A DNA stretch of 64,000 bases, taken from Candidatus Poribacteria bacterium (GTDB lineage Bacteria; Poribacteria; WGA-4E; WGA-3G). The notes beneath the pieces are model-generated. The model searched no databases, was not told where the DNA came from, and was given only the letters and a program-made list of their open reading frames with translations. Shown here piece after piece: positions 1 to 64,000 of the stretch (within the stretch, counting starts at the first letter, position 1; the number at the start of each line of letters is the position of its first letter). Location: contig VYCT01000339.1 of the NCBI GenBank assembly GCA_009843785.1, forward strand, positions 4,228-68,227, given 5' to 3'. The position numbers and the translations under genes were made by a program.

Positions 1-1
1 C

Positions 2-1765
2 GCTGCCAATGAACTATTGGCTTCAACCGATGATAGCGAGACGTGGAACGCATTAGGAACTCGACCTACGGGGAATTCTGTTGAACTCATCGTGATAGAT
101 GCAGCAGATGGACACAACGCACCCGAGCGTGTTACGATGTATCTCGCCCTTTTTAACAGAGGCGTTTTCCGATCTACCGATGCTGGAAAGCATTGGACAC
201 ACGTAAACAGTGGGTTGGCAGGCAGAAAAATTTACAAACTTGCTGCAATTGGAAACACGATTTTTGCCGGTACAGACAGAGGCCTGTACCGGCTCAACTC
301 AGATATTTGGGAGCAATTGCCGATAGATGCGTCCCAGACGATCCATGGCTTAGCGGTCTTTGAAGATAATCTCTATATCGGAATGGGTCCAAGTGTGCCG
401 CGGATCAGGTATGTTAATGGTTTGCGCACAGATAGGATTCTCCGATCAAAAGATTTAGGAGCATCGTGGACTGAGATAACACCTGAAAACGAATTCGGGC
501 TTTTCGCAGTACTCACGGGGAGAGGGCTATTAGTTGTCGGTGAAATGATCTTCGTATATGGGGTTGAACAGTTTCGTTCAAGAGATGGTGGGCAGACTTG
601 GACACAGCTTGGATTTGACGTAAATTCCCTCGCCTACGTAGCACATAATGAAAATACTTTATACAAAACTGGAGAATACGGTATTCATCGTACAACCAAC
701 GGGGGTGAATCGTGGCATCCGTTTATGGATGGGATGATCGGCACGGGTACCCGAGATATGGTGGCGTTCAACGACAATCTCTATGTGCATACTAACAGCG
801 GTATTGTTCAATCCGTTGATAGCGGTGAATCGTGGACAACCATTCCGGTGAATGCCAGCGAGCACGTACGTGAACCGTCAAAAAGGAAGCTGCCTGACAA
901 CAATTTCTATTGGGATTCAAAGTTAGTTATTGCTGACAATGTGCTTTACGGGATTGCGGCTGAAAAAGATAGTCTACGTATCTCGCGTTTATCTGTCAGT
1001 GATAATATGCTTGTGCCAATTCACGGAATACCGGCTTTTGATGGCAAAGATCTGTCCCCTGCGGTGTTGCAAGCGATACAGCAAGCACAAGGCATTGACC
1101 TTTCTGAGGATCCTGAAGCGGTTGAGGAATTGTACCTTATTGAAAACCATGCGAGAGCTGGGGCATTTGCTGTCAGCGGCGATACTTTCTATGTGGAATA
1201 CAAGCGGAAACTCTTCAAATGGAAACCGGGCGACCCTGAATGGAAAAATACCGGTTTAATAGATACTGGGAAACGCCCTAATGACGGTTCAAAAAATGGG
1301 TTCAAATTGGCGGTCTCAGCGGAAACCGTCTACGTCGGTAAGCGAGACGGTAGGCTCTTTCAGTCGCTTGATGGCGGAAACAGTTGGCGCGACATTACAC
1401 CCAGTCTGCCCCTGCGTTTTACTCAGTTCAAGGAGATCGCCTTTGTCGATTCAACGGCTTACGTCGCAACGGACAGCGGTATTCTAACTTCACAAACCGG
1501 CGCACACTGGCGTGTCCTGACCGATACCGCAGGTGAGCGTATCGTTATAGACAGATTTGCCGTTGGTGGCACCAGTGTTTATGGGGTTGGCGATGCCGGT
1601 GTCTATCGTCTGGATGACCGTAGACCATCGAAGCAGATTTATCCAAGCGTACCAGATAAAGTCCTCTCACTCGCCGTTAAGAACGACAAACTTTATATTG
1701 TTACCAGACATCACGGGATGTTTCAGATTCCACTTGAAGAAGGGCAAAGTTTAGTTCAAAAATAA
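2..1765 (+). CDS. BNR/Asp-box repeat protein (sialidase-like beta-propeller). It is 5'-partial: the frame is open to the window start.
   Basis: Repeated S-x-D-x-G-x-T-W motifs (STDAGKHW, SKDLGASW, SRDGGQTW, TTNGGESW, SVDSGESW, SLDGGNSW). The C-terminal ~150 aa are paralogous to the C-terminus of the 9935-12961 protein. There is no in-frame stop upstream of position 17. Confidence 0.75.
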   Translation, partial: AANELLASTDDSETWNALGTRPTGNSVELIVIDAADGHNAPERVTMYLALFNRGVFRSTDAGKHWTHVNSGLAGRKIYKLAAIGNTIFAGTDRGLYRLNSDIWEQLPIDASQTIHGLAVFEDNLYIGMGPSVPRIRYVNGLRTDRILRSKDLGASWTEITPENEFGLFAVLTGRGLLVVGEMIFVYGVEQFRSRDGGQTWTQLGFDVNSLAYVAHNENTLYKTGEYGIHRTTNGGESWHPFMDGMIGTGTRDMVAFNDNLYVHTNSGIVQSVDSGESWTTIPVNASEHVREPSKRKLPDNNFYWDSKLVIADNVLYGIAAEKDSLRISRLSVSDNMLVPIHGIPAFDGKDLSPAVLQAIQQAQGIDLSEDPEAVEELYLIENHARAGAFAVSGDTFYVEYKRKLFKWKPGDPEWKNTGLIDTGKRPNDGSKNGFKLAVSAETVYVGKRDGRLFQSLDGGNSWRDITPSLPLRFTQFKEIAFVDSTAYVATDSGILTSQTGAHWRVLTDTAGERIVIDRFAVGGTSVYGVGDAGVYRLDDRRPSKQIYPSVPDKVLSLAVKNDKLYIVTRHHGMFQIPLEEGQSLVQK

Positions 1766-1797
1766 ATTAGAACTTGGGCAGTTCGCGGAGGTGACGA

Positions 1798-2556
1798 ATG
1801 TTAGTGAAATTTCTAATCATTGTAACAGCCCTGTTTTTATTCACTGTCCCTGTTTTCGCAGGCACATTTTTGGAAACCTTTGATCGCAAAGAGTTGGACG
1901 GATGGCAGGAAATTTGGGTGGATAAGGGACCCGCTGTCTGGGAGATTGTTGATGATCAACTGCACGCAGAAAGTCGTGAGGCATATATTCATTTGCTAAC
2001 AACTGGGGATGACACGTGGGAAGACTACACTGTGGAACTTGATGTTAAGCCGCTAAAAAAGCACGGTATTGGCGGAATCTCAATCGCTGTGCGGGTTGAT
2101 AGAACTTGGTTAGTTTCCTGCGATATTTCTGATCCAGTGATTATAAGGGGGGATGATCCTCCGGTTCAAGAGGAACAAATAAGTTGTGGTGCTACTGGTT
2201 TGCACCGGCCACTGCCACCACGTGCCATTCTTATCGATGAACCGCACCCACTTTTAAGATTAAACAGATGGGCACATCTAAAGTTAAGTGTTGAAGGCGA
2301 TATCTTTACCTTCTGGCTTAATGGTGAGCAGATTATGGCACCTACGCAACTTCTAATTTTCAGGGGGATTGATGTCTTTGCTAAAGCTAATTTTCCAGAC
2401 TTTCAGACCGGCGGTGTCGGTTTTGGGCTCTGGAACTATACGGCAATCTTTGATAATATCACTGTCACGGGTGAGAGCGTTCCAAATGGCGGTGATTTCG
2501 CCGTAACGCCCCAAGAAAAACTGGCGACAACCTGGGGTAACTTGAAGAAATTTTAG
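1798..2556 (+). CDS. Secreted DUF1080/LamG-like (concanavalin-like jelly-roll) protein, paralog 1.
   Basis: Signal peptide, with RBS GGAGGTGA upstream. The GW..W..DG.L motifs and the terminal GGVGFGLWNYTAIFDNITVTG strand are typical of DUF1080-type jelly-rolls. The C-terminal tail is ...FAVTPQEKLATTWGNLKKF. Confidence 0.6.
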   Translation: MLVKFLIIVTALFLFTVPVFAGTFLETFDRKELDGWQEIWVDKGPAVWEIVDDQLHAESREAYIHLLTTGDDTWEDYTVELDVKPLKKHGIGGISIAVRVDRTWLVSCDISDPVIIRGDDPPVQEEQISCGATGLHRPLPPRAILIDEPHPLLRLNRWAHLKLSVEGDIFTFWLNGEQIMAPTQLLIFRGIDVFAKANFPDFQTGGVGFGLWNYTAIFDNITVTGESVPNGGDFAVTPQEKLATTWGNLKKF

Positions 2557-2626
2557 ATACACGGCGAAGCAGCAATCAGAAAATGTTTCTAAGTAGCTGC
2601 CGGATTATAAGGAGGTATTTATTGAT

Positions 2627-3621
2627 ATGAAACGTGTGCAAACTTACGTGGTATTAGGGGTGGTATTGTTAAGCAATCTGTTTGTCGGCGGCGGACAAAC
2701 GGCTGAACGTAATGTCATCTCTTTTATTTCCATAACAGGTGGAGATCGTCTCCTCTATCTCATGAATACCCGAGGCGAGATGCTCCGAAAACCTTTTGTA
2801 ATAGGGCCAATACGTTTGTACGGCCTGAGCTGGGCACCTGATGGACGTGCGTTTGCCTATTACTTAAGGCGAGACGGAAACACTGATATTTATGTGATGG
2901 ATGTCGGGACAAATGAACACCATCAATTGACTTTTGACGGTAGCAGAGATACGTGGCCTGTATGGTCTCCGAATGGGAAGTGGATTGCTTTCGTCTCAGA
3001 GCGTGACGGAAGCAAGGACATCTATAGAATGGATGCAAATGGAAAAATGTGAAGCAACTCACGAACATGGGAAGCTGCGGCAGACCGGCTTGGTCGCCAG
3101 ATAGCCAATCGATTGCGTTTACGTCATCATCCTTTCTTTTTTTAATGGATACCGAGGGTAAAAGATTAAAACGGCTCGTAGCAGCTGACCCGTTCGCGCA
3201 TTGTACGTGGTCTCCAGATAGCAAACAAATTCTTTTTTCCGCAAGCGTTGGTGGATGGGGGAGAGAGGAACTTTTGAGCATCGACGTAAATGGAGCAGGT
3301 CAACATCAACTCACCTGGTTAGATCGACCCGCATCCATCTCCGAACCTATCTGGTCGCCGGATAGGAAATGGATTGCCTATTTTTTGAAAGAAATACTGA
3401 AGTTAGAACCGGTTCTCGGACCTGGAAATTTTGATCTGCCGGTCATCTATGTCATAGATACAGAAAACGATGGACACCCGGAACCGCTTGAATCAACAAA
3501 AAGATTGGCAGCCTATTCGCTGGGGTGGGCACCGGAGGGGTTCCTCTCCGTATCTCCGAGTGCAGAGAAACAGACAACACTCTGGGGGAGACTCAAGCAA
3601 TCCGAAGATGCTTCCAAGTAG
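2627..3621 (+). pseudogene. TolB-like PD40 beta-propeller protein, split by a frameshift at about 3040-3052 (ORFs 2627..3052 and 3049..3621).
   Basis: The two ORFs are collinear with the intact paralog 6642..7634. The run 'aatggaaaaatgtgaagcaactc' here corresponds to 'aatggagagaatgtgaagcaactc' there, a 1-nt loss in an A-run. The signal peptide and WSPDG/DIYVMD PD40 repeats are present. Confidence 0.65.
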
Positions 3622-3801
3622 CTGCAACATTATAGGAGAAAGTAGTTACTTTCAAATAAAGGTGGAATCGGGGTTAGAAACCTCTCCTACGGCGAATGTT
3701 AATGGTGATGCTGTTGTGAATATACAGGACTTGGTGATTGTTGTGAATGCGTTTTAGATGTGATTTATCCTATAAATGTTCGCGTAGAATGGAGGGGACA
3801 A

Positions 3802-4557
3802 ATGTTAGTGAAATTTCTAATCGTTGTAACAGTCCTATTTTTATCTCCTTTATCTATTTTCGCAGGCACATTCCTGGATACCTTTGAGGACGGTAATTTG
3901 GACGGATGGCGGGAACTGGTTCCGTGGGATAGAGTACCGGGGTCTTGGGAGGTCGTTGAGGGTGGACTCCACGGGGCAGGTGATGATATATCTCTGCGTC
4001 TATTCACAACTGGAAATGATACATGGAAGGATTACACAGTCGAATTTGATGTCAGGCTCCTTAAAAGAAGACCCGGTTCCCCACGTATCTCGATTGCGGT
4101 GCGGGTTCAGGAGAAATGGATAGTGCAGTGCGTTATGATGGAGCCAGTAATCGTGTTGCCTGGCGGTGGCAATGTGCCAGAAAAAGGATGGGTGCATTGT
4201 TACGCTGGCAGTTTGAACGGTGGAAAAGTTAAGGGACTTCTCTTGGAACCGCATCCACGTTTAAAATTATTCAGATGGGTACATCTAAAGTTAAGTGCTG
4301 AAGGCAATATCTTCACCTTTTGGATTAATGGTGAGCAAGTTATGGAACCTACAGAACTGCGTGTTCGCAGAGACCGTGAAGGTTTTGAGGACTTTCCTGA
4401 TTTTCAGACCGGGGGTGTCGGTATCGGTCTCGCGAATTGTACAGCGCACTTTGATAACGTCACTGTCACGGGTGAGAGCATTCCCGACAGCGGTGATTTC
4501 GCCGTAACGCCCCAAGCAAAACTTGCCACAACTTGGGGACACTTGAAAAAATTTTAG
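3802..4557 (+). CDS. Secreted DUF1080/LamG-like protein, paralog 2.
   Basis: The start MLVKFLIVV matches the paralog 1 start, with RBS GGAGGGG 6 nt upstream. Same domain organisation; the C-terminal tail is ...FAVTPQAKLATTWGHLKKF. Confidence 0.6.
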   Translation: MLVKFLIVVTVLFLSPLSIFAGTFLDTFEDGNLDGWRELVPWDRVPGSWEVVEGGLHGAGDDISLRLFTTGNDTWKDYTVEFDVRLLKRRPGSPRISIAVRVQEKWIVQCVMMEPVIVLPGGGNVPEKGWVHCYAGSLNGGKVKGLLLEPHPRLKLFRWVHLKLSAEGNIFTFWINGEQVMEPTELRVRRDREGFEDFPDFQTGGVGIGLANCTAHFDNVTVTGESIPDSGDFAVTPQAKLATTWGHLKKF

Positions 4558-4591
4558 CGGCAACGGCGATAGCATTGAGAGGAGAATTATT

Positions 4592-5575
4592 ATGAAAATA
4601 GAACGGACCTATACATTCTTTGGCATAACACTCTTGTTGAGTCTATTTCTTTTCAGCATAAATGCTTGGGCGGATACGTATATCTCCTTTAGTTCCAATC
4701 GGGCTGGAAACTATGATGTCTATGTTATGGATATATTCGGAAACAATCTACGCAACTTGACGAATCACCCCGCTTATGACGGGGACGTAACATGGTCACC
4801 TGACGGAGATTCTTTCGCTTTTGTGTCGAACCGGGATGGACACCGCGATATCTACATTATGGATGTCGATGCGATAGCAACTCGACGATTGACAAATCAT
4901 CCAGAGGAGGCTACCCAACCGGACTGGTCCCCCGATGGAAACTGGATCGTATTCAAATCGGACAGAGCGAGCAGAGAAAACTATGATATCTACAAAATAG
5001 GGGTCAACGGTAGAAATCTACAACGGCTCACTAAACATAAAGCATACGATTCGGCCCCAGCGTGGTCGCCAGATGGGAAACAGATCGCTTTCTCTTCCCA
5101 TCGCGATGGAAGTACGGGTATCTTTATGATGAATGCCGAAGGGAAACATCTCAGGCGCGTTACACAAGCAGAAGTTAGAGCGATATCTCCGAGCTGGTCG
5201 CCAGACGGGAAACAGATCGCTTATTCTGCAAATTTTGCGGGCAGTGGTATCTACGTCCTGGATATGCTTAGGAAAGATTTGCGCCGCGTGACGCCTATGG
5301 GCATTTGGAGTAAGCACCCAGCGTGGTCACCCGATGGGGATTGGGTTGCCTACGATATGGAACCTGAAAAGCAGTGGGGCAACCCGAAGGAGTTGGATCA
5401 AAACATTTATATCGTCGGTGCTGACGGAGGTAGACCTCGCCAAATCACAGTGGATGCGGGGAAAGATCGTGATCCCGCGTGGGTCCCAGAGACGTTTTTC
5501 TCTGTATCCCCGAGCACGGAAAAAAAGACAACGCTCTGGGGTAGACTCAAGCAATCGGAAGATGCTTCCAAGTAG
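4592..5575 (+). CDS. TolB-like PD40 (WD40-like beta-propeller repeat) periplasmic protein.
   Basis: Signal peptide plus repeated '(D)IY.MD..G.N..RLT...A.D..P.WSPDG..IAF' units. The C-terminal tail is FFSVSPSTEKKTTLWGRLKQSEDASK. Confidence 0.7.
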   Translation: MKIERTYTFFGITLLLSLFLFSINAWADTYISFSSNRAGNYDVYVMDIFGNNLRNLTNHPAYDGDVTWSPDGDSFAFVSNRDGHRDIYIMDVDAIATRRLTNHPEEATQPDWSPDGNWIVFKSDRASRENYDIYKIGVNGRNLQRLTKHKAYDSAPAWSPDGKQIAFSSHRDGSTGIFMMNAEGKHLRRVTQAEVRAISPSWSPDGKQIAYSANFAGSGIYVLDMLRKDLRRVTPMGIWSKHPAWSPDGDWVAYDMEPEKQWGNPKELDQNIYIVGADGGRPRQITVDAGKDRDPAWVPETFFSVSPSTEKKTTLWGRLKQSEDASK

Positions 5576-5598
5576 ATACTGCATTATAGGCGGAATTT

Positions 5599-6612
5599 AT
5601 GCGTATGAAACGCACCGGCATTTATGTGGCGTTAGGAATAGCGTTTCTGCTAAATAGCAGTCTGTTCGTCAGTATTGGTTGGACGATTGAAACGGATGTC
5701 ATCTCTTTTGTTACAAGAAAGGACAGGGGGCATTCTATCCAACTCATAAATACTCAAGGCGAATTCCTTCAAAGACTCATGTTAGAAGGATCCATAGCCC
5801 ACTTCACTTGGTCCCCTGATGGACACTCAATTGCTTATAGTTCCAATAGAAATGGGGATCCCGATATTTATGTAATCGATGTGAGAACGAACACGCTTCT
5901 TCAGTTGACCTTCGATGATGAGAAGGATTGGTGGCCCGCGTGGTCCCCGAATGGAAAATGGATCGCATTCGCCTCAAATCGCGCAGGGGAGATAGATCTC
6001 TACAGAATGGACGCAACTGGAGAAAATATGATGCGACTGACGAATCAAGGGAAGTGTAAAAGACCCGTTTGGTCGCCGGATGGTCAATGGATTGCCTTTG
6101 TTTCAAAGTCCGCTCTTTTTGTGATGAGTGCTGAGGGGAGAGGGGTGCGGCGGCTCACAGATACATTTTCCACTGGCTGCACATGGTCGCCGGATGGAAA
6201 AGAGATCGCTTTTGTCCCACGAGCGGATGCTGTCGGGGGCACTGCTCTTTTCAGTATTGATGTAGATAGCAAAAACACGCGCCAACTCACTCGGGTCTAT
6301 AAAGGACTCGTAGCAATCTTTGAACCTGCGTGGTCTTCGAGGGGAAAATGGATCGCCTATCTTTTGGTTCAACCGTTAGAAAAACCCCCCGAAGGGCAAC
6401 TCGGTATCGCAGAAGAGTTTTTTGGTAACTCGGTCATTTGTGTTGTTAATACGGCAGACGTGGACGGTGGCGAACCCCTTGAAGCGACGAGAGAATTGGT
6501 CGGGAGCGATCTTCAATGGGTGCCGGAAAGGTTCCTCTCAGTATCACCGAATACCGAAAAGCAGACAACACTTTGGGGTAACCTTAAGCAAGCAGAGAAC
6601 GCCTCCAAGTAA
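5599..6612 (+). CDS. TolB-like PD40 beta-propeller protein.
   Basis: Signal peptide and PD40 repeats. The C-terminal tail is FLSVSPNTEKQTTLWGNLKQAENASK. Confidence 0.7.
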   Translation: MRMKRTGIYVALGIAFLLNSSLFVSIGWTIETDVISFVTRKDRGHSIQLINTQGEFLQRLMLEGSIAHFTWSPDGHSIAYSSNRNGDPDIYVIDVRTNTLLQLTFDDEKDWWPAWSPNGKWIAFASNRAGEIDLYRMDATGENMMRLTNQGKCKRPVWSPDGQWIAFVSKSALFVMSAEGRGVRRLTDTFSTGCTWSPDGKEIAFVPRADAVGGTALFSIDVDSKNTRQLTRVYKGLVAIFEPAWSSRGKWIAYLLVQPLEKPPEGQLGIAEEFFGNSVICVVNTADVDGGEPLEATRELVGSDLQWVPERFLSVSPNTEKQTTLWGNLKQAENASK

Positions 6613-6641
6613 CTGCCTCGTTATAGGAGGGATTTGTTAAG

Positions 6642-7634
6642 ATGAAATGCATGCGATTTTATGTAGTATTAGGGATGGTGTTATTGCTAAGTAGCGGTCT
6701 GCTCATCCACAGTGGTTGGGCAGATGAAAGGGACATCCTCTCTTTTGTTTCTGAAAAAGGTGGAGACAGTCCTATTATTCTTATGAATACCAGTGGCGCG
6801 ATCCTCGAAAGGTTGGCAACACATCCCGGACAACCATCCGAATTCACTTGGTCGCCGAATGGACGTTCGATTGTCTATGACTCCTGGCACGGTGGAAACT
6901 TCGATATTTATGTGATGGATGTGGAAGCAAATACACACCGTCAGTTGACTCTTGATGGTAGCAGGGACCAGTTGCCTGTATGGTCTCCGAATGGGAAGTG
7001 GATTGCCTTCGTTTCGGACCGTGCTGGGGGCAGAACCCTCTACAGAATGGATGTCAATGGAGAGAATGTGAAGCAACTCATAAACAAGAAAGATTGCCGC
7101 AAACCCGCTTGGTCGCCAGATAGTCAATGGATTGCCTTTGCTGCAGAACACTCTCTTTACGTGATGGATGCTGGCGGTAGAAGGTTGCGGGAACTCACAT
7201 GGACGACACGTTTTTCTGAATGTTCATGGTCACCCGATGGCAAACAGATCGCTTATATGTCAAATGCGCCTAATGGGGGCAGCGAAGTTTTCAGCATTGA
7301 CGTAAATGGAAAGAACCGCCGCCAACTCACGCAGTCGGACGGGCCGACACTCATTTGGGACCCTGTGTGGTCTCCGAGTGGAGAATGGATCGCTTATATC
7401 GTGGGCCAGATTCCAGTAGGCGGTGGGCCGGTAGATCAAATTATGACTAATGGGGTCGTCAGTGTTGTCAATACGATAGACGGTGCCGGTGGGCAACCGA
7501 TTGAGGCAACAAGAGGATTGCCAAAACAGTCTCTTCAGTGGGTGCCAAAACAGTTGCTCTCTGTATCCCCGAGTGCGGAAAAGCAGATAACATTCTGGGG
7601 TAAGCTCAAGCAATCCGAAAATATTGCCAAGTAG
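6642..7634 (+). CDS. TolB-like PD40 beta-propeller protein.
   Basis: Signal peptide and PD40 repeats. The C-terminal tail is LLSVSPSAEKQITFWGKLKQSENIAK. Confidence 0.7.
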   Translation: MKCMRFYVVLGMVLLLSSGLLIHSGWADERDILSFVSEKGGDSPIILMNTSGAILERLATHPGQPSEFTWSPNGRSIVYDSWHGGNFDIYVMDVEANTHRQLTLDGSRDQLPVWSPNGKWIAFVSDRAGGRTLYRMDVNGENVKQLINKKDCRKPAWSPDSQWIAFAAEHSLYVMDAGGRRLRELTWTTRFSECSWSPDGKQIAYMSNAPNGGSEVFSIDVNGKNRRQLTQSDGPTLIWDPVWSPSGEWIAYIVGQIPVGGGPVDQIMTNGVVSVVNTIDGAGGQPIEATRGLPKQSLQWVPKQLLSVSPSAEKQITFWGKLKQSENIAK

Positions 7635-7707
7635 TCGCTGTATATCGGAAAAATTTATTGCGACTTCCACATATCTCTTATATTTTCAACCTATTAAGGA
7701 ACGCACA

Positions 7708-8508
7708 ATGAAATTTGCTATTTTGATTATTGGAGGTATTCTCTTGTTCCAGGCGTTCCCTGTTTCCGCTGGCACGTTCGTTGAGACGTTTGATAACTTT
7801 AACTTAAAGGATTGGGAAGAAGTTAACGAGCGGAATGCTCCCGTTGGAGAATGGTGGGGCATCAATGGTATGCTGCACGCAGAAAACAAGGATAACGCGA
7901 TCCAAATGTTAGCTATAAAAGATGCAGCGTGGCACGATTATGAGGTGGAATTAGACGTAATGCCACTTGACAGACAGGGACGCGGGCACATTGTGCTTGC
8001 TGCACGAGTCAATCAGACGCATGCGATTGTTTTTGCGATTGGCAATATCTTCTGGAACGCACCCGCACCGATAGTTTCAGGCTTCATTTTTAACTTGAAT
8101 ACCGGAAGAAGGGTGGGGTTTCCATTGGTGCTTATGAAAATACAAGATTTGTTCAACGGACGCCCGCAAGGTGAAATTGTGGATGAGCTTTTGCGGGTTG
8201 GTGTGGTTACAGATATATGTACAACAATTTTACCGCATCCCTTTCTTGAAAGAGGGAAGTGGACCCAGTTAAAGCTGCGTATCGTCGATAAAACTTTTAT
8301 GTTCTCAGTTAATGGAGAGGTGGTCTTATATCTCACTTGTCTTTTTGACGGCTTCGCTTTCTTAAAAGAAGACCTTAATGTTGGCAGTGTCGGTTTCGGT
8401 CTTGCAGGCTATACCGCTCGATTTGACAATCTCAAGATCACCGGTGAAGATGTGCCAAATCACGGCAATTTGTCGGTCCAACCCCAAGGCAAATTGGCGG
8501 TGACGTAG
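7708..8508 (+). CDS. Secreted DUF1080/LamG-like protein, paralog 3. Its C-terminal tail is cut short by an in-frame TAG.
   Basis: The start MKFAILIIGG carries a signal peptide, and the jelly-roll terminal strand FGLAGYTARFDNLKITG is present. The sequence reads ...KLAVT* where the paralogs read ...KLATTWGxLKKF. The nucleotides after the stop still encode GQLKSEAF. Confidence 0.55.
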   Translation: MKFAILIIGGILLFQAFPVSAGTFVETFDNFNLKDWEEVNERNAPVGEWWGINGMLHAENKDNAIQMLAIKDAAWHDYEVELDVMPLDRQGRGHIVLAARVNQTHAIVFAIGNIFWNAPAPIVSGFIFNLNTGRRVGFPLVLMKIQDLFNGRPQGEIVDELLRVGVVTDICTTILPHPFLERGKWTQLKLRIVDKTFMFSVNGEVVLYLTCLFDGFAFLKEDLNVGSVGFGLAGYTARFDNLKITGEDVPNHGNLSVQPQGKLAVT

Positions 8509-8657
8509 GGACAACTGAAGTCGGAAGCGTTTTGAACCTGACATGTAACATTTACCACAACCGCAGCTGCTAACGACGCAGTGGGCGAAATTAAAAAGAA
8601 ATAAACTTTCACACCTTACTTTTTGTAAGAAGATGTGTCAAGGAGGAATTCGTTAAA

Positions 8658-9680
8658 ATGAAACATACTTTTCTTTATATAATGTTAGGGGTCACCTTGC
8701 TGGTCAGTAATGTCCTGCTTGTTAGCAATAGCCAGGCAGATAGGACCGGGACAATCTCTTTTGCTTCCTACATCCGAAGCCCTGACCTCTTTCTCATAGA
8801 TAGCACAGGTAAGAATCTTCGAGAACTCACAACCGATGATAGAAATAAGCGTTCACCGACCTGGTCGCCGGACAGACGTTTTTTTGCCTATCAATCCAAA
8901 GACGATAAGGGTCTTGAGATCTATGTGATGGATGTCGAAAGCAAGACATCCCGCCAATTGACAAATCATCCCGGTAGGGACCTGTCGCCTGTGTGGTCCC
9001 CGAATGGCAAATGGATCGCTTTTGTGTCTGACCGAGCCGGTGATCTGGATATCTACAGAATTGATGTAGACGGTTCAAACTTAAAGCGGTTGACAAAACG
9101 TGGAGACAACCAAAATCCCGCTTGGTCACCAAATAGTCAGTGGATCGTCTATGATTCCTATCAAGGCGGAGATCATCGTCCAGGCGGCGTTCCGGGAAGA
9201 CATTTCCTCTATGTAATGAACGCTAATGGGGCAAGATCAAAGCAACTCTTAGAAGATCTAAACATATCCGGATGCACTTGGTCACCTGATGGAAAGCATA
9301 TTGCTTTTGCTTCCGGGAATATAGGCGGTGATGGCGTGAATATCCACATCATTGATGCCAATGGAAATAACCGCCGCACGCTAACCAGAGTGGGTCCAAA
9401 TGCGACAGCGAGAGATCCAGCGTGGTCGCCTGATGGCGAATGGATTGCCTATTTTTTCGTGCGCTTGCCAGTATTGAATCCTGGTCAAGCAATTCCAATC
9501 AATCAGGCTTTTCAAAACAATGTCATCAGTGTCATAAATACTGACGGTAAAGACGCAGAACAACCGCTTGAGGCAACACGCAGACTGTCGACCGGTCCTG
9601 TGTGGGTACCAGAGGTTTTCTTCCCAGTTTCACCGCAACCGCAATCATTACCTACGCAGTGGGGGCACCTAAAAAAGTAG
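8658..9680 (+). CDS. TolB-like PD40 beta-propeller protein, a divergent paralog.
   Basis: Signal peptide and PD40 repeats (WSPDRRFFAY, WSPNGKWIAF and others). The tail is FFPVSPQPQSLPTQWGHLKK. Confidence 0.7.
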   Translation: MKHTFLYIMLGVTLLVSNVLLVSNSQADRTGTISFASYIRSPDLFLIDSTGKNLRELTTDDRNKRSPTWSPDRRFFAYQSKDDKGLEIYVMDVESKTSRQLTNHPGRDLSPVWSPNGKWIAFVSDRAGDLDIYRIDVDGSNLKRLTKRGDNQNPAWSPNSQWIVYDSYQGGDHRPGGVPGRHFLYVMNANGARSKQLLEDLNISGCTWSPDGKHIAFASGNIGGDGVNIHIIDANGNNRRTLTRVGPNATARDPAWSPDGEWIAYFFVRLPVLNPGQAIPINQAFQNNVISVINTDGKDAEQPLEATRRLSTGPVWVPEVFFPVSPQPQSLPTQWGHLKK

Positions 9681-9934
9681 TCGTTTTACGCCTACATAGG
9701 GTTTCCGCAAGCACCGGAACACAATACGTAGGACTCATGGAAAAATTACGTGAGTCCTACCTACGTTTAAAAAACACTTCCGAAAGATCCTATCTTGTCC
9801 AATTTATCTTATCAGAAGCTTTCCAAATCCTCCAGTATCAAATTTTTTCAAATCACGCACCCTTTCCGCCTTAAAATTGTATCATTAACATTTTGAATGT
9901 AAACACAATCACGTTTATACTTTAATCAGGGAGA

Positions 9935-12900
9935 ATGCTGATGGTGGAAAACGATGTTCAACTGATTCACAGAATTTTGTCGGGTGATGAAGCGGCATTT
10001 AGTGCTTTGGTGCGAAAGTACCAAAAGAGCGTTCACGCGCTTGCGTGGCGGAAGGTTGGGGATTTTCACATCGCTGAAGAGATTGCGCAAGATGCCTTCC
10101 TCCAAGCATACAAAAACCTCGCTACGCTGAGGAATCCCAACCAGTTTGCTGGGTGGTTGTATGTCATCGCCAATCGACTTTGCCTGAAGTGGCTCCAAAA
10201 GAAAAAAACGCCGGTACAATCGTTGGAGGGTACGTCTGTGGTAGAAGTAGAGCAATCTTCTTATAAACGTTATGTATCGGAACAGCGGGAGACAGCAGCC
10301 AAGGAACGTCGGCATGAAATCGTTGAGGCACTTTTGGAAACGTTGCCAGAGAGTGAACGCACGGTGGTGACACTCTACTATCTCGGTGAAATGACGGCGA
10401 AGGAGATTGGCAATTTCTTAGGGGTATCGGTGAACACCATTAAAAGTCGGCTTCGCCGGGCCCGAGAACGTTTACAAGCCGAAGAGCACCTGATTAGTGA
10501 AACGCTCGGAAGCGTCCAATTGCCCGCCAATTTCATTGAGCGTATTATGCAGCAAGTTGCCGACATCAAACCGACACCGCCTTCGGCTGGAAAACCGTTG
10601 CTACCCTGGATCGCTTTTGGCACCGCTGCCCTTCTTATAATGCTGATGATCAGTGTCGGTGCCCAATACCTTACGCGCTTTCAGAAACCTTACAACTTGA
10701 ACGCCGAATCGGAAACCACTGTTGAAATCATTGACGCACCTATTGTCCTTGATACGCAGGCGGAACCGGATCTGCGCAACCAAGCCGGACGTTCTGATAC
10801 CACGGGTAGGGACAGCGGTGCCGGTGTGCAAGTTTCAGAACCTGTTGTCCCAGTCGCCGCGCAGATAGAAAAGGGACCCCTGACAACACCACAGCAGTGG
10901 AAACCAGCGAGCGTACCAGCGAGCGGCCCCGTAGGCGGCTTACTGGTAAGTTCAAACGGCGATGTCTACGCCGCTTCGGGTCTCGGTATCTATAGATTAA
11001 CGCCAGACACGCGAGCATGGGCCTTCCTCAGCCCTATCGCTTTGAAGAGCTCTACAACTTTGAAGGCACCCGTTGTAATACCGATGGCGGAGCAAAATGG
11101 GACGCTTTATCTTGTTTCTCATGAAGTCCTTATTTCAACCAATGGAGGCGAGATGTGGGAGCCAGTTGGCACCCTTCCCAAAGGTATTCCTGTCGCATTG
11201 GCAGTAACGGATGAAGCCTTGTACCTCCTGCTGAAAGATAAAGGCGTTTTCCGATCTGAAGATATGGGACAGCAGTGGACACCCCTCGGTGGTGAAGTGA
11301 TGGATAGAAACATCTCTGCTTTGGCGACTATTGAAAACACCGTATTTGTCGGAACAAATCAGGGACTCTACCGTATCAATCCAACGCATAGTTCGGCAAT
11401 GGATATATGGGAAAAATTGCCGCTAACTACCACTAAAGCTATCCACTCCTTAGCAACCGCCGAGAACAACCTCTATGTCGGAACAGGCCCCGACTTAGGT
11501 ACCTCGAAACGCGAGGAAATGCGGGAACAGATGTCCGCCGAGGTATCCGCTGGGCGACCCGTGTGGGAAATTTTCCGGTCAACCGATTTCGGCGATTCAT
11601 GGACCGAAATCACACCGACAAGCGAGCCTGCCTTGACATGGTTCTCGCCGGGCATTAAGGTCCTTACTGCTGGAAAAACGCTTTGGGCATTGGGATACAC
11701 TGGGTTCCAATGCCGATCCACTGATGCTGGCGAAACATGGACAAACCATGGATACAAAAAATTGGATCCGCTTTCAATGATGAATTCGTTTATGCTGAGT
11801 GTTTTTCCTGCCATTGGTGTGGATGAAAATATCCTGTTCAAAGCCAGCCTTTTTGGGCTTATCCGTTCAACCGATGCTGGCGAATCGTGGCATCCGTTTA
11901 TGACAGGCATGGTGGGAACCCAGATATCTAACTTAGTCGCCTTCAAAAACGCACTCTACGCCTATACCGGTACGAATATCGCGAAATCCACCGACGGTGG
12001 GATGTCCTGGAGAAACCTGCGATTCACCCCTGATCAATTAACACCAGAATTAGGATCGGCATGGGAGGTCGGTCTTCTACTCTCTTCTTCGCAGCTGGCA
12101 ATTGCTGACCATAAACTCTACTGCCTCGGCAGCGCAGTTGCCGCAAACATAGAAGAGGCACAGCATCGCATCTTCCATCTTTCCCAGAACGGCGGTGCGC
12201 TGGTACTTATGTCGGAAGCTCCTGTTTTTGGTAAAAATCTTTCTATGGAGCCGCCAAAAACTGCATCACAAGAGAAGTCGGAAAAAAATAGACCCGACGA
12301 TGCTCCTAACGATCCTGAGAAGGCCGATGAATCGACAGACACAACCCGCAATCCCATAGCATCTCACAGCGCGTTTGCAGTCAGCGGCGAAACGTTTTAT
12401 GTGGAATATCAGCGGCGGCTCCTGCGGTGGAGACGCGGCGAACCTGAATGGTTCGACACTGGTCTGGTAGACATCGATCTGCGTGCTAACGATGATGGTC
12501 CCGATCATTTTATTCTGGCTGTTTCAGGTGAAATTGTCTACGTTGGCAAACGTGATGGACATCTGTTTCGATCGCTTGATAGCGGGAACACATGGAAAGA
12601 CCTGACCGCAACGTTGCCACTTCGATTTAAACATTTCAACGATATTGTTTTTGCGGATTCAGCGGTTTATGTCGCCACAGATGCGGGGGTCTTAACATCG
12701 GTGGACGGTGAAAATTGGCGCACAATAACCGATACAGTCGGTACACACACCGTCGTAGACCGAGTTGCCGTAGATGATATAACGATTTATGGTGCTGGCG
12801 ATACAGGTGCTTATCAATTGGATCATCGCGGCAGATGGGAACGGATCTCGCCAGACGTACCAAGCAGCGTCATTTCTGTTGCTGTCAAGGGTAACAGGCT

Positions 12901-12961
12901 TTATATTGTTACCGAACGGAGCGGGATGTTTTATGCCGCGCTTGAGAAGAAAAACGATTGA
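9935..12961 (+). CDS. ECF sigma-70 factor fused through a single transmembrane helix to a large extracytoplasmic BNR/Asp-box repeat domain.
   Basis: The N-terminus has sigma-70 region 2 (FSALVRKYQKSVHALAWRKV...DAFLQAYKNL) and region 4 (TVVTLYYLGEMTAKEIGNFLGVSVNTIKSRLRRARERL). A hydrophobic helix (PLLPWIAFGTAALLIMLMISVGA) follows. Then come BNR motifs (STNGGEMW, STDFGDSW, STDAGETW, STDAGESW, STDGGMSW, SLDSGNTW). The last ~150 aa are paralogous to the end of ORF 2..1765. Confidence 0.7.
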   Translation: MLMVENDVQLIHRILSGDEAAFSALVRKYQKSVHALAWRKVGDFHIAEEIAQDAFLQAYKNLATLRNPNQFAGWLYVIANRLCLKWLQKKKTPVQSLEGTSVVEVEQSSYKRYVSEQRETAAKERRHEIVEALLETLPESERTVVTLYYLGEMTAKEIGNFLGVSVNTIKSRLRRARERLQAEEHLISETLGSVQLPANFIERIMQQVADIKPTPPSAGKPLLPWIAFGTAALLIMLMISVGAQYLTRFQKPYNLNAESETTVEIIDAPIVLDTQAEPDLRNQAGRSDTTGRDSGAGVQVSEPVVPVAAQIEKGPLTTPQQWKPASVPASGPVGGLLVSSNGDVYAASGLGIYRLTPDTRAWAFLSPIALKSSTTLKAPVVIPMAEQNGTLYLVSHEVLISTNGGEMWEPVGTLPKGIPVALAVTDEALYLLLKDKGVFRSEDMGQQWTPLGGEVMDRNISALATIENTVFVGTNQGLYRINPTHSSAMDIWEKLPLTTTKAIHSLATAENNLYVGTGPDLGTSKREEMREQMSAEVSAGRPVWEIFRSTDFGDSWTEITPTSEPALTWFSPGIKVLTAGKTLWALGYTGFQCRSTDAGETWTNHGYKKLDPLSMMNSFMLSVFPAIGVDENILFKASLFGLIRSTDAGESWHPFMTGMVGTQISNLVAFKNALYAYTGTNIAKSTDGGMSWRNLRFTPDQLTPELGSAWEVGLLLSSSQLAIADHKLYCLGSAVAANIEEAQHRIFHLSQNGGALVLMSEAPVFGKNLSMEPPKTASQEKSEKNRPDDAPNDPEKADESTDTTRNPIASHSAFAVSGETFYVEYQRRLLRWRRGEPEWFDTGLVDIDLRANDDGPDHFILAVSGEIVYVGKRDGHLFRSLDSGNTWKDLTATLPLRFKHFNDIVFADSAVYVATDAGVLTSVDGENWRTITDTVGTHTVVDRVAVDDITIYGAGDTGAYQLDHRGRWERISPDVPSSVISVAVKGNRLYIVTERSGMFYAALEKKND

Positions 12962-13141
12962 TAGTCCGAGCAATTCCCCATCAAAAACCGCTTATTCTTC
13001 ATCTCATTCAATTTTTTTTCCCATTATGCACATTTTTGCCCTTCAAATTGTTTCATTAAATCATGACTAAAAGTTTGAGCAATTTAAGGGAAAAATAAAT
13101 TATTTACACCCGAAAGTGTTTTCGGGAAAGGATGTATTCAG

Positions 13142-14770
13142 ATGAAAAAAATAAGCCTTTCAATTTTAACCCTACTCTCCATTTTCACTTTTACTTTACC
13201 TTTTGCCGCTGCCGAAGAGTACTTCCATACTCGGACGCTCAGCGGGCATAGAATTGCTGTCTCTGCAGTGGCATTCAAAGACGATAGCACACTTGTCAGT
13301 GTTGGGACCGATAGTGCCCTTCGCTTTTGGAATCTTGACATGGGGGCACAACACTGGCAGACCGAAGTCGGTCTCTTCTTAATCTCTGACATTGCAATCT
13401 CATCGCATGACTCGCGTTTTGTCGTTTATGCCGGCGGACTCTTTTTCCGCCCTTATATTGGGATGTCCTACACAGATGACGGAGACATAAGAGGTTACCT
13501 CGTGGGACCTACAAACACTGTCAATACGCTATCCTTTAAACCCGGGAGTTTCATCCTTGCCAGCGGGAGCAACGACGACACAATCCGTATCTGGGATTTA
13601 ACATGGGACGCATGGAAAAGTCGACCCGTTCGGACACTGCGGGGGCATGCGAATGATGTCGAGTCGGTTGCGTGGAGTCCTGATGGAACACTGCTCGCCA
13701 GTGGCAGTAGAGACCGGACCGTCCGCTTGTGGAACCCAGATAACGGCACCAATACTGCTATATTTCGCGGACATACGAATACTGTAAACTCAGTTGCGTG
13801 GAGTCCTGATGGAACGCTGTTCGCGAGTGCAAGCAACGATGACACAATCCGTATTTGGGACCCAACCAACACGGATGCCCCACTGCACGTCTTGGAGGGG
13901 CATACCGGGAACGTCAATACGTTGGCATTCCATCCAACCGAGGCAATTCTTGCCAGTGGCAGTAGCGATGATACAATCCGCTTATGGGACTCCACCACTG
14001 GTCTCCACAAAGCCACGCTGAAAGGGCATACCGGTGGTGTTAATACAATAGCGTGGAACTCTGATGGGTCACTTCTTGCGAGTGGCAGTAATGACGACAC
14101 AATCCGCTTGTGGGAGCCACTCGCAGCGGTTGATATAACAGGGGACGGTAGTGTCACATATCTTGACATTATTGAAGTAGGGGAGAACTACGGAAAAACT
14201 GTCGTAAATGGAGCAAACCCACGCGCAGATGTCAACAAAGATGGTATCGTTAATATTGAGGACCTCATTGTTGTTGCTAAGGCAGTGGATTCCCAAGCAC
14301 CCGTAGATTCCCAAGCGGCACCTATGCTTGCACAGCATCCACACGATTTCTCCTTCACCGCGAAAGATGTCCAGCAGTGGATCCAAGACGCACAGGATGT
14401 TGGTGCGAATCCACAGACGATTGCTATCTTAGAACGCTTTTTAGCCGTTGGGACACGGATGGCACAACCAACACCCGAAAAAACAGTTCTCTTGGCGAAC
14501 TACCCCAACCCCTTCAATCCAGAGACCTGGATACCCTATCAGTTGGCACAACCAGCGGAGGTCGCTGTCTTCATTCATACTGCGAACGGTGCTTTGGTCC
14601 GGACGCTGCCATTGGGCGAAATGCCTTCAGGTATCTATCAGAGTAGAGCCCGTGCTGCCTATTGGGATGGTAAGAATGCTCACGGAGAGCCAGTCGCAAG
14701 TGGTGTCTATTTCTATACGCTCAAAGCAGGACAATTTACTGCGACGCGTAAGATGTTGATCCAGAAGTAA
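13142..14770 (+). CDS. Secreted WD40-repeat protein with a dockerin-like pair and a C-terminal T9SS/FlgD-Ig-like sorting domain.
   Basis: Signal peptide. At least six canonical WD40 units (GH..V.S.AWSPDG..LAS.S.D.T.R.W). Dockerin-like calcium-binding repeats (ITGDGSVTYLD...DVNKDGIVNIEDLIVV). The C-terminus is LANYPNPFNPETWIPY...YWDGKN..GEPVASGVYFYTL.AGQFTATRKMLIQK. Confidence 0.75.
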   Translation: MKKISLSILTLLSIFTFTLPFAAAEEYFHTRTLSGHRIAVSAVAFKDDSTLVSVGTDSALRFWNLDMGAQHWQTEVGLFLISDIAISSHDSRFVVYAGGLFFRPYIGMSYTDDGDIRGYLVGPTNTVNTLSFKPGSFILASGSNDDTIRIWDLTWDAWKSRPVRTLRGHANDVESVAWSPDGTLLASGSRDRTVRLWNPDNGTNTAIFRGHTNTVNSVAWSPDGTLFASASNDDTIRIWDPTNTDAPLHVLEGHTGNVNTLAFHPTEAILASGSSDDTIRLWDSTTGLHKATLKGHTGGVNTIAWNSDGSLLASGSNDDTIRLWEPLAAVDITGDGSVTYLDIIEVGENYGKTVVNGANPRADVNKDGIVNIEDLIVVAKAVDSQAPVDSQAAPMLAQHPHDFSFTAKDVQQWIQDAQDVGANPQTIAILERFLAVGTRMAQPTPEKTVLLANYPNPFNPETWIPYQLAQPAEVAVFIHTANGALVRTLPLGEMPSGIYQSRARAAYWDGKNAHGEPVASGVYFYTLKAGQFTATRKMLIQK

Positions 14771-14894
14771 GCAATTCCATGTTTCCAGCAGAGTGGTGAT
14801 TTTCAGGAAATCGCCACTCACTGCAATTAAGAGATTTCGACCAGCCCTTTCGCGCGCGTGTGCTTCGCCACGGTGTTTTGGCAGCGTTGTCGTG

Positions 14895-16346
14895 TTATGG
14901 AAGCAATTTTCGCAACGTCTGAATCAGTGTGCTCTCCGAAAACCATTTGCCCGCCACGCGCCACACACTGCTCGAAAACGTCGGATAGACGTGAATCATC
15001 CCGCTCAATTTTCGCAACGGAATCCCCTGTTGCATCGCCAGCACATATTCATGCACAACCTCACCCGCATTCGCACCGACGAGGTGAACCCCCAATATCT
15101 TTCCCGTCCATCGGCTCGCAATAACTTTACTGAAGCCCTGCGTTTCGCCTTCCGCAACGGCTCTGTCAACGTCGTTTTGATCGAGTGTGAACACGTCAAC
15201 ATCGCTGTATTTCTCACGTGCCTCTGCCTCGGTGAGACCACAGCGTGCCACCTCCGGGTCACAAAAAGTTGTCCACGGCACGACGGCATAATTAATGGTG
15301 TTAGAAAGCGGGAAGAAGATATTCCGGAGGAGCAGCTGCGCTTGGAAAGCAGCGACGTGTGTGAACAGGTAGTGTCCAATCACATCACCTGCAGCATAGA
15401 TGTTCCTGACGCTCGTCTGAAGTCTGTTGTTAACTTCAATCCCGCGGCTGCCGACCTGCACGCCTATTTTCTCGAGTCCTAACCCTTCCACATTCGGCGC
15501 GCGTCCCGCCGCAATCAGGATTTTATCAAAAATCTGTTCGGTTACGCCGTTTTCACTATCGCTGGTGGGAGAGGTGTGTAACCTCGAAAATGTGACATTT
15601 ATAGCGTCTTCATGTTGAACAATCTGCGCGATGTTCGTGTTAAGTCGAATCGCGATCCCTTCTTCATGGAGGTAACCGAGCATCTGCTCAGAGACATCGG
15701 TATCCTCTTTTGTGAGGATACGTTCGCTCCGTTGCGCAATCGTCACATCGGCACCGAGACGGTGAAATGCTTGTCCGAGTTCAATACCAATCGGACCCGC
15801 ACCGACGACGAGCAGCCGTTCCGGGAATTCTGTCAACTCCCAAACGGTTTCGCTATCGAGGTAATCACAAGATGCCAACCCGGGTATCGGGGGGGCTACC
15901 GGACGAGAACCCGTGCTGATCACAAACTTTTTGCTGTTGAGCGTGCGCGTCTCTCCGCTTTCTGTATCTGCCACGACGAAGGTATCGGATGCTTCAAAAT
16001 GCCCGTCTCCAAAGATGACATCGACACCCATTTCGCGGAACCGCTCTGGGTTGTCGTGTTCCTCTTCGATGACGTGTTGCGTCCCTTGCACATAATCCAT
16101 CACGCGATGCCAATTAGGTATGGGGTCTTGCACATCGATACCGTATTTCCCTGCGTTTCTGGTGTAATTCGCGACCTTCGCCGCTTTCAGGAGTGCTTTG
16201 GAAGGCACGCACCCCGTCCAGAGGCAGTCGCCACCGATGCGATGCTTCTCCACAAGTGCGGTTTTTTTGCCTAATTTCGCGCCTGCCACAGCAAGCACAA
16301 GTCCCGCGCTGCCGCCGCCGATGATCGTCAAATCGTACGTATCCAC
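14895..16346 (-). CDS. FAD-dependent pyridine nucleotide-disulfide oxidoreductase, class I (dihydrolipoyl dehydrogenase or mercuric reductase-like).
   Basis: N-terminal FAD-binding GxGxxG (IIGGGSAGL). Redox-active disulfide GGDCLWTGCVPSK. NAD-binding VVGAGPIGIE. C-terminal HVYPTFSS dimerisation motif. Confidence 0.75.
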   Translation of the reverse strand: MDTYDLTIIGGGSAGLVLAVAGAKLGKKTALVEKHRIGGDCLWTGCVPSKALLKAAKVANYTRNAGKYGIDVQDPIPNWHRVMDYVQGTQHVIEEEHDNPERFREMGVDVIFGDGHFEASDTFVVADTESGETRTLNSKKFVISTGSRPVAPPIPGLASCDYLDSETVWELTEFPERLLVVGAGPIGIELGQAFHRLGADVTIAQRSERILTKEDTDVSEQMLGYLHEEGIAIRLNTNIAQIVQHEDAINVTFSRLHTSPTSDSENGVTEQIFDKILIAAGRAPNVEGLGLEKIGVQVGSRGIEVNNRLQTSVRNIYAAGDVIGHYLFTHVAAFQAQLLLRNIFFPLSNTINYAVVPWTTFCDPEVARCGLTEAEAREKYSDVDVFTLDQNDVDRAVAEGETQGFSKVIASRWTGKILGVHLVGANAGEVVHEYVLAMQQGIPLRKLSGMIHVYPTFSSSVWRVAGKWFSESTLIQTLRKLLP

Positions 16347-16350
16347 AATT

Positions 16351-17916
16351 TTATTTTCCCCATGTTGACCGACGCAGCACCCTACCGGGCAGCTGCCCTG
16401 TCACGTTTCCATCTTCGACAACTGAAACGCCGTTGACGAACACCCAGTTTACACCGACGGGCGATTGCACCGGATCAAACCATGTAGATTTATCTGCAAC
16501 GGTCTCTGGATCGAAAACGACGATATCCGCGGCAAGTCCGCGACTGATTTTGCCGCGGTCGAAAATTCGGAAACGTTCCGCAGGGAAACCACTCATCTTG
16601 TAAATCGCTTCTTTCAGCGAGACGAGTTGACGTTCACGCACAAACTTGCCGAGATACTGCACAAAACAGCCATAACTCCGGGGGTGTGGATGTGGAATGT
16701 TATAAACACCATCGCTCGCAATCATCATACGGGGATGGCTTGCCGTCTGATTCAAGATACGTTCGTTTTCTTCAGGCGGTGTCGCCCACGGCATCACAAA
16801 GGTCTCAATCGCGGCTTCTTCGCAGATAAGATCGAAAGCGAATTCCTCGTTAGATTTACCTTCGCTCTTCGCGGCTTCAGCGAGCGTCATCCCGATAAAC
16901 CTACCGGAGCGATTGTAACCCACAATCTGGCTGCCGTCGCGTAATTCGCCTCGCAAGTATGTAATCGACTTTTCTCGGACTTCGGGGTCCTCAAGGCGTG
17001 CTAACATATCATCAGGCGCGCCTGTCTGATATTCCATCGGGAGCATCATTGCAAGATGCGTCATACCAGCGGGATAGAGGTAGGATTCAAAGGTCAAATC
17101 TATCTGTTCCTTCTCAACCCGTTCAAGTATATCAGCGACTTCATCGTCCACGCGTTCATGCGAGATATGCACAGGAATCCCAGCGCGTCGCGCGATCTCA
17201 ATCGTCTCCTCCCACGCCTGTTTTCTCCCGAGGATACGGTATCGGATATGCGCGGCATAGATTGCATCGTAGGTTTGAGCGATACGTGAGAGATACACAA
17301 GTTCTCGCAAATCGGCATTCGCCGAGGGTTGATAGTCGAGTCCTAAGCAGAGACTGCAAGCACCTTCCGCTAACCACCTATGCGTTATGCGTGTCATCGC
17401 TCTCAGTTCATCACTCGTTGCCGGACGCGTATCCCAACCCATTACACCGAGCCGAACAGCGCAGTGCGGTACTTGCGGGTAGAGGTTCGCAGGAATTCGC
17501 CCGGGGAACATATCAAGATACGCTTCAAGGGTCTGCCAGTTGAGCGGCAGTTCAGCATCGCCATAAGCGAATCGTGTGTAGTGCCACAATTCTTTCGCCT
17601 GTTCTGGTGGTAAGGGTGCCCAACCGAAACCATCTGGCGCGGCTAAATGCGTCGTTACACCTTGACTGACAGCCGCGAACTGGTCGCGTCCACCGAGCAG
17701 CGCAATTTCAGAATGCACGTGCACATCGACAAAACCGGGGCAAACAACCTGTCCCTCCGCGGAAATCCGATGTCCTGTTTCCGCTTTAGCAAGGTCGCCG
17801 ATCGCAGCAATCTGGTCGTCCTGAATCCCGATGTCTGCAACAAACGGCTCCCGTTTACCTGTTCCATCAACGATATTTCCGCCTGCAATGATTGTATCAA
17901 ATCTCATAAAATTCAC
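16351..17916 (-). CDS. N-acyl-D-amino-acid deacylase (D-aminoacylase) family amidohydrolase.
   Basis: The N-terminus reads FDTIIAGGNIVDGTG...IAAIG. A metal-binding FVDVHVHSE motif is present. The length is ~520 aa and the C-terminus reads ...NWVFVNGVSVVEDG, typical of Amidohydro_3 D-aminoacylases. Confidence 0.65.
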   Translation of the reverse strand: MNFMRFDTIIAGGNIVDGTGKREPFVADIGIQDDQIAAIGDLAKAETGHRISAEGQVVCPGFVDVHVHSEIALLGGRDQFAAVSQGVTTHLAAPDGFGWAPLPPEQAKELWHYTRFAYGDAELPLNWQTLEAYLDMFPGRIPANLYPQVPHCAVRLGVMGWDTRPATSDELRAMTRITHRWLAEGACSLCLGLDYQPSANADLRELVYLSRIAQTYDAIYAAHIRYRILGRKQAWEETIEIARRAGIPVHISHERVDDEVADILERVEKEQIDLTFESYLYPAGMTHLAMMLPMEYQTGAPDDMLARLEDPEVREKSITYLRGELRDGSQIVGYNRSGRFIGMTLAEAAKSEGKSNEEFAFDLICEEAAIETFVMPWATPPEENERILNQTASHPRMMIASDGVYNIPHPHPRSYGCFVQYLGKFVRERQLVSLKEAIYKMSGFPAERFRIFDRGKISRGLAADIVVFDPETVADKSTWFDPVQSPVGVNWVFVNGVSVVEDGNVTGQLPGRVLRRSTWGK

Positions 17917-18113
17917 CTCTTTTGTTCATTGAGTTTACCATCAAAAACGGTGTCCGTCAACAGGAAATTTCGGCAGAATTGATCTCCAAGTCACAACGCT
18001 TATCCCGATTTCCTTTGACAAAAAACCTGATGCTTGATAGAATAACAAAAAATCGTCATCGGTCTTTAGCCTTGTAAAGGCAATATGCTCGTAACAGTCA
18101 GCAGGAGGAACGC

Positions 18114-18602
18114 ATGCATCAGGCACACACTTGTATGAGAACATTGTTTACAAGTCCATATTCTACATTAGGGATAGCCCTGCTGTCCCTGACGATTGCG
18201 TTGAGTGGTTGTGGTGAGGATCCTTCTGGCGGCAGCGGCTTCACGGATGTCGCACGCGGCGAACCGACTATCGTCGATTCTGCCTTAGCGATTAGTGTCT
18301 TTGACGACAGACCGGACGGGATTACAAACACTTTCTCCATCGAATTCAACGATCAGGTGTATTTATGGCTCTTATGGGCGAATATCACAGAGCAACATAC
18401 AGTTGAAGTTTCGTGGTACTCCCCAGAGGAGGGGCTTGACGATCCACCGTTTTGGGAAGAGAAACAGACCTTTACATCAACAACCGGCGATAAAATTACA
18501 TGGTTTTACATTGATCTACCAGACATTACAGGTGAGTGGTTCGTTGAAGTCTACCTGGATGGCGACCTCTTTGAAAGAAGTCATGTCTTCTGGGTAGAGT
18601 AA
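18114..18602 (+). CDS. Hypothetical lipoprotein.
   Basis: Signal peptide with lipobox LSGC. No recognisable domain. Confidence 0.45.
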   Translation: MHQAHTCMRTLFTSPYSTLGIALLSLTIALSGCGEDPSGGSGFTDVARGEPTIVDSALAISVFDDRPDGITNTFSIEFNDQVYLWLLWANITEQHTVEVSWYSPEEGLDDPPFWEEKQTFTSTTGDKITWFYIDLPDITGEWFVEVYLDGDLFERSHVFWVE

Positions 18603-18632
18603 CCACCTGCCGCACCCAGATGGAGAGCAGTC

Positions 18633-19718
18633 ATGGATAGACTCAGCATCGCACATATCGGCACAGGCAGACGTGGTGCCGGCACCTACCTCCCCCTTAT
18701 CTCAAAGTTAACGGACGACCTCGCGTTGGTCGCTGTTTGCGATCCACGTGAAGAAAGCACTACGGAACAGGGCGAGAAATATAACGTCCCGCACTACACG
18801 AACACTGAGCAGATGTTAGACGAAGTAAAACCTGATATCTGTTCAATCGTGATTACACCGAGCAACAATCATATTCCCGGATTACTCTGCTCCGAACGCG
18901 GTATCAGTTATTGTACGGAAACGCCGATTGATACCGATCTCGGATGGGCCGACAAAATGATCGCTTCCGCACAGCAGAACGGCATAAAACTGGAGGTCAA
19001 CGAAAACTATTATCGTGTACCGACAGAACGGATCAAACGGGAGATGATTCTTGCAGGGGTCTTCGGCAAAGTCAATGTCGCCTACAATGATTTCCGAGGA
19101 CACGGCTATCACGGCATCGGTCTCATCCGCAGCTACGTCGGTTTTGATAACGAACCGGTGCAAGTTTACGGCTTCCGAAAGGGATATGACGTTCAGGAGC
19201 ACGTCTGGCGGAAAGGGCAACCGACGCGCAATACTGAGGATTGGCAACATGCGGTGATTGAATTCGCCGATGGTGCTGTCGGCATCTTCAATTTCAGCGG
19301 GCTCTCTTACGGTTCTCCGCTACGCGGCTTTAACGGTTCTAAATTCTACGCCGAACGCGGGATGTGTTTCCGAAACGATGCTGTCATTTTGAACGACACT
19401 GCCGATGAGCAGCGCGCGATTACGATCGCACGTAGAACCAATACCGTTAACGGCTATGAAACCTTAGCCGCACTTGTCGCCGATACGGACCCTGAAGTGG
19501 TTTGGGAAAACCCGTTGCAAAATTATCCGCTCAGCGACGGTGAAATTACGGTCGCTTCGGAACTGATGAGCCTCGTCAACGCCGTTCGCGATGATATAGA
19601 GCCTGAATACGGGGCATACAACGGGCGTAAGGACCGAGAAATTGATGTCGCAATGGCACGTTCATGGTCAAACAACGGCGCACCTGTTACCTTTCCATTT
19701 GCGTATGAGAAACGTTGA
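18633..19718 (+). CDS. Gfo/Idh/MocA family NAD(P)-dependent oxidoreductase.
   Basis: N-terminal Rossmann motif IAHIGTGRRG, consensus ...ICSIVITPSNNH.., and a 361-aa length. Confidence 0.6.
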   Translation: MDRLSIAHIGTGRRGAGTYLPLISKLTDDLALVAVCDPREESTTEQGEKYNVPHYTNTEQMLDEVKPDICSIVITPSNNHIPGLLCSERGISYCTETPIDTDLGWADKMIASAQQNGIKLEVNENYYRVPTERIKREMILAGVFGKVNVAYNDFRGHGYHGIGLIRSYVGFDNEPVQVYGFRKGYDVQEHVWRKGQPTRNTEDWQHAVIEFADGAVGIFNFSGLSYGSPLRGFNGSKFYAERGMCFRNDAVILNDTADEQRAITIARRTNTVNGYETLAALVADTDPEVVWENPLQNYPLSDGEITVASELMSLVNAVRDDIEPEYGAYNGRKDREIDVAMARSWSNNGAPVTFPFAYEKR

Positions 19719-19910
19719 ACGCGCAAAAATCGCAGCCGAAAAAACCAGCAAAGCACATCTACGCCTTTGCTGACGGCTTTAACCAAGAACTCGCGCCTTA
19801 GCAAAAGTATCTGTAGACGAGTTCTTGGTTAAAATTGAATTTTCCTTGCCGTTTGCGCTCGGATTCTGTATACTTAATTGGGAAAGCACAAAATGCTATA
19901 GGGGTATCGC

Positions 19911-20849
19911 ATGCTAAAAAAAATCCAAGCCGTTTTCGTTTTCCTATTCGTCTTCAGCGGCAGTACGACCTTGATGGGAAATGAAACGGCGAAAACATAT
20001 TTTCCGGGGACGTTTGGCAGCTATTGGGTATATCAAGACCAAGATGGAAATGAATTGACACGCACTGTTGATGAAGGCGAAGAGATTGCTGGTGAAGTGT
20101 ATAACATTTTCATTTACGAACCTGAGATAGAAGATTGGGCAGATTGCGCTTATCACTTTCTGCCTTCCCTGTACAGTGTTAATGATGAAAGTATTACATG
20201 CCTCATCGGCGATGAGATAGGAAAAGTGACGAAGGCACGCCTTATCAAAGAGATGGAAACTTTCACCAAGATGGCGAAGAAATCTGTAGAGGACAACCCG
20301 CCACCCGATGCACCTAATCTCTCCTTTGATATCAATTATGATGTAGAGGTCAAGGCACAGGACCATTTCGTTCTGGTTCCAACCGCCACAACGCCAAACG
20401 AAAAGTGGGATACAACCGAGATAAAAGCGAAAGTCTCAATGCAGTATGACATCCAAGGTGTCCCCGCTGATTTTCTCGGAGCAGATGAGATTCCGAAAAT
20501 TATATTTGACTTTAACATTATTGAAACCGGTAAGATCCTCGGTACAGAAACCGTTGAGACACAGGCGGGTACCTTTGAGGACTGTTTGAAGATTGAATAC
20601 CGCACAGCAACCACAATGGAAGTGTCACCTCTCGAACAACATTCAACGAATGATCCACCTGGCGAATCTGTTACGATCCTCTGGCTCGCGCCTAACGTCG
20701 GGATCGTCAAGTTTCATCAAGAAGCAGAGGATATATTGCTGAAAACGATACCGGCACCTGAATTTCAGTCTTCAACTGCAGTCAAGACCTTTGAATTAAA
20801 GAAATATGAAATCAAATCCGAAGCGTCAGTCAGCAACGAAAGCGATTAA
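19911..20849 (+). CDS. Secreted hypothetical protein, tandem paralog A.
   Basis: Signal peptide. Shared motifs with the next two genes are [54 protein letters not shown] and a C-terminal ...YEIKS followed by an acidic tail. Confidence 0.55.
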   Translation: MLKKIQAVFVFLFVFSGSTTLMGNETAKTYFPGTFGSYWVYQDQDGNELTRTVDEGEEIAGEVYNIFIYEPEIEDWADCAYHFLPSLYSVNDESITCLIGDEIGKVTKARLIKEMETFTKMAKKSVEDNPPPDAPNLSFDINYDVEVKAQDHFVLVPTATTPNEKWDTTEIKAKVSMQYDIQGVPADFLGADEIPKIIFDFNIIETGKILGTETVETQAGTFEDCLKIEYRTATTMEVSPLEQHSTNDPPGESVTILWLAPNVGIVKFHQEAEDILLKTIPAPEFQSSTAVKTFELKKYEIKSEASVSNESD

Positions 20850-20915
20850 TCCTGACCTGTAAATCGCGATTCTCGGCGGTCTGTAAACTTCGCAAAATAG
20901 CAAAAGGAACCTTTC

Positions 20916-21815
20916 ATGTTAAAAAAAATGCGGTACGTTTTCGTTCTCTTATTCATTTTCGGTTTCAGCGCAACATTGATGGGAAATGAGTGGGCGAATT
21001 ACTATTTTCCAGATGCCGTCGACAGCTACTGGACCTATGAAGACCAAGACGGTGAAGAATTAACGCGCTACGCCATAGCACCCCAAGAGATTGATGGCGA
21101 AACCTATCGCGCTTTTAGTTATGACCCCGTCTTGGAGGACTGGACAAAATATCAGTATTATTTTCATCCCTATTTCTACCAAGTCAGTGACGACTGGGTG
21201 GCGTTCTTTGTCGGTGATGATATCGAAAATACGACACGGGCGGTCACAGAGAAGCACTGGAATGAGGCTATGGTCGTGATGAAACAACAGTTGAATAATC
21301 AACTGCCACCCGGCATGACTATTGACCTTAATGTAACATACGAACTTGATATAGAGGCACAAGACTATTTCTATGTTTTGCCAACGCCTGCGACGTTCAA
21401 TGAGGAGTGGGAGGCTTCGCGCGTTGATGTAGAAATGGATTTACAGATTGACATCACAAGCAACGTGGACGGTTTTCCACCAACAAGTCAGATGATCACA
21501 ATGTTCTTAACCCTTGTTGAAACTGCGAATGTAACGGGTACGGAGACGGTCGAGACAGCTGCCGGTACGTTTGAAGATTGCCTCATAATTGAGTATCAAA
21601 TCGATGCCTCAATAAGGACTGAACCGGATCTACCAGAAGTGAAAACTATGTTTCAGGATGTATATAAAGGGGCGTTGACAACGCTCTGGTTCGCTCCGAA
21701 TGTCGGCATTGTTAAAATGCTACAGGAATCCGAAAGTACCGACATCGTTAAAACCATTGAGCTAACGAACTATGAAATCAAATCTACTGAATCAGAAAGC
21801 AGTGAAAGTGATTAA
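20916..21815 (+). CDS. Secreted hypothetical protein, tandem paralog B.
   Basis: Same family as 19911..20849: signal peptide and conserved blocks. Confidence 0.55.
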   Translation: MLKKMRYVFVLLFIFGFSATLMGNEWANYYFPDAVDSYWTYEDQDGEELTRYAIAPQEIDGETYRAFSYDPVLEDWTKYQYYFHPYFYQVSDDWVAFFVGDDIENTTRAVTEKHWNEAMVVMKQQLNNQLPPGMTIDLNVTYELDIEAQDYFYVLPTPATFNEEWEASRVDVEMDLQIDITSNVDGFPPTSQMITMFLTLVETANVTGTETVETAAGTFEDCLIIEYQIDASIRTEPDLPEVKTMFQDVYKGALTTLWFAPNVGIVKMLQESESTDIVKTIELTNYEIKSTESESSESD

Positions 21816-21882
21816 TTCCGCTTTCTGAAGCGTCGCTTTCGGGAACTTGAAAGTTTACCGCGAGTCGCAAAAGGAATCTCTT

Positions 21883-22803
21883 ATGTTAAAAAAGATGCAG
21901 CCTGTTTTTGTCCTTTTACTCATTTTCGGTTTCAGCACGATGTCAGTGGGAAATGAATGGGCAAACTACTATTTTCCAAATGCAGTCGGCAGCTACTGGA
22001 CCTATGAAGACCAAGACGGGAACGAATTAACGCGCTACGCCATAGACCCTGAAGATATTGATGGCGAAACCTATCGCGCCTTCAGTTATGATCCTGCATT
22101 GGAGGATTGGGCGGACTTTGAGCATTACATTCACCCTTATTTTTATCAGATCGGGGACGATTGGGTCGCGTTCTTTGTCGGTACTGAAATTGAGAATGGG
22201 CTTAAAGCAAGCACGGCGCAAGAGATGGAAGAAGCACTTCCAATGCTACGGCAACAAATGCTCGGCGATGCCCCTGAAGGGGTCTCCCTTGACTTAAATT
22301 ACGATATTGAGGTGGTCTCAGCAGATTACTTCTATCTGCTACCGACCCCTGTTACCTACAATGAAGAGTGGACAGCACTGGAGTTAAATGTCGGCCTCAC
22401 CCTCACAATGGATATCCAAGGGGCACCTATGGAAATACCAGGCGGCGCACCGACTATCAAGACCCATAGCACCATCGTTGAGACTGGTGTCATCACTGGC
22501 ACAGAAACCGTTGAAACAGCTGCTGGCACCTTTGAGGACTGCTTGATCATTGAATACCAAACCGACGAAACGATTCAAGTATCTATATCTGTGCCTGGAG
22601 CGCCGCAGCAAGAACCGGAAGAACGAAAAGGGACGACCGTAACAACAATCTGGTTGGCACCTAACGTCGGGATCGTCAAATTCAGTCATGAGCATCCGGA
22701 GTCTGACGCAGCAAAGGAGGAGCTCGGATTGGAACCCGATGGAGAGAGTACCCACGAACTAACGAACTATGAGATCAAAGGTTCGCCTTCGGAGGATGAA
22801 TGA
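21883..22803 (+). CDS. Secreted hypothetical protein, tandem paralog C.
   Basis: The start MLKKMQPVF matches paralogs A and B. Same conserved blocks. The end overlaps the hemB start by 4 nt. Confidence 0.55.
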
Positions 22804-23777
22804 GCACCTTCCCTGTCTATCGCCCGAGACGCCTGCGGGCAAATGAAAACCTGCGCCGACTCGTCCGCGAAACGGCACTCTCTGTCAACGACCTCATTTA
22901 TCCGATGTTCGTTGTTCATGGACATAATACGGCAACCGAAATTTCTGCAATGCCCGGATGCTACCAATACTCGGTTGATAGGCTCATCATCGCAGCCAAG
23001 GAACTGGCTGCACTCGGAATTCCCGGCACAATTCTGTTCGGCATTCCAGCAGCGAAAGATCCACTCGGCACTGAGGCTTATGCCGATGACGGTATCATTC
23101 AACTCGCAGTCCGAGCGATCAAAGATGCCGTGCCTGACCTGCTTGTGATGACAGATGTCTGTCTCTGTGAATACACCGATCATGGGCATTGTGGTGTCAT
23201 TGAAGATAACGAAGTGCAAAACGATCCGACGCTGGCACTGCTCGTTAAAGAGAGCCTCTCACACGCTCGGGCGGGTGCCGATGTCATTGCGCCATCGGAT
23301 ATGATGGACGGTCGCGTCGGCGCAATTCGAGAAGCATTAGACGAAAACGGGTATGAGAATATACCCATTATGGCATACGCCGCGAAATATGCATCCGCAT
23401 TTTACGGACCCTTTCGCGAAGCCGCGGAATCCGCTCCACAATTTGGGGACCGCCGCGCCTATCAGATGGACCCAGCGAATGCAGAGGAAGCACTACGGGA
23501 AGTCGCATTGGATATTCAGGAGGGCGCGGACATTCTTATGGTGAAACCCGCGCTCTCTTATTTGGATGTTATCCATCAGGTCAAAACAGAATTTCAGGTG
23601 CCTGTTGCTGCCTATAACGTCAGTGGAGAATATGCTATGGTGAAAGCAGCAGCACAGAACGGTTGGATTGACGAGGAGCGAGTCGCATTGGAACTTTTAA
23701 CGAGCATCAAGCGCGCCGGCGCAGATATGATTTTAACCTATTTTGCTAAGTCGGTTGTGGAATGGCTCAACAATTAG
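22800..23777 (+). CDS. hemB: Porphobilinogen synthase (delta-aminolevulinate dehydratase).
   Basis: The N-terminus YRPRRLR...[17 protein letters not shown] and the Zn-site [14 protein letters not shown] are both present. The active-site lysine region MVKPAL is present. The length is 325 aa. Confidence 0.9.
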
Positions 23778-24041
23778 GAATCATAGTTGATCATCCGTTA
23801 TGCGTCTTTAGTTATGCAAAGAACGCAATAAAGAGATGTGGTTTCTTGAGTCCTATAGGGACGGTCTATTTATAGATACGTGTGTCCCGCTCATCTTCAG
23901 TCCTGTCAGAGCGGCATGTTTATAGATGCTCATGTAACTTCACCAAAAACCCGTTTTTGACAGGGGTCCCCACCCGTTACTGGGAAGGGGCGGAAAAAAC
24001 GGAGCAGAAACCTAATAGTTAAAAAAATTGGAGGGAACGCT

Positions 24042-25328
24042 TTGGAGAGCAGTAAATCCTTAGCCGCATGGCAAAAATCACAACAATTTATCCCCGGTGG
24101 GGTCAACAGCCCTGTCCGAAATTTCAGCAAAGTCGGCGGGCATCCCCGTTTTATCGCACGTGGCGAAGGTTCAAAAATATACGATATCGATGGAAACGCA
24201 TATATTGACTATGTTGCTTCTTGGGGGCCCTTAGTTTTAGGGCATGCGCATCCGAACATTGCGGAGGCTATCAGTGCAGCAGCGTTGAACGGCACCAGCT
24301 TTGGCGCGCCAACGACCTTAGAAACAGAACTCGCCGAAACCATTGTCAACGCTGTGCCTTCGATTGAAAAGGTGCGTCTCGTCAATTCCGGGACCGAAGC
24401 CACAATGAGCGCGATCCGCCTCGCACGCGGGTATACCGGTCGCGATAAAATCCTCAAAATTGACGGATGCTATCACGGTCATGTGGACTATCTCCTGGCA
24501 AAAGCCGGTTCTGGAGTCGCAACGTTTGGACTTTCTGATAGCGGCGGCGTGCCGGAAGATTTCGCACGCAATACGCTCACTGTCCCCTTTAACAATCCCG
24601 ACGCTGTCCGCGAAGCAGTAGAAGCCAATCCAGACGAAATCGCCTGTCTCATTCTCGAACCGATTATGGGCAATATGGGTATCATCCCACCGCATGACGG
24701 ATACCTCAATCAACTCCGTCAGATCACCGAAGAGCACGGTATTGTACTCATCTTCGACGAGGTTATCACTGGCTTTCGGGTGGCTTATGGCGGCGCCCAA
24801 ACTTACTATAACGTCACACCTGATATGACCTGTTTAGGGAAGATTATCGGTGGCGGTTTGCCCGTTGGGGCATACGGCGGAAAACGGGACATCATGCAGT
24901 GTGTTGCTCCAGAAGGCGATGTCTATCAGGCAGGGACCTTGTCCGGCAATCCGTTAGCCGTTACCGCGGGTATAACAACGCTCAAAAGGCTTGCTGAACC
25001 GGGCACTTATGAACAACTTGAGACGCGGGCTGCAGCGCTTGCAGAAGGACTCGCTGAAGCAACCCAAAAACACGATATTGATGCTTGGCATAGCCGCGTC
25101 GGTTCGATGCTGATGTTCTACTTCACACCGGAGACCGTTACGGATGCTGATGGCGCACGCACAGCGGATACCGAACGTTTTGCACACTACTTCTGGGGAC
25201 TCGTACAACGCGGGGTCTATGTCGCACCCTCCCAATTCGAGGCGGGGTTCGTCTCTTTAGTCCATTCTGAAGACGATATCAACAAAACCGTTCAAGCCGC
25301 AACACAGGTATTGGCGGATCTCGTTTAG
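24042..25328 (+). CDS. hemL: Glutamate-1-semialdehyde 2,1-aminomutase.
   Basis: The HemL signature S..L...A...[32 protein letters not shown] is present, with class-III aminotransferase features. Confidence 0.9.
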
Positions 25329-25453
25329 GAGTTGTCAGTGGTCAGTTCGGTTTTTCTACGAAAAACCTTCAGTTTTCAGTGGTTACCAGTTACCAGATGT
25401 GTCCTTTCTGGCAACTGGACACTGGCAACTTCTTTACTGATAACTATTACATT

Positions 25454-26437
25454 ATGTCCAGTTTTGATCAAATCGTTGAATTAATTGCCGATGATCTCAG
25501 TGCTATTGAGGTGAAACTCACGGAACACACCGCCAGCGAGTATAGTTTCGTCGATATGGCAGTCCAGCATGTTGTAGAAGGCGGTGGCAAACGGCTCCGT
25601 CCTATCCTTGTTGTGCTTTCTGCCAAAGTCTGCGGATATGAAGGGAACGATGCGCACACGCTTGCCGCTGTCGTTGAACTCATCCATGTCGCATCGCTTG
25701 TTCATGACGATGTGCTTGATGAAGCCGCGATCCGGCGTGGACGTGAGACGTTACAGACGAAATGGGGCAATAAAGTCGCTGTCCTCGTCGGAGATTATCT
25801 CCATGCGCGTGTGCTCTCTATGCTCGTCTCCCGCCGTGCCGACGATCCCGCGATGGCGATCCTCGCCGATACCACGCAGGCAATGTGCGAAGGTGAAGTT
25901 ATCCATGCATATAAGAGCGGTGATTTTGACATCTCCGAAGCCGAGTACCTCAAAATCATCAGTTTCAAGACCGGTAAATTGATCGCTGCGTCCTGCACCC
26001 TCGGCGCACACCTCCGAAACCCAACAGACACACAGCAGGTTGAGGCACTCACAATCTACGGACAGCATATTGGGACGGCTTTCCAAATTGTCGATGATGT
26101 GCTTGATTTCACAGAGGATGCTGATAAATTAGGAAAAAACACATTCGGCGACCTCCGTGAAGGAAAACTCACTTTTCCAATCATTTATGCCCGAACGGTT
26201 TGTGATGATGATGAAAAGCAGATGTTGGAAAAAGTCCTGAATCCTAACACCGACGAAGCCGAGGCGATCGCCTTTGTTGAAGCTCTGTTCCAACGGTATG
26301 GTGTCGAGACGCACTGTTTGAAGGTTGCCCAAGACTATGCCGACCGTGCTAAGGCAGCATTGACAGACTTACCAGAGACACCTGCCCGCGTCGCACTCGA
26401 ACAACTCGCAGACTACGTCGTCTCACGCGAATCATGA
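25454..26437 (+). CDS. trans-Polyprenyl diphosphate synthase (IspB/HepT-like).
   Basis: Two DDxxD motifs are present: LVHDDVLDEA with RRG following, and FQIVDDVLDF. The GDL and KLGKN blocks are also present. Confidence 0.75.
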   Translation: MSSFDQIVELIADDLSAIEVKLTEHTASEYSFVDMAVQHVVEGGGKRLRPILVVLSAKVCGYEGNDAHTLAAVVELIHVASLVHDDVLDEAAIRRGRETLQTKWGNKVAVLVGDYLHARVLSMLVSRRADDPAMAILADTTQAMCEGEVIHAYKSGDFDISEAEYLKIISFKTGKLIAASCTLGAHLRNPTDTQQVEALTIYGQHIGTAFQIVDDVLDFTEDADKLGKNTFGDLREGKLTFPIIYARTVCDDDEKQMLEKVLNPNTDEAEAIAFVEALFQRYGVETHCLKVAQDYADRAKAALTDLPETPARVALEQLADYVVSRES

Positions 26438-26591
26438 GGATGGCTATTAGTTTTAATCAAGAACGCGATTTCCGATATTTAAAAATATGCGCGTGTTCTT
26501 GGTTAAAGAAACCAGCGGCTGTCGGTTAAAGAGATTTTGATTAATCAGACCCCCTCTTAACTGACAACTGAAAACTGATAACTATAATAAA

Positions 26592-27779
26592 ATGTTTTAT
26601 CCTGTGCACGTAAACCTTCAAAACTGGAAATGCCTTGTCGTAGGGGGCGGGACCGTTGCTGAGCGTAAAGTTGTCGCTATGCTCATCAGCGGTGGTGATG
26701 TTACTGTGATTAGTCCTGATGCAACCGAATTGCTAACCTACCTCGCACAGAGCGGCACGATTCGCTGGCACAAACGGCAATTGAAAGCAAGTGACACGCA
26801 CGGCTATTTTCTCGTCTGTGCCGCCACTGATTTCACGGATATTAATACGGCTGTTTTTGAGGAAGCATACGAGGAACACAAAATTCGTTTAGTTAACGTC
26901 GTTGACGTTATCCCACAATGCACCTTCGCCGCCGCCTCTGTTGTAACGGATGGCGAGTTAATGCTCAGTATATCCACGAGTGGTAAAAGCCCCGCGACGA
27001 GTCGCCGCATCCGCGAATATTTTGAAGAGGTCTTACATACTTCTTCCTTATACACACTCGGATATGAAGATGGAGTGCCGGTGACAATTGAGAATCAAGG
27101 GCTGCCTTATCCCGTCTATCTGTTATTAGAAGGTCGTCTCTGTATTGTCTTATGTGAAGAAAGAACACCAGAAATTAAACGTCGTATCTCATTGTTAGAT
27201 CAGTGTGGTGCGTCTGTGTTATGTTCGACACCCGACGAAATGAAACCGCAGCACCTTGAAGATGCGTTCCTTGTGATCGCAGACAACCCCGCCGTTGTAA
27301 ATACATCTTGTGGGAGTGATACCGCGTTCATTCGTGAATATCTTGAGGAACCGAGTGTTGGCACCCACTTCACCCCTGATCTCGTGATAGATGACAATCT
27401 GATAATTAGCGTATCGGCGCGGAGCAGCGCGGGCATTGGCAAGGTGGAACGCCTGCTTAAAAGGCTCTCAAACCAGTTTGAAAACAACGGCTACGGCGCA
27501 TTTATCGAGTTCCTTGGGACGCGTCGTTCTGAGATTCTCAAGGCTTTTCCAACGCCTAAGAAACGCGCCAACTTCTTTGAAGTGCTTATCGACACCGTAG
27601 AAGATTCGATATCGGGGTTACAAACCCCTCCTACAACATGCTGTCTCGGTCTCACAAACCCTAAGTGTTCTGCTGAATGCCTTTTCAACTGGGTTCGGCA
27701 CGGCAATTTGGAACGCGCCGATACCGTTACAAGAAACCTATTGGAGCTGCATAGCGGCGATAGAATGGGCGCCCAATAG
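26592..27779 (+). CDS. SirC/CysG-N-like precorrin-2 dehydrogenase / sirohydrochlorin ferrochelatase, with a degenerate second copy of the domain.
   Basis: The N-terminus FYPVHVNLQNWKCLVVGGGTVAERK...GGDVTVISPD is the siroheme-synthase Rossmann fold. The second half (LPYPVYLLLEGRLCIVLCEE...) resembles the first but lacks GGG. It sits in the heme cluster. Confidence 0.6.
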   Translation: MFYPVHVNLQNWKCLVVGGGTVAERKVVAMLISGGDVTVISPDATELLTYLAQSGTIRWHKRQLKASDTHGYFLVCAATDFTDINTAVFEEAYEEHKIRLVNVVDVIPQCTFAAASVVTDGELMLSISTSGKSPATSRRIREYFEEVLHTSSLYTLGYEDGVPVTIENQGLPYPVYLLLEGRLCIVLCEERTPEIKRRISLLDQCGASVLCSTPDEMKPQHLEDAFLVIADNPAVVNTSCGSDTAFIREYLEEPSVGTHFTPDLVIDDNLIISVSARSSAGIGKVERLLKRLSNQFENNGYGAFIEFLGTRRSEILKAFPTPKKRANFFEVLIDTVEDSISGLQTPPTTCCLGLTNPKCSAECLFNWVRHGNLERADTVTRNLLELHSGDRMGAQ

Positions 27780-27907
27780 ACGCACCGCTGGTGAGATTAG
27801 CAAACCTCCCCAGCAATGTCCAGAACAGTTTAATCGAATCGAAAACCGGTTGTGGTTCTCACTGCGAAGCAGGACAAAACCGAGCGGAAACCTCCATATT
27901 TAAAAAT

Positions 27908-28750
27908 ATGATCAATTTTCTCTTTCTTCTTACACTTCTCATATACTTAGCAGCAAGCATTTTTCAGACGCTCTCGCTGGCTATCAGTAACCGGAGCGAA
28001 GCCGCTATCCTCCGTCCAACGATTGAGCGAATCGCTTTTTGGGGAACCAGTATCGGTTTCGCTTTTCTGAGCCTCTTTATTGCCTTATGGTGGTTAACAC
28101 AAGGGCATTTTCCGATGACGCACTGGACCGATTCCACAGCCTTCTTTGCTTGGGCTATCACACTCATCTATCTCATCATCGTGCGTCTGACGCATCTCCG
28201 CACACTCGGCAGTTTTGTGATGCCTGTTGCGTTTATTGCTATACTTATCTCGTATAGTTTCGCCACACACACGGCTGCGCTCCCAGAACCGTTGCAAAAC
28301 TATTGGCTACTGGCACACACCGCCCTCATTTTCCTTGGCTACGCCGCGTTCATCGCTGCCTTTGGGTTTGGATTGATGTATTTGATAGCCGAGCGGAAAA
28401 TCCGCAAAAAAACGGACACACTTCTTGACAATCTCCTCCCTTCTCTCGGTGTTTCTGATGAACTTGGGTACCGTTGCACGATTCTCGGCGTGATTCTGCT
28501 CACAATGGGGGTCATTGTCGGGAGCCTCTGGACCCAGTATATCCGGGATGTCCCGTGGAGATGGCTTGATGCGAAAGTAATTTCCACCCTCATGACATGG
28601 TTTATCTATGTGCTCCAGATCGGGCTTCGTCAATTCTGGGGGTGGCACGGACGAAGAGCGGCGTACGCTGCAATTCTGGGTTTCGTTGCTGTCCTCTGCA
28701 CTTACGTCGGCGTGGACCTCTTTTTGGACAGCATGCATACGTATCGCTGA
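27908..28750 (+). CDS. Cytochrome c assembly protein family member (CcsA/HemX-like polytopic membrane protein).
   Basis: Eight predicted transmembrane segments. W-rich and WLAHTALIFLGYAAF motifs. The position immediately upstream of hemA recalls Bacillus hemX. Confidence 0.6.
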   Translation: MINFLFLLTLLIYLAASIFQTLSLAISNRSEAAILRPTIERIAFWGTSIGFAFLSLFIALWWLTQGHFPMTHWTDSTAFFAWAITLIYLIIVRLTHLRTLGSFVMPVAFIAILISYSFATHTAALPEPLQNYWLLAHTALIFLGYAAFIAAFGFGLMYLIAERKIRKKTDTLLDNLLPSLGVSDELGYRCTILGVILLTMGVIVGSLWTQYIRDVPWRWLDAKVISTLMTWFIYVLQIGLRQFWGWHGRRAAYAAILGFVAVLCTYVGVDLFLDSMHTYR

Positions 28751-28879
28751 TTTTCTGAGGTAGCAGCCGTTTTGAATCGCGACTGCGCAACTTCCAAATT
28801 TGACACAATAGCGGATATGTGATATAATTTACGAAACGTGTCAACAACATTTCAGTTTTTAGATCTTTTGGTTAGAGGA

Positions 28880-30181
28880 ATGAACCAGATCGTCTCCATC
28901 GGAACGAGCCATCATGTCGCCCCGATTGAATTCAGGGAAAAACTGGCGTTTTCCGAAGCACAACTTACTGAATCGCTCCAGCACCTTCGTGAATCTTATC
29001 AGATTCACGAGGCAGTAATTCTCTCTACCTGTAACCGGGTAGAAGTCTACGCTGTTGTGAATTCAGTGCGAACGGCTGATGCTGCCGCCAAAATGTTGGT
29101 TGAGTTCCTTTCCCACTACCACTATATTGGGGTGGAGCCCCTGAAAAAATGGACGTATCTCCATCATAACTTGGAGACAATCCAACACCTTTTCAGAGTA
29201 ACAGCGAGCCTTGATTCTATGGTGGTCGGTGAATCCCAAATATTGGGACAGGTCAAGACCGCTTACGATACCTCGCGGGAAGCCGGTGGTGGCGGCTCAA
29301 TTCTCAATCGTCTTTTTACCAAGGCTTTCAGTGTGGGTAAACGGATCCGCTCCGAGACAACTATCGCCACTGGTGCTGTTTCTATTAGTTACGCCGCCGT
29401 TGAACTCGCCAAAAAGATTTTTAATACACTTCAAGGCAAGACTGTTGCGATTCTCGGGGCAGGTGAAATGAGTGAACTGACCGCAAAGCATCTCGTTTCA
29501 AATGGTGTTTCTAATGTGATTGTTGCAAATCGCACATACGAACGTGCTGTCAAAGTTGCAGACAAGTTTAACGGTACACCCATCGCTTATGATAGCAACC
29601 TCGATTTCCTTATTGATGCCGACATTGTTATTAGTTCTACCGATGCCCCCGATTATCTTATCAAACGACAGCCCCTCGCTCATATCATGCGGAAACGCAA
29701 GCACCGGTATATGTTTCTCATTGACATCGCTGTACCACGCGATATAGACCCCGATGTGAGTAAGATTGATCACGCCTTCCTTTACAATATTGACGACCTT
29801 GAAGCCGTTGTCGCCTCCAACCTCAAGGATCGGCAGCAAGAAGCAAACCGGGCAGAGCAGATCGTCGCCGAAGAAGCGAAGCGGTTCTACGACCAATTGC
29901 AAATCTTTCAGGTCAACCCTACTATTAAAGCACTCCATCAGCAGTTTCGAGAGATCGCTGACACTGAATTGCAAGCGTGTTTCTATAAAACAACACTTTC
30001 GGATCAAGAGGAAGCGGCTGTCGCTTCGATGACGCAAGCGATTGTCAAAAAACTGCTCCACCATCCCATGCAAAATCTACGCTGTGCTGTCAACGATGGA
30101 GATGCCGACCACGGGCAGTACATCCAAGCTTTGCAGGAATTGTTCGCCTTGGATGTTAACGATGATAACTCAGATGTGTAA
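28880..30181 (+). CDS. hemA: Glutamyl-tRNA reductase.
   Basis: Active-site motif STCNRVEVY. A SLDSMVVGE.QILGQVK block. NADPH-binding GAGEMSE.TAKHL. Confidence 0.9.
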   Translation: MNQIVSIGTSHHVAPIEFREKLAFSEAQLTESLQHLRESYQIHEAVILSTCNRVEVYAVVNSVRTADAAAKMLVEFLSHYHYIGVEPLKKWTYLHHNLETIQHLFRVTASLDSMVVGESQILGQVKTAYDTSREAGGGGSILNRLFTKAFSVGKRIRSETTIATGAVSISYAAVELAKKIFNTLQGKTVAILGAGEMSELTAKHLVSNGVSNVIVANRTYERAVKVADKFNGTPIAYDSNLDFLIDADIVISSTDAPDYLIKRQPLAHIMRKRKHRYMFLIDIAVPRDIDPDVSKIDHAFLYNIDDLEAVVASNLKDRQQEANRAEQIVAEEAKRFYDQLQIFQVNPTIKALHQQFREIADTELQACFYKTTLSDQEEAAVASMTQAIVKKLLHHPMQNLRCAVNDGDADHGQYIQALQELFALDVNDDNSDV

Positions 30182-30284
30182 GGTGAATCCCGTCAAGAGC
30201 AACATAACTTCACGCAAACCCCGTTTTGATAAGGTTCCCCACCCGTTACTGGGAAGCGGAGAAAAAACCGAGCGGAACCCCGAT

Positions 30285-31199
30285 ATTTATAGTAAAGCTT
30301 TTAATTAATTATACACTTTTATAATTTCATCAATAGATTTTTCAGCGTTGTATTGACGTATCCGCTTAATGTTGGCGAAATCTTTCTCAATGGGATTCAA
30401 CTCCGGTGAGTAAGGTGGTAAAAACAATAAACTCGCACCGCAGGTCTCGATCAAGGCTGCTGTCTGTGAACCTTTGTGGAAAGAGGCATTATCCATAATT
30501 ACAACGTGGTTGTCATCAAGCATAGGACACAACATCTTTGAAAGCCATGTGTTGAACGCAATCGCATCGCAACTGCCTTCAAAAAGCACAGGTGCCGTGA
30601 AACACCCCTCAAGGCGTGCAGCAATCAAGGTCGTCTGCCTATAGTGATTACTTGGCACTTTATCTTCAACACAGACGCCTTTGGGCGCATAAGCATACCG
30701 ACGGAAATCCGTTGCGGTGAAACCACTCTCATCAATATAAACAGGCTTTTTACCATGCTTTTGCGTTTCTTGGTGAAGTGCTGCGAGATACTCTTGCCGC
30801 TTTACCGGACACTGTTCTTTGTAAGTTTGCGTTTTTTTTTTCGCGTGATATTGAGTTTGGATAGGGCATAAAAGATGCAGTATGTAGAAACCCCGAAGTG
30901 TTTGGCACGTTCGGCGAGAGGGCTATCCGGAAAATCGGAGACGTGTTGCTCAAGGGCATCGTAATCAATGTGTCGGGGACCCTTGGGACCCGGTTTCTGA
31001 AGGGCAAAAGGGTCTTCAGCTTCTAACCAATTATAGATCGTCCTTCTTGAGACACAAAAGATCCGTTCAGCGGCGGCTTTACTACCACCGTCATTGATGA
31101 AATCAAGAACGCGTTTGCGTAAATCTGTTGAGTATGCCATAATCATAAACAATAACATAAATCTCATAAAATGTAAACTTATTTTCATAATCTACTATA
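30285..31199 (-). mobile_element. IS630/Tc1-mariner family insertion sequence with a frameshifted transposase.
   Basis: ORF 30802..31137 (-) encodes the HTH N-terminus (MAYSTDLRKRVLDFI...TIYNW). ORF 30305..30658 (-) encodes the DDE C-terminus (VVIMDNASFHK...LPPYSPELNPIE). They are separated by an out-of-frame segment containing an A10/T10 run at 30831-30840. Imperfect terminal inverted repeats TATAGTA...ACA(C/T)TTTTAT sit at both ends and are flanked by TA. Confidence 0.7.
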
Positions 31200-31348
31200 A
31201 TGTCCTCGGTACCCTGTATATACTCGTCTCCTTCAGTTGTTGGAAACTCAGGAATATGCACCGGTGCCTCATCAGCGACCCCGTTTGGCAGACAAAGTGC
31301 CAATCCGAGTAGTAAAATGAGTGCTCTTTTGCGCAAAATGTTCCTCAT
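31200..31348 (-). pseudogene. 5' remnant of a secreted trypsin-like protease paralog, truncated by the IS630 insertion.
   Basis: A signal peptide plus ...IPEFPTTEGDEYIQGTEDIIVDYE aligns with residues 30-60 of the 31390..33666 protease (IPEGLLEGDFEFPTADGAAYIQGNAEF). The reading frame runs into the IS end. Confidence 0.55.
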
Positions 31349-31389
31349 TATTTTCTCTCCACAAATCGTGATTCAACACGGTGGTCCCT

Positions 31390-33666
31390 TTACTTGATTA
31401 TCAAGAGTTTCCGCGTGGCGGTGAAGTCGCCTGCGGTGAGGGTGTAGAAATAGACACCACTCGCGACAGGTTCACCGTGTCGGTTTTTACCATCCCAATA
31501 CGCGGCACGCCCGCGGCTTTGATAAACACCGGCAGGCTGATGCCCTAACGTCAACGTCCGCACCACGCTGCCGCGGACATCGTAGATCGTCAAGGTTACT
31601 TTCGCATCGGTTGCCAAGTGATACGGTATCCACGTTTCAGGGTTGAACGGGTTCGGATAGTTCGGTAACAGTGCCGATGTCTCCGGTATCGCCTTCATTT
31701 CTGTGAGCAGCTGCAGCAGCTCTTCAAGGACTACCGGTATTCCTTTTTCAAGGCGCACATCGCTGGTCGCGAGACGCTTCGCATCGGTCAGCGCAGCAGT
31801 AACATTGCGGTATGTGAGGTTCCCACGCGATAAAGCGTTCGGGGCTCCTGCGACAGCTTCAATCTCCGCTGCCTGTTCTGCGACCACCGCCAACACGGCT
31901 TCTATCTCTTCTAGCGAAAACCCTTGGGTAGTGCTGTTGGCAGCATCAATCCCTTGAGCGACCGCGGTAAGGTCTAAGATGTCAACCACCGCATCGGCAT
32001 TGACATCTGCGGGGAGGCTGATCCCTACTGGCACTTGCGTTCCATAAAAGAGTGCGACAATCGCAAGGTCTATGGTGTTCACCTGCCCATCGTCGTTGAC
32101 ATCCAAAGGAGAGCCAGGGGGCGGAACAGGAGGTTCAACCGGGGGCTCTTGACCTATCACGGTAATGGTAAAGTTCAAAGAATCAGAATTATTCCCGGCA
32201 TCCATAGTGGTGTACGTCGCGTTGGTGGTGCCGACTGTAGTAGGCGTGCCGGTAAGTAACCGCGTTGCTGCATTAAAGTCGAGCCCGTTGGGTATTGGCG
32301 AGAGCGTGTAGCGATACGGGGCGATGCCGCCTGTTGCCGCAGGCAACGCCAGTGGCGTGATAAGCGTGTCAACCGGGAACGTCTGATCCGCAATCGTAGG
32401 TGGATTGAAGATCAGCGGTGGCGTGGTTGACGGCTGAACGGTAACTTTGACACCCGTGGAGTAGTTATTGTTCGTAAAGGCTTCATTGGCAACAAGGTCG
32501 ACACCTGCACCGTAGTAGGATGTGCCGGCGGAAGGTGCAGTGACCGTAAAACTCACTTCGCTTGTAGCAGCAGGTGCCAGCGCATCCATAGGTCTTGAAC
32601 CGAGCTCGATATCAAAGGGTGTAATGCTGTTATCAAAAGACTGATAAAACCACAAGTTTGTTGGGGACGCAGCGACACCACCCCTGTTTCTGACGATAAC
32701 CGACAGCGTAAAACTTGCACCAGGAATGGGGGCATCCGTGTTCACCCAGACGGCTTCAACAACCAAATCGGATGCAGTTTCGGCAGGTGCAGGTAAATGC
32801 TGCTCGATTTCAGGCAGAATATGCGACATCAAACTGCCGGCATTAAAAAGCGGCTCACCGGTAAACCGATTGGTCCAAGCACTATGATGAATCCCGATAA
32901 CGCCTGTTCCATCACGCAGGAAAACCGGCGAACCGGAGGCACCACCCTCAGAGTCTGCAAGGTAAGCGAATATGAAGGGCAACTCGGCGGTGAAAGCCGG
33001 TGGCAAATCCACGATTTCCGTGTTGTTCCGGACAATCTCTTTCGACCTACCAGCAGGATGCGAAATCAGTTTCACACTCTGATCTGAATCCACACGGGTC
33101 GTGGTATCCAGTTCGAGCCATCCATAAGTATTCCCGAGGGGTCTATCCAGTCTGAGAAGGGCGTAGTCCTTAAGTTCATCCATCTGTACAATGCCAGACA
33201 CACGCGCTGTGAGACCACCGAGCGTCTCATCCACCTCTTCCTCCTGATAATAATCCATGAAAATGGCGGCACCTTCAAGCGGGAGGAGACCGTCCTCGTC
33301 ATGAATACAGTGGTGGTTCGTCATGAACAGATCGGGACCTACGAGGAAACCGGTACAAATAAAACCCCGCAGACCGTCCCGACTCGGGATAAAAAACAAG
33401 CCGACTTTGCGTCCGAGAATGTAGTCCCGACTGTTTGGCGGGAAGTCCCGCATCTTTTCAAAATCATTGGTCCCGAATATTATATTGGGTACTCTTTGAA
33501 ATTCGGCGTTGCCTTGTATATACGCTGCGCCATCAGCGGTTGGGAATTCAAAGTCGCCTTCAAGTAAGCCTTCTGGAATAGCAAACCCGTTTGTGACACC
33601 AAGTGAAACCAAACCTAAAATTACGATTAAAAACAGAATGTGGGATTTTCTAAACTTTCTAAGCAC
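31390..33666 (-). CDS. Secreted trypsin-like (S1, V8/glutamyl-endopeptidase-like) serine protease with Ig-like domains, a dockerin repeat pair and a T9SS/FlgD-Ig-like C-terminal domain.
   Basis: Signal peptide. A His block (TGFLVGPDLFMTNHHC) and a Ser block (GGASGSPVF). Dockerin repeats (DVNDDGQVNTIDLAIV..., DVNADAVVDILDLTAV). The C-terminus is LLPNYPNPFNPETWIPY...YWDGKNRHGEPVASGVYFYTLTAGDFTATRKLLIIK. Confidence 0.75.
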   Translation of the reverse strand: MLRKFRKSHILFLIVILGLVSLGVTNGFAIPEGLLEGDFEFPTADGAAYIQGNAEFQRVPNIIFGTNDFEKMRDFPPNSRDYILGRKVGLFFIPSRDGLRGFICTGFLVGPDLFMTNHHCIHDEDGLLPLEGAAIFMDYYQEEEVDETLGGLTARVSGIVQMDELKDYALLRLDRPLGNTYGWLELDTTTRVDSDQSVKLISHPAGRSKEIVRNNTEIVDLPPAFTAELPFIFAYLADSEGGASGSPVFLRDGTGVIGIHHSAWTNRFTGEPLFNAGSLMSHILPEIEQHLPAPAETASDLVVEAVWVNTDAPIPGASFTLSVIVRNRGGVAASPTNLWFYQSFDNSITPFDIELGSRPMDALAPAATSEVSFTVTAPSAGTSYYGAGVDLVANEAFTNNNYSTGVKVTVQPSTTPPLIFNPPTIADQTFPVDTLITPLALPAATGGIAPYRYTLSPIPNGLDFNAATRLLTGTPTTVGTTNATYTTMDAGNNSDSLNFTITVIGQEPPVEPPVPPPGSPLDVNDDGQVNTIDLAIVALFYGTQVPVGISLPADVNADAVVDILDLTAVAQGIDAANSTTQGFSLEEIEAVLAVVAEQAAEIEAVAGAPNALSRGNLTYRNVTAALTDAKRLATSDVRLEKGIPVVLEELLQLLTEMKAIPETSALLPNYPNPFNPETWIPYHLATDAKVTLTIYDVRGSVVRTLTLGHQPAGVYQSRGRAAYWDGKNRHGEPVASGVYFYTLTAGDFTATRKLLIIK

Positions 33667-34126
33667 AGTTAACTCCTTACTTTAGTAAATATAAGCTGCT
33701 ATAAGCTGCTATAAGCTGCATAAATTTTGTGTTTTTACGCTGTGAGTTTGCATCGTCTCTCTGTTGCATCGTTTCCGATTCCACTCGGTGGTGGTAGAGA
33801 CCTGCCTTGCGGCAGGGTGGAATTCTCTACCAACGATGCTGTTCATAGCATAGCACACGTTAAAATAAAATCAAGTTTTTTTTGATTTTACTATTGAAAC
33901 CGAACCGACGCAGCTAACGTTTATTGAAGTGTTGCAGGTTTGAAGTCCTGCAACATTGCAATCTATCAATCTTGAAATCCTGCAGAGAAGTAACCAGTGG
34001 CCAGTAACCAGTTAAAGAGTGCCTCGCAGTGAGAGTTGTGGCAATAACTAAAATGTTCCCGACACAAGGTCTTAACTGGTAACTCGTAACTGGAAACTGG
34101 TAACTCTAAAAAAGGAAATTTAAAAT

Positions 34127-34747
34127 ATGAAGACGTTAGCTGTTCTTTCCCGGAAAGGTGGCACCGGCAAGACGACCCTCGCGATCCATCTCGCCGTCGC
34201 CGCTGAACGCGCCGGACATACGACTATTCTTATCGATCTCGACCCACAAGCCTCCGCGGCGAAATGGAACGACCATCGCGAAGGCGATACACCTTTTGTC
34301 GTGACGGCGCCCCCATCACGCTTAACAGAAGTTTTGAACAAAGCCGCGGACGGCGGCGCAACCCTCGCAATCTTGGATACCGCACCGCACACCGAGATCG
34401 CCGCACTGGATGCCGCAAGCGTCGCAGAGATGGCGTTGATCCCATGCAAACCGGCACTCATCGACCTACAGGCGATTACCTCAACCATCAATGTGATCCG
34501 TCTCGCGAACGTGCCGGCACGGATCGTTTTCAACGCTGTCCCCGCCAGAGGTGACCGTGTCGATCAGGCGCGTGAAGCCGTCAAAGTCTTTGATGTGCCG
34601 TGCGCGCCGTGTGAAGTCGGGAATCGAATCGCTTTTAGCGATTCCTATAACGCCGGACTCACCGCACAGGAATACGAACCGCGCGGAAAAGCGAGTCGTG
34701 AAATCAGAGAACTTTATACTTACATATCAACCGAAATGGGGGTATAA
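34127..34747 (+). CDS. parA: ParA/Soj-family partition ATPase (small type Ib).
   Basis: Deviant Walker A motif KGGTGKTT, an IDLDPQ block, and a 206-aa length. Confidence 0.8.
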   Translation: MKTLAVLSRKGGTGKTTLAIHLAVAAERAGHTTILIDLDPQASAAKWNDHREGDTPFVVTAPPSRLTEVLNKAADGGATLAILDTAPHTEIAALDAASVAEMALIPCKPALIDLQAITSTINVIRLANVPARIVFNAVPARGDRVDQAREAVKVFDVPCAPCEVGNRIAFSDSYNAGLTAQEYEPRGKASREIRELYTYISTEMGV

Positions 34748-34868
34748 TAGGAGGAGTTACCAGTTACCAGTTACCAGTTACAAAAAGAGATGTGTGTTTG
34801 CTTGGGTGTTTCCCTGAGGTTCATCTGAAACCTCTTTAACTGGCCACTGGATACTGGATACTGATAAT

Positions 34869-35135
34869 ATGGCAAAGAAACCGAATCTCGCAGAAGCTTT
34901 TAAAGTCGATGAAAACGAGTTACAACCGAAACCTGAACTCCAAGTCGTTGAACCTCAGCCGAAGCCTACCGCGAAAGCGGCAGCGAAAAAGAAGCATATC
35001 GGCGGCTATTTTCCACCCGATGTCTACACACAGATGAAAATCCTCTGTGCTGAGACGGGTATGACGACCCAGGAGATATTGACGGAGGGCCTCAACGCCG
35101 TCTTTCGGATGCACGATAAACCACCGATAGCGTGA
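34869..35135 (+). CDS. ParG-like ribbon-helix-helix centromere-binding protein, partner of ParA.
   Basis: A basic, flexible, Lys- and Pro-rich N-terminus. The C-terminal RHH reads KHIGGYFPPDVYTQMKILCAETGMTTQEILTEGLNAVF. It sits directly downstream of parA. Confidence 0.55.
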   Translation: MAKKPNLAEAFKVDENELQPKPELQVVEPQPKPTAKAAAKKKHIGGYFPPDVYTQMKILCAETGMTTQEILTEGLNAVFRMHDKPPIA

Positions 35136-35159
35136 AGTAGTTATCAGTACGATTTTTTT

Positions 35160-35300
35160 TCAAAAAATTTTTCAGTTTGCCTCGCAGTGAGAGTACTCGG
35201 TTAAGAGAGACGCTCTATATCAAGTTTCCCTCTTAACCGATAACCGATAACCGATAACTGACAACTATTCCTCCGACAACCGATAACCGATAACCATTAA
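35160..35300. repeat. Array of 7-bp direct repeats (CCGATAA x3, CTGACAA, CCGACAA, CCGATAA x2, CCATTAA) downstream of the par genes; candidate centromere or operator.
   Basis: Tandem heptamers are visible directly in the sequence. The preceding core 'GCCTCGCAGTGAGAG' also occurs at 34020. Confidence 0.5.
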
Positions 35301-35302
35301 CT

Positions 35303-35503
35303 ATGATTTCTGAAACTTATTGGACAATTTTAGAGCATGCGAACCGCGAGTTAGCGTTGCGTTTTGAGAAACTCAAGAAAGCGCGCGCCACCGGTGATCC
35401 GGAAGGCATCAAACAGGCGCGGATGGAGTATCTACGGGCGTTGCAGGTACTCTATACCGATGCGCAGAGTGCCGTCTCGCAGCCGATGCGTTTTAAGTCG
35501 TAA
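35303..35503 (+). CDS. Hypothetical small protein.
   Basis: ORF with an ATG directly after the repeat array. No domain recognised. Confidence 0.35.
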   Translation: MISETYWTILEHANRELALRFEKLKKARATGDPEGIKQARMEYLRALQVLYTDAQSAVSQPMRFKS

Positions 35504-35784
35504 CAGGCTGCTCCGACTCGTCGGCTGATAGTTCAAAAAAGGGTTGTCAATTTTTCGCAAAACTGATACACTCAATAAATCCAGTTTTGGGTGGCACTAC
35601 GAAGCGTACCGCTCGGTATGTCTGCCACCCTCCCACCTTTGTAGGGAAATATAACTGGAGACTGGAAAATCCTTAAACAATCTTTGTATAATTTACACTA
35701 TAGATTCCATCTACAATATGTTGGACTCTACACCACTGAATCTTGCTTGAAATAGAATCAGCACGAGAGCAAAAGGAGGTTCAC

Positions 35785-36081
35785 ATGACTGACAACACAC
35801 GCAACGAAATTGCGCGTCACAGTTTAGAAATACTCAAGTTGGCTGTACTGGAGGTATTATATCAACACACCGGACCGCATAAGGGTTGCATGAGCGCGGC
35901 TGACATTCGCGAAAAACTTAAAATACAGCGTCCAAAATACGCAGCGGGCAGCGTCAACGATCTGTTTCACGGCACGCTTTCATATTTGAAAGATGACAAG
36001 TATGCCGACCATATTTACAGGGACGCATGGCGGATCACAGAGCTGGGAATATCGGTTATTGAAAAGGAAAACGCGTTATGA
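35785..36081 (+). CDS. Hypothetical protein, possibly winged-helix.
   Basis: ORF with RBS AAGGAGG upstream of MTDNTRNE. Confidence 0.4.
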   Translation: MTDNTRNEIARHSLEILKLAVLEVLYQHTGPHKGCMSAADIREKLKIQRPKYAAGSVNDLFHGTLSYLKDDKYADHIYRDAWRITELGISVIEKENAL

Positions 36082-36114
36082 TGTAAACTGGATATCCTTA
36101 AAGTGATATAGGAG

Positions 36115-37413
36115 ATGTATGCGTTTATGGAAACTGTGATGAAAAAGGCATTTGACCGAGATACGGGCCGATACTACATGGTAGCAATGCCAGGCCCCGC
36201 AACCGTTAGACAGAATATCCTTGATCTTGAGTATCCTGAAGACGGAATCAGCGTTAAGGATGCGTCAATTATATTAGCCGAGAAGCTTAACCTTTCTGAC
36301 GAACAGAAAAATGCAAGGAATAGTTCCAACCTCAATGTGTTTCGTTACAGTGTGGTTGCCCCACAATTTAAATGGCTCTTAGAGGCGGGTGAACTCGAAC
36401 AACCCGGAGGCCCCAGAACCCTCTACTTTCCAGCTATAAGCAGCTCGGATTCATCAGATAGTACGCTTCGTGAAACCTCTCCTGATCCTGAACCTGAATG
36501 GGCATCTTCTCCAGAATCGGTGAAGAGAACAGCGGTGGACCCTGATACAAACGAAGAATACGAGGTACCCTTACCACCAACTTCTGTTGTCAAAGAAGCA
36601 CTTCTTGATTTTGACTATCCAGCGAGTGGAATTCAGATTAAGGATATTGCAGAGGCATTGGCTGACCAATTAGAACTCACCGATAAGCAGAGAGAGGCCA
36701 AGAATACATACGGTCTGGTTTGGCGATTTCATGTAAATATCACAGCAAATGACTTAGTAAACTCGGGGCAACTTTTGAAACTAAGGCGTGGATGGATTAT
36801 CAATCCTGAACAGCCGGACGTGGAGACTCCAGAAGATGCTGATGGTGACTCCGCATTTTCTGATGGAGATACGCCGTCTCCCGAAGCTGTCATTGATCGG
36901 AATTATCGAAAACACCGAGACGGATTGAAGGCAGAGCTTCGAGAAAAAATTATGGCCAGCGATCCAGGTTTTTTTGAGAAACTGGTTCTTTGCCTTCTCG
37001 TTGAGATGGGGTATGGTCGTTCGCGGGCAGATGCTGAAGTCTTAGGACGTAGTGGTGATGGGGGTATTGACGGTATTATTAAAGAAGATGAACTCGGACT
37101 TTCTCTGATTTATATTCAGGCAAAGCGGCAGGAGGGCAATGTATCAGTCTCTCAAGTCCGAGATTTTACTGGAGCATTAGATTGTAAAGGTGCCCAGAAA
37201 GGGATATTCATCACAACTTCAAATTTTACTCAGCCTACTAAAGATTTTGTAGAAGAAGTACGCTCTAGGAGGATTATCCTTATCGATGGCGATCAACTTG
37301 TGGAGCGGATGATTGACCATGACTTAGGTGTTTCCTTAGGGATCTTTTACCAGCTCAGAGAGGTGGATCCGGGTTACTTTTCTATAGATGATGAGGAAAT
37401 AAATGATGAATGA
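36115..37413 (+). CDS. Mrr-family type IV (modification-dependent) restriction endonuclease with two N-terminal Mrr_N winged-helix domains.
   Basis: The C-terminal Mrr_cat block reads GYGRSRADAEVLGRSGDGGIDGIIKEDELGLSLIYIQAKRQEGNVSVSQVRDFTGAL...GIFITTSNF (PD-(D/E)xK with D...QAK). There are two ~90-aa N-terminal repeats (DLEYPEDGISVKD... and DFDYPASGIQIKD...). Confidence 0.75.
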   Translation: MYAFMETVMKKAFDRDTGRYYMVAMPGPATVRQNILDLEYPEDGISVKDASIILAEKLNLSDEQKNARNSSNLNVFRYSVVAPQFKWLLEAGELEQPGGPRTLYFPAISSSDSSDSTLRETSPDPEPEWASSPESVKRTAVDPDTNEEYEVPLPPTSVVKEALLDFDYPASGIQIKDIAEALADQLELTDKQREAKNTYGLVWRFHVNITANDLVNSGQLLKLRRGWIINPEQPDVETPEDADGDSAFSDGDTPSPEAVIDRNYRKHRDGLKAELREKIMASDPGFFEKLVLCLLVEMGYGRSRADAEVLGRSGDGGIDGIIKEDELGLSLIYIQAKRQEGNVSVSQVRDFTGALDCKGAQKGIFITTSNFTQPTKDFVEEVRSRRIILIDGDQLVERMIDHDLGVSLGIFYQLREVDPGYFSIDDEEINDE

Positions 37414-37454
37414 AACAACAACCCTGTTTGTATGAATCATAGGCGTAATTTTTA

Positions 37455-38117
37455 ATGAAGATAATACCAGACAGATTTGTATACCCGACACGCGATTTTA
37501 ATGTAGTAGGTTTTGAAATCAGTCCGACTGAAGATAAGGAACGTATTGACCAGGCTTTTGTGGAAGCATCCGAACACGGAGGTGACCCTCGCGACACGTC
37601 CGGAAAAATGCGGACTAAAGATGAACGCTTGAGAAAACGCTATTTGGGTGCTTTAACTGAGAATTTACTTGTTGAATATTTGCAGTCTGAACTTGGGGAT
37701 GGTGTGTGTGTCGTAAAAAAACCATTTGAGACGTATGAAAAACATGTAGACATAGAAATACATTGGGATGAAAATATGACACCTCTTGAGGTCAGGTCGT
37801 CATTTTACTATGCAACTTACCTACGTAATGTTATCGGTACACATTTCAAAACCCTTGGTCCCTACAGTACAGCCCGTAAACCTGGTGAGACTGTGAAGGG
37901 CTTTTATTTGCAAGGGGTACTTAGGCAGCAGTTTAACATTGAAGATGACCATACACTTTACTTTACTGGCGGTGCTCCAGGTGATTGGTTTTTAGAAAAA
38001 GGAGTCGTAAGTACTCTTAAACAAGACAGTGCTGAGTATTTGGTTTTGCCTATGCTTGAAGGCATGGATGCTACGGAGATTGTGAATGCGATAAAGAGTA
38101 TCATCCATGGAGTTTAA
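37455..38117 (+). CDS. Hypothetical protein, a candidate restriction endonuclease partner of the adjacent methyltransferase.
   Basis: Its stop is 2 nt before the methyltransferase start (operon-like). It is AT-rich. A possible D..E block (HVDIEIHWDE) is present. No firm motif. Confidence 0.3.
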   Translation: MKIIPDRFVYPTRDFNVVGFEISPTEDKERIDQAFVEASEHGGDPRDTSGKMRTKDERLRKRYLGALTENLLVEYLQSELGDGVCVVKKPFETYEKHVDIEIHWDENMTPLEVRSSFYYATYLRNVIGTHFKTLGPYSTARKPGETVKGFYLQGVLRQQFNIEDDHTLYFTGGAPGDWFLEKGVVSTLKQDSAEYLVLPMLEGMDATEIVNAIKSIIHGV

Positions 38118-38119
38118 AA

Positions 38120-39604
38120 ATGAATGTTGAAAACAGAACTATTTTTGAAGGTGATAATCTACATATCCTGCGAGGGTTTGATTCTGAGACGATAGACCTT
38201 ATTTATTTGGATCCGCCCTTTAATTCCAATCGGACGTATGAAGCTCCGATCGGAAGCGAGGCTGCTGGTGCAGCGTTCAAAGACGCTTGGACATTAAGTG
38301 ATTTGGATAATGCTTGGCACGGCGAACTTGCTGAGCATGAACCTGCACTCTATTCTTCTATTAGTGCTGCTGAATTTAGCCATAGCAAGTCTATGAAAGC
38401 TTACCTTATCATGATGGGCATCCGAATGCTGGAACTGCGACGTGTGCTGAAACCAGATGGAGGCATCTATCTGCACTGTGATTCGACAGCAAGCCACTAT
38501 CTGAAAACGATGATGGATAGTATTTTCGGAAGAAATAACTTTAGATCTGAAATTACATGGAAGCGCACAACATCTACGCAAAAAGGATCTCAGCATCGTA
38601 GTATGCGGTGGGGCAATAACGCTGATGTACTCTTGTTTTATGCGATGTCTCGATCTACGTCATTGTGTCCTGAAAGGGAACTCACAGAATCTGAAATCTT
38701 GGAAAAATTCAAACATATTGACGAAAATGGTCAGCGATATTATGACGACTCAGCTCATATTTGGCGAACCCCAAATATGGGAGAGCGTCCAAACCTTTGT
38801 TATGAATGGCGTGGCTTTGTGAACCCACATATAGCTGGATGGAGGTTGAGCAGAGAGCGTTTGGAAGAAGAATATCAAAAAGGGAACATCGTTATTCGTC
38901 CTGATGGGAAATTGGAACGTCGGAAGTATCTTAAAGACTACAAAGGTGCTTCCTATGGTAATATCTGGGATGATATACTACCGCCCGGGCAAGGCGAACG
39001 CACTGGTTACCCAACTCAAAAGCCTCTCGAACTTTTAAAGCGTATTATCAGGGCGAGCAGTAAACCTAATGATATTGTTCTTGATCCATTCTGTGGGTGT
39101 GCAACAACTTGTATCGCAGCGGAAGCCGAGCAGAGACAATGGATCGGTATTGATCTAAGCCCCAAAGCTGTAGAACTTGTAAAATTTCGTCTGGAGCACG
39201 AATTGAAACTTACGGAAGATGGGGATATGCTCGGGGACAAGGTTATACACCGGACGGACATACCTACTCGCTTGGTGCCAGAAGAACCGCGTCAGATACA
39301 TGCTGATACCTTGTTCGGTATTCAAGACGTAGTGGGACAGGCTTTATCGCAAGTTGAACTCCGGCAGTATCGATCATATAAGCATACATTGTATGGACTT
39401 CAGGAAGGCAAATGCAATGGGTGTGAAGTGCTGTTCCCGTTTAGGAACCTGACAATTGACCATATCATTCCGCGCTCCAGAGGTGGCACTGATGACCCTG
39501 ATAATCTCCAGTTGTTGTGTGCCGCGTGCAACTCCACGAAAGGTGATCGGACGCAAGCGTATTTGATACAGGCGTTAAAAGAACAGGGCGTTCGTCGCGA
39601 GTGA
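38120..39604 (+). CDS. DNA methyltransferase (beta-class N6-adenine/N4-cytosine, DPPF motif) fused to a C-terminal HNH endonuclease domain.
   Basis: Motif IV LIYLDPPFNSNRTYEA sits near the N-terminus. Motif I LDPFCGCATTCIAAE sits near residue 315. The C-terminus reads CNGCEVLF...LTIDHIIPRSRGGTDDPDNLQLLCAACNSTKGDR, an HNH with C-x2-C ... C-x2-C. Confidence 0.75.
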   Translation: MNVENRTIFEGDNLHILRGFDSETIDLIYLDPPFNSNRTYEAPIGSEAAGAAFKDAWTLSDLDNAWHGELAEHEPALYSSISAAEFSHSKSMKAYLIMMGIRMLELRRVLKPDGGIYLHCDSTASHYLKTMMDSIFGRNNFRSEITWKRTTSTQKGSQHRSMRWGNNADVLLFYAMSRSTSLCPERELTESEILEKFKHIDENGQRYYDDSAHIWRTPNMGERPNLCYEWRGFVNPHIAGWRLSRERLEEEYQKGNIVIRPDGKLERRKYLKDYKGASYGNIWDDILPPGQGERTGYPTQKPLELLKRIIRASSKPNDIVLDPFCGCATTCIAAEAEQRQWIGIDLSPKAVELVKFRLEHELKLTEDGDMLGDKVIHRTDIPTRLVPEEPRQIHADTLFGIQDVVGQALSQVELRQYRSYKHTLYGLQEGKCNGCEVLFPFRNLTIDHIIPRSRGGTDDPDNLQLLCAACNSTKGDRTQAYLIQALKEQGVRRE

Positions 39605-39779
39605 AGATGAAGTGCCAACGTTTATTCAGACCGAATATTAGCAAAGTTAAGACAAGTGTTGTTGGTCGCATTCAACGGGTCTCAAAGCACCTAACGCCGA
39701 GCAGTGTGTCAGAATCTTGGTTTAGAGGGTGGTCTGAATTTCCGATGGCAGTACAAACAAATTCTGGAGGATTTAGTTT

Positions 39780-40763
39780 ATGGAAATTACGTTAAAGGCA
39801 TTGCCAGACCAAGAGACTGTCCCATACGTGCAGGCTATTACCAATAATCAGCAATGCAACTCTTGTAACCAAACTCTTACGTTTGACGAAAGCTACAGAA
39901 TAATTGATAACAGCGTTTTATTCTATAGGGAACCTTATTTCACCTGCGGATGTAAGCAATTTATTTGGGTCTCGTTTCTTCAATCCGATTCAGAGTATAT
40001 CAGTGACCCCAGAGAACTCTCTAATCTAATCAATCCTGAAACACACTCAAAAGCGAAGGTTGTAAAAGTTTCACGTGCGGATATTAGATTTCTTAAAGAA
40101 GACCTAAAAAGCAATAATATCCAACCAATAGACAATTACAATTCACTATACAAATCAGTAATCACCCTTTCTATGCAGATTCAACTCACCTTTATATTGA
40201 AGCCTGAAGCATTTTTTCATGTAGATTTTTGGGAAACAGAAAGGACCGGACTGTCAGATTTCATAAATAATATTATTCGTAATTCAGGCAATTTATTTTG
40301 GTTGGAAGTTAAACGCCTTCTACTGATAGAGAGTACCAGATTAATCGGGAACTTAGTTGACAAGAGAACTTCAGATACTTTCAATCTTAATGTGCTAAAA
40401 AAGAAATACCCTAATATTTCCTCACTTAAAAAGCTATCAGACGAATTCGATTGCAAAAAAGGAAAATATTATAAAATTCGCCGGTTTAGGAATAAATGGT
40501 TATCCCATACAGAAGCAAAATATAAGACAGCCAGCGAAGATGAACCTAATCAAAAATTATTGGCGGAATGCTTAGAGGATATAATAGTATCCGTTAACGA
40601 TATAAGCCAAGCCATGGGGCTTACATTCACAATAGAACATATTCAACTCGATACACGCACAGAGCAACGCGATTCCCTGTTATCAGTGTTAGGAAAAATC
40701 AATTATGCCTTGGACACCGAAAGAAGAGAGGGCGAGAACAATGCCGGTACTAACAATCAATGA
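39780..40763 (+). CDS. Hypothetical AT-rich protein with N-terminal Cys motifs and a possible C-terminal HEPN-like R-x5-H motif; a candidate Abi-type defense gene.
   Basis: CNSCNQ and CGCKQ zinc-ribbon-like pairs are present. 'RFRNKWLSH' fits Rx4-6H. It has the lowest GC in the window and sits between the restriction-modification genes and the integrase. Confidence 0.35.
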   Translation: MEITLKALPDQETVPYVQAITNNQQCNSCNQTLTFDESYRIIDNSVLFYREPYFTCGCKQFIWVSFLQSDSEYISDPRELSNLINPETHSKAKVVKVSRADIRFLKEDLKSNNIQPIDNYNSLYKSVITLSMQIQLTFILKPEAFFHVDFWETERTGLSDFINNIIRNSGNLFWLEVKRLLLIESTRLIGNLVDKRTSDTFNLNVLKKKYPNISSLKKLSDEFDCKKGKYYKIRRFRNKWLSHTEAKYKTASEDEPNQKLLAECLEDIIVSVNDISQAMGLTFTIEHIQLDTRTEQRDSLLSVLGKINYALDTERREGENNAGTNNQ

Positions 40764-40875
40764 CATAGAAGTTGGCATGAAATTTAGGTGCCTATCGCCA
40801 GTTCACGTCCGTCCTTATCCGCGTTGACGAGAGTTGTTGTGGTTTTCAACCTCTTACAGAGAAGGATGATGCTAT

Positions 40876-41619
40876 ATGAAAGGCACAAGACCCCTCGATA
40901 ACGACGAGATCAGACAAGTTGCCGCATGCTTTGACGGCAGCTTTGAAATCCGTAACCGCGGGCTTTTCATGCTCGGCGTAAGTACTGGCGGACGTATCTC
41001 CGAATTGCTCAGCCTACGCGTCGGGGATGTCTACCAAAACAAGCGTCCCGTGACCGATCTCCTTTTCGATAAATCCGTCGTCAAGGGGGGTGAGGTTTCC
41101 AGAGCTGTACCCGTCAACAGCGATGGTCGACGCGCCATAGAAGACCTGATCGCTTGGCACGGCGAGCGATACCAGAACGCCGACAAAGATCGTCCGCTAT
41201 TCCCATCGAGGAATGGGCAGGGCGAGAAACGGATGTCGCGCCGAACCGCACACGATGTTTTGAAACGTGCTTTTGAGGCAGCAGGGCTGAACGGTCATCT
41301 CGCGACGCACAGTTTGCGAAAGAGTTTCGCTCAACGGCTCTATGATCGCACCGGTGATATTTTTGCCGTGCAAGAGATGTTAGGGCATAAATCTGTCACG
41401 ACGACCCAGAAATACTTGGGCGTGAATTACGCGAACATCAAGGAAGCCGTAGAGGAGATGGCGGTTGCCAGTGAGCTGCACATTAGCGGACTTTTGGGCA
41501 GTGCAATCAAAAAAGAGAAGGACGAAACCCTGTTCCTCGAACTCGCACTCCGCGGGTACGACCTCTCCAATTTGCGAGATGACAACGAAACTACAGCCGA
41601 AATCGTCAGGATCAGTTAA
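40876..41619 (+). CDS. Tyrosine-type site-specific recombinase (integrase), a short form with the catalytic domain only.
   Basis: Box I reads RNRGLFMLGVSTGGRISELLSLRVGDV. Box II reads HSLRKSFAQRLYDRTGDIFAVQEMLGHKSVTTTQKYL (R..H..R..Y). At 247 aa it lacks the usual N-terminal core-binding domain. Confidence 0.8.
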   Translation: MKGTRPLDNDEIRQVAACFDGSFEIRNRGLFMLGVSTGGRISELLSLRVGDVYQNKRPVTDLLFDKSVVKGGEVSRAVPVNSDGRRAIEDLIAWHGERYQNADKDRPLFPSRNGQGEKRMSRRTAHDVLKRAFEAAGLNGHLATHSLRKSFAQRLYDRTGDIFAVQEMLGHKSVTTTQKYLGVNYANIKEAVEEMAVASELHISGLLGSAIKKEKDETLFLELALRGYDLSNLRDDNETTAEIVRIS

Positions 41620-42265
41620 ACCGTCCAATCAACCCCATAGAAGACCCACCCACAATCCCTGCAGTGCGCGCCGATATTAAGGTGCTTGTCTCTCGTCCGA
41701 CGGTTGCTTTGACTTGACCGCTACGGCAGGCGAAATACGGCATGGCGAAGACATGCAGAGATGAAAAATACGAAAGTCGCTACGCTCCATTTTTCACCAC
41801 TGCCGCCAGCCAATACCGCGCTGCCTCCGCTACAGTTTCTGCTCGTGCAACGTCCCAGTAAACGCCGAAGTGCGCATTTTTTAAAGATAAGGCACGCCCT
41901 GCACCTTTCGCAATTTTCGCAGCCTGTCGCAGCATTTCGCAGCTTGCGTCGGTAAGGACAGATATTATTCAACCTCCAACAGAAAACAAAAACAAAGAGT
42001 TGTAATCCGAGCGGTTTTCTGGGTTTTCTGTCCGCAAGCAAGCGAAAGGATAGGGAAGAGTTCAAATAACGCTTGCTTGCTGCGTTTAGATAAATTGAAG
42101 TTGCTAATTTGGGCAGGATAGAAAGCACAGGGCTTTCACCGCGGTGCGCGTTTGGGTATCAGATCAGCGCAAGCCTAAGCGGAATTTAGGCATAAACCGG
42201 TCGTTTGGGCAAAAAAAATGCGCATTCTTGCCGAAAAAAACGCAAATTTTTTAGCAATTTTATTT

Positions 42266-42294
42266 GACTTTTATTGGTTTATGTGGTATAATAT
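42266..42294 (+). promoter_or_regulatory. Strong sigma-70-like promoter (TTGACT, 17-nt spacer, TATAAT) driving the early-gene block that starts at 42414.
   Basis: 'ttgacttttattggtttatgtggtataat' is followed by ~110 nt of leader and then the RBS GAGGT with ATG at 42414. Confidence 0.5.
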
Positions 42295-42413
42295 ATATAA
42301 GAAAAACGGCAGGGGTTCACCGCTAAATGATTCCCCTACCGACTAAATCCACGACTTGCGTCGCTTGCTTTAATTATACCTCGCAATGCGGCGAAAGTCA
42401 AACTTTATGAGGT

Positions 42414-42791
42414 ATGATGATGATAGAAATCACATTGCACGGGCGAAACGGTGTCCGTACAATCCAAATCAAACCCCGCGGTTTCCCAACGCGCCATGTG
42501 CGTACAAGACAGGTGGCCGCGCCTGTTTCCCCAATTCCCCCGCCTCCCGAACCGCCACCGGTACCAGCTTGCCCAGTGCTCGCAGCATTCCACACGCTGC
42601 AGCGCGTCGTCGGTGGCAACGGCTACTTCATCCTTGATGAAATCTTTAGGGTCGTCCGTCAAGAGGGTGCCTCGCTCTCCCGCGATGCGCTCCTCGAAAC
42701 GCTCCGGTCTTACTACCGAGACGGCAAAATCGCGTTCCGGCAGGGCTACGGCTCGCAACTCCAGTTTGCGCTGAAGGGGGAAACAGTATGA
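42414..42791 (+). CDS. Hypothetical protein, Pro-rich.
   Basis: ORF with an RBS, downstream of the promoter. Confidence 0.4.
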   Translation: MMMIEITLHGRNGVRTIQIKPRGFPTRHVRTRQVAAPVSPIPPPPEPPPVPACPVLAAFHTLQRVVGGNGYFILDEIFRVVRQEGASLSRDALLETLRSYYRDGKIAFRQGYGSQLQFALKGETV

Positions 42792-43084
42792 AAAAAACGT
42801 TGTCCCCGGATGCCCTCGCTGAACTGGCGCGGGTATACCTCAAATCCGCTTGGATCGCAGCCCCGCAATGGGACTTGCTGAAAAAGCGATGGGTCCGTAT
42901 TTCACCACACGGCACTGCAACCTCGAGTTGCGGTGTCCCGGACTTCACCGGCATCCCGAAAACCGATGCTGACATCAAACCACATCAACGGTTGATGTGG
43001 CGACGGTGCCAACGGTGCCATCTCATCCGTCCGTGGGGTGGTTGCTATCGGAATTCAACGCCCTATGTAGAACCCTGGAGGTAA
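42788..43084 (+). CDS. Hypothetical protein.
   Basis: ORF overlapping the previous stop by 4 nt (operon-like). Confidence 0.4.
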   Translation: MKKTLSPDALAELARVYLKSAWIAAPQWDLLKKRWVRISPHGTATSSCGVPDFTGIPKTDADIKPHQRLMWRRCQRCHLIRPWGGCYRNSTPYVEPWR

Positions 43085-43390
43085 ATGATGAAGCATACAC
43101 CGAATCCTCGGCACCGGTACCATCGGAAGTGCCAGTGCGCTCCGTGCCGGAAAGTCCGGTATGTCCTGATGGGTCTTGAACCCCGCGAGCGGATGTCCGT
43201 AAACGAACTGCGAATCCTTCTGAACGCGTGCCACGATTACGGCACCGTTCATGAAGGCGATTTCCCAACCCTTGAAGCACTTGTCCAAGCACAGGCGGAG
43301 TGCCGGCTGCGCGCAACGGATATGCACAGCTCCGGTGAAATCCTGATTATCGGTCGGGATGCCTGCTACGTCACCTTCAAGGTTGACTAA
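43085..43390 (+). CDS. Hypothetical protein with a Cys/His cluster.
   Basis: The ORF starts at the upstream stop. HRKCQCAPCRK may bind zinc. Confidence 0.4.
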   Translation: MMKHTPNPRHRYHRKCQCAPCRKVRYVLMGLEPRERMSVNELRILLNACHDYGTVHEGDFPTLEALVQAQAECRLRATDMHSSGEILIIGRDACYVTFKVD

Positions 43391-43497
43391 ATAGTCACCA
43401 GTTACCAGTGGCTGTAGGGGCGAGGTAACCTCGCCCTTACAAGAAGTTTCTTTTCTGGTAACTGGTAACTGGAAACTGGAAACTATAAAAAGGAGAT

Positions 43498-43812
43498 ATG
43501 GCAGTGATCGATCTTCAAAAGAAAATCACACAAGCCGAATACGAGGCGAACAAAGCAGCGATTACCGCTGCGGTTGCCGCGCAGGATGCCGAGTTTATCC
43601 GTCAAGAGTTGCGGATGACAAACTGGACAGTGTTCCATCGCGACGAACTCGGTATCATTGCTGAATGTAAACCGACGCAAGCGATGTGGCAGTTGTGGCG
43701 TAGGGATCGGATCCAGATTGACAAAAGGGCATTACAGATAACCAAAAGAGACGGCGGTTGGATCGTTCAATGCTACGACAATGAACTTTCCGAGTTGCTG
43801 ATTAACGCCTAA
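43498..43812 (+). CDS. Hypothetical protein.
   Basis: ORF preceded by a heptamer-repeat element and 'TATAAAAAGGAGAT'. Confidence 0.45.
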   Translation: MAVIDLQKKITQAEYEANKAAITAAVAAQDAEFIRQELRMTNWTVFHRDELGIIAECKPTQAMWQLWRRDRIQIDKRALQITKRDGGWIVQCYDNELSELLINA

Positions 43813-43919
43813 AAACCGAGTAGCAGTCACCAGTTACCAGTCACCAGTGGCCAGTTAAAAGAGGTTTCCTCGCTGGCAACTGGTAACTGGCAACCACTAT
43901 AAAAAGGAGATACACATAT

Positions 43920-44249
43920 ATGTGCACCATTCAAGCTAAAAACGATGCTTTCCGAAAAGCCGTCATGTTCGCGCCCCATCCCGACGGTAAAGCCGTTATG
44001 ACCCCCGGTGTGGCGCGTCTCGGCAGCGCGGTGTGTGCTCGGATTTACAAGCAGATCGCCGAGTTCGATGACTTTACCGAGGACAATGACCCCTACGAGG
44101 ATCACGATTTTGGGAGTATCCAACCGCAAGGACTTCCCAAGATATTCTGGAAAATAGACTATTATGAGGATGCCGATATGGAATACGGGGCAGAGGATAA
44201 ACTGAACGCCTACCGCGTCCTTGTTATCATGCTTTCAGAGGAGTATTAG
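43920..44249 (+). CDS. Hypothetical protein.
   Basis: ORF preceded by a heptamer-repeat element and 'TATAAAAAGGAGAT'. Confidence 0.45.
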   Translation: MCTIQAKNDAFRKAVMFAPHPDGKAVMTPGVARLGSAVCARIYKQIAEFDDFTEDNDPYEDHDFGSIQPQGLPKIFWKIDYYEDADMEYGAEDKLNAYRVLVIMLSEEY

Positions 44250-44250
44250 C

Positions 44251-44445
44251 ATGAGGGAGACCCTCAATTTCTATTTCACGAACCCCAAACCGACACCGCT
44301 GCGTCCGATAGAGATCGAAAACCACCGAAAGGTTATCTGCCTGCTCCAGCGACGTGGCGTTGATAACGCGCACCGGCTCAGTTATGATGCAGGTAGAGAA
44401 TTGCTGGCGAAACTCATAGCCGTTGAGGTCCGCGAGAAAGAATAA
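44251..44445 (+). CDS. Hypothetical small protein.
   Basis: ORF; the start MRETLNFYF comes 2 nt after the upstream stop. Confidence 0.35.
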   Translation: MRETLNFYFTNPKPTPLRPIEIENHRKVICLLQRRGVDNAHRLSYDAGRELLAKLIAVEVREKE

Positions 44446-44862
44446 ATGGAGGCAGGGGCGGATAATGCTGCCCCTGATATTTTGATGCCCAAGAATTTTA
44501 ACTACTACAAGATGGGCGCGGTTGCCTATCTTTTCATAAACGAACCGGATAAAACCGTGAAGGAGATCGCCGATGCGGTTGGTATCCGCGAGAATACTGT
44601 CCACCAATGGCAAGCGAAAGGCGAATGGGACAAGGCGCTCGATGCGTTCAACTTCACCGGCGATAGAAGCCTCCGCAGGAAAGCCGCTCGCGATCTTGAA
44701 CGTGAGAGTAGCGACGTGATCGCCTTGGCGGAATCGATGTACCGTGAGGCGCGTGATACGGGGATGAACAAGGGACAGGCATCCAAGCATACCGCTAAAA
44801 TCGTCAATGTTTCTGAAAAAACCATCTTTAACTGGCGCAAGCGGTTTGCATGGGATGAGTAG
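44446..44862 (+). CDS. HTH-domain protein (two helix-turn-helix-like segments); a putative transcriptional regulator.
   Basis: VKEIADAVGIRENTVHQWQAKG and VSEKTIFNWRKRF resemble HTH_23/28-type motifs. Confidence 0.4.
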   Translation: MEAGADNAAPDILMPKNFNYYKMGAVAYLFINEPDKTVKEIADAVGIRENTVHQWQAKGEWDKALDAFNFTGDRSLRRKAARDLERESSDVIALAESMYREARDTGMNKGQASKHTAKIVNVSEKTIFNWRKRFAWDE

Positions 44863-45038
44863 GCTTCGTCATTTGACGAAGGGATGAGTTATAGACTGTA
44901 GCGCGTAATGAAGCAGATCGCTTATGGGGTTTTTGCTGGGGTGTTTCTTCAAGTACGCCGCAAAATGGAGCGCGGATCTACGGAGAGGCACTTCATTCAT
45001 CAAACTGACTTGACCGAACCGCAAGGAAAGTTAAAAAA

Positions 45039-45236
45039 ATGAAAGAAGATCGACACATCTACATGTTCACGCCTGCCGGTTGGCAACATCTTGAGACCGG
45101 CAAAGTTGTCGAGTCTGGCGGCATTCCGCTCGACGCAGAAGATGTTCAACGGCTCAAAGAATTGTATCTCGAAGAAGAAGTTAACAGTGACCAGTCACCA
45201 GTTACCAGAGAAGAAAAGCGTTCGTCAGGTGAATAA
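45039..45236 (+). CDS. Hypothetical small acidic protein.
   Basis: ORF preceded by a conserved ~75-bp promoter-like element that is repeated at 63715. Confidence 0.4.
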   Translation: MKEDRHIYMFTPAGWQHLETGKVVESGGIPLDAEDVQRLKELYLEEEVNSDQSPVTREEKRSSGE

Positions 45237-45317
45237 GTTTCCAGTTTCCAGTTTCCAGAAAGAAATGTTTGGAGAATCACAAACCCTCTTAACTGGTTAC
45301 TGGTGACTCATATAAGT

Positions 45318-45581
45318 CTATCGCGATCGGAACTTCCGCCCCCGCTTGCGTCTCGGTTTAGCGGTGATGGGGTTCTGTTCTTGTGCTGCACGGAAAGCGA
45401 CTTTTTTCTCGAAAGCTTCGCGATCTCGCCGCTCACGCGCAAGTTTCCGCCGCCGCTGGAATTGCGGACTCGCATAGTATTCTTCCTGCGTTATCTTACG
45501 AGGTGCAGGGTCAACTTTTTTTTCTTCGACCGTTAGCAGCAGTTCTTCTGGGCTTATGATTCTATTTCCGTGTTTATCCAT
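45318..45581 (-). CDS. Hypothetical basic protein.
   Basis: ORF, Lys/Arg-rich. Confidence 0.3.
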   Translation of the reverse strand: MDKHGNRIISPEELLLTVEEKKVDPAPRKITQEEYYASPQFQRRRKLARERRDREAFEKKVAFRAAQEQNPITAKPRRKRGRKFRSR

Positions 45582-46015
45582 CTGTTACCTGCCATTTTCT
45601 ATAGGACTTTATATCACTCTGTATCCACGTCACAATATGCCGGACGGCTCTATACACCCTAACAAAAAAACCTTTTCTTTTCGGATTCCGCCACGGCGCA
45701 GGCTGTAGTGATAAATGCCAACCTGCTTGTAGAAGTTTGTATGGCTGAATGAGCCCGTAACACAATAGGAAAGCGAGTAAGTTCGTTTCACGGGTAAAGA
45801 AATAATAGCGATTTCTAACTGTGAATGCAATAGAGCTGAAAAAAGGGTTTTCGTTTGACATGATATTCCTTTGAAAATGTGTGGCACCGGATATGCAGTC
45901 CACACACGACAGCAGCCATAGTGAGGTTCGCGGCATATCCCGCTCGCCTCTGCGAAAGTCATCCGATCACTATCATCGTGATGGGATGCTTTCGCTGGCT
46001 TTTTTAAATGACTCC

Positions 46016-46837
46016 CTAAAATGACAGTTTGACTGCGGCAAGGGTTGCCAATTCGGTTTCAATCGCATCGTTGAACGTCTGCAGCCCGAAATTCGCGCCG
46101 ATTTCAAGGTTGATATTATCGCGCAGCTCGAAACTCGTAGATGGCGTGATAATCAACTGGTGCACCGGGTTGTCACCCGCGCCTGCTAATTCCGGCATCA
46201 AGCGGACACCCAGACTCACATCGTAGGGCAGATGGACTTCCGTTGACAGTAGCAGATTGACACTGTTCCCGGCTTTGAAAGACAATCCACTCGGCGGCGG
46301 ATGCAAGGTTTCAAGATCGCGTCCGTCAAGTGCGTTCGGATCGTAGCCGAGATTTTCAAGATCGTCCCGCGCATTCGGGGGTCCGAAAGGACCGGCGTTA
46401 CGACCGAACACGCCGATGGAAATAGGGAATTTGGCGTTTCCGTGTTCAAGCTGCACCTCAATTGCCAAGCCGACATCTGCTTGCCGACCGAGATCACGGA
46501 CCGTCGGTCCCTTGAAAACACCGTCTGTGAAGACTTTAAACTGGAAAACGTTCCGGTTGGGAGACCCAACCCCTACGGGAAAATTGATTTCGGCGTGATA
46601 CTTACCGCGGACAACATTGCCGCCGCCTTGTGCGATCGCGGAGACATGCCCATTCTTAAACGGCACTGCACCGAGCGCGCCCCACCCGCGGTTACCGGCA
46701 ATCTCGTTAAATGTGATAGCAACGCTCGTGTCGTCAACTTCTGACGGCAGCTGCGCATGCGCGAGCGCACCGTAAAACATCACAAGCCCGACAATCATTG
46801 CTGCCCAAAGCCAAAGTCTCGTCTTCTGGAAAAACAT
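46016..46837 (-). CDS. Putative outer-membrane beta-barrel protein (moron).
   Basis: Signal peptide (LWLWAAMIVGLVMFYGALAHA), alternating amphipathic strands, and a C-terminal ...AAVKLSF with a terminal Phe. Confidence 0.45.
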   Translation of the reverse strand: MFFQKTRLWLWAAMIVGLVMFYGALAHAQLPSEVDDTSVAITFNEIAGNRGWGALGAVPFKNGHVSAIAQGGGNVVRGKYHAEINFPVGVGSPNRNVFQFKVFTDGVFKGPTVRDLGRQADVGLAIEVQLEHGNAKFPISIGVFGRNAGPFGPPNARDDLENLGYDPNALDGRDLETLHPPPSGLSFKAGNSVNLLLSTEVHLPYDVSLGVRLMPELAGAGDNPVHQLIITPSTSFELRDNINLEIGANFGLQTFNDAIETELATLAAVKLSF

Positions 46838-46979
46838 GAGTTTTAACTCCTTTTTTTAAAGTTGCCAGTTACGAGTTACCAGTTTCCAGTTAAGACCTTG
46901 TGGCGGTTACCTTTCCTGTTACTGCTACAAGAAACCTCTTTTACTGGTTACTGGACACTGGTTACTGGAAACTATTCTA

Positions 46980-47483
46980 CTATACATTTTCTGACGCGTG
47001 GTACCGGTGTACCACGACCACTCTAAACCTAATTATCTCAAATTTGGAGATAGTGCCTTCGCTACCTCGCCAACTCACAATACGTGTTCTTTCTGGGTTG
47101 ACACCTTCGACACCCAGCGTCGGGTTGCTATTAATAATCTGTCCGATCGAATAGTGGATGTCGGATGCCTGTTCTGTCAGGTCTTTCGCATCTGGACCTG
47201 TTTCCTCCTTCATCACGGCAGTGACCGCGATGGGAAAAACTTCGTCGATATAACCGATAACGTCTGAATCCGGTGCAGAACCGCCATCGCCATAAGTGAG
47301 CAGCAGTGCCGGCAGTGCTTCTTGCTGGTCTAACGCCGTCCAATGCACAAACCGTTTCTGAACTGTCTTGACATGTATCGGAAACCCTGAATCCTCTTTC
47401 GTGAGTTGCTTAAACAATCCTTCGAGGGCGTTGATAATCTTTGCTCGGCGGTGTGTGCCGATTACTTGTGCTTGTTCCATCAA
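46980..47483 (-). CDS. Hypothetical protein.
   Basis: ORF in the minus-strand late block. Confidence 0.4.
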   Translation of the reverse strand: MMEQAQVIGTHRRAKIINALEGLFKQLTKEDSGFPIHVKTVQKRFVHWTALDQQEALPALLLTYGDGGSAPDSDVIGYIDEVFPIAVTAVMKEETGPDAKDLTEQASDIHYSIGQIINSNPTLGVEGVNPERTRIVSWRGSEGTISKFEIIRFRVVVVHRYHASENV

Positions 47484-47526
47484 TTATCTACCTCATTTTA
47501 GATCTTAGGGCGAGGACTATCACCCT

Positions 47527-47721
47527 TTATGCTTTACCGCCAATCTCAAGCGTGACCCATTCTTGGTCGAGAAGCTCACACAAGTCAATAATAGCGGCAC
47601 GCTGCCCAGTGGAATCCATCGGTATGTCGAGCGTCAACGTGGCGAATTCCGGGTCTTTGATGTCGCCTTCTTTGTCAAATTTGACAGGCGTTATCTGAAT
47701 CTTTTTGAGTTTGGCATCCAT
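47527..47721 (-). CDS. Hypothetical small protein.
   Basis: ORF. Confidence 0.3.
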   Translation of the reverse strand: MDAKLKKIQITPVKFDKEGDIKDPEFATLTLDIPMDSTGQRAAIIDLCELLDQEWVTLEIGGKA

Positions 47722-47824
47722 TCTGGACTCCTTGGCGTAATAGTTGTTGGTGGTTGGTTAAGAGGATTCTGATTTAATCCAAAACCTCTTAACTTATAAC
47801 TTATAACCAATAACTATTAACCAC

Positions 47825-48481
47825 TCATTTTCGTTCATTGATCGTAACTTTGACGAGGTCATTGTCAACATATTTCAGGCTCTCAAGTAACCCTTTGGTT
47901 CTTGGGTCTACGTTGCCCGAAATAACCACTTCAACAGTCGCCACAGGCTCCACCGTTTCCGGTTCGGGTTCGGGTTCCGGTTCTGGAAACGTGGCATCAT
48001 CGACTTCGGTCGCCACCTTTTCTACAACTTCTTCGGAGACCTGTTCAAAGATCGCTTCAGCGGGAGCCTCATGCCCATTGATGACCGTTTCAACCGCTTC
48101 TTCTGTGATTTCGGTAGGCGTTTCTAATTTCTGAGTCGCGTCTACCGCTGCCTGTAAGGGTGAGTCGGCAGCGTCCGCAGCAGCCTTGAATACCCGCTCG
48201 GTTGGAGTGAGTTCACCTTCGTCTACTTCTCGCGAATGTGCGTCATCTGCGGTTAATTGTTCATGCTCACCGAGGCGCGCTGCAATCTGTTCGAGACGTT
48301 TTTCAAGTCCGCCGATCTGCTTCATTGCGCCGTCAACACCTTCTTCAAGTTGCTCAAATTTCGGTTCGATCTGGCTAATATTCACTTTCAAAACCTCCGT
48401 TTCAGTAAAGAAGTTAGCAGTTTTTCCAGTTACCAGTTTCCAGTTACCAGAAAAGAGAAAGAAACACCCAAGCAAAAACAC
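47825..48481 (-). CDS. Hypothetical acidic coiled-coil protein with a PEPEPEPE repeat.
   Basis: The N-terminal coiled coil (IEPKFEQLEEGVDG...LEKRLEQIAARL) is paralogous to the N-terminus of 48513..49235. Confidence 0.45.
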   Translation of the reverse strand: MFLLGCFFLFSGNWKLVTGKTANFFTETEVLKVNISQIEPKFEQLEEGVDGAMKQIGGLEKRLEQIAARLGEHEQLTADDAHSREVDEGELTPTERVFKAAADAADSPLQAAVDATQKLETPTEITEEAVETVINGHEAPAEAIFEQVSEEVVEKVATEVDDATFPEPEPEPEPETVEPVATVEVVISGNVDPRTKGLLESLKYVDNDLVKVTINERK

Positions 48482-48512
48482 TCTTAACTGGGTACTGTCA
48501 CACTGGTTACTG

Positions 48513-49235
48513 TTAGCTGATAATCATACTCGCATTGTACATGTTGTAATTGTTGTGTTCCTCGGTGCCAGGCTTGAAACTTACCGGCTCGACGAACTGG
48601 TCTGTTTGGGGCTCAATAAAAACGACATCAACAGACGCGCCGTCCTGAATGATCGCGATGTTGAACGCGTGTTCACCGGACGCAGATAGCACGCGACCGA
48701 CGGAGTTGATACCGAGATCGCAACACCGCGTGGCGAACTTCCGCGCGATGTCCTCACAATCGTAATCTTCCGCCTGCCACTCGATTTTATCCACTTCGGT
48801 TTCCGCTAATACCCGGTTGAGCATGTCGCGGGTCAGCACAGTGTACTTCGCGTCGGTCAATTTGAACGGCTGGACGCGCTTGATGTCCCCCGTCTCAATC
48901 TCCATTTCCTCGCTGCGACAAAAGTCCCGGTTGCCATCGCGGATACAGACCTTGTGCAACAAAGCTTGTCCGACCACACCGGCATCATAAACCTTCATGT
49001 CAGCCTGAATATCCGCTTTAAGACCTGCATGAGCGTCCGCTTTTTGCGCTGACGGAAACGTGGCCTCATTCGGTGATTCTGCCTCCCCGGTTTCTGTCGC
49101 GCGACGCTGCGATGTTTGTGGTGTTGAAATGATCTGATCCGGTTGACGCTCGCCATGGGTGTGCTGATCTGCTTCAAGTGCTGTCAGCCGACCCTCTATG
49201 TCGTCAAAACGCGGCTCAATATCTTGGACTCTCAC
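48513..49235 (-). CDS. Hypothetical protein, coiled-coil N-terminus.
   Basis: The N-terminus (VQDIEPRFDDIEGRLTALEADQ) is paralogous to that of 47825..48481. Confidence 0.45.
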   Translation of the reverse strand: MRVQDIEPRFDDIEGRLTALEADQHTHGERQPDQIISTPQTSQRRATETGEAESPNEATFPSAQKADAHAGLKADIQADMKVYDAGVVGQALLHKVCIRDGNRDFCRSEEMEIETGDIKRVQPFKLTDAKYTVLTRDMLNRVLAETEVDKIEWQAEDYDCEDIARKFATRCCDLGINSVGRVLSASGEHAFNIAIIQDGASVDVVFIEPQTDQFVEPVSFKPGTEEHNNYNMYNASMIIS

Positions 49236-49819
49236 TTTTTTTTTATCCTCCTTGTGAGCTCTGCGAGGAGCTTTTCGTCTGGGACGTGTCCCAACGTTGT
49301 TTCTGTCGGTTGTGGCGCCGTAGCAGGGGTTCCATATTCTCTGAAGTACCCGTTCCGCATGGCAAACGATGCGCGTTCCCAGCGTTGGGGGGTCTGCCGT
49401 GCTGCAAGCGAGTTCATCATCTCCTCTGCGGCTGTGCTGAAGTCCCTCGCTTTCACGGCGGCGATAAACTTCTTGAACTTCCTGAAACCGGCACCGCCGA
49501 CTTGGAACACCATTGACAGAATCACGGCACGCCGGGTTTCTCCTAACGCTTCTAACTCGTCCGGCATGAATGTGGGTTGAACATCCTCTAAAGCGTCCCC
49601 TACATCTATGTCAAAGAGGGCATCGCACTGCGCATCGGTGAGCGATAAGGTATGCACAGTATCGAGGGTGTAGTCGCCGAGTATCCGTGCCTCCTCGTCG
49701 GTCTGTTCGATTTCGAGGTTATGACCGATACCGATGTGCCATATCCCTTCAACTCGATGTGCTTGCGGGTTATAGCCTTCCTCGTCTTTCAAAAGTTGCC
49801 GCAGTAAAGTGTTATCCAT
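49232..49819 (-). CDS. T4-type lysozyme (GH24 endolysin).
   Basis: Collinear with T4 lysozyme: LLKDEEGY...[12 protein letters not shown] matches [39 protein letters not shown] matches [31 protein letters not shown]...[20 protein letters not shown] matches RRAAINMVFQMGETGVAGF...[20 protein letters not shown]. Confidence 0.8.
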   Translation of the reverse strand: [195 protein letters not shown]

Positions 49820-50033
49820 TGGGTTTGTTTTCTCCGTTGTTGGTACTTTTCGTGTAGATATACGCGAAAATACCGGTTACGATATTCGTCAGCACAAGCC
49901 GCACGGCTGTCGTGTGTGATGCGGAGGCGAATTCAGGGCTTTTGTAGCACCAGTATTCAAAAACGATCCACATCCCAAACGACAAGCCTAAGAGTAGCGT
50001 CTGCTGTATCTCGTCCCAAGTTTCCTTCCTCAT
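49812..50033 (-). CDS. Small two-transmembrane membrane protein, holin-like.
   Basis: 73 aa with two hydrophobic helices. The ORF overlaps the lysozyme start. Confidence 0.4.
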   Translation of the reverse strand: MRKETWDEIQQTLLLGLSFGMWIVFEYWCYKSPEFASASHTTAVRLVLTNIVTGIFAYIYTKSTNNGENKPNG

Positions 50034-50044
50034 TTTTATCCCTC

Positions 50045-50395
50045 CTATTCTATAAACTCCGCATCCGTTTTGCGTGCAATCGCTTTCAATGCCCGCATGA
50101 GTTCTTTATGTTCCGCAGAGACTTTCACCCTGCAGTCGGTTATCATCGCCGCTAATTCCCGATGCGATTCGTCTTCCTTCTGTTGAAAGTCCACGAGCGC
50201 GTCGCGGTAAGATTGGATAACTTCAAAGAACTTCTCATCGCGTTCTTTGATGGTTTGCAGGAACATTTGTCGTTCGGCAGCATGCTCTTTTAAGAGTTTC
50301 GGGAGCAGGACGACTGCAGCAAACATCAGGATCGCTACATACCCTATCTGAATAAGACTGCCGGAGTTTGATTGTAAAAGCGATAAGAAATCCAT
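50045..50395 (-). CDS. Membrane-anchored coiled-coil protein (holin or spanin-like).
   Basis: N-terminal transmembrane segment (IQIGYVAILMFAAVVLL) followed by a charged helix. It lies in the lysis cassette. Confidence 0.35.
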   Translation of the reverse strand: MDFLSLLQSNSGSLIQIGYVAILMFAAVVLLPKLLKEHAAERQMFLQTIKERDEKFFEVIQSYRDALVDFQQKEDESHRELAAMITDCRVKVSAEHKELMRALKAIARKTDAEFIE

Positions 50396-50989
50396 CTATT
50401 TCCCCCAATCCCAGTTCGGCTTCGTGCCACCGTGATATGGCTTGGCATGCTCGTACTGGATAAGTAGTGAAGCGATGTCGATCTCGCCAACCGCGACATC
50501 CGCGATGGTGCGTCCGGCGTATTTGCCGTGTTCGGGATCTGTGAGCGAGATTTTGTTGCTGTTGTTTGTGATGATGTCGATGAGTGTTTGCCGTGCTGCG
50601 AGTGCGGCGGCTTTTTCTCGTTCACGCGAGGCTTCCGATCGCAGGCTGCCATCCGCGTTTTTTGTGGATGTCCGTTTCTCTGGCGTATCGATGCCGGCAA
50701 TGCGGATGTCGGTGACGACGTATACACCGTCATCGTCGATGATGATCCCTGGCCATTTCAGTCCTGTCTCATCCGAAGCGAAGGCGTGATCTAAAACCTT
50801 TACACGCACATCTTTGATGGTATCTCCGTCATAGACCTGTGCTTGTGGATCGGTGACAATACAGTTCCATTGCTGCGGTGCATCTCCCCAAACATGGAGG
50901 ACACCGTACATCAGCGCGGTGCCGAGCATCGCCAGCAGTGAACCGAATAAAATTACGTAGAGGAACGTTCTAAAATTTGGGTTTTGCAT
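50396..50989 (-). CDS. Membrane-anchored staphylococcal-nuclease-like thermonuclease.
   Basis: N-terminal transmembrane segment. The SNase blocks YDGDTIKDVRV and RIAGIDTPE (the RL.GIDTPE motif) are present. HGKYAGRTIADV and the YEHAKPY..GGT block are also present. Confidence 0.65.
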   Translation of the reverse strand: MQNPNFRTFLYVILFGSLLAMLGTALMYGVLHVWGDAPQQWNCIVTDPQAQVYDGDTIKDVRVKVLDHAFASDETGLKWPGIIIDDDGVYVVTDIRIAGIDTPEKRTSTKNADGSLRSEASREREKAAALAARQTLIDIITNNSNKISLTDPEHGKYAGRTIADVAVGEIDIASLLIQYEHAKPYHGGTKPNWDWGK

Positions 50990-51131
50990 CTCGTGTCTCC
51001 TTTCTGTCTTTTTGTATGGATTGGCGAATACGACGCTTCATAACCCGCTTGGACAAAAACTGTTTTAATAAGCGTTCGATGTTCACGATGATTTTCTGCA
51101 GCAGATGTTCCCGCATTCGCCTACCCTCCAT

Positions 51132-51641
51132 CTAAAAAAGATTTCCTTCGATTTCGGCGATCTCCTCACGCACCCATTTCTCTGTGAGCTTCTCGATATT
51201 TTCATCGAGCCGTCCGCCGACCGTAATGAGATCAAAAACGGGCCGCGAAGGTAACCGCTCGGTCCCAAGTTCGTGCTGCTCCGGGTAATTCTCACCGTAG
51301 ACAGCTTCAAAATACCCGCCATCGATACCCCAAATCATCTCGCTCGGTCCGAAATGCGCGATGTTACCAGGGTGCGCAGTACTCGTAGCAGCCTGAATAT
51401 AGTTGTCGTCGCGACGCAAGATCGTTTTCCCTGGATGCGTGATCGCCTTCTCTGCGGCATAAGCCGGATGCAAAGCCGGCCACTCACCACGACCCTCCGT
51501 CTCAAAAACTTCTGCGATCTCACCGGCGACTAACGGCGCAATGAAATCTGAGAACAACCGCGTCCGATCTGTGAGTCGATGCTCAAGCTGGGTAACGTAC
51601 GCCTGTAGTCTCGATAACCCGTCGATTTGTATGTCAATCAT
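51132..51641 (-). CDS. Hypothetical phage protein (possibly virion morphogenesis).
   Basis: ORF in the late block. No firm motif. Confidence 0.4.
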   Translation of the reverse strand: MIDIQIDGLSRLQAYVTQLEHRLTDRTRLFSDFIAPLVAGEIAEVFETEGRGEWPALHPAYAAEKAITHPGKTILRRDDNYIQAATSTAHPGNIAHFGPSEMIWGIDGGYFEAVYGENYPEQHELGTERLPSRPVFDLITVGGRLDENIEKLTEKWVREEIAEIEGNLF

Positions 51642-51733
51642 TTATAGTGTCCAGTAATCAGTGTTCGTAGGGGTTGGGTTTCCCAACCCGTGCGGACGAG
51701 GCAACCTCGCCCCTACGGTAACTGGTAACTTCC

Positions 51734-52051
51734 TCACGGTATCTCATCCCCGCGGAGTTCCAGTATCATCGTCCCACCGAGCGGACGGACACGATGCACC
51801 GTCAATTCGCTGTCATCTGCACGCCGTAGAATATCGCCACCGATGATGTCCGGGTTCGGTTTTTCGAGCAACGCTGCCCAGCCGGTACCACCAATCGCGA
51901 CACCGGAACTTGTCAATCGAATCAGATCGCTTTCAGGTGCGATCAGACACACAACATCTTCAGCGATCGTCATCACGTTACTGCGGACAACGGCATCTTG
52001 ACGGACGACGGTCACTTCCTCTTTGAGTTGGGGCGGTATTCTAAATCGCAT
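51734..52051 (-). CDS. Hypothetical phage protein.
   Basis: The start is placed at MRFRIPPQL, with RBS AGGTGA 6 nt upstream. The longer ORF listed would overlap the upstream gene by 110 nt. Confidence 0.4.
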   Translation of the reverse strand: MRFRIPPQLKEEVTVVRQDAVVRSNVMTIAEDVVCLIAPESDLIRLTSSGVAIGGTGWAALLEKPNPDIIGGDILRRADDSELTVHRVRPLGGTMILELRGDEIP

Positions 52052-52055
52052 ATTT

Positions 52056-52553
52056 TCACCTATCCGTGTAGACCCGCCTGTGAGGATAGCGCGGTGTTTT
52101 GACTTCCGATCGTTCTGTGCCAACACCACCGAACGGGTTACGACGTTTACGTTGCGTTGACGCACTCCCAGCAGCAGCGGCGTTCTCTATGATGTCGTTC
52201 ACGAGTTCGTCTGCTTCAGCGAGATGGAACGCGCGTTTCTCTTGCCAGTCGATTTGCTGAACCTCGGTCGCAACTTGGATCAATGTCTGCCGTAACTGCT
52301 GCGGTGCTGTGAGACACAAGACTGCGGCACACTCGTGCATCATCGCGAGTCTCGCATCCTCAAGACCGTCACCTGTCAGACTATCGACATCAATACCAGC
52401 AGCGTTCAACCGTTTGCGTACCTTGCGTTCTGCCTCCGGCGCGAAAGGGCGTTGCGATAGATAGTCGTCTGAGATATGCTCCGCGGTGACATCTGGCGCA
52501 ATTAGCCCTCGCACGCCGTCATAGTGTTGGGAAGTCAAGACAGTTGCTGCCAT
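52056..52553 (-). CDS. Hypothetical phage protein (head-tail adaptor-like by position).
   Basis: ORF directly downstream of the putative capsid gene. Confidence 0.4.
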   Translation of the reverse strand: MAATVLTSQHYDGVRGLIAPDVTAEHISDDYLSQRPFAPEAERKVRKRLNAAGIDVDSLTGDGLEDARLAMMHECAAVLCLTAPQQLRQTLIQVATEVQQIDWQEKRAFHLAEADELVNDIIENAAAAGSASTQRKRRNPFGGVGTERSEVKTPRYPHRRVYTDR

Positions 52554-52669
52554 CCGTTGTTCCTTTTAAGAGTTGTCCAGTGTGCTAAAGTCTGTCCAGT
52601 GAGCTAAAGTTGAAAGAGGGATCCTCATAACTTCACAACTTTGAAACTCTCGGACACTATCAAACTTTC

Positions 52670-54061
52670 TTATTCCGCATCGACGACTTTCAGAATGTCG
52701 GTGCCGGCGTGGCTACTCGGGAGTCCGCCCATCTGGATGATATAGCATGCCTTCTTCGGCTGATACGAGATCCAGCCCCAAATCTCGGAGCAGACGATGT
52801 ACTCAACCTGTTTCAGCATATCCCGCGTGGTTTCGATGATGTCGGTGTTCATTTGCGTGACGAACTCAATCGCTTTCCGTAAGTCGTAAGCGATATAGGC
52901 GTTGTATTTGCCGCCGCGTGTCGACGTGCCGTTGGACTGGAACCACTGCAACCGGTCTTTCAACTTTTCGTGCCAACCGATGCCGATACCCTGAGACAGC
53001 TGGTTCATGATGCGAAATGCACCGCCAAAACCGCTCAGCACGGCGTTATCGCGTTCGATCAATGCCGTCATCATCACATTCGTACCGGCGATCTTCGCGA
53101 GTTGGATGTCGGTAATATCGTCCTCGTAACCGAGACCGGATGTCATCATGTAGGACCGCTTGAACTTTTTCTGGAGGGTCAACCAGGCTTTCGGGGTCAT
53201 GGTTGTTGCATCGGCATCCAGATCGGTCAACGGGATAAGCGTGCCACCGAGATTGTCGCCACCGGCACCTTTTAGCATCACTTCAAGCCCTTCGTCAACT
53301 TTCGCCATCGTCCGCTGCACTGCGATTTCTTCTACGTGTTCCATCGCTTTATCGATAAACTCGACTTCCCGCAAATGCTCATACGTGAACGGAATCGCGA
53401 GCATCCGTTTTTTCGGACGGATCGGACGTTCAGAGGTCCCGAAGGTTACCATGGGTGGATCGGAGGCAGGGGTTCGGCGTTCTTCACGGAAAGCGTCTTC
53501 GTCGTATTCCAGGATGGTGGCGCGATAGTCGCTTTTGCTTGTCTCTGCGAACCGGCTCGTGAGTTCTTCCAAACGGATGTCCACTTCGACATCCTGATCC
53601 CAGTGTGCCATCGCATCGTAAAACGGCGTGAGTGTAGAGCCGGGCTCGGTGTCATAGACACTGTTAAATGTACCTGCCCGTTCCCAGCGGGCGCGACGGT
53701 CCGCTTTCCGTGCTGCAGCGGCGACTTGCGGGGCATAACTTACGCTTCGGTAAGCATTCAAACACATCTCTTTGAGTACGAATTCTTTCGCAGGATCGCC
53801 AACCACATCCTCGCACCGTGTGGGCCAGATACCCGCGGCGGGATTACACACTGTCGTCATATCGAGGTCGTCTTGGATGACTTCCATTGCGGAGAGCCGT
53901 TCATCGTCAGGACCGAGTTCGCCATCCTTTTCTGGATCGTATTGGGTATCGGCATACGCCGAAAACGGCATCCCCGCATCCGCAGCTTCTTCAACGAACT
54001 TTGTCCGCTCGGACTCGTTATTGACGCGCTGCGTGAGTTCTCGTGTTGTTAATAAAGCCAT
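52670..54061 (-). CDS. Putative major capsid protein.
   Basis: A 463-aa ORF downstream of the portal, protease/scaffold and decoration-like genes, in the canonical head-module order. The call is by position only. Confidence 0.4.
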   Translation of the reverse strand: MALLTTRELTQRVNNESERTKFVEEAADAGMPFSAYADTQYDPEKDGELGPDDERLSAMEVIQDDLDMTTVCNPAAGIWPTRCEDVVGDPAKEFVLKEMCLNAYRSVSYAPQVAAAARKADRRARWERAGTFNSVYDTEPGSTLTPFYDAMAHWDQDVEVDIRLEELTSRFAETSKSDYRATILEYDEDAFREERRTPASDPPMVTFGTSERPIRPKKRMLAIPFTYEHLREVEFIDKAMEHVEEIAVQRTMAKVDEGLEVMLKGAGGDNLGGTLIPLTDLDADATTMTPKAWLTLQKKFKRSYMMTSGLGYEDDITDIQLAKIAGTNVMMTALIERDNAVLSGFGGAFRIMNQLSQGIGIGWHEKLKDRLQWFQSNGTSTRGGKYNAYIAYDLRKAIEFVTQMNTDIIETTRDMLKQVEYIVCSEIWGWISYQPKKACYIIQMGGLPSSHAGTDILKVVDAE

Positions 54062-54315
54062 TTTTTCTCCTTAGGAGCAGTTTCCAGTGTCCAGTGTCCA
54101 GTTTCCAGTTATAAGACAAAGCCATCTTTTACTGGTTACAGATAACTATTTACCGGTTACTTCTGTCAAAGCATCTATAGCGTTGAATATGCATTCATGC
54201 TACAATATGCTAATTCTTCAATTTGAAGTTTTCAGTGTCCAGTGTCCAGTGTCCAGTTAAAGAGATATTAGATTCACCAAATTCCTCTTAACTGGTTACT
54301 GGTTACTGGTTACTC

Positions 54316-54852
54316 TTATGCACCCAGCGCAACAAGCGTATGTGTCGTGTCGGAATTGATGACACTGCCTTTACCTTTCACTGCAGCAACCAAGTCACTC
54401 ACTGTTGCAGAGACGGAATTGATCTGCGTCCGTGCGGCGTTATGCGCAGTGCGTCTCTTCGTGTCACTATCTACGTCCCCATCTGCTGCGATAGCGGTGA
54501 TATCCGAAGGTAACGCTGCTGGTGCAGAGACAGCTTTAACGTGCCCTTTCGCTCTGTTAGCACCGAGCGCACCGACAAGCTTATTGCCGCGTGCGACAGT
54601 CTGATTCTCGCCTAACGGGAGATTTAATCCGCCGAACATATAGGCACCGGTGAATTTGTGGTCGTCGTCAACACTGATCACTTTGCCATCAATCTCGTCG
54701 CCATCCCCAACGAGTTCACCTTTCCCATCGGCGTTGATCTTGAACGCTTTACCGACGGCATCAGACCGGTTCGGTTTCGTTGCGTCGTACTGGATCGTGT
54801 CGCCATCCCCTTGGAAGGTGGTGGTGACTAAAAACGGGTGTTCCTTTAGCAT
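54316..54852 (-). CDS. Putative head decoration or minor capsid protein.
   Basis: A 178-aa Gly/Ala/Asp-rich protein between the protease/scaffold and the putative major capsid protein, as with lambda gpD. Confidence 0.3.
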   Translation of the reverse strand: MLKEHPFLVTTTFQGDGDTIQYDATKPNRSDAVGKAFKINADGKGELVGDGDEIDGKVISVDDDHKFTGAYMFGGLNLPLGENQTVARGNKLVGALGANRAKGHVKAVSAPAALPSDITAIAADGDVDSDTKRRTAHNAARTQINSVSATVSDLVAAVKGKGSVINSDTTHTLVALGA

Positions 54853-54952
54853 TGTCTAATCTCCTTGTTTTGTCGTGTGATTGGAAGATTGGAAGTCCTG
54901 GGTTGGAAGATTGGGCACCCATCCTTCCCCCCTTCCATCCATCCACTCCCCG

Positions 54953-56050
54953 CTATCTTCTTCTTCCGCGCCGTCTCCGATCGCGCGTACTTGCCTGCGT
55001 TTTCTCCGGTGGTGGTTGGTGGTCGTCGGTTGTGCTTCGACCTTCCGGCAGTTTGGTATCACCGATTTTCTTGTTGCTTTCGATCGCTTTTTCCAGCTTA
55101 TCGAGCGGCAGATCGGCGTAATACTCGCGGTGGTATTCCTCATCAAAATCGTCACCGTGCGCACGGACACCCTGTTTGATGCCTTCGTCCACGCGTGCTT
55201 GCCGATACGCTTTACCGTCTTCTGCATCAAGCGTCAGGTCTGCGATTTCGTCTTTCTGTTCCTCAACTTTCTCGCGTAGACTGGTGAGTTCGGCTTCCAG
55301 CGTCTCAACAACGGCATCCGGTTCGTCCGTAGTCTTGATGTTCGGGATGTCCAGTTTCTCGCGTAATTGCGCGATCCATTCTTGGTCTGTCATTAGGAGT
55401 TCCTCCATGAAACTGCGCATCTCGCGTTTTTTCTCGATGGCAGTGTTGCGGTTAGACCCGAACTCAACGAGGCTGACCTCTTTAAGCCGGGCATCATAGA
55501 CGGTATACGTGGCTTTTACCTGCTTACCGTCAATTTCATACATCTTCCCCGGTTTGTATGGGGATTTCTCAGCATTCGCGTCCGGTTCATAATCCCAAAA
55601 GGAATACCTGCGGATCGGTTTCTTAGAGATGTTACAAATCTCACGTGCATCATAAAAACCGATGGACACTTGGTTGACCAGTTCGTGTTCAATGGCACGG
55701 ATGAGCTGCTCGCTGGACTTGAATTCGCGAGAGCCCTCGTATTCCATGTTCTTGAGGATATAGAAGTCTATGAAGAGCTCATTTTTATCTGTCAACACGG
55801 CATTCGCAGAGCGTCCATAGCCGAAAGACCGATAGGTGTGATGGTCTTTGAGTGCCACGCCGGGTTTCGTTTTCGCGTCTTTTTCATAGTTGCGGAGCGT
55901 CGTTTCTGGATCCATGATGGAGTTATGCCGATCCAATTTATCGTTGCTCGCCAGCACCCGAATCCAGTATTTATCGTCGTCATCTTCGGGCAATTCCGCG
56001 CCCATCGCGCGCGTCTGTATGATGCCAGGTATATAGCGTACATCTTCCAC
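54953..56050 (-). CDS. Putative prohead protease (HK97/S78-like) fused to an acidic coiled-coil scaffold domain.
   Basis: The N-terminus has WIRVLASNDKLDRHNSIMDPET...DHH...GYG. The C-terminal ~150 aa are strongly acidic with heptad repeats. The gene lies directly downstream of the portal. Confidence 0.4.
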   Translation of the reverse strand: MEDVRYIPGIIQTRAMGAELPEDDDDKYWIRVLASNDKLDRHNSIMDPETTLRNYEKDAKTKPGVALKDHHTYRSFGYGRSANAVLTDKNELFIDFYILKNMEYEGSREFKSSEQLIRAIEHELVNQVSIGFYDAREICNISKKPIRRYSFWDYEPDANAEKSPYKPGKMYEIDGKQVKATYTVYDARLKEVSLVEFGSNRNTAIEKKREMRSFMEELLMTDQEWIAQLREKLDIPNIKTTDEPDAVVETLEAELTSLREKVEEQKDEIADLTLDAEDGKAYRQARVDEGIKQGVRAHGDDFDEEYHREYYADLPLDKLEKAIESNKKIGDTKLPEGRSTTDDHQPPPEKTQASTRDRRRRGRRR

Positions 56051-56054
56051 AGTG

Positions 56055-58340
56055 TTAGTCTCCTTTCTGAATTGTATATGGTGCCCATTTCGCTGCGTTG
56101 GCTATGCAGCTATCACAGTGTTTCGCTGCGACGTTCAAGAGCCAGAACGCCTCGATCGTGTCTTTTTTCTCGTCAATTTCCCACCGGCACCGGCACCGTG
56201 CCCTACAAATTTGGCTACCGTCCGCGGGGTATTCCGGCAGTTCTATGTCAAAACTCGCCGCTTTCGCCTGTTCATGCGCACGGGTTGACGATTCCATATA
56301 GAGTTCCGATCGGGCAGTGATCTGATTCGCACTCAGCCTACCCGCACGGACCTCCTCGCCAAACTGCTGCAAGTAGTCAAACTGGTCTTTGATGATTTCA
56401 GAGAGCGCATCCAGATCGGTTTGAAACATAGCGTTCCGACCGCCACGTGCGAGCATATATTGGGCGTTATTCACATCGCGTATCCGTTTCCGCATCTCAT
56501 GCACCCATTCCTGGACGGTGATCCGCGAGTTGATGAGGTTATCCGTCAGCTCGCTGAACGTGTCGCGCTTCAAATCAACAAAATCGTCACGCAACCGTAG
56601 CACTGTGTTAGCGGAGACCGTCTTTTTCGTCTTGGCATTCCGATACCGTTTCGTCAACTGGTTCCAGACCCAATCCCCTTTTTTCACAGTATCAATCGCA
56701 TCGGTTTGCGTCATGCCGGTCACCCTGGCGTTCAACAGATTCTTGTAGTCGGGTAGCACGTCCTCAAAAGATTCGATCGCACTTTCAAGGAACGCCGCAG
56801 TCACTTCAAAATTGGATGGCACGACAGGGAGCGGATCTTCTGAACCGTCTGGGCTAATTGTTGCGGCTCTTTGGTCGTCACTTTCACTGCTACATTCTGG
56901 GCAGTCGCGATCCGAACAGAGACGCTCATGTTCACGGTTACTGGTAACTGGCAACTGGTAACTGGCGACTTCTTTACTGCGCATCCCGGAGGAATGCTTG
57001 TTCTTTTCTGCCTTGTACTTGTTGACGGCTTCCTCATAAGTTTTGTCATCGATGCCCTCCATATCGCGTAGCTCTTTGAGTTTCTGGAGGTTCTCAATTT
57101 TGATACCCTCCGCCTCTGCGATCGCCTTAACATCTTCAGGGTCGGGTGTGTTCTCGAAAGAGAACATCACCTTACCTTTGACACCTTCGGCGCGCAGGAC
57201 ATACCCCAATTCTGTTGAGAGTGTCCCCGCAACTGTTGACTGGATACTGGATATATCGATCCGGTAATCCTTGCGTTGTTCACGGGCATGCGTCTCAGCG
57301 ACGTTCTCGTTAGAATGCTGCTTAATCGGCGTTGACCCGGTGGCACGACCGACACGCCGATCATATAACCGCATCAGCCCGTCCACTAACCCAAAAAACG
57401 AGCTTTGCATCTGTCCGCCGGTGGGCATGTTCACTTTCACGATGTCCAAGTGACCGTACCCTTCGTTCGGCTTGAGGTTAGAATACATCTGATTCACACC
57501 GTTAATAAAATCTTGGATGAATTCGTCTTCTGCATCGACATCACCGATAATCTCTGGCGGCATGAAGTCTTTGAGCTTCTCGCTGTCGATCTCAAAATCT
57601 GCACGTGCCCAGCCTTGTGATTCCAGGACCCTTCTAAAATCGTTCATGACACCGAGCATCCGGACGACATCCAAAGGTGCGGATTCCAGCATCGACTTGC
57701 CAAACGGTTCATTCGGTCCAGCGTTGAACGGTACGTACATGACTGTCGGATCCTCGTGTAGATACACCCATTTCCCTTTCTGCCATTGACCGAGCAGCCA
57801 CTCGTCTTCGACTCTATGGAAACGCGCAACATACGGATCCATCACTGCGATGTCTATCGCCATATCTGCGGATTCGTTGAGTTCGAGTTCAATGAACATG
57901 GCACCGCCTTTATAGATACCGGCGAAAATCCGATCCAAAATCACATCAAAATCGTGGTGTTTCGTCTCCAGCCGTGCGATAAAGTCGTCTATAACCGGTG
58001 TCGCACTTTCGGGTTCGACTTGGTAATACCACGATTCATTACAGTTCCGCAGAAAGTCTTTGTACGCCTTGTTCACCTCTGGGCTGATGCTTGTCACGAC
58101 TTTCATGAACTGATCGACAGGCAGATGCAACAGCTCTTCTTCTGTCCAGTTCTTCAACTGGAAGACACTCCGGGTGCGTTCCGGCGGTGCGACATGGTAG
58201 AGCGTCTGTGACTTGAACGGGTCCTGCATGGAGACCCGACCGCCAGCGAGTGCCCGTGTGTTCCGGGAACGTGCAACTGCTTCCGGGTCTCTACCGAAGA
58301 TGCGCTTATTCAAGTCTTGAAGTGTCCGTTGTAGATTCAT
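56055..58340 (-). CDS. Putative portal protein, possibly with a C-terminal Mu-F-like head morphogenesis extension.
   Basis: A 761-aa ORF immediately downstream of TerL and upstream of the protease. It contains a heptamer-repeat insertion (VASYQLPVTSN) and a Cys-rich C-terminus. Confidence 0.4.
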   Translation of the reverse strand: MNLQRTLQDLNKRIFGRDPEAVARSRNTRALAGGRVSMQDPFKSQTLYHVAPPERTRSVFQLKNWTEEELLHLPVDQFMKVVTSISPEVNKAYKDFLRNCNESWYYQVEPESATPVIDDFIARLETKHHDFDVILDRIFAGIYKGGAMFIELELNESADMAIDIAVMDPYVARFHRVEDEWLLGQWQKGKWVYLHEDPTVMYVPFNAGPNEPFGKSMLESAPLDVVRMLGVMNDFRRVLESQGWARADFEIDSEKLKDFMPPEIIGDVDAEDEFIQDFINGVNQMYSNLKPNEGYGHLDIVKVNMPTGGQMQSSFFGLVDGLMRLYDRRVGRATGSTPIKQHSNENVAETHAREQRKDYRIDISSIQSTVAGTLSTELGYVLRAEGVKGKVMFSFENTPDPEDVKAIAEAEGIKIENLQKLKELRDMEGIDDKTYEEAVNKYKAEKNKHSSGMRSKEVASYQLPVTSNREHERLCSDRDCPECSSESDDQRAATISPDGSEDPLPVVPSNFEVTAAFLESAIESFEDVLPDYKNLLNARVTGMTQTDAIDTVKKGDWVWNQLTKRYRNAKTKKTVSANTVLRLRDDFVDLKRDTFSELTDNLINSRITVQEWVHEMRKRIRDVNNAQYMLARGGRNAMFQTDLDALSEIIKDQFDYLQQFGEEVRAGRLSANQITARSELYMESSTRAHEQAKAASFDIELPEYPADGSQICRARCRCRWEIDEKKDTIEAFWLLNVAAKHCDSCIANAAKWAPYTIQKGD

Positions 58341-58597
58341 TTAATTTTCTCGTCTGTTAGCATCTCCTCGAGAAGTTTCCAGAAAGACATCGGGATGTGG
58401 GTATGTTGCTCACGCTTTGTTGCCATGTTGCCCTTCGTCGCATTAAAATGCTTTTTGATTTTGCGACAATGCTGAACAGCGGCGTGTACCTCTTCCAAAC
58501 TTACTTTTCCTTCGGATATGTATTCAATTTTCAATTTGGATTGCATCTCACCTCCGCATGGTGACGCTGCCGTGAACGACGCGTCCGGAGCCAACAC
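58337..58597 (-). CDS. Hypothetical small protein between TerL and the portal.
   Basis: ORF overlapping both neighbouring genes by a few nt. Confidence 0.35.
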   Translation of the reverse strand: MLAPDASFTAASPCGGEMQSKLKIEYISEGKVSLEEVHAAVQHCRKIKKHFNATKGNMATKREQHTHIPMSFWKLLEEMLTDEKIK

Positions 58598-59990
58598 TCT
58601 GTTTCTTTTTCAGGCTTTGCACCAAATAACTCGTGCCATCGACACCGTGATTGTCACCCACAGTATCCTCATCGTCCTTATTTGTGCCTTTGCGTTTCTC
58701 GTTGTAGCTCAGACTCAAGAATTCGTCAGTGACTTCGACCGGACGGTATTCGTCTCTGAGGTCTTGATCGGGTGGATGTACCAACCTATCTCGCAAGAAC
58801 ATAAGTGAGGGTTGACCATCGCGTTGAACTTTTAACCGGTCCTGTATCCCCTGAATTTGTGCGATTCTATTTTTTACCGGTTCATTGACACGGAACCCTG
58901 CCCGTTGGAGTTGCTCCACGCCTTCTTGGTCTTCGCTATCAACCGCGGCATACGTGATACGGTCGTAGTGATCGCAGTTATCTTTTATCAACTCTATCAG
59001 TTCAGGCTTGATGAGTCCGGTCTTATAGATTTCCTTGTAAGCGTACAATTTATCGTCTGGCGACCGTGCCCACCAGATCACGCTTGCGGGATTGCGATAC
59101 CCCCAGTCCACACTCAGATACCGTTTCCAGTTCGGCATGATCGTTACATCAACGATATGCGTTTCCGGTTCAAACTTCTGAAAAACTAACCCTTCACCCG
59201 ATGCCCAGAGACCGAGAAACCCACGTTTGAAGCGTAAGCCCTCAAGGTTCTTGAGTTTCTCAACACGCCGTAAACCCGGTACTGTGAACATATCCATTAT
59301 CTTGTTCAGCAGTTTCGGATCGGGGTCGTTCTCAAACGCACGTTTGAACGCTTTCAGTCGATCGGACTTCTGATCGGGAATAATCTCAGGATTGTCCAAA
59401 AACGACATCCTGAAATAGTCCAGTTTTTTGTCCTTCGCCTGTTGGCGAATCCAGTGATGCGGCACATTCGGGTTACAATCACCGACAAGGGTTGCAATCG
59501 GCATCGTGCCGGCACGTTCCGAGACACGGGCTGTGAGTTCGTCCCACGCGTCAAAAGGTACAAGTTCGGCTTGGTTGACAAACCCTGCATCAAAGAAATC
59601 GGATAACAGGTTCTGCGGTTTATCTAACCCGTTCATGTAGATGCGGGTGCCGGTTTCGTATTCAAAGAACTCCGGACGCTCGCCACCAAATCGCGTCACA
59701 CGGGTCGGATTCGGATCATCACGGCTTGTCGGCTTGTATCCCAACAATTTCTCGTAACTCGGAATGATGTTCCGATACACACGGTTCAAACTCCGATGCA
59801 CAAACGTCATTCGGGAGCCGGGATACTTGATTGCCATTGCGTGCATGTAGGCGATGAGACCGTAGGTTTTACCAGCGTCGTAAGTCCCACCAGCGATTTT
59901 CACGCTTGCACGTGTATCCCATAAATCCCACATGCGGGCATACGGACGATAATGCCCATGACCATACCCGATAACAGATCGTTTCTGCAT
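58548..59990 (-). CDS. Terminase large subunit.
   Basis: N-terminal ATPase Walker A block (VKIAGGTYDAGKTYG). C-terminal RNaseH-like nuclease block (YLSVDWGYRNPASVIWWARSPDDKLYAYKEIY). Confidence 0.65.
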   Translation of the reverse strand: MQKRSVIGYGHGHYRPYARMWDLWDTRASVKIAGGTYDAGKTYGLIAYMHAMAIKYPGSRMTFVHRSLNRVYRNIIPSYEKLLGYKPTSRDDPNPTRVTRFGGERPEFFEYETGTRIYMNGLDKPQNLLSDFFDAGFVNQAELVPFDAWDELTARVSERAGTMPIATLVGDCNPNVPHHWIRQQAKDKKLDYFRMSFLDNPEIIPDQKSDRLKAFKRAFENDPDPKLLNKIMDMFTVPGLRRVEKLKNLEGLRFKRGFLGLWASGEGLVFQKFEPETHIVDVTIMPNWKRYLSVDWGYRNPASVIWWARSPDDKLYAYKEIYKTGLIKPELIELIKDNCDHYDRITYAAVDSEDQEGVEQLQRAGFRVNEPVKNRIAQIQGIQDRLKVQRDGQPSLMFLRDRLVHPPDQDLRDEYRPVEVTDEFLSLSYNEKRKGTNKDDEDTVGDNHGVDGTSYLVQSLKKKQSVGSGRVVHGSVTMRR

Positions 59991-59993
59991 GCG

Positions 59994-60644
59994 TCAAACC
60001 GTTATCTCCTTTTCCTCTTCCTCGGAGAGCTCCTCAAGCGTTGGGAAATTATCAATCAGTTGCTTCGTTTCGAGATCGAAACTTCCAATAACGCTGACTT
60101 GCTCCTCAACCGGTGCATCCTTAAGTGCCGCTTTCTGTTTTGCTTCAGTCTTGGCTTTCGCATCCTCTTGCGCTTGACGGCTGTTTGTATCGTAACCGTG
60201 ATGCTCCAGATTCCAGCGTTTCATTAACTTATCGGCGATCATGGTGAGCCACTTGAAGTTCTCGATAAAGAGAAGCTGCTTTTCAAAATCTATCTTGTTG
60301 GAAGCTATGTTTTGGAGTACCCAGACCTGAAAGATCGCTAACACTTCGTCATAGGTATTTATCAGGGTGTTGATGGTTTTCTCGTTGTCCTCCGCTGAGC
60401 GTGCGTCACTGGAAAACTTTTTGCGTCTTTCATGGAACTGTGTTTGTGTGTCTGTGGGGGCATCTGCTAATAGATAAACGCCCCGCTTCGGCCTCTCAAG
60501 GGTGTGATCTTTTGTCAAAATACCGAGTCGTTTTTTTATGTTACCTTCTGTGTGTTGCGGGAGCGCGTCGAAAATTTCGCTCGTACGCATTTTACCTTTT
60601 TCTCTAAGCAACACTACGATATTTTTATCAACTGGACTTGCCAT
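59994..60644 (-). CDS. Winged-helix DNA-binding protein immediately upstream of TerL: a candidate terminase small subunit, or alternatively an iteron-binding Rep/repressor.
   Basis: N-terminal winged-helix (VVLLREKGKMRTSEIFDALPQ...KKRLGILTKDHTLERPKRGVYLL). Acidic C-terminus. Five 22-bp direct repeats lie 13-120 bp upstream of its start. Confidence 0.45.
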   Translation of the reverse strand: MASPVDKNIVVLLREKGKMRTSEIFDALPQHTEGNIKKRLGILTKDHTLERPKRGVYLLADAPTDTQTQFHERRKKFSSDARSAEDNEKTINTLINTYDEVLAIFQVWVLQNIASNKIDFEKQLLFIENFKWLTMIADKLMKRWNLEHHGYDTNSRQAQEDAKAKTEAKQKAALKDAPVEEQVSVIGSFDLETKQLIDNFPTLEELSEEEEKEITV

Positions 60645-60656
60645 TTTTTGTTCCTT

Positions 60657-60779
60657 CGGAGACGGTTTAGATACTTTTTAGAGACGGTTTAGATACCCTT
60701 CGGAGACGGTTTAGATACCCTTCGGAGACGGTTTAGATACTTTTTAGAGACGGTTTAGATACTTTTCAGATATTATCTG
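60657..60779. repeat. Five tandem 22-23-bp direct repeats (C/A)GGAGACGGTTTAGATAC(TTTTT/CCTT), followed by the palindrome CAGATA-T-TATCTG.
   Basis: Seen directly in the sequence. Candidate TerS recognition (pac/cosB-like) repeats, or iterons/operators. Confidence 0.8.
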
Positions 60780-60819
60780 GGCATCGTCAAATGACGAAGC
60801 GAATCTTGCTACTCATAAT

Positions 60820-60900
60820 TATAATGTGGAGCGCGTGGTGTCTATAAGGGGAATTCGGTAGGAAAGCAATACATAAGCAATACATAAACAATACATTTGA
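60820..60900. repeat. Left copy of an ~80-bp imperfect inverted-repeat pair. It contains three CAATACATAA(G/A) tandem units.
   Basis: 'ATAATTATAATGTGGAGCGCGTGGTGTCTATAAGGGGAATTCGGTAGGAAAGCAATACATAAGCAATACATAAACAATAC' is about 90% identical to the reverse complement of 62530-62612. Confidence 0.8.
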
Positions 60901-61093
60901 GAAAATAAGGGGTCAGGGGCGTTGAAAGGATATGCTACTTATGCTATAATATGTATTAGAAGTGTCCAGTGACCAGTGGCCAGTCACCAGTCAATAATTT
61001 GTGTCCGGAACATTTCTTGTCACTGCCACATCACACCTCTTTCACTGGTTACTGGTTACTGGTAACTGGTAACTCCAAAAAAAGGAGACAGCA

Positions 61094-61390
61094 TTGGGAA
61101 CTAACAGACTAAAACCCGTTACTTTTAAGATGACACAGCAGCAACTCGACTGGCTTGAACAGGAGAGCGAAAAAACTGGCTTGAATAAAGTCGAAATCGT
61201 CCGGCGCGCACTCGACGATTATAAAGATGTTCAAGCGGAGAAAGAGAAATCCGAATACTTCACGCCGCAACAACGGCAGAATATCAAAGTAATGGCACGC
61301 ATGCAGTGTATCTCTGAAACAGAGGTAATCCGCAGGGCAGTTAACAGAGAAACCCGTGTTGTGTCAAAATTAAAGAAAAGGAGGACATAG
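61094..61390 (+). CDS. Tandem ribbon-helix-helix (CopG/Arc-like) DNA-binding protein.
   Basis: Two RHH units: KPVTFKMTQQQLDWLEQESEKTGLNKVEIVRRAL and TPQQRQNIKVMARMQCISETEVIRRAV. Confidence 0.5.
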   Translation: MGTNRLKPVTFKMTQQQLDWLEQESEKTGLNKVEIVRRALDDYKDVQAEKEKSEYFTPQQRQNIKVMARMQCISETEVIRRAVNRETRVVSKLKKRRT

Positions 61391-61689
61391 TGGAAAACCG
61401 AATGAACGTCCCGGAAGTCTATGAACCGAAACTCCCAAAGAAGGTAGCGGAATACGTTGCTAAGAAAAAGGCAGCCGCGGAAACCTCGGAAGGGCAGACG
61501 ATCTGGTACCAGTGTGTTGACACACCCCACTATTGGGCGAAAGGTGGGCATAAAGGTTGTGAGCAGGAGGGTACGCTCCAAGTGGAAGCCGTGCTCACGG
61601 ATCCCAATAACGAGGGCGCGCTCATGGTTACCTTTGAAGATAACCGACTCTTTACCATCCAAGACAGCGCAATGCTACCCGCAAAGTAA
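61390..61689 (+). CDS. Hypothetical protein.
   Basis: ORF overlapping the upstream stop (ATGA). Confidence 0.4.
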   Translation: MENRMNVPEVYEPKLPKKVAEYVAKKKAAAETSEGQTIWYQCVDTPHYWAKGGHKGCEQEGTLQVEAVLTDPNNEGALMVTFEDNRLFTIQDSAMLPAK

Positions 61690-61815
61690 AGGTAAGAAGT
61701 TTGCAAGTGTTCTAAAGTTTGTAAGTGCCTAAAGTTAAAAAGAGGTTTCTGACAACTTCTCAACTTTAGTTCACTTTAGATACACTTTACAGACTTTTTT
61801 AAAGGAGACAACACA

Positions 61816-62364
61816 TTGGACGACATCCGCACCCAACTCCCCGAATGCCCGCTCGAGTATGAAGTACCATACATCCCAGCCACACACGCAGCACTCGTTA
61901 TCCGTATCAACGCCGCAGACATCGACTGGCAAGAGAAGATGTTACCTTGGACCCTCGCCAGTCTGATTAACAACACCGATCTCATCATGATAGGTGTACA
62001 TCTCTATATAGTGTGCGAGGACGGAGTCCCCGAAGACCGCATCAAAAACGCACTGAAAAACTTTGACCTACCCGAAAGGTCGATCATTGACTCGGCAGCG
62101 GCAGCAATAGTACTCGTTGAGGATGGACACCACAATAGAACTTACGACGCTGTAGCCACTACGAATATCAACTACTGGGCATTCCGAGATGAGAGCAACA
62201 CCCACAAACTCATCTTCTCAGAATTACGGAGCATCGAGCCGTATCCTTCTATTTCAGAGGTATCCCCAAACCCGATGCTCTATGATATGACGCACTGCAC
62301 ACCGGCGCAATTCCGACACGCCATCAAACACCTCCTGGGCGCACAACTCGCGATGAAGATATGA
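61816..62364 (+). CDS. Hypothetical protein.
   Basis: ORF preceded by AAAGGAGACAACACATTG, the same RBS context as at 61094. Confidence 0.4.
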   Translation: MDDIRTQLPECPLEYEVPYIPATHAALVIRINAADIDWQEKMLPWTLASLINNTDLIMIGVHLYIVCEDGVPEDRIKNALKNFDLPERSIIDSAAAAIVLVEDGHHNRTYDAVATTNINYWAFRDESNTHKLIFSELRSIEPYPSISEVSPNPMLYDMTHCTPAQFRHAIKHLLGAQLAMKI

Positions 62365-62529
62365 GTAGTTACCCGTTTCCAGTTTTCAGTTACCAGTTAC
62401 CAGAAAAGAAAGTTTGCAAATGTTCTAAAGTTTCAAAGTTGCGAAGTTATGAGGCTCCCTCTTTCAACTTTAGCTCACTTTACGGACTTTAGCACACTGG
62501 ACAACTTTACCCCACTGGTCACTGGCGAC

Positions 62530-62612
62530 TGGTAACTGAAAACGTATTGTTTATGTATTGCTTATGTATTGCTTTCCGTCCGAATTCCCCTTATAGACAC
62601 CACCCACGCCAT
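62530..62612. repeat. Right copy of the ~80-bp inverted-repeat pair.
   Basis: It is the reverse complement of 60820-60900, with a few mismatches. Confidence 0.8.
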
Positions 62613-62779
62613 ATTATAATTGACTAAAATAGTCTACGAAAAAGGAAGTTACCAGTAACCAGTTACCAGTAACCAGTAACAAGAGGTTTTTGATAGTTAC
62701 AGGGTTTCCTCTTTAACTGACAACTGAAAGATTTTTTTCGGAGAAAAAAATCGTACTGACAACTGTTAACTATTAAAAG

Positions 62780-63082
62780 ATGGCGAAAGTTATCCTGAAA
62801 ACCGATCAAACCCATACGGCGGATGCCGATATCCTCGGCACGGACGCGTATGGCGAATACCAGCTCTTTTGTGATACCTACACCGCATCGGAGATTTATG
62901 TGCAAGTCCGACGCGAAGGCGGCACTTGGAAAAACGCACGCTACAACGGCAACGACATCAAACTCACAGCGGAAGGTGATGTACTGGATATAACTGTCAA
63001 GAAGGGCTTCGATTACCGGCTCTTCACGGAAACTGCCGGTGCCGAAGTCTGGATCGCGAAAGACGATCCACATGGGAGTTAA
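62780..63082 (+). CDS. Hypothetical protein.
   Basis: ORF with an upstream heptamer-repeat element and the RBS-like AAAAGATGG. Confidence 0.4.
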   Translation: MAKVILKTDQTHTADADILGTDAYGEYQLFCDTYTASEIYVQVRREGGTWKNARYNGNDIKLTAEGDVLDITVKKGFDYRLFTETAGAEVWIAKDDPHGS

Positions 63083-63085
63083 ACG

Positions 63086-63634
63086 ATGATACGTGGCGGA
63101 ATCGTTGGCGGACTTTACGGTAAAGGCGGCGGTGGTGGGAAAAATCCTGTCGCTTACTACTACGGCAAAAGCCAGACCAAACGCGTCGGTCAGAACTATA
63201 CACCCGGCGGAAGTGGGGCCGGTAGGCTCGCTGAATTTAAAGCAACCGCGGATGAAGTTTACGACGGCGGAAAATCCGATCTCCTCACAATCCTTGACGC
63301 CAGCGATGTCGCCAATCTCGATATAACAGGTGCAGCGAATAACACTGTCTTGCAATTCCCCGAAGGACGCTACGACCTCCTGTTTGAAGGCTATTCTGCA
63401 AGCGCGTCCCAGGTTGGATTCAGAGTCGAATTGCGAAAGGTCCAAGCGAACACCGACGACATAGAGATGACACATACGACAGGCTGGACAGGAGGCGCGT
63501 CCCCCGCCAACACAACGTATCATCTCGAATATCCTGATCTTGTCGTTGACGCTACAGAACACTTTTATTTTCTGTTCCCCGTCCACGGCGACCGAGCGAG
63601 AAGCCATTTCCTACGCATCGAGAAAGTCGGGTAG
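63086..63634 (+). CDS. Hypothetical Gly-rich protein (possibly structural).
   Basis: The ORF begins 4 nt after the upstream stop. Its first 12 codons are duplicated at 63648-63683. Confidence 0.4.
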   Translation: MIRGGIVGGLYGKGGGGGKNPVAYYYGKSQTKRVGQNYTPGGSGAGRLAEFKATADEVYDGGKSDLLTILDASDVANLDITGAANNTVLQFPEGRYDLLFEGYSASASQVGFRVELRKVQANTDDIEMTHTTGWTGGASPANTTYHLEYPDLVVDATEHFYFLFPVHGDRARSHFLRIEKVG

Positions 63635-63783
63635 GCGGCGGGGCAAATGATACGTGGCGAGATCGTTGGTGGGCTTTACGTCTGAATTCAAAACCTGTAG
63701 CCCGTAATGAAATGGAGGGCGGCTCTACGGAGATGCACTTCATTTATCAAATTGACTTGACCGAACCGCAAGGAAAATTAAAA

Positions 63784-64000
63784 ATGAAAGAACGCATCTC
63801 TTCAAATGTACCGAGACAGACGAAGCTACGCGTCCAGAAAGCCGCGAAGGCGTTAGGGCTTTCAGAATCCAAATTCATCGAGCAAGCCGTCGCAACCGAT
63901 CTCGATAAACTCAATATACGGATGCAAACGCACGAGGCACGCAGACAACGCGACTGTTTTAAAGCGAAATACAAAGAGGCCCAGGAGCACCTCACCGCGG
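63784..64000 (+). CDS. Ribbon-helix-helix (CopG/ParD-like) protein, 3'-partial at the window end.
   Basis: MKERISSNVPRQTKLRVQKAAKALGLSESKFIEQAV fits a beta-strand followed by helices. It is preceded by the same ~75-bp element as ORF 45039. Confidence 0.45.
   Translation, partial: MKERISSNVPRQTKLRVQKAAKALGLSESKFIEQAVATDLDKLNIRMQTHEARRQRDCFKAKYKEAQEHLTA

Follow-up and report, generated by a model that had tools for sequence, protein, structure and literature searches.

Fast-changing mirror-image heptamer arrays occupy most intergenic gaps of a Poribacteria prophage

What are the tandem heptamers that crowd the spaces between the genes of a Poribacteria prophage, and what do they do there? The window (the whole stretch of 64,000 nucleotides analyzed here) comprises a host part at 1-33666 and a prophage-like element that occupies 33.7-64 kb and runs past the window end; the host of the element is Candidatus Poribacteria. 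We conclude that the element is a temperate phage or phage-plasmid of Candidatus Poribacteria, and we find that most intergenic gaps of this prophage hold fast-changing mirror-image arrays of the unit NNACTGG. The original prediction had described composite repeats with inverted heptamer arms, and the content it described is present in all of the intervals it listed.

The arrays are far from a chance feature of the window. Cores of ACTGG or CCAGT lie exactly 7 nt apart 47 times, compared to 0.09 expected from first-order Markov resamples (maximum 1). All but one of these 47 pairs are in the element, the remaining one being in the host part, and 41 of the 46 element pairs fall in non-coding DNA, which makes up 14.4% of the element. 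Similarly, TAACTGG is found 33 times against an expectation of 5.1, a count reached by 0 of 100 shuffles, and TRF detects about 25 period-7 arrays in the element versus 2 in the 33.6 kb of host DNA. The repeat density in the phage is more than 10-fold that of about 93 kb of Poribacteria host DNA with comparable intergenic space. The family is dispersed at gene boundaries and enriched in the element, as had been predicted; it is neither uniform in the host, nor placed away from gene boundaries, nor unpaired. Across 106 units, positions 3-5 (ACT) are 93-100% invariant and the GG is 76-82% invariant, while the NN positions are free to vary; at the array edges, outer units are degenerate and arm ends are fuzzy. 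No match was found in a near-identity search of 42-62 kb against plasmid and phage collections or in a distant search of one copy against phages. A tRNA scan found none, and the sole Rfam match at E <= 1 (60965-61070, to a miRNA-precursor model) is a chance one, scoring 28 bits against a gathering score of 128.

Each copy follows a common layout. A reverse arm, (CCAGTNN)2-5, begins a few nucleotides past the upstream stop codon and is followed by a centre, a forward arm, (NNACTGG)2-5, an A-rich tract, an SD sequence and a start codon, which lies 11-40 nt from the forward arm. On the plus strand, the CCAGT arm is always on the left and the ACTGG arm always on the right, with 25-60 bp or a whole gene separating the two. 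The centres are interchangeable: an AAGAGG/CCTCTT mini-hairpin (which we take to resemble BoxA, CUCUUUAAC, and the T7 epsilon-enhancer, UUAACUUUA), a GTAG-tagged GC hairpin, some other palindrome or, in relatives, a whole small gene; and centre modules are common to several copies in differing combinations. Each arm is partnered by the reverse complement of its own unit, whichever unit that is; this is true for ACTGG, ACTTTAG, AACTTAT, AACC, GCTGAC and GGAAG, and for GATAAGC in a host locus, and four or five unit types are found side by side within a single genome. The predicted variant units are real, namely CTAAAGT/ACTTTAG at 52574-52660, 61697-61789 and 62409-62500 and ATAACTT at 47738-47823, and we find a further variant, TAACCGA x8.7, at 35234-35295. 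Two other predicted constituents are less general than had been thought. The string TATAAAAAGGAGA follows the arm exactly at 43484 and 43898 only, and elsewhere there is a similar A-rich tract plus GGAG; the AAGAG..CTCTT centre is present in about seven copies, and the rest have GTAG-tagged GC hairpins or unrelated centres.

Comparison of individual copies with the same spacers in related genomes (designated by L numbers) gives a view of how they change. Upstream of the ParA gene (ATG 34127), a composite at 33989-34105 pairs a CCAGT arm (33994-34012) with an ACTGG arm (34073-34105) around GCCTCGCAGTGAGAG and CACAAGGTCTTA modules; it is missing at the same position in L145 and L146, whose ParA proteins are 98% and 95% identical. 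A composite between the ParA gene and the RHH1 gene (ATG 34869), at 34755-34863, consists of (AGTTACC)x3.9, a AAAAAGAG..CCTCTTT centre and three ACTGG units, and is also missing in L145 and L146, where the ParA and RHH1 genes abut. At 35203-35295 on the plus strand, an AAGAG..CTCTT core is followed by (TAACCGA)x8.7 up to ATG 35303 with no SD, and the same two relatives have a CCAGT/ACTGG composite instead. The copy named in the original prediction (43394-43484) has two CCAGT units, a GTAG-tagged GC hairpin (GGGGCGAGG-TAA-CCTCGCCC) and three to four ACTGG units, then TATAAAAAGGAGA and a start codon, which is ATG 43498 in the ORF list and ATG 43504 in the deposited gene call; its predicted fold has a sense MFE of -48.3 (z -8.8). 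In the composite at 43824-43894, four CCAGT units, a AAAAGAGGTTTCCTC centre and two ACTGG units are followed by TATAAAAAGGAGA and ATG 43920. The composite at 45185-45306, between the convergent genes 45039-45236 (+) and 45318-45581 (-), has two CCAGT arms and one ACTGG arm and overlaps the 3' end of the plus strand ORF. Between 46980-47480 (-) and 46016-46837 (-), the composite at 46860-46973 carries a CACAAGGTCTTAACTGG centre module that is also in the 33989 copy. A variant at 47738-47823 has a GT-rich arm, a GGTTAAGAGG..CCTCTTAAC core and a (TAACTTA)x3.7 arm, and a composite at 48423-48510 has three CCAGT units, an AAGAG..CTCTT centre and a degenerate ACTGG arm; TTTGCTTGGGTGTTTC occurs in the centres of both the latter and the 34755 copy. 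At 51651-51725, a single CCAGT and a single ACTGG surround a GTAG...CTAC-tagged double GC hairpin (REP-like), a module type that is also inserted in frame in the portal gene of L003.

The virion genes have similar spacers. After the MCP gene, a mixed copy (52574-52660) is built of 19-nt units (CCAGTG+CTAAAGT) x1.9, a AAAGAGGGATCCTC centre and an ACTT-type arm. Directly upstream of the RBS of the MCP gene, which starts at 54061 on the minus strand, the composite at 54078-54140 reads ACTGG x4 then AAGGAGAAAAAATG in gene orientation, and it is missing in L003, L005, L006, L007 and L131. Right after the stop of 54316-54852 (-), a composite of 3 + 3 units surrounds TTAAAGAG..CCTCTTAA (54233-54314; z -6.3). 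We also observe a GGAAGG/CTTCCAA palindrome of period about 8 at 54875-54950, overlooked in the original prediction, with GGATGG/GGAAGG units (CCATCCTT on the plus strand); its architecture is that of the other copies but its unit differs. In relatives, the same spacer holds an ACTTTAG-type palindrome (L003), an ACTGG-type one (L131) or a GCTGA-type one (L134 and L135). Likewise overlooked was an array within the portal ORF, (ACTGGNN)x4.4 at 56940-56970 on the plus strand, which is reverse to the gene and is read in frame as ..ASYQLPVTS.. at an inter-domain linker. This linker is array-derived and differs in every relative, and L005 translates a complete composite in frame.

Toward the window end, a composite of 4 + 4 units (60961-61074) occupies part of the RHH2 5' UTR, with a -10 box (60945-60950) on one side and the RBS and TTG 61094 on the other. 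It is missing in L005 and L006 (RHH2 99% and 97% identical), and L131 has a palindrome of ATAAGTT/AACTTAT units instead. A palindrome of AAGT/ACTT(TAG) units with a AAAAAGAGGTTTCT centre (61697-61789) lies upstream of 61816-62364. The copy at 62367-62538 is nested, with a CCAGT arm (62367-62403) and an ACTGG arm (62513-62538) outside and an AAGT/ACTT-type palindrome (62409-62500) inside (sense MFE -60.3). Upstream of 62780-63082, (AGTAACC)x4.9, an AAGAGG..CCTCTT core, AACTGAC/AACTGAA units and a second small palindrome make up the copy at 62647-62769. The two small host copies of the original prediction are real as well. On the plus strand upstream of ispB, 25330-25455 contains GTCAGTG/TTCAGTT units, two CCAGT and two ACTGG units (z -4.9); in L137 the spacer before ispB, which there lies downstream of the aminotransferase gene, has GTCAGCN x4, and L141 has perfect GATAAGC/GCTTATC inverted arms in it. 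Upstream of sirC, also on the plus strand, 26515-26583 has an AAAGAG..CTCTT core and TAACTGA CAACTGA AAACTGA TAACTAT, ending a few nucleotides before the ATG; this copy is missing in L138-L141.

The spacer-by-spacer comparison shows that close relatives lack copies at the same spacers and that copy positions are almost never conserved between them. An orthologous spacer may have 0-12 nt in one relative and about 100-350 nt with a copy in another, with differing units (ACTTTAG, GCTGAC, AACC, GGAAG), and each genome has its own dominant unit type. For instance, L003, whose TerL is 99% identical, has ACTTTAG-type palindromes where the window has ACTGG-type ones or nothing. Orthologous arrays differ in unit number, a pattern that fits slippage. 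The portal|protease junction is 4 nt long in the window and in L005, but in L006, L007 and L131 it holds [CCAGTNN x3-4] + RBS + 86-aa ORF + [NNACTGG x3-4] + RBS. The g52056|g51734 junction is hyperplastic among relatives, and blastn blocks between relatives end at copies. The copies lie at indel and replacement breakpoints and flank variable small ORFs, as do the PeSL cassettes discussed below, and from these mosaic patterns we infer that recombination occurs at the copies.

We asked how much of this architecture is explained by pairing. All 19 spacers that were folded form long interrupted hairpins, in line with the strong hairpin potential predicted for the inverted arms; fold z-scores range from 0.0 to -8.8 and are <= -2 in 18 of 19, the sole spacer folding no better than shuffles being 52574-52660. 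The predicted folds of three copies have the SD base-paired with the outermost, degenerate unit (..ACTCC). Compensatory pairing at the NN positions was considered and rejected, as these positions avoid complementarity (13 of 60 versus 23.0 +/- 3.4, P = 0.0004). Symmetric arm growth, suggested by 4/4 versus 3/3 units in L006 and L007, is not general: how many units one arm has does not correlate with the number in the other (rho -0.23, n = 44). Nor is there an RNA strand signature in the folds, since the sense MFE is no better than the antisense and there is no G:U signature. These three tests, of NN positions, arm lengths and strand, detect no selection for pairing beyond the 5-nt core.

The original prediction had also proposed that the copies act as terminators, promoters or operator arrays for a ParG-like RHH regulator, and none of these proposals is supported. 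Assuming a sigma-70-like consensus for Poribacteria, the three strong promoters (10-12 of 12 positions matched; 42264, 42401 on the minus strand and 60922) lie outside the copies, and the copy at 60961-61074 sits between a -10 box and an RBS. TATAAA before GGAG was rejected as a -10 box for being too near the SD. A conserved late-promoter motif upstream of the MCP gene (ATTGTAGCA) is not enriched in the window (17 versus 12.3). Stable hairpins are predicted, but the arms are followed by A-runs and not by the T-runs of canonical intrinsic terminators, and terminator-like sites are not enriched (29 versus 21.8 +/- 4.7); intrinsic termination was rejected on these grounds as a reading for the copies in general. 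Given that the copies are inside operons or 5' UTRs, downstream of recognizable promoters, they are predicted to be transcribed. Neither of the element's two RHH proteins (RHH1, 34869-35135; RHH2, 61094-61390) appears to use the copies as operators. L145 and L146, in which the RHH1 gene adjacent to ParA has about 83% nucleotide identity, have no copies upstream of or inside this operon, and the relatives with RHH2 97-99% identical lack the 5' UTR copy. Better operator candidates are the 11-mer AAGCAATACAT, which occurs three times and whose changes track the divergence of RHH2, and the CCTGCAA/TTGCAA repeats at 33925-33985, before the ParA gene.

The core, period and convergent architecture of the window copies recur in unrelated viral contigs of 50-71% GC. 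In IMG/VR we count 27 stretches with convergent ACTGG, 4 with divergent ACTGG and 3 with a scrambled core, the control being one scrambled core. This recurrence points to sequence-specific reading rather than structure alone. The AAGAGG/CCTCTT centre is absent from the unrelated contigs, and on this ground the BoxA and T7 epsilon-enhancer resemblances were set aside. Solitary ACTGG arrays there are not biased toward facing a downstream start: the counts of a crude ORF test are 58 versus 52. Using tblastx and phmmer in the available DNA, we detected no protein common to the window element and the unrelated array-bearing contigs; only translated arrays matched.

To which known repeats are these copies related? 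Mazel and colleagues reportedly described in 1990 three cyanobacterial STRR heptamers, STRR1 (CCCCAGT), STRR2 (TTGGTCA) and STRR3 (CAACAGT). STRRs are tandem, intergenic and strain-variable, and form direct arrays in the chromosomes of heterocystous cyanobacteria. STRR1, (CCCCAGT)n, can be read directly as (CCAGTCC)n, the CCAGTNN unit of the window family. Paired inverted arms, a conserved centre by the RBS and a phage carrier are not part of the STRR description as we know it. The kinship with STRR heptamers that had been proposed is therefore upheld by the match of the STRR1 unit to CCAGTNN, and the closest published description is that of the TAACTGA repeats, intergenic direct heptamers of marine Beggiatoaceae and some Cyanobacteria and Bacteroidetes (MacGregor 2015, PMC4679880). 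As in the window, these are tandem heptamers with an AACTG core and 2-6 units per set, overwhelmingly intergenic and "forward" just upstream of start codons, with in-ORF copies reversed; between related strains there are 7-nt indels and presence/absence differences; and the unit at the window's host sirC locus is identical to the published repeat (PMC4679880). However, 169 of 170 sets in 'Maribeggiatoa' are direct and one is inverted, whereas the window copies are nearly all convergent pairs, and TAACTGG, dominant in the window, never forms repeats in the 'Maribeggiatoa' genome (PMC4679880). In addition, the window copies usually have a canonical SD and are carried by a phage, and phages are unmentioned in that report (PMC4679880). 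With tandem ACTG-type heptamers, an intergenic forward orientation and a reversed portal copy, the window copies agree with the STRR/TAACTGA class in all but its restriction to direct arrays, and because they are convergent inverted pairs they constitute a new variant of it. We conclude that they are a paired, inverted, phage-borne form of ACTG(G)-core heptamer repeats, of the same class as STRR1 and the Beggiatoaceae TAACTGA repeats.

In their genomic behavior, the copies resemble the PeSLs of T4-type phages, which are short composite intergenic motifs with a stem-loop, many per genome, that flank small non-essential ORFs and lie at indel and replacement breakpoints between close relatives (PMC2839356, PMC4122927). 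Recombination and mini-circles have been shown experimentally for PeSLs (PMC2839356, PMC4122927), whereas for the window copies recombination is suggested by mosaics. PeSLs also differ in having a strong sigma-70-like promoter and an effective terminator, as we find no promoter or T-tract in the window copies, and in not being made of tandem heptamers.

Other systems fit less well. The operators of the RHH protein omega, which is encoded with delta (ParA) on pSM19035/inc18, consist of 7-bp units that share a conserved core and occur both direct and inverted, and in the window a ParA and small RHH gene pair adjoins two copies. However, omega heptads are contiguous and lie over promoters, whereas the window arms are separated and lie downstream of sigma-70-like promoters or between cistrons; nor are RHH genes and sites inherited together, as L145, L146, L005 and L006 have no arrays at those genes. 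REP/BIME, BOX, Correia and Rickettsia palindromic elements (RPE), the last of which insert in frame in proteins, are likewise small imperfect palindromes dispersed in operon spacers, transcribed and strain-variable, but they have conserved units and sharp ends and none has tandem-heptamer arms. GTAG-tagged REPs have been described (PMC3733652). Two GC-hairpin centre modules of the window (43414 and 51667) are GTAG...CTAC-tagged, and there is no RAYT gene in the window; the heptamer arms do not fit the REP definition of GTAG- or CGTC-tagged palindromes of 20-40 bp. Borg extrachromosomal elements also have pervasive, fast-evolving tandem repeats, intergenic and in frame and near-absent from the host, but these are direct and perfect, of many unit lengths and with no inverted arms, in an archaeal host (PMC9879509). 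Integron attC sites, which follow each cassette and go with an IntI integrase, were rejected: the polarity is opposite (..GTTA on the left and TAAC.. on the right versus RYYYAAC/GTTRRRY), the only tyrosine recombinase has 247 aa and a plain Phage_integrase domain, and the genes flanked by copies include core virion genes. Mycobacteriophage stoperators were also rejected. They are asymmetric sites of 13-14 bp that all face the same way relative to transcription, and phages with a common repressor largely keep them in the same positions; the window copies are palindromic arrays at positions unconserved among close relatives. A literature search on STRRs, Poribacteria phage repeats and TAACTGA follow-ups turned up nothing further.

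Based on these comparisons, we tentatively propose that the copies are structured spacer modules of the STRR/TAACTGA class that are transcribed, driven by slippage and prone to recombination, and that act at indel junctions much as PeSLs do. Arms would grow and shrink independently in 7-nt steps by slipped-strand mispairing, and the dispersed arms would provide homology for the swap, insertion and deletion of arms, centres and small genes between genomes. The copies would thereby become the indel and mosaic joints of the phage lineage, like PeSL cassettes in T4-type phages. In polycistronic mRNA, the arms may zip into a hairpin of 5-bp helices split by 2x2 mismatches, which would fold away a long untranslated spacer or an inserted gene and leave the A-rich/SD region free for the next cistron, so that insertions would be tolerated in tightly packed phage operons. 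The NN mismatches would hold the DNA palindrome imperfect. Several observations count against this proposal: the three pairing tests above detect no selection beyond the core, ACT is nearly invariant where NN varies, and the core, period and convergent arrangement recur in unrelated contigs. Complete composites also persist in the portal coding region, where a role in RBS delivery is impossible.

Five other explanations need to be weighed against this proposal. The first, which we consider unlikely, is that ACTG(G/A) heptads are a cross-phylum cis-acting code for a conserved machine, the convergent form of the Poribacteria phage and of unrelated phages of 50-71% GC being a functional two-sided phage site at cistron boundaries. 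On RNA, the candidate machines are the ribosome/S1 and cold-shock proteins; on DNA, the candidate is a strand-polar enzyme, for instance primase or a RecBCD-like nuclease.

Somewhat more doubtful is the idea that the arms are double-stranded DNA binding-site arrays for a heptad-reading protein, like those of omega on pSM19035 or the stoperators of cluster A mycobacteriophages. Mirror-image arrays in operons would silence or roadblock prophage transcription, and unit types would be immunity specificities. Omega binds at least two contiguous heptads, direct or inverted, and stoperators lie in intergenic spacers across prophage operons. Consistent with such a protein are a period of exactly 7 bp, a 5-bp core that is invariant beside free NN positions, sites in both orientations, the lack of NN pairing selection, the independent arm lengths, the strong preference for the convergent arrangement and the dominant unit type per genome, as well as two RHH proteins and a 2xHTH protein encoded in the element. 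However, relatives with ParA 95-98% or RHH2 97-99% identical have no arrays at those genes, L004 uses ACTGG although its RHH2 is only 38% identical, and site positions are hardly ever kept among close relatives. The four or five unit types in one genome, the arrays in host spacers and in unrelated phages with no common protein detected in the available DNA, and the better operator candidates named above also argue against it.

We regard it as improbable that conserved cellular machinery recognizes the forward arm, as an array in RNA or single-stranded DNA, with the effect of tuning translation initiation of the next gene. For RNA, candidate readers are the ribosome/S1, cold-shock proteins and CsrA-like proteins, in keeping with a proposal made for TAACTGA repeats; the reverse arm would either hide the forward arm or give the same signal on the other strand. 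The forward arm does always point toward the next start codon, 11-40 nt off, and convergent ACTGG is about 9 times as frequent as the scrambled-core control in IMG/VR; the 35234-35295 and sirC copies reach the ATG without an SD, as in 'Maribeggiatoa', and conservation of the core extends over contigs of 50-71% GC and over different phyla (PMC4679880). The pairing of the ..ACTCC outer unit with the SD in three predicted folds would also suit this explanation. Yet essential MCP, protease and RHH2 genes in close relatives have no array at all, other unit types freely replace ACTGG at one spacer, whole composites lie inside the portal ORF and solitary arrays in unrelated contigs have no orientation bias. 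We know of no binding factor for the heptamer array.

Equally improbable, to our minds, is a functionless by-product of heptanucleotide slippage and palindrome-generating replication errors in the scarce non-coding DNA of a fast-replicating element, in whose operons only self-folding imperfect palindromes survive. The copies are dispensable in close relatives, turn over extremely fast and have degenerate edges and arms of independent length, and in many genomes no other long simple-sequence repeats are reported to be as abundant as heptamers (Mrazek 2007, as relayed in PMC4679880), all of which speaks for such debris. Against it, the ACT core is invariant and the NN variable, the IMG/VR stretches are biased in arrangement (27 to 4) and in core (27 to 3), and the phage density is more than 10-fold that of the host DNA.

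Least probable of all is that the copies are MITE-like non-autonomous transposable elements, with arrays as multi-site terminal inverted repeats for a putative transposase, empty copies as cargo-less derivatives and the 86-aa gene cassette as a cargo-bearing one: for all the presence/absence polymorphism at orthologous spacers, the arm-flanked gene where relatives have a 4-nt junction, the nested copy (62367-62538), the in-frame insertions in a protein linker (as in Rickettsia palindromic elements), the single dominant family per genome and the copies in unrelated phages and host DNA, there is no visible target-site duplication at filled versus empty sites, entire spacers, RBS included, are exchanged and not cleanly interrupted, termini are fuzzy with degenerate outer units, and unit number, NN and centre differ among copies. 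Furthermore, about 45 element proteins scanned with Pfam or PHROGs, which is not an exhaustive scan, include no transposase or RAYT, and spread over hosts of 50-71% GC would require a very widespread enzyme.

STRR/TAACTGA heptamers have long been seen in cyanobacteria and lately in giant sulfur bacteria, but they have been given neither a function nor a mechanism. Our analysis extends the heptamer unit to another phylum, Poribacteria, where it is more than 10-fold enriched in a phage, and adds a convergent two-arm architecture that is about 7-9 times commoner in unrelated viral contigs than the mirror arrangement or a scrambled core. It also adds a graded series of close relatives that differ in whether a copy is there at all, in its unit type, and in whether it encloses a gene or enters a protein linker, and tests that separate a constraint on core sequence from one on pairing, with none detected for the latter. 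If the heptads were only slippage debris, they would be a caution against calling heptad arrays by RHH genes operators; if the cross-phylum code were true, STRR/TAACTGA repeats would gain a mechanism and a tractable phage-borne model. The copies offer a comparative system for the old STRR/TAACTGA puzzle, and are a likely driver of mosaicism in the phages of sponge symbionts.

About 33.6 kb of the window is host chromosome, with genes for an aminotransferase, ispB, sirC, a ccsA-like protein, hemA and a trypsin-like protease that has a T9SS sorting tail; the rest, up to the window end, is a mobile element. The protease, the last host gene, ends at 33666, and a 10-bp tandem repeat (TATAAGCTGC; 3.5 units, 33690-33723) lies exactly at the host/element junction. 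This repeat may be near an attachment site or genome end, because the contig of a related phage, L005, begins 263 nt upstream of its ParA gene. The element encodes ParA (34127-34747), a small RHH protein (RHH1, 34869-35135; PF20605, E = 8e-17), a 247-aa tyrosine recombinase, a plus-strand block of small genes with a strong promoter at its start (42264-42292), the virion genes in a long minus-strand operon (terS-like, TerL, portal, protease and MCP) and a second RHH protein (RHH2, 61094-61390). It also encodes an Mrr endonuclease and an N6/N4 MTase-HNH fusion, which together with a 220-aa and a 327-aa protein form an island (35503-40875). The L005 phage does not have this island, and its integrase comes directly after the gene that follows RHH1 (L240 alignment). 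A 138-aa protein with two HTH motifs (44446-44862; matches to HTH_23, HTH_Tnp_1 and Terminase_5) is a candidate DNA-binding protein of the early operon. The MCP protein is unchanged on seven public contigs, and TerL relatives (75-99% identity) come from IMG/VR contigs and from six MAGs, all of them titled Candidatus Poribacteria. Using TerL, we gathered graded relatives of the phage for comparison (L003-L007 and L131-L136), and the ispB-anchored loci of metagenome contigs L137-L139 (IspB 83-89% identical) supplied about 59 kb of extra host DNA.

The composite intergenic repeats of this element, described in the original prediction, are real: every interval listed contains the sequence as described, and TAACTGG occurs 33 times versus 5.1 expected. 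ACTGG/CCAGT cores spaced exactly 7 nt occur 47 times in the window (0.09 expected), 46 of them in the element and 41 of these 46 in non-coding DNA, which makes up 14.4% of the element. Of the period-7 arrays that TRF reports, about 25 lie in the element and two in the host part. The reverse arm of a copy, (CCAGTNN)2-5, starts 7-18 nt past the upstream stop codon. Next come a centre and a forward arm, (NNACTGG)2-5, and then an A-rich tract and GGAG lead to the following start codon, 11-40 nt beyond the last core. About seven copies have an AAGAG(G)..(C)CTCTT mini-hairpin as their centre, a GC hairpin tagged GTAG...CTAC serves at 43414 and 51667, and the centre modules GCCTCGCAGTGAGAG, TTTGCTTGGGTGTTTC and CACAAGGTCTTAACTGG recur among copies in differing combinations. 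The string TATAAAAAGGAGA, said to follow the arm, has only two occurrences in its exact form. Identical architecture is built from AAGT/ACTT(TAG) units at 52574, 61697 and 62409, TAACTTA units at 47790, TAACCGA units (x8.7) at 35234 and GGAAGG/CTTCC units at 54875. One copy is nested within another (62367-62538), and an in-frame array lies within the portal gene (56940-56970). In three copies (61070-61088, 54062-54078 and 46838-46855) CTCC ends the outermost degenerate unit, or ACTC occurs in the sequence after it, and the predicted fold joins this to GGAG in the SD of the next gene as a 4-bp mini-hairpin.

Comparison with relatives demonstrates rapid turnover. Blastn blocks between relatives end at copies, and a single orthologous junction may measure 0-12 nt in one genome yet span 100-350 nt and contain a copy elsewhere. 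For instance, two ACTGG composites lie upstream of MCP in the window and none in L003, L005, L006, L007 or L131; at this site L133 has GGTT/AACC arms, L134 GTCAGCG/GCTGAC arms and L135 GGAAG/CTTCC arms. The dominant unit differs genome by genome. L003 (TerL 99% identical, genes 93-98% at the nucleotide level) has no ACTGG array in 12 kb and carries ACTTTAG-type palindromes at several spacers, one of them in place of the window's 69-aa gene. In a second example, a cassette has been inserted at the portal/protease junction, which is 4 nt in the window and L005 and reads [CCAGTNN x3-4] + RBS + 86-aa ORF + [NNACTGG x3-4] + RBS in L006, L007 and L131. The 86-aa ORF (L006 13980-14325) is a 50% identical paralogue of a 95-aa window gene (45574-45861, minus strand) that matches no Pfam family. 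The g52056/g51734 junction is hyperplastic, with one to four additional small ORFs interleaved with copies. Lastly, the portal protein (ORF 56055-58340, minus strand) has a hypervariable in-frame linker built from heptamer elements (56929-56977, at about residue 458), which separates the portal domain from a C-terminal domain matching phrog_24776. This linker is different in every relative; it is a complete composite translated in frame in L005 and a translated GC-hairpin module in L003.

The proposed regulatory roles of the copies fared less well than the observation itself, and the interpretation is supported in part only. The copies are not promoter modules, as the only 11/12 sigma-70-like promoters within 42-62 kb fall outside them; the copy at 60961-61074 follows a -10 box (60945-60950) and precedes the RHH2 RBS, and is therefore 5'-UTR sequence. 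Nor do they look like terminators: the arms precede A-runs, not T-runs, terminator-like sites show no enrichment, and the copies match no Rfam family. A ParG/omega-style RHH operator was rejected after a direct test with ParA and RHH relatives. Relatives L145 and L146 (ParA 98% and 95% identical) have no copy before ParA or in the ParA-RHH1 spacer, the RHH1 gene of L145 having about 83% nucleotide identity to the window's; both carry an ACTGG composite downstream of RHH1, at the position of the window's TAACCGA array. Likewise, L005 and L006 (RHH2 99% and 97% identical) have a 35-nt RHH2 5' UTR without a copy, L131 has an ATAAGTT/AACTTAT palindrome there, and L004 still uses ACTGG although its RHH2 is only 38% identical.

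Other repeats are better operator candidates than the heptamer arrays. An 82-nt inverted repeat (91%; 60817-60898 and 62540-62621) with a TAGACA-N18-TATAAT-like promoter brackets the RHH2 operon, one member facing the late (terS) operon and the other facing genes from 62780 onward. Within it is duplicated an 11-mer, AAGCAATACAT x3, that adjoins the divergent promoters and is probably an RHH2 operator, because it changes to CAATAGATA in relatives with diverged RHH2. Upstream of ParA, CCTGCAA/TTGCAA(C)-type short repeats conserved with L146 (33925-33985) are a candidate par operator or centromere. A 22-bp tandem repeat (TTCAGAGACGGTTTAGATACTT; 5.3 units, 60655-60770) immediately precedes the RBS of the terS-like gene (59994-60644, minus strand) and could be a pac or TerS-binding array; L004, L006 and L132, whose TerS-like proteins are only 42-72% identical, have other tandem repeats in the same place.

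Period-7 arrays are also found in host DNA, at about 0.2-0.3 per 10 kb versus 3-8 in phage loci, and host copies obey the same rules. The copy at sirC (TAACTGA CAACTGA AAACTGA) is absent in four related loci, and the spacer before ispB has perfect GATAAGC/GCTTATC arms in host locus L141 and GTCAGCN x4 in L137. Two host intergenic regions (23925-24010 and 30185-30275) share a dispersed repeat some 80 nt long (..AACTTCAC..AAACCCGTTTT..CCCCACCCGTTACTGGGAAG..). It has no relation to the heptamer family, and L137-L139 showed no copy of it.

Beyond the lineage, we scanned IMG/VR for exact matches to CCAGTNNCCAGT-N15-45-ACTGGNNACTGG and found 27 stretches, versus 4 for the mirror arrangement and 3 for one scrambled core of the same composition. 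Seventeen contigs with the pattern fall outside the Poribacteria phage lineage. Their GC content is 50-71%; one contig of 38% GC has only two 2+2-unit perfect palindromes, which may be due to chance. The outside contigs keep the order of reverse arm, short centre, forward arm and RBS or start codon; in seven of them that we compared with the window's element, the available DNA shows no protein similarity to it. On one unrelated viral contig (L105, 69% GC), CCAGTTG x15 faces an arm of CAACTGG/CAACTGA units, the pair lying between two divergent starts (12334-12620); an ATG there, with a too-close GGAGG, would translate the array into (SCQLPVA)n, but a genuine ORF is improbable. The CCAGTNN unit is also that of cyanobacterial STRR1, (CCCCAGT)n. 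Direct TAACTGA repeats beside start codons have been described for marine Beggiatoaceae and also for some cyanobacteria and Bacteroidetes (PMC4679880). That account counts 169 of 170 sets in 'Maribeggiatoa' as direct, gives them no known function and does not mention phages. We found no other published account of such units beside start codons.

The hairpin potential held up: all 19 folded spacers give long hairpins, 18 with z <= -2. The chief reason to think that pairing matters, or failing that a palindromic origin, is that the partner arm is the reverse complement whichever unit is used. Three tests for selection on pairing were all negative. In-register NN are Watson-Crick complementary in 13 of 60 cases versus 23.0 +/- 3.4 by permutation (P(<= observed) = 0.0004), so complementarity there is avoided; unit numbers in left and right arms are uncorrelated (rho = -0.23, n = 44); and sense RNA folds no better than antisense. 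Within the unit, positions 3-5 (ACT) are 93-100% invariant, GG is 76-82% conserved and NN is free, and the outermost unit of every arm is degenerate.

Because the pairing tests failed, the core is invariant, and the arrangement is biased and recurs in unrelated high-GC phages, a sequence-specific reader is still viable. A DNA heptad-binding protein that reads the arms is the foremost of these alternatives, though improbable; a reader of RNA or single strands, of the kind suggested for TAACTGA, comes after it, and we consider pure slippage debris just as doubtful as the latter. A MITE-like transposon is the least probable explanation.

We interpret the copies as modular palindromes of the STRR/TAACTGA heptamer class that are transcribed, dispensable and evolve very fast. 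Ranked first, though only tentatively, is a reading in which they are shaped by slippage, arm-mediated exchange and mRNA folding. Slippage would alter the arms, and dispersed arm homology would provide a route for exchange of small genes as well as of arms and centres. Once transcribed, the arms would fold the untranslated spacer into a bulged hairpin beside a free RBS, and mismatched NN would keep the DNA palindrome imperfect. The data show where the copies lie, how they are built and how fast they turn over, and they also show the cassette insertion, the NN statistics and the exclusion of the RHH operators; folding of the transcript, recombination and any benefit are inferred. The copies resemble the PeSL cassettes of T4-type phages in that both mark joints of insertion, deletion or replacement (PMC2839356, PMC4122927). 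What is new is the inverted, phage-borne, modular form of a known but unexplained repeat class, and these copies offer a comparative system for the old heptamer-repeat puzzle that is open to clear experiments.

Follow-up and report, generated by a model that had tools for sequence, protein, structure and literature searches.

The repeat array, its leader and the neighbouring genes

The window, by which is meant the whole 64,000-nucleotide stretch of DNA analysed here, carries ordinary cellular genes from position 1 to about 34 kb (hemA, an aminotransferase, beta-propeller proteins) and a phage-like element from about 33.7 kb to its end. The genes of this element include those for a ParA-like protein (34127-34747; phrog_164 at 5e-39), Mrr, a methylase-HNH fusion, an integrase and lysis, neck, head, portal and large terminase (TerL) proteins. 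Scans of the window for tRNAs and Rfam families found nothing, and a search of the GenBank phage collection for near-identical DNA returned no match. TerL (480 aa; 58548-59990, minus strand) matches phrog_2 at 1e-24 and is 28% identical, with an E-value of 7e-52, to annotated large terminases; its nearest relatives among these are the enzymes of the DTR phage Dagobah and of the PBSX group. Downstream of it lie the genes for a 761-aa portal protein (56055-58340, minus strand; phrog_3753 at 1.4e-13), then for a protease/scaffold and then for a major head protein. Directly upstream, on the same minus strand, an open reading frame for a 216-aa winged-helix protein (59994-60644) ends 3 nt from the TerL start, and in 23 of 23 related loci TerL likewise starts between -1 and +7 nt after the stop of the 216-aa homolog. 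Judged from this gene order, the 216-aa gene is the first gene of a morphogenesis operon and is translationally coupled to TerL. On the other flank of the array described below are a small RHH cassette and probable tail genes.

In front of the 216-aa gene, from -126 to -11 relative to its ATG, stands a tract of short direct repeats (60655-60770). Tandem Repeats Finder calls this tract with a period of 22 (5.3 copies, 88% matches, score 169) and also with a period of 11 and 9.2 copies. A 16-mer, GAGACGGTTTAGATAC, occurs in it as five mismatch-free copies, 22 bp apart, which start at 60659, 60681, 60703, 60725 and 60747 and together span 60659-60762. The same 16-mer is absent from the rest of the 64-kb window; 0.02 copies are expected by chance, and at least five were seen in 0 of 100 shuffles. 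The basic period, however, is 11 bp. Ten GTMTCYRAA sites, each with a further 2 nt, follow one another on the minus (coding) strand in exact 11-bp steps between 60655 and 60762, with an eleventh, degenerate copy beyond them at the far end; elsewhere in the window the motif has 7 matches against 4.4 by chance. The 22-bp period arises from the alternation of two 11-bp units, GTATCTAAACC and GTCTCYRAARR, the spacers alternate between CTTTTTA and CCCTTCG, and A-runs recur every 11 bp.

An initial annotation of this DNA had described five tandem 22-bp repeats with alternating spacer types, placed just upstream of a winged-helix gene whose stop abuts the TerL start. The spacers, the position (before a gene on the minus strand) and the close junction with TerL all hold, as do the five perfect 16-mers at 22-bp intervals, but the true period is 11 bp and the sites number ten. 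The 11-bp period, the conservation across the family, the conserved palindrome beside the array and a candidate small terminase gene at 44446-44862 are absent from that annotation.

It had also pointed to a palindrome at the end of the repeats. This palindrome, CAGATATTATCTG, is present at the far end of the array (60767-60779), where it is made up of a conserved CAGAT and the first, degenerate repeat unit. On its own it is not significant, an equal match being found in 10 of 100 shuffles, and relatives keep the CAGAT but not the palindrome. In one related locus (L036) a similar sequence, CAGATATACTATCTG, precedes the ATG. The palindrome that relatives do conserve is the neighbouring TTCGTCATTTGACGA at 60781-60800, written as a hairpin TTCGTCAnnTGACGA(TGC), which lies directly 5' of the array in the leader, is predicted to form a small RNA hairpin and coincides with the left edge of the swapped cassette described below. 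A second copy, GCTTCGTCATTTGACGAAGG, sits at 44863-44882, directly after the stop codon of an unrelated 138-aa gene. Because of this second copy, the reading of 60781-60800 as a cosN-like cut site was downgraded; the recurrence argues that the palindrome is a site for a regulator or an element connected with transcription, and not the one place where the DNA is cut.

Further upstream is a promoter-like element on the minus strand (60818-60844), with TAGACA at 60839-60844, a 15-nt spacer and TATAAT at 60818-60823. It is conserved in an alignment of the leaders of relatives as CACATTATAAT; a promoter scan chose the neighbouring AATTAT, not TATAAT. The element is part of the left arm (60817-60898) of an 82-nt inverted repeat, which comprises this promoter cassette and three 11-nt ATGTATTGYTT repeats (60864-60896). 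The right arm (62540-62621), 91% complementary to the left, carries the same promoter cassette facing rightward toward open reading frames from 62780. Since no 11-bp array stands behind this opposite-facing copy, the array is confined to the transcribed leader of the packaging operon. In an alignment of twelve leaders the order is constant: three ATGTATTGYTT repeats, a promoter-like block ending in CACATTATAAT, the TTCGTCAnnTGACGATGC(C)CAGAT palindrome, the array, the ribosome-binding site and the ATG. Folded as RNA, the window's leader is less structured than its own shuffles (z = +1.45); an RNA reading of the leader was therefore rejected, and the repeat is taken to be a signal in duplex DNA. 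A nearby 2-kb region is rich in other repeats. Mini-repeats of ACTTTAGNNC at 61760-61790 and 62464-62518 were set aside as extra binding sites, the same motif being found in a relative (L003) whose main array differs.

The winged-helix protein and a second candidate small terminase

The 216-aa protein falls into two parts. Codons 1-70 (60435-60644, minus strand) encode a hypervariable winged helix-turn-helix (HTH) domain, the putative protein half of a specificity cassette, and AlphaFold2 models residues 1-60 as a winged helix at pLDDT 82-90. The remainder (59994-60434, minus strand) encodes a conserved core of helices at residues 66-79, 84-114, 120-149 and 156-175 followed by an acidic, flexible tail, which would serve in oligomerisation and TerL binding. 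This core, with its long helices 84-114 and 120-149, is modelled at moderate confidence (pLDDT 55-74, pTM 0.31), and the acidic C-terminal tail is predicted to be disordered.

Database comparisons recognise the winged helix and nothing else. Foldseek matches are limited to winged helices (YodB, ArsR, AspA, Z-alpha), the match to the centromere binder AspA covering only the generic winged helix at an E-value of about 0.01. In Pfam the best match is HxlR alone, at E 0.033. In PHROGs, all 40 members of the family and 10 distant representatives match generic regulator families, and two of the 40 members also have weak matches to a replication initiation protein (E 0.026). No match to a small terminase subunit (TerS) was found for the family in Pfam, in PHROGs (the 40 members and 10 distant representatives), among PDB sequences or with Foldseek against PDB and BFVD. 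A tblastn search of the 216-aa protein against phage genomes gave nothing below E 0.2, and hhalign comparison of the family profile with the genes in TerS position of phages Dagobah and P1312 gave a probability of 0.2%, that is, no relation. The family as defined here has no Pfam or PHROG home. As the searches match the winged helix alone, two readings are left: a small-terminase family not described before, or proteins of another kind with a tie to TerL.

What points to the former is position and layout. The gene stands where a TerS gene is expected, just upstream of TerL, and its product has a predicted N-terminal HTH domain, while similarity to a described TerS family was found neither by sequence nor by fold searches. 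Typical TerS proteins have a size of 15-21 kDa and an oligomerisation core that forms 8-12-mer rings; at 216 aa, the present protein is somewhat larger. Known TerS proteins consist of an HTH, a helical-hairpin core, a stalk and a flexible C-terminus (PMC9611059), a layout that the architecture predicted for the 216-aa protein, with its moderately confident helical core, would match.

A second candidate for the small subunit lies at 44446-44862 on the plus strand, in a gene for a 138-aa protein (probably 125 aa, starting from MPKNF) with two HTH motifs. This protein passes the Pfam cut-offs for Terminase_5 (35.1 bits), Phage_terminase (34.3) and HTH_23 (36.5). The terminase matches cover only a 28-residue HTH, to which generic HTH families match equally well, and a structure and fold search gave nothing significant, the top match being 2ao9 at E 0.5. 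Its homologs are 82-100% identical, which places the gene among the highly conserved core genes of the phage family, and its product could be the real TerS. However, the gene is 15 kb from TerL on the opposite strand and the protein ends in a second HTH, a layout unlike that of known small terminases.

Co-inheritance of array and winged helix

A Candidatus Poribacteria assembly encodes a protein 100% identical to the 216-aa protein, and all genome matches of the latter are from Poribacteria. Homologs occur on many contigs of about 84-105 kb, which look like phage genomes of that size; several of their names end in _c, apparently the assembler's circular flag, to judge from the names only. For comparison, 24 loci with a winged-helix-bearing homolog were used, all on Poribacteria-associated phage contigs. 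All 24 have an array at the homologous position. Its basic period is ~11 nt; in a few distant relatives (for instance L015 and L016) this shows up as a period of 21, 32 or 33 nt. Across loci the arrays comprise about 4.5-14 units, mostly 7-12. They end 2-20 nt before the ATG, and in some loci they overlap the start codon by a few bases. Copy number is fluid: L019 and L020, whose proteins are identical, have 3.4 and 7.7 units. Several contigs end in or near the array (L001, L018, L022, L023). These ends were rejected as physical termini, as assembly breaks at repeats explain them equally well; tandem repeats and long inverted repeats, such as the 82-nt one here, break short-read assemblies.

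The sequence of the unit, in contrast to its position, differs between loci. It reads TRYGAAAACYT in L012 and L030, AAGCATACATA in L013 and L017 and CCGTGAARAAC in L031, and it has the core TGTCTGAAA in L026 and L027 and the core ATCAAAAG in L028 and L029. All of these unit types keep an A-run once per 11 bp. In the protein alignment, the N-terminal 60-70 residues are hypervariable and the rest is strongly conserved. Pairwise identity averages 32% in the N-domain, 64% in the core and 77% in the first 140 residues of TerL.

These two kinds of variation go together. Array similarity, measured by shared 6-mers, tracks N-domain identity (Spearman 0.33, partial 0.32, p about 1e-7, Mantel 0/2000). 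It does not track TerL identity (0.06), and its relation to identity in the core is weak (rho 0.16 raw, and a non-significant 0.09 after partialling). The 12 pairs of loci with N-domains at least 65% identical have a mean array similarity of 0.47, against 0.07 for the other 241 pairs. Conversely, where the core is at least 90% and TerL at least 94% identical but the N-domain at most 41%, the arrays are unrelated (0.004-0.09).

One such exchange can be followed at the level of DNA. Aligned with locus L026, the window is 83-100% identical up to -121 and 87-100% identical from +210 onward, while the stretch in between (-120 to +209) shows 50-70% identity. What has been exchanged thus corresponds precisely to the array together with codons 1-70. 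A comparison of L021 with L002 gives the same right edge. Profile search also turned up relatives that start at the conserved core; P0152, P0149, P0166 and P0173 lack the DNA-binding domain. For one of them, the distant relative P0152 (157 aa, no winged helix), the gene directly downstream is that of a TerL 72% identical to the window's, and its locus has no longer reading frame, no nearby winged-helix open reading frame and no array in front. A search for more such relatives among viral contigs returned none, and the evidence on this point thus comes from one locus.

Taken together, the array is conserved in position, phased at 11 bp and inherited along with the winged helix, and the 216-aa gene is coupled to TerL. 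At the level of sequence comparison, array and winged-helix domain behave as one co-varying, co-inherited module.

Candidate functions and known systems

How small terminases select viral DNA is still debated, and the pac sites described so far are short and degenerate and do not readily match a ring of DNA-binding domains. It is against this background that the present module gains interest. The winged helix very probably binds the array. The best-supported explanation for the pair, with support that is partial, is that the array is a pac/cosB-like packaging site. The initial annotation had put forward such a site, read by a winged-helix TerS, and the proposal is strengthened by the array/winged-helix module, by the coupling to TerL in 23 of 23 loci and by the domain-less variant that has no array; what it does not find is a match to any known TerS beyond the winged helix. 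In its fuller form, the 216-aa protein would represent a new small-terminase family in which each DNA-binding domain reads one repeat per helical turn, and the array would act both as a pac/cosB-like site and as an autoregulatory operator. This is a reading that we place slightly on the probable side.

The mechanism may be pictured as follows. The array would be the DNA half, and the N-terminal winged helix of the 216-aa protein the protein half, of a two-part specificity module, in which the protein serves as the TerS of a roughly 85-105-kb phage family of Candidatus Poribacteria. We infer binding, the formation of an oligomer, the TerS identity and a role in packaging that would include a cut site. 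The conserved helical core would oligomerise with the winged helices on the outside, spaced by roughly one turn of DNA and each recognising a single 11-bp unit, such that about 110 bp of phased, A-tract-rich DNA could wrap around the assembly. The DNA-bound complex would then tag the phage DNA and pass it on to TerL, the product of the next, translationally coupled gene, whereupon packaging would start. Because the array sits between the conserved promoter and the ribosome-binding site, autorepression is expected, and the same complex could shut down transcription of the packaging operon and so switch the phage from expression to packaging.

That very position, between the conserved TATAAT promoter and the ribosome-binding site, also suits the main rival, in which the array is an operator and nothing more. 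Here the 216-aa protein would control the packaging/head operon, as an autoregulator or as a repressor of the immunity type, its cooperative binding to the phased leader sites would block transcription or ribosome access, and the true TerS would lie elsewhere, for example in the 138-aa protein. Every family match of the 216-aa protein is to transcription regulators, and a repressor and its operators would be expected to co-vary just as a TerS and its site would. Phage immunity modules are characterised by hypervariable binding domains paired with matching sites, and the 138-aa protein, a conserved core gene product, does pass the Pfam thresholds for Terminase_5 and Phage_terminase. Such a repressor gene would, however, stand first in the morphogenesis operon, translationally coupled to TerL in 23 of 23 loci. 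P0152, which keeps the core and the place upstream of TerL without a DNA-binding domain, would make little sense as a repressor, and the 138-aa alternative has terminase matches limited to its 28-residue HTH, a gene 15 kb off on the other strand and a second HTH at its end. As the whole account of the array, this reading is judged unlikely. The repressor/operator alternative of the initial annotation lives on in the autoregulatory part of the mechanism above and as this main rival, but is less favoured than the TerS reading. Much less probable still is that the array is an RNA-level leader element or a meaningless, slippage-prone repeat. It does lie within the predicted 5' leader, and identical proteins do go with 3.4 units in L019 and 7.7 in L020. 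Yet the leader folds less well than its shuffles, no Rfam family matches it, and an arrangement kept in 24 of 24 loci, with a sequence that tracks the DNA-binding domain, is hardly that of a chance repeat; we give this reading almost no weight.

Two further explanations would tie the array to plasmid-like maintenance. The repeats could be a replication origin, with the 22-bp units as iterons and the winged-helix protein as a Rep initiator. A 22-bp spacing of direct repeats beside a winged-helix gene is classic for iteron plasmids, the adjacent 2-kb region is rich in other repeats, and there are the weak PHROG matches of two of the 40 members to replication initiation. RepA, RepE and Pi initiators are built of tandem WH1-WH2 domains, whereas the 216-aa protein has a single winged helix with long helices and no significant match to a Rep family. 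Moreover, the units in fact repeat every 11 bp, the array runs up to the ribosome-binding site of a TerL-coupled gene, its flanks are TerL and portal on one side and the RHH cassette and probable tail genes on the other, and at the resolution used no turn of the GC skew stands out. The initial annotation's alternative of a Rep protein with origin iterons is not supported, in view of the single winged helix, the missing Rep family match and the place in a TerL-coupled morphogenesis operon, and an origin here is very improbable. Slightly less remote, although still quite improbable, is a partition centromere of a phage-plasmid, in which the array would consist of parC/tubC-like iterons and the winged-helix protein would form a ring or filament like ParR or TubR. 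In plasmid R1, parC consists of two sets of five iterons upstream of the operon (PMC2241845), and the direct repeats of tubC are always upstream of tubR and are bound by TubR in a dual role of repression and segregation (PMC6009700); the array likewise lies upstream of the gene for its presumed binder. The ParA-like protein of the element, the 84-105-kb contigs of relatives with names in _c (a circular flag as far as the names alone tell) and the AspA match fit such a view. The gene that follows, however, encodes TerL instead of ParM, TubZ or ParA, the ParA-like gene lies at a distance of 26 kb, a relative without a DNA-binding domain retains the core beside TerL, and AspA is matched over the generic winged helix only.

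If the packaging reading is right, it can be taken a step further. An exchangeable ~330-bp address cassette, made up of phased iterons and the 70-codon winged-helix tip of an undescribed TerS family, may set which DNA is packaged, with one iteron per ring subunit; this extension is plausible, but we stop just short of calling it probable. Were it true, repeat number would reflect ring size, a single recombination between near-identical phages would re-deal specificity, and the locus would be the first natural case in which the wrap model of one HTH per helical turn is written plainly in DNA sequence. The relatives amount to natural swap experiments, as terminase cores and large subunits that are more than 90% identical go with unrelated arrays and unrelated winged helices. 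The swapped loci are ready cognate and non-cognate pairs for tests of binding, structure and packaging specificity, and the module might provide a toolkit for programmable DNA packaging. In the genomes of uncultivated phages of sponge symbionts, it further provides a landmark that can be recognised. Even if the 216-aa protein proved to be only a regulator, the locus would remain a clean example of a modular, phased operator array.

Among known packaging systems, the closest parallel to the TerS reading is that of phages SPP1 and SF6. The pac site of SPP1 contains direct repeats that extend over the promoters and the beginning of the gene for the small terminase. Adjacent HTHs of a TerS ring are separated by about one DNA turn, and about 100 bp have been proposed to wrap around them, with the TerS-DNA complex proposed to switch between transcription and packaging (PMC4737164). 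As with the SPP1/SF6 pac and its small terminase G1P, the repeats here lie between promoter and gene start: from -126 to -11, downstream of a conserved TATAAT and with A-runs every 11 bp. The wrap envisaged for SPP1/SF6, about 100 bp of bendable DNA rich in A/T-runs around a ring of HTHs, is the same as that proposed here. The differences are in the explicitness of the site and in the protein. SPP1 repeats are few, short and degenerate, whereas the array has about ten near-perfect 11-bp units. The SPP1 HTH binds with little sequence specificity, whereas the array changes with the binding domain, which implies specific reading. With G1P, the 216-aa protein shares no homology of sequence or fold beyond an HTH. 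By analogy, the proposed mechanism amounts to the SPP1 model with an explicit, specific site.

The lambda system offers a parallel of gene order. There, cosB (R3, R2, R1) lies directly upstream of the gene for gpNu1, a protein with an N-terminal winged helix, and this gene precedes that of the large subunit; between lambda and phage 21, site and N-terminus vary together, while a neighbouring element and the large subunit are conserved. The order of site, winged-helix gene and large subunit recurs here, as does a variable site paired with a variable N-terminus, and the conserved palindrome beside the variable array may be likened to the conserved neighbouring element of lambda and 21. The anatomy of the sites is another matter. 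Lambda cosB has three 16-bp R sites in mixed orientation with a bend induced by IHF, an arrangement that ten direct 11-bp sites do not reproduce, and the second copy of the palindrome elsewhere weakens a cosN-like reading in comparison with lambda. The cosB analogy of the initial annotation stands, then, for the position and for the joint variation of site and N-terminus, but not for the make-up of the site.

Likeness to plasmid systems is mostly one of repeat arrangement. Iteron origins of the RepA, RepE and Pi type also place 22-bp-spaced direct repeats beside a winged-helix gene; they differ in having two winged helices instead of one, and neither the 11-bp period, the morphogenesis-operon leader nor the lack of a Rep match would be expected of them. 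Iterons beside an AT-rich unwinding element in the context of replication genes are not found at the locus, where the neighbours are morphogenesis genes and small regulators. R1 parC with ParR and the type III tubC with TubR, itself a winged-helix protein, share with the array phased direct iterons upstream of the gene for the centromere binder. ParR and TubR bind cooperatively, and the resulting nucleoprotein complex, curved or ring-like in shape, doubles as a repressor of the operon. The ParMRC and TubZRC operons, however, encode the cytomotive ParM or TubZ, whereas the next gene here is that for the terminase ATPase-nuclease TerL, and the 216-aa protein is twice the size of ParR or TubR, with a conserved helical core that has no counterpart in them. 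Direct repeats at packaging sites and centromeres are thus already known. New in the present case are the regularity of the site, with one near-perfect unit per turn and about ten units in all, the exchange across the family of a 330-bp block that joins array and domain, and a TerL-coupled protein family without a home in the databases.

Short repeats and a mirrored promoter-like block

Heptanucleotide repeats of ACTGGTW, AGTTWCC or CAGTCAC type form short runs of 3-9 copies between positions 34073 and 62680 of the window; the runs lie in many of the gaps between phage genes and are absent from the cellular part. Examples lie at 34073, 34755, 35234, 43455, 43824, 45236, 46860, 46941, 48426, 54078, 54233, 54291, 56940, 60961, 61044, 62367 and 62647. 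Identical heptamers are also present in four relatives on Poribacteria-associated phage contigs (L003, L021, L029 and L033). A regulator that acts throughout the phage probably uses these runs as its operators; the RHH protein encoded at 61094-61390 may be that regulator.

The RHH gene belongs to a three-gene cassette, together with a 99-aa ORF (61390-61689) and a 182-aa ORF (61816-62364), that is enclosed by the arms of an 82-nt inverted repeat (60817-60898 and 62540-62621, 91% complementary). Each arm consists of a promoter-like block and three 11-nt ATGTATTGYTT repeats, pointing outward, an arrangement that suggests two divergent operons under one shared promoter sequence.

Mini-arrays of a 10-11-nt unit, ACTTTAGNNC, are found at 61760-61790, preceding the 182-aa ORF, and 700 bp beyond, at 62464-62518. 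The unit is similar to part of the main array ahead of the 216-aa winged-helix gene, which reads TTTAGATAC on the plus strand. Because the motif also occurs in L003, despite the different main array of that relative, the mini-arrays are probably a separate conserved signal.

Variation at the array and its palindromes

The relatives L019 and L020 encode an identical homolog of the 216-aa protein, yet their arrays hold 3.4 and 7.7 units, respectively; either array copy number changes fast or the arrays were collapsed in assembly. At L036, whose relative of the 216-aa protein has no DNA-binding domain, a 229-nt tandem repeat (3173-3681; 2.2 copies, 96% matches) lies upstream of the gene and adjoins a 379-aa protein (1933-3072) containing a (GEKR)n stretch. 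The palindrome CAGATATACTATCTG is located immediately 5' of the ATG.

The palindrome adjoining the window's main array has a second copy (44863-44882) directly after the stop codon of a gene for a 138-aa double-HTH protein (44446-44862, plus strand). This protein scores above the Pfam Terminase_5 and Phage_terminase thresholds, is 82-100% conserved within the phage family, and in some homologs (P0274, P0289 and P0291) is fused to a GIY-YIG nuclease domain.

Other genes, and a possible lifestyle of the element

Between the large terminase and portal genes lies a small ORF of 86 aa (58337-58597, minus strand) with no family match; L027, L032 and L035 have predicted ORFs of 87-92 aa in the corresponding position. 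In the cellular part, a 1008-aa ORF (9935-12961, plus strand) joins N-terminal ECF-type sigma-70 regions 2 and 4 to BNR/Sortilin-type beta-propeller repeats, an unusual fusion.

On its plus strand, the phage element encodes an Mrr-type restriction endonuclease (36115-37413) and, at 38120-39604, a fusion of DNA methylase and HNH nuclease. The same strand of the element also carries genes for a ParA-like partition ATPase (34127-34747; phrog_164, 5e-39) and for a short integrase of tyrosine-recombinase-like type (40876-41619). Among its relatives, assembled contigs measure 84-105 kb and bear names that end in _c, a suffix that may stand for circular. A phage-plasmid lifestyle is possible, but in the window the element adjoins cellular genes.
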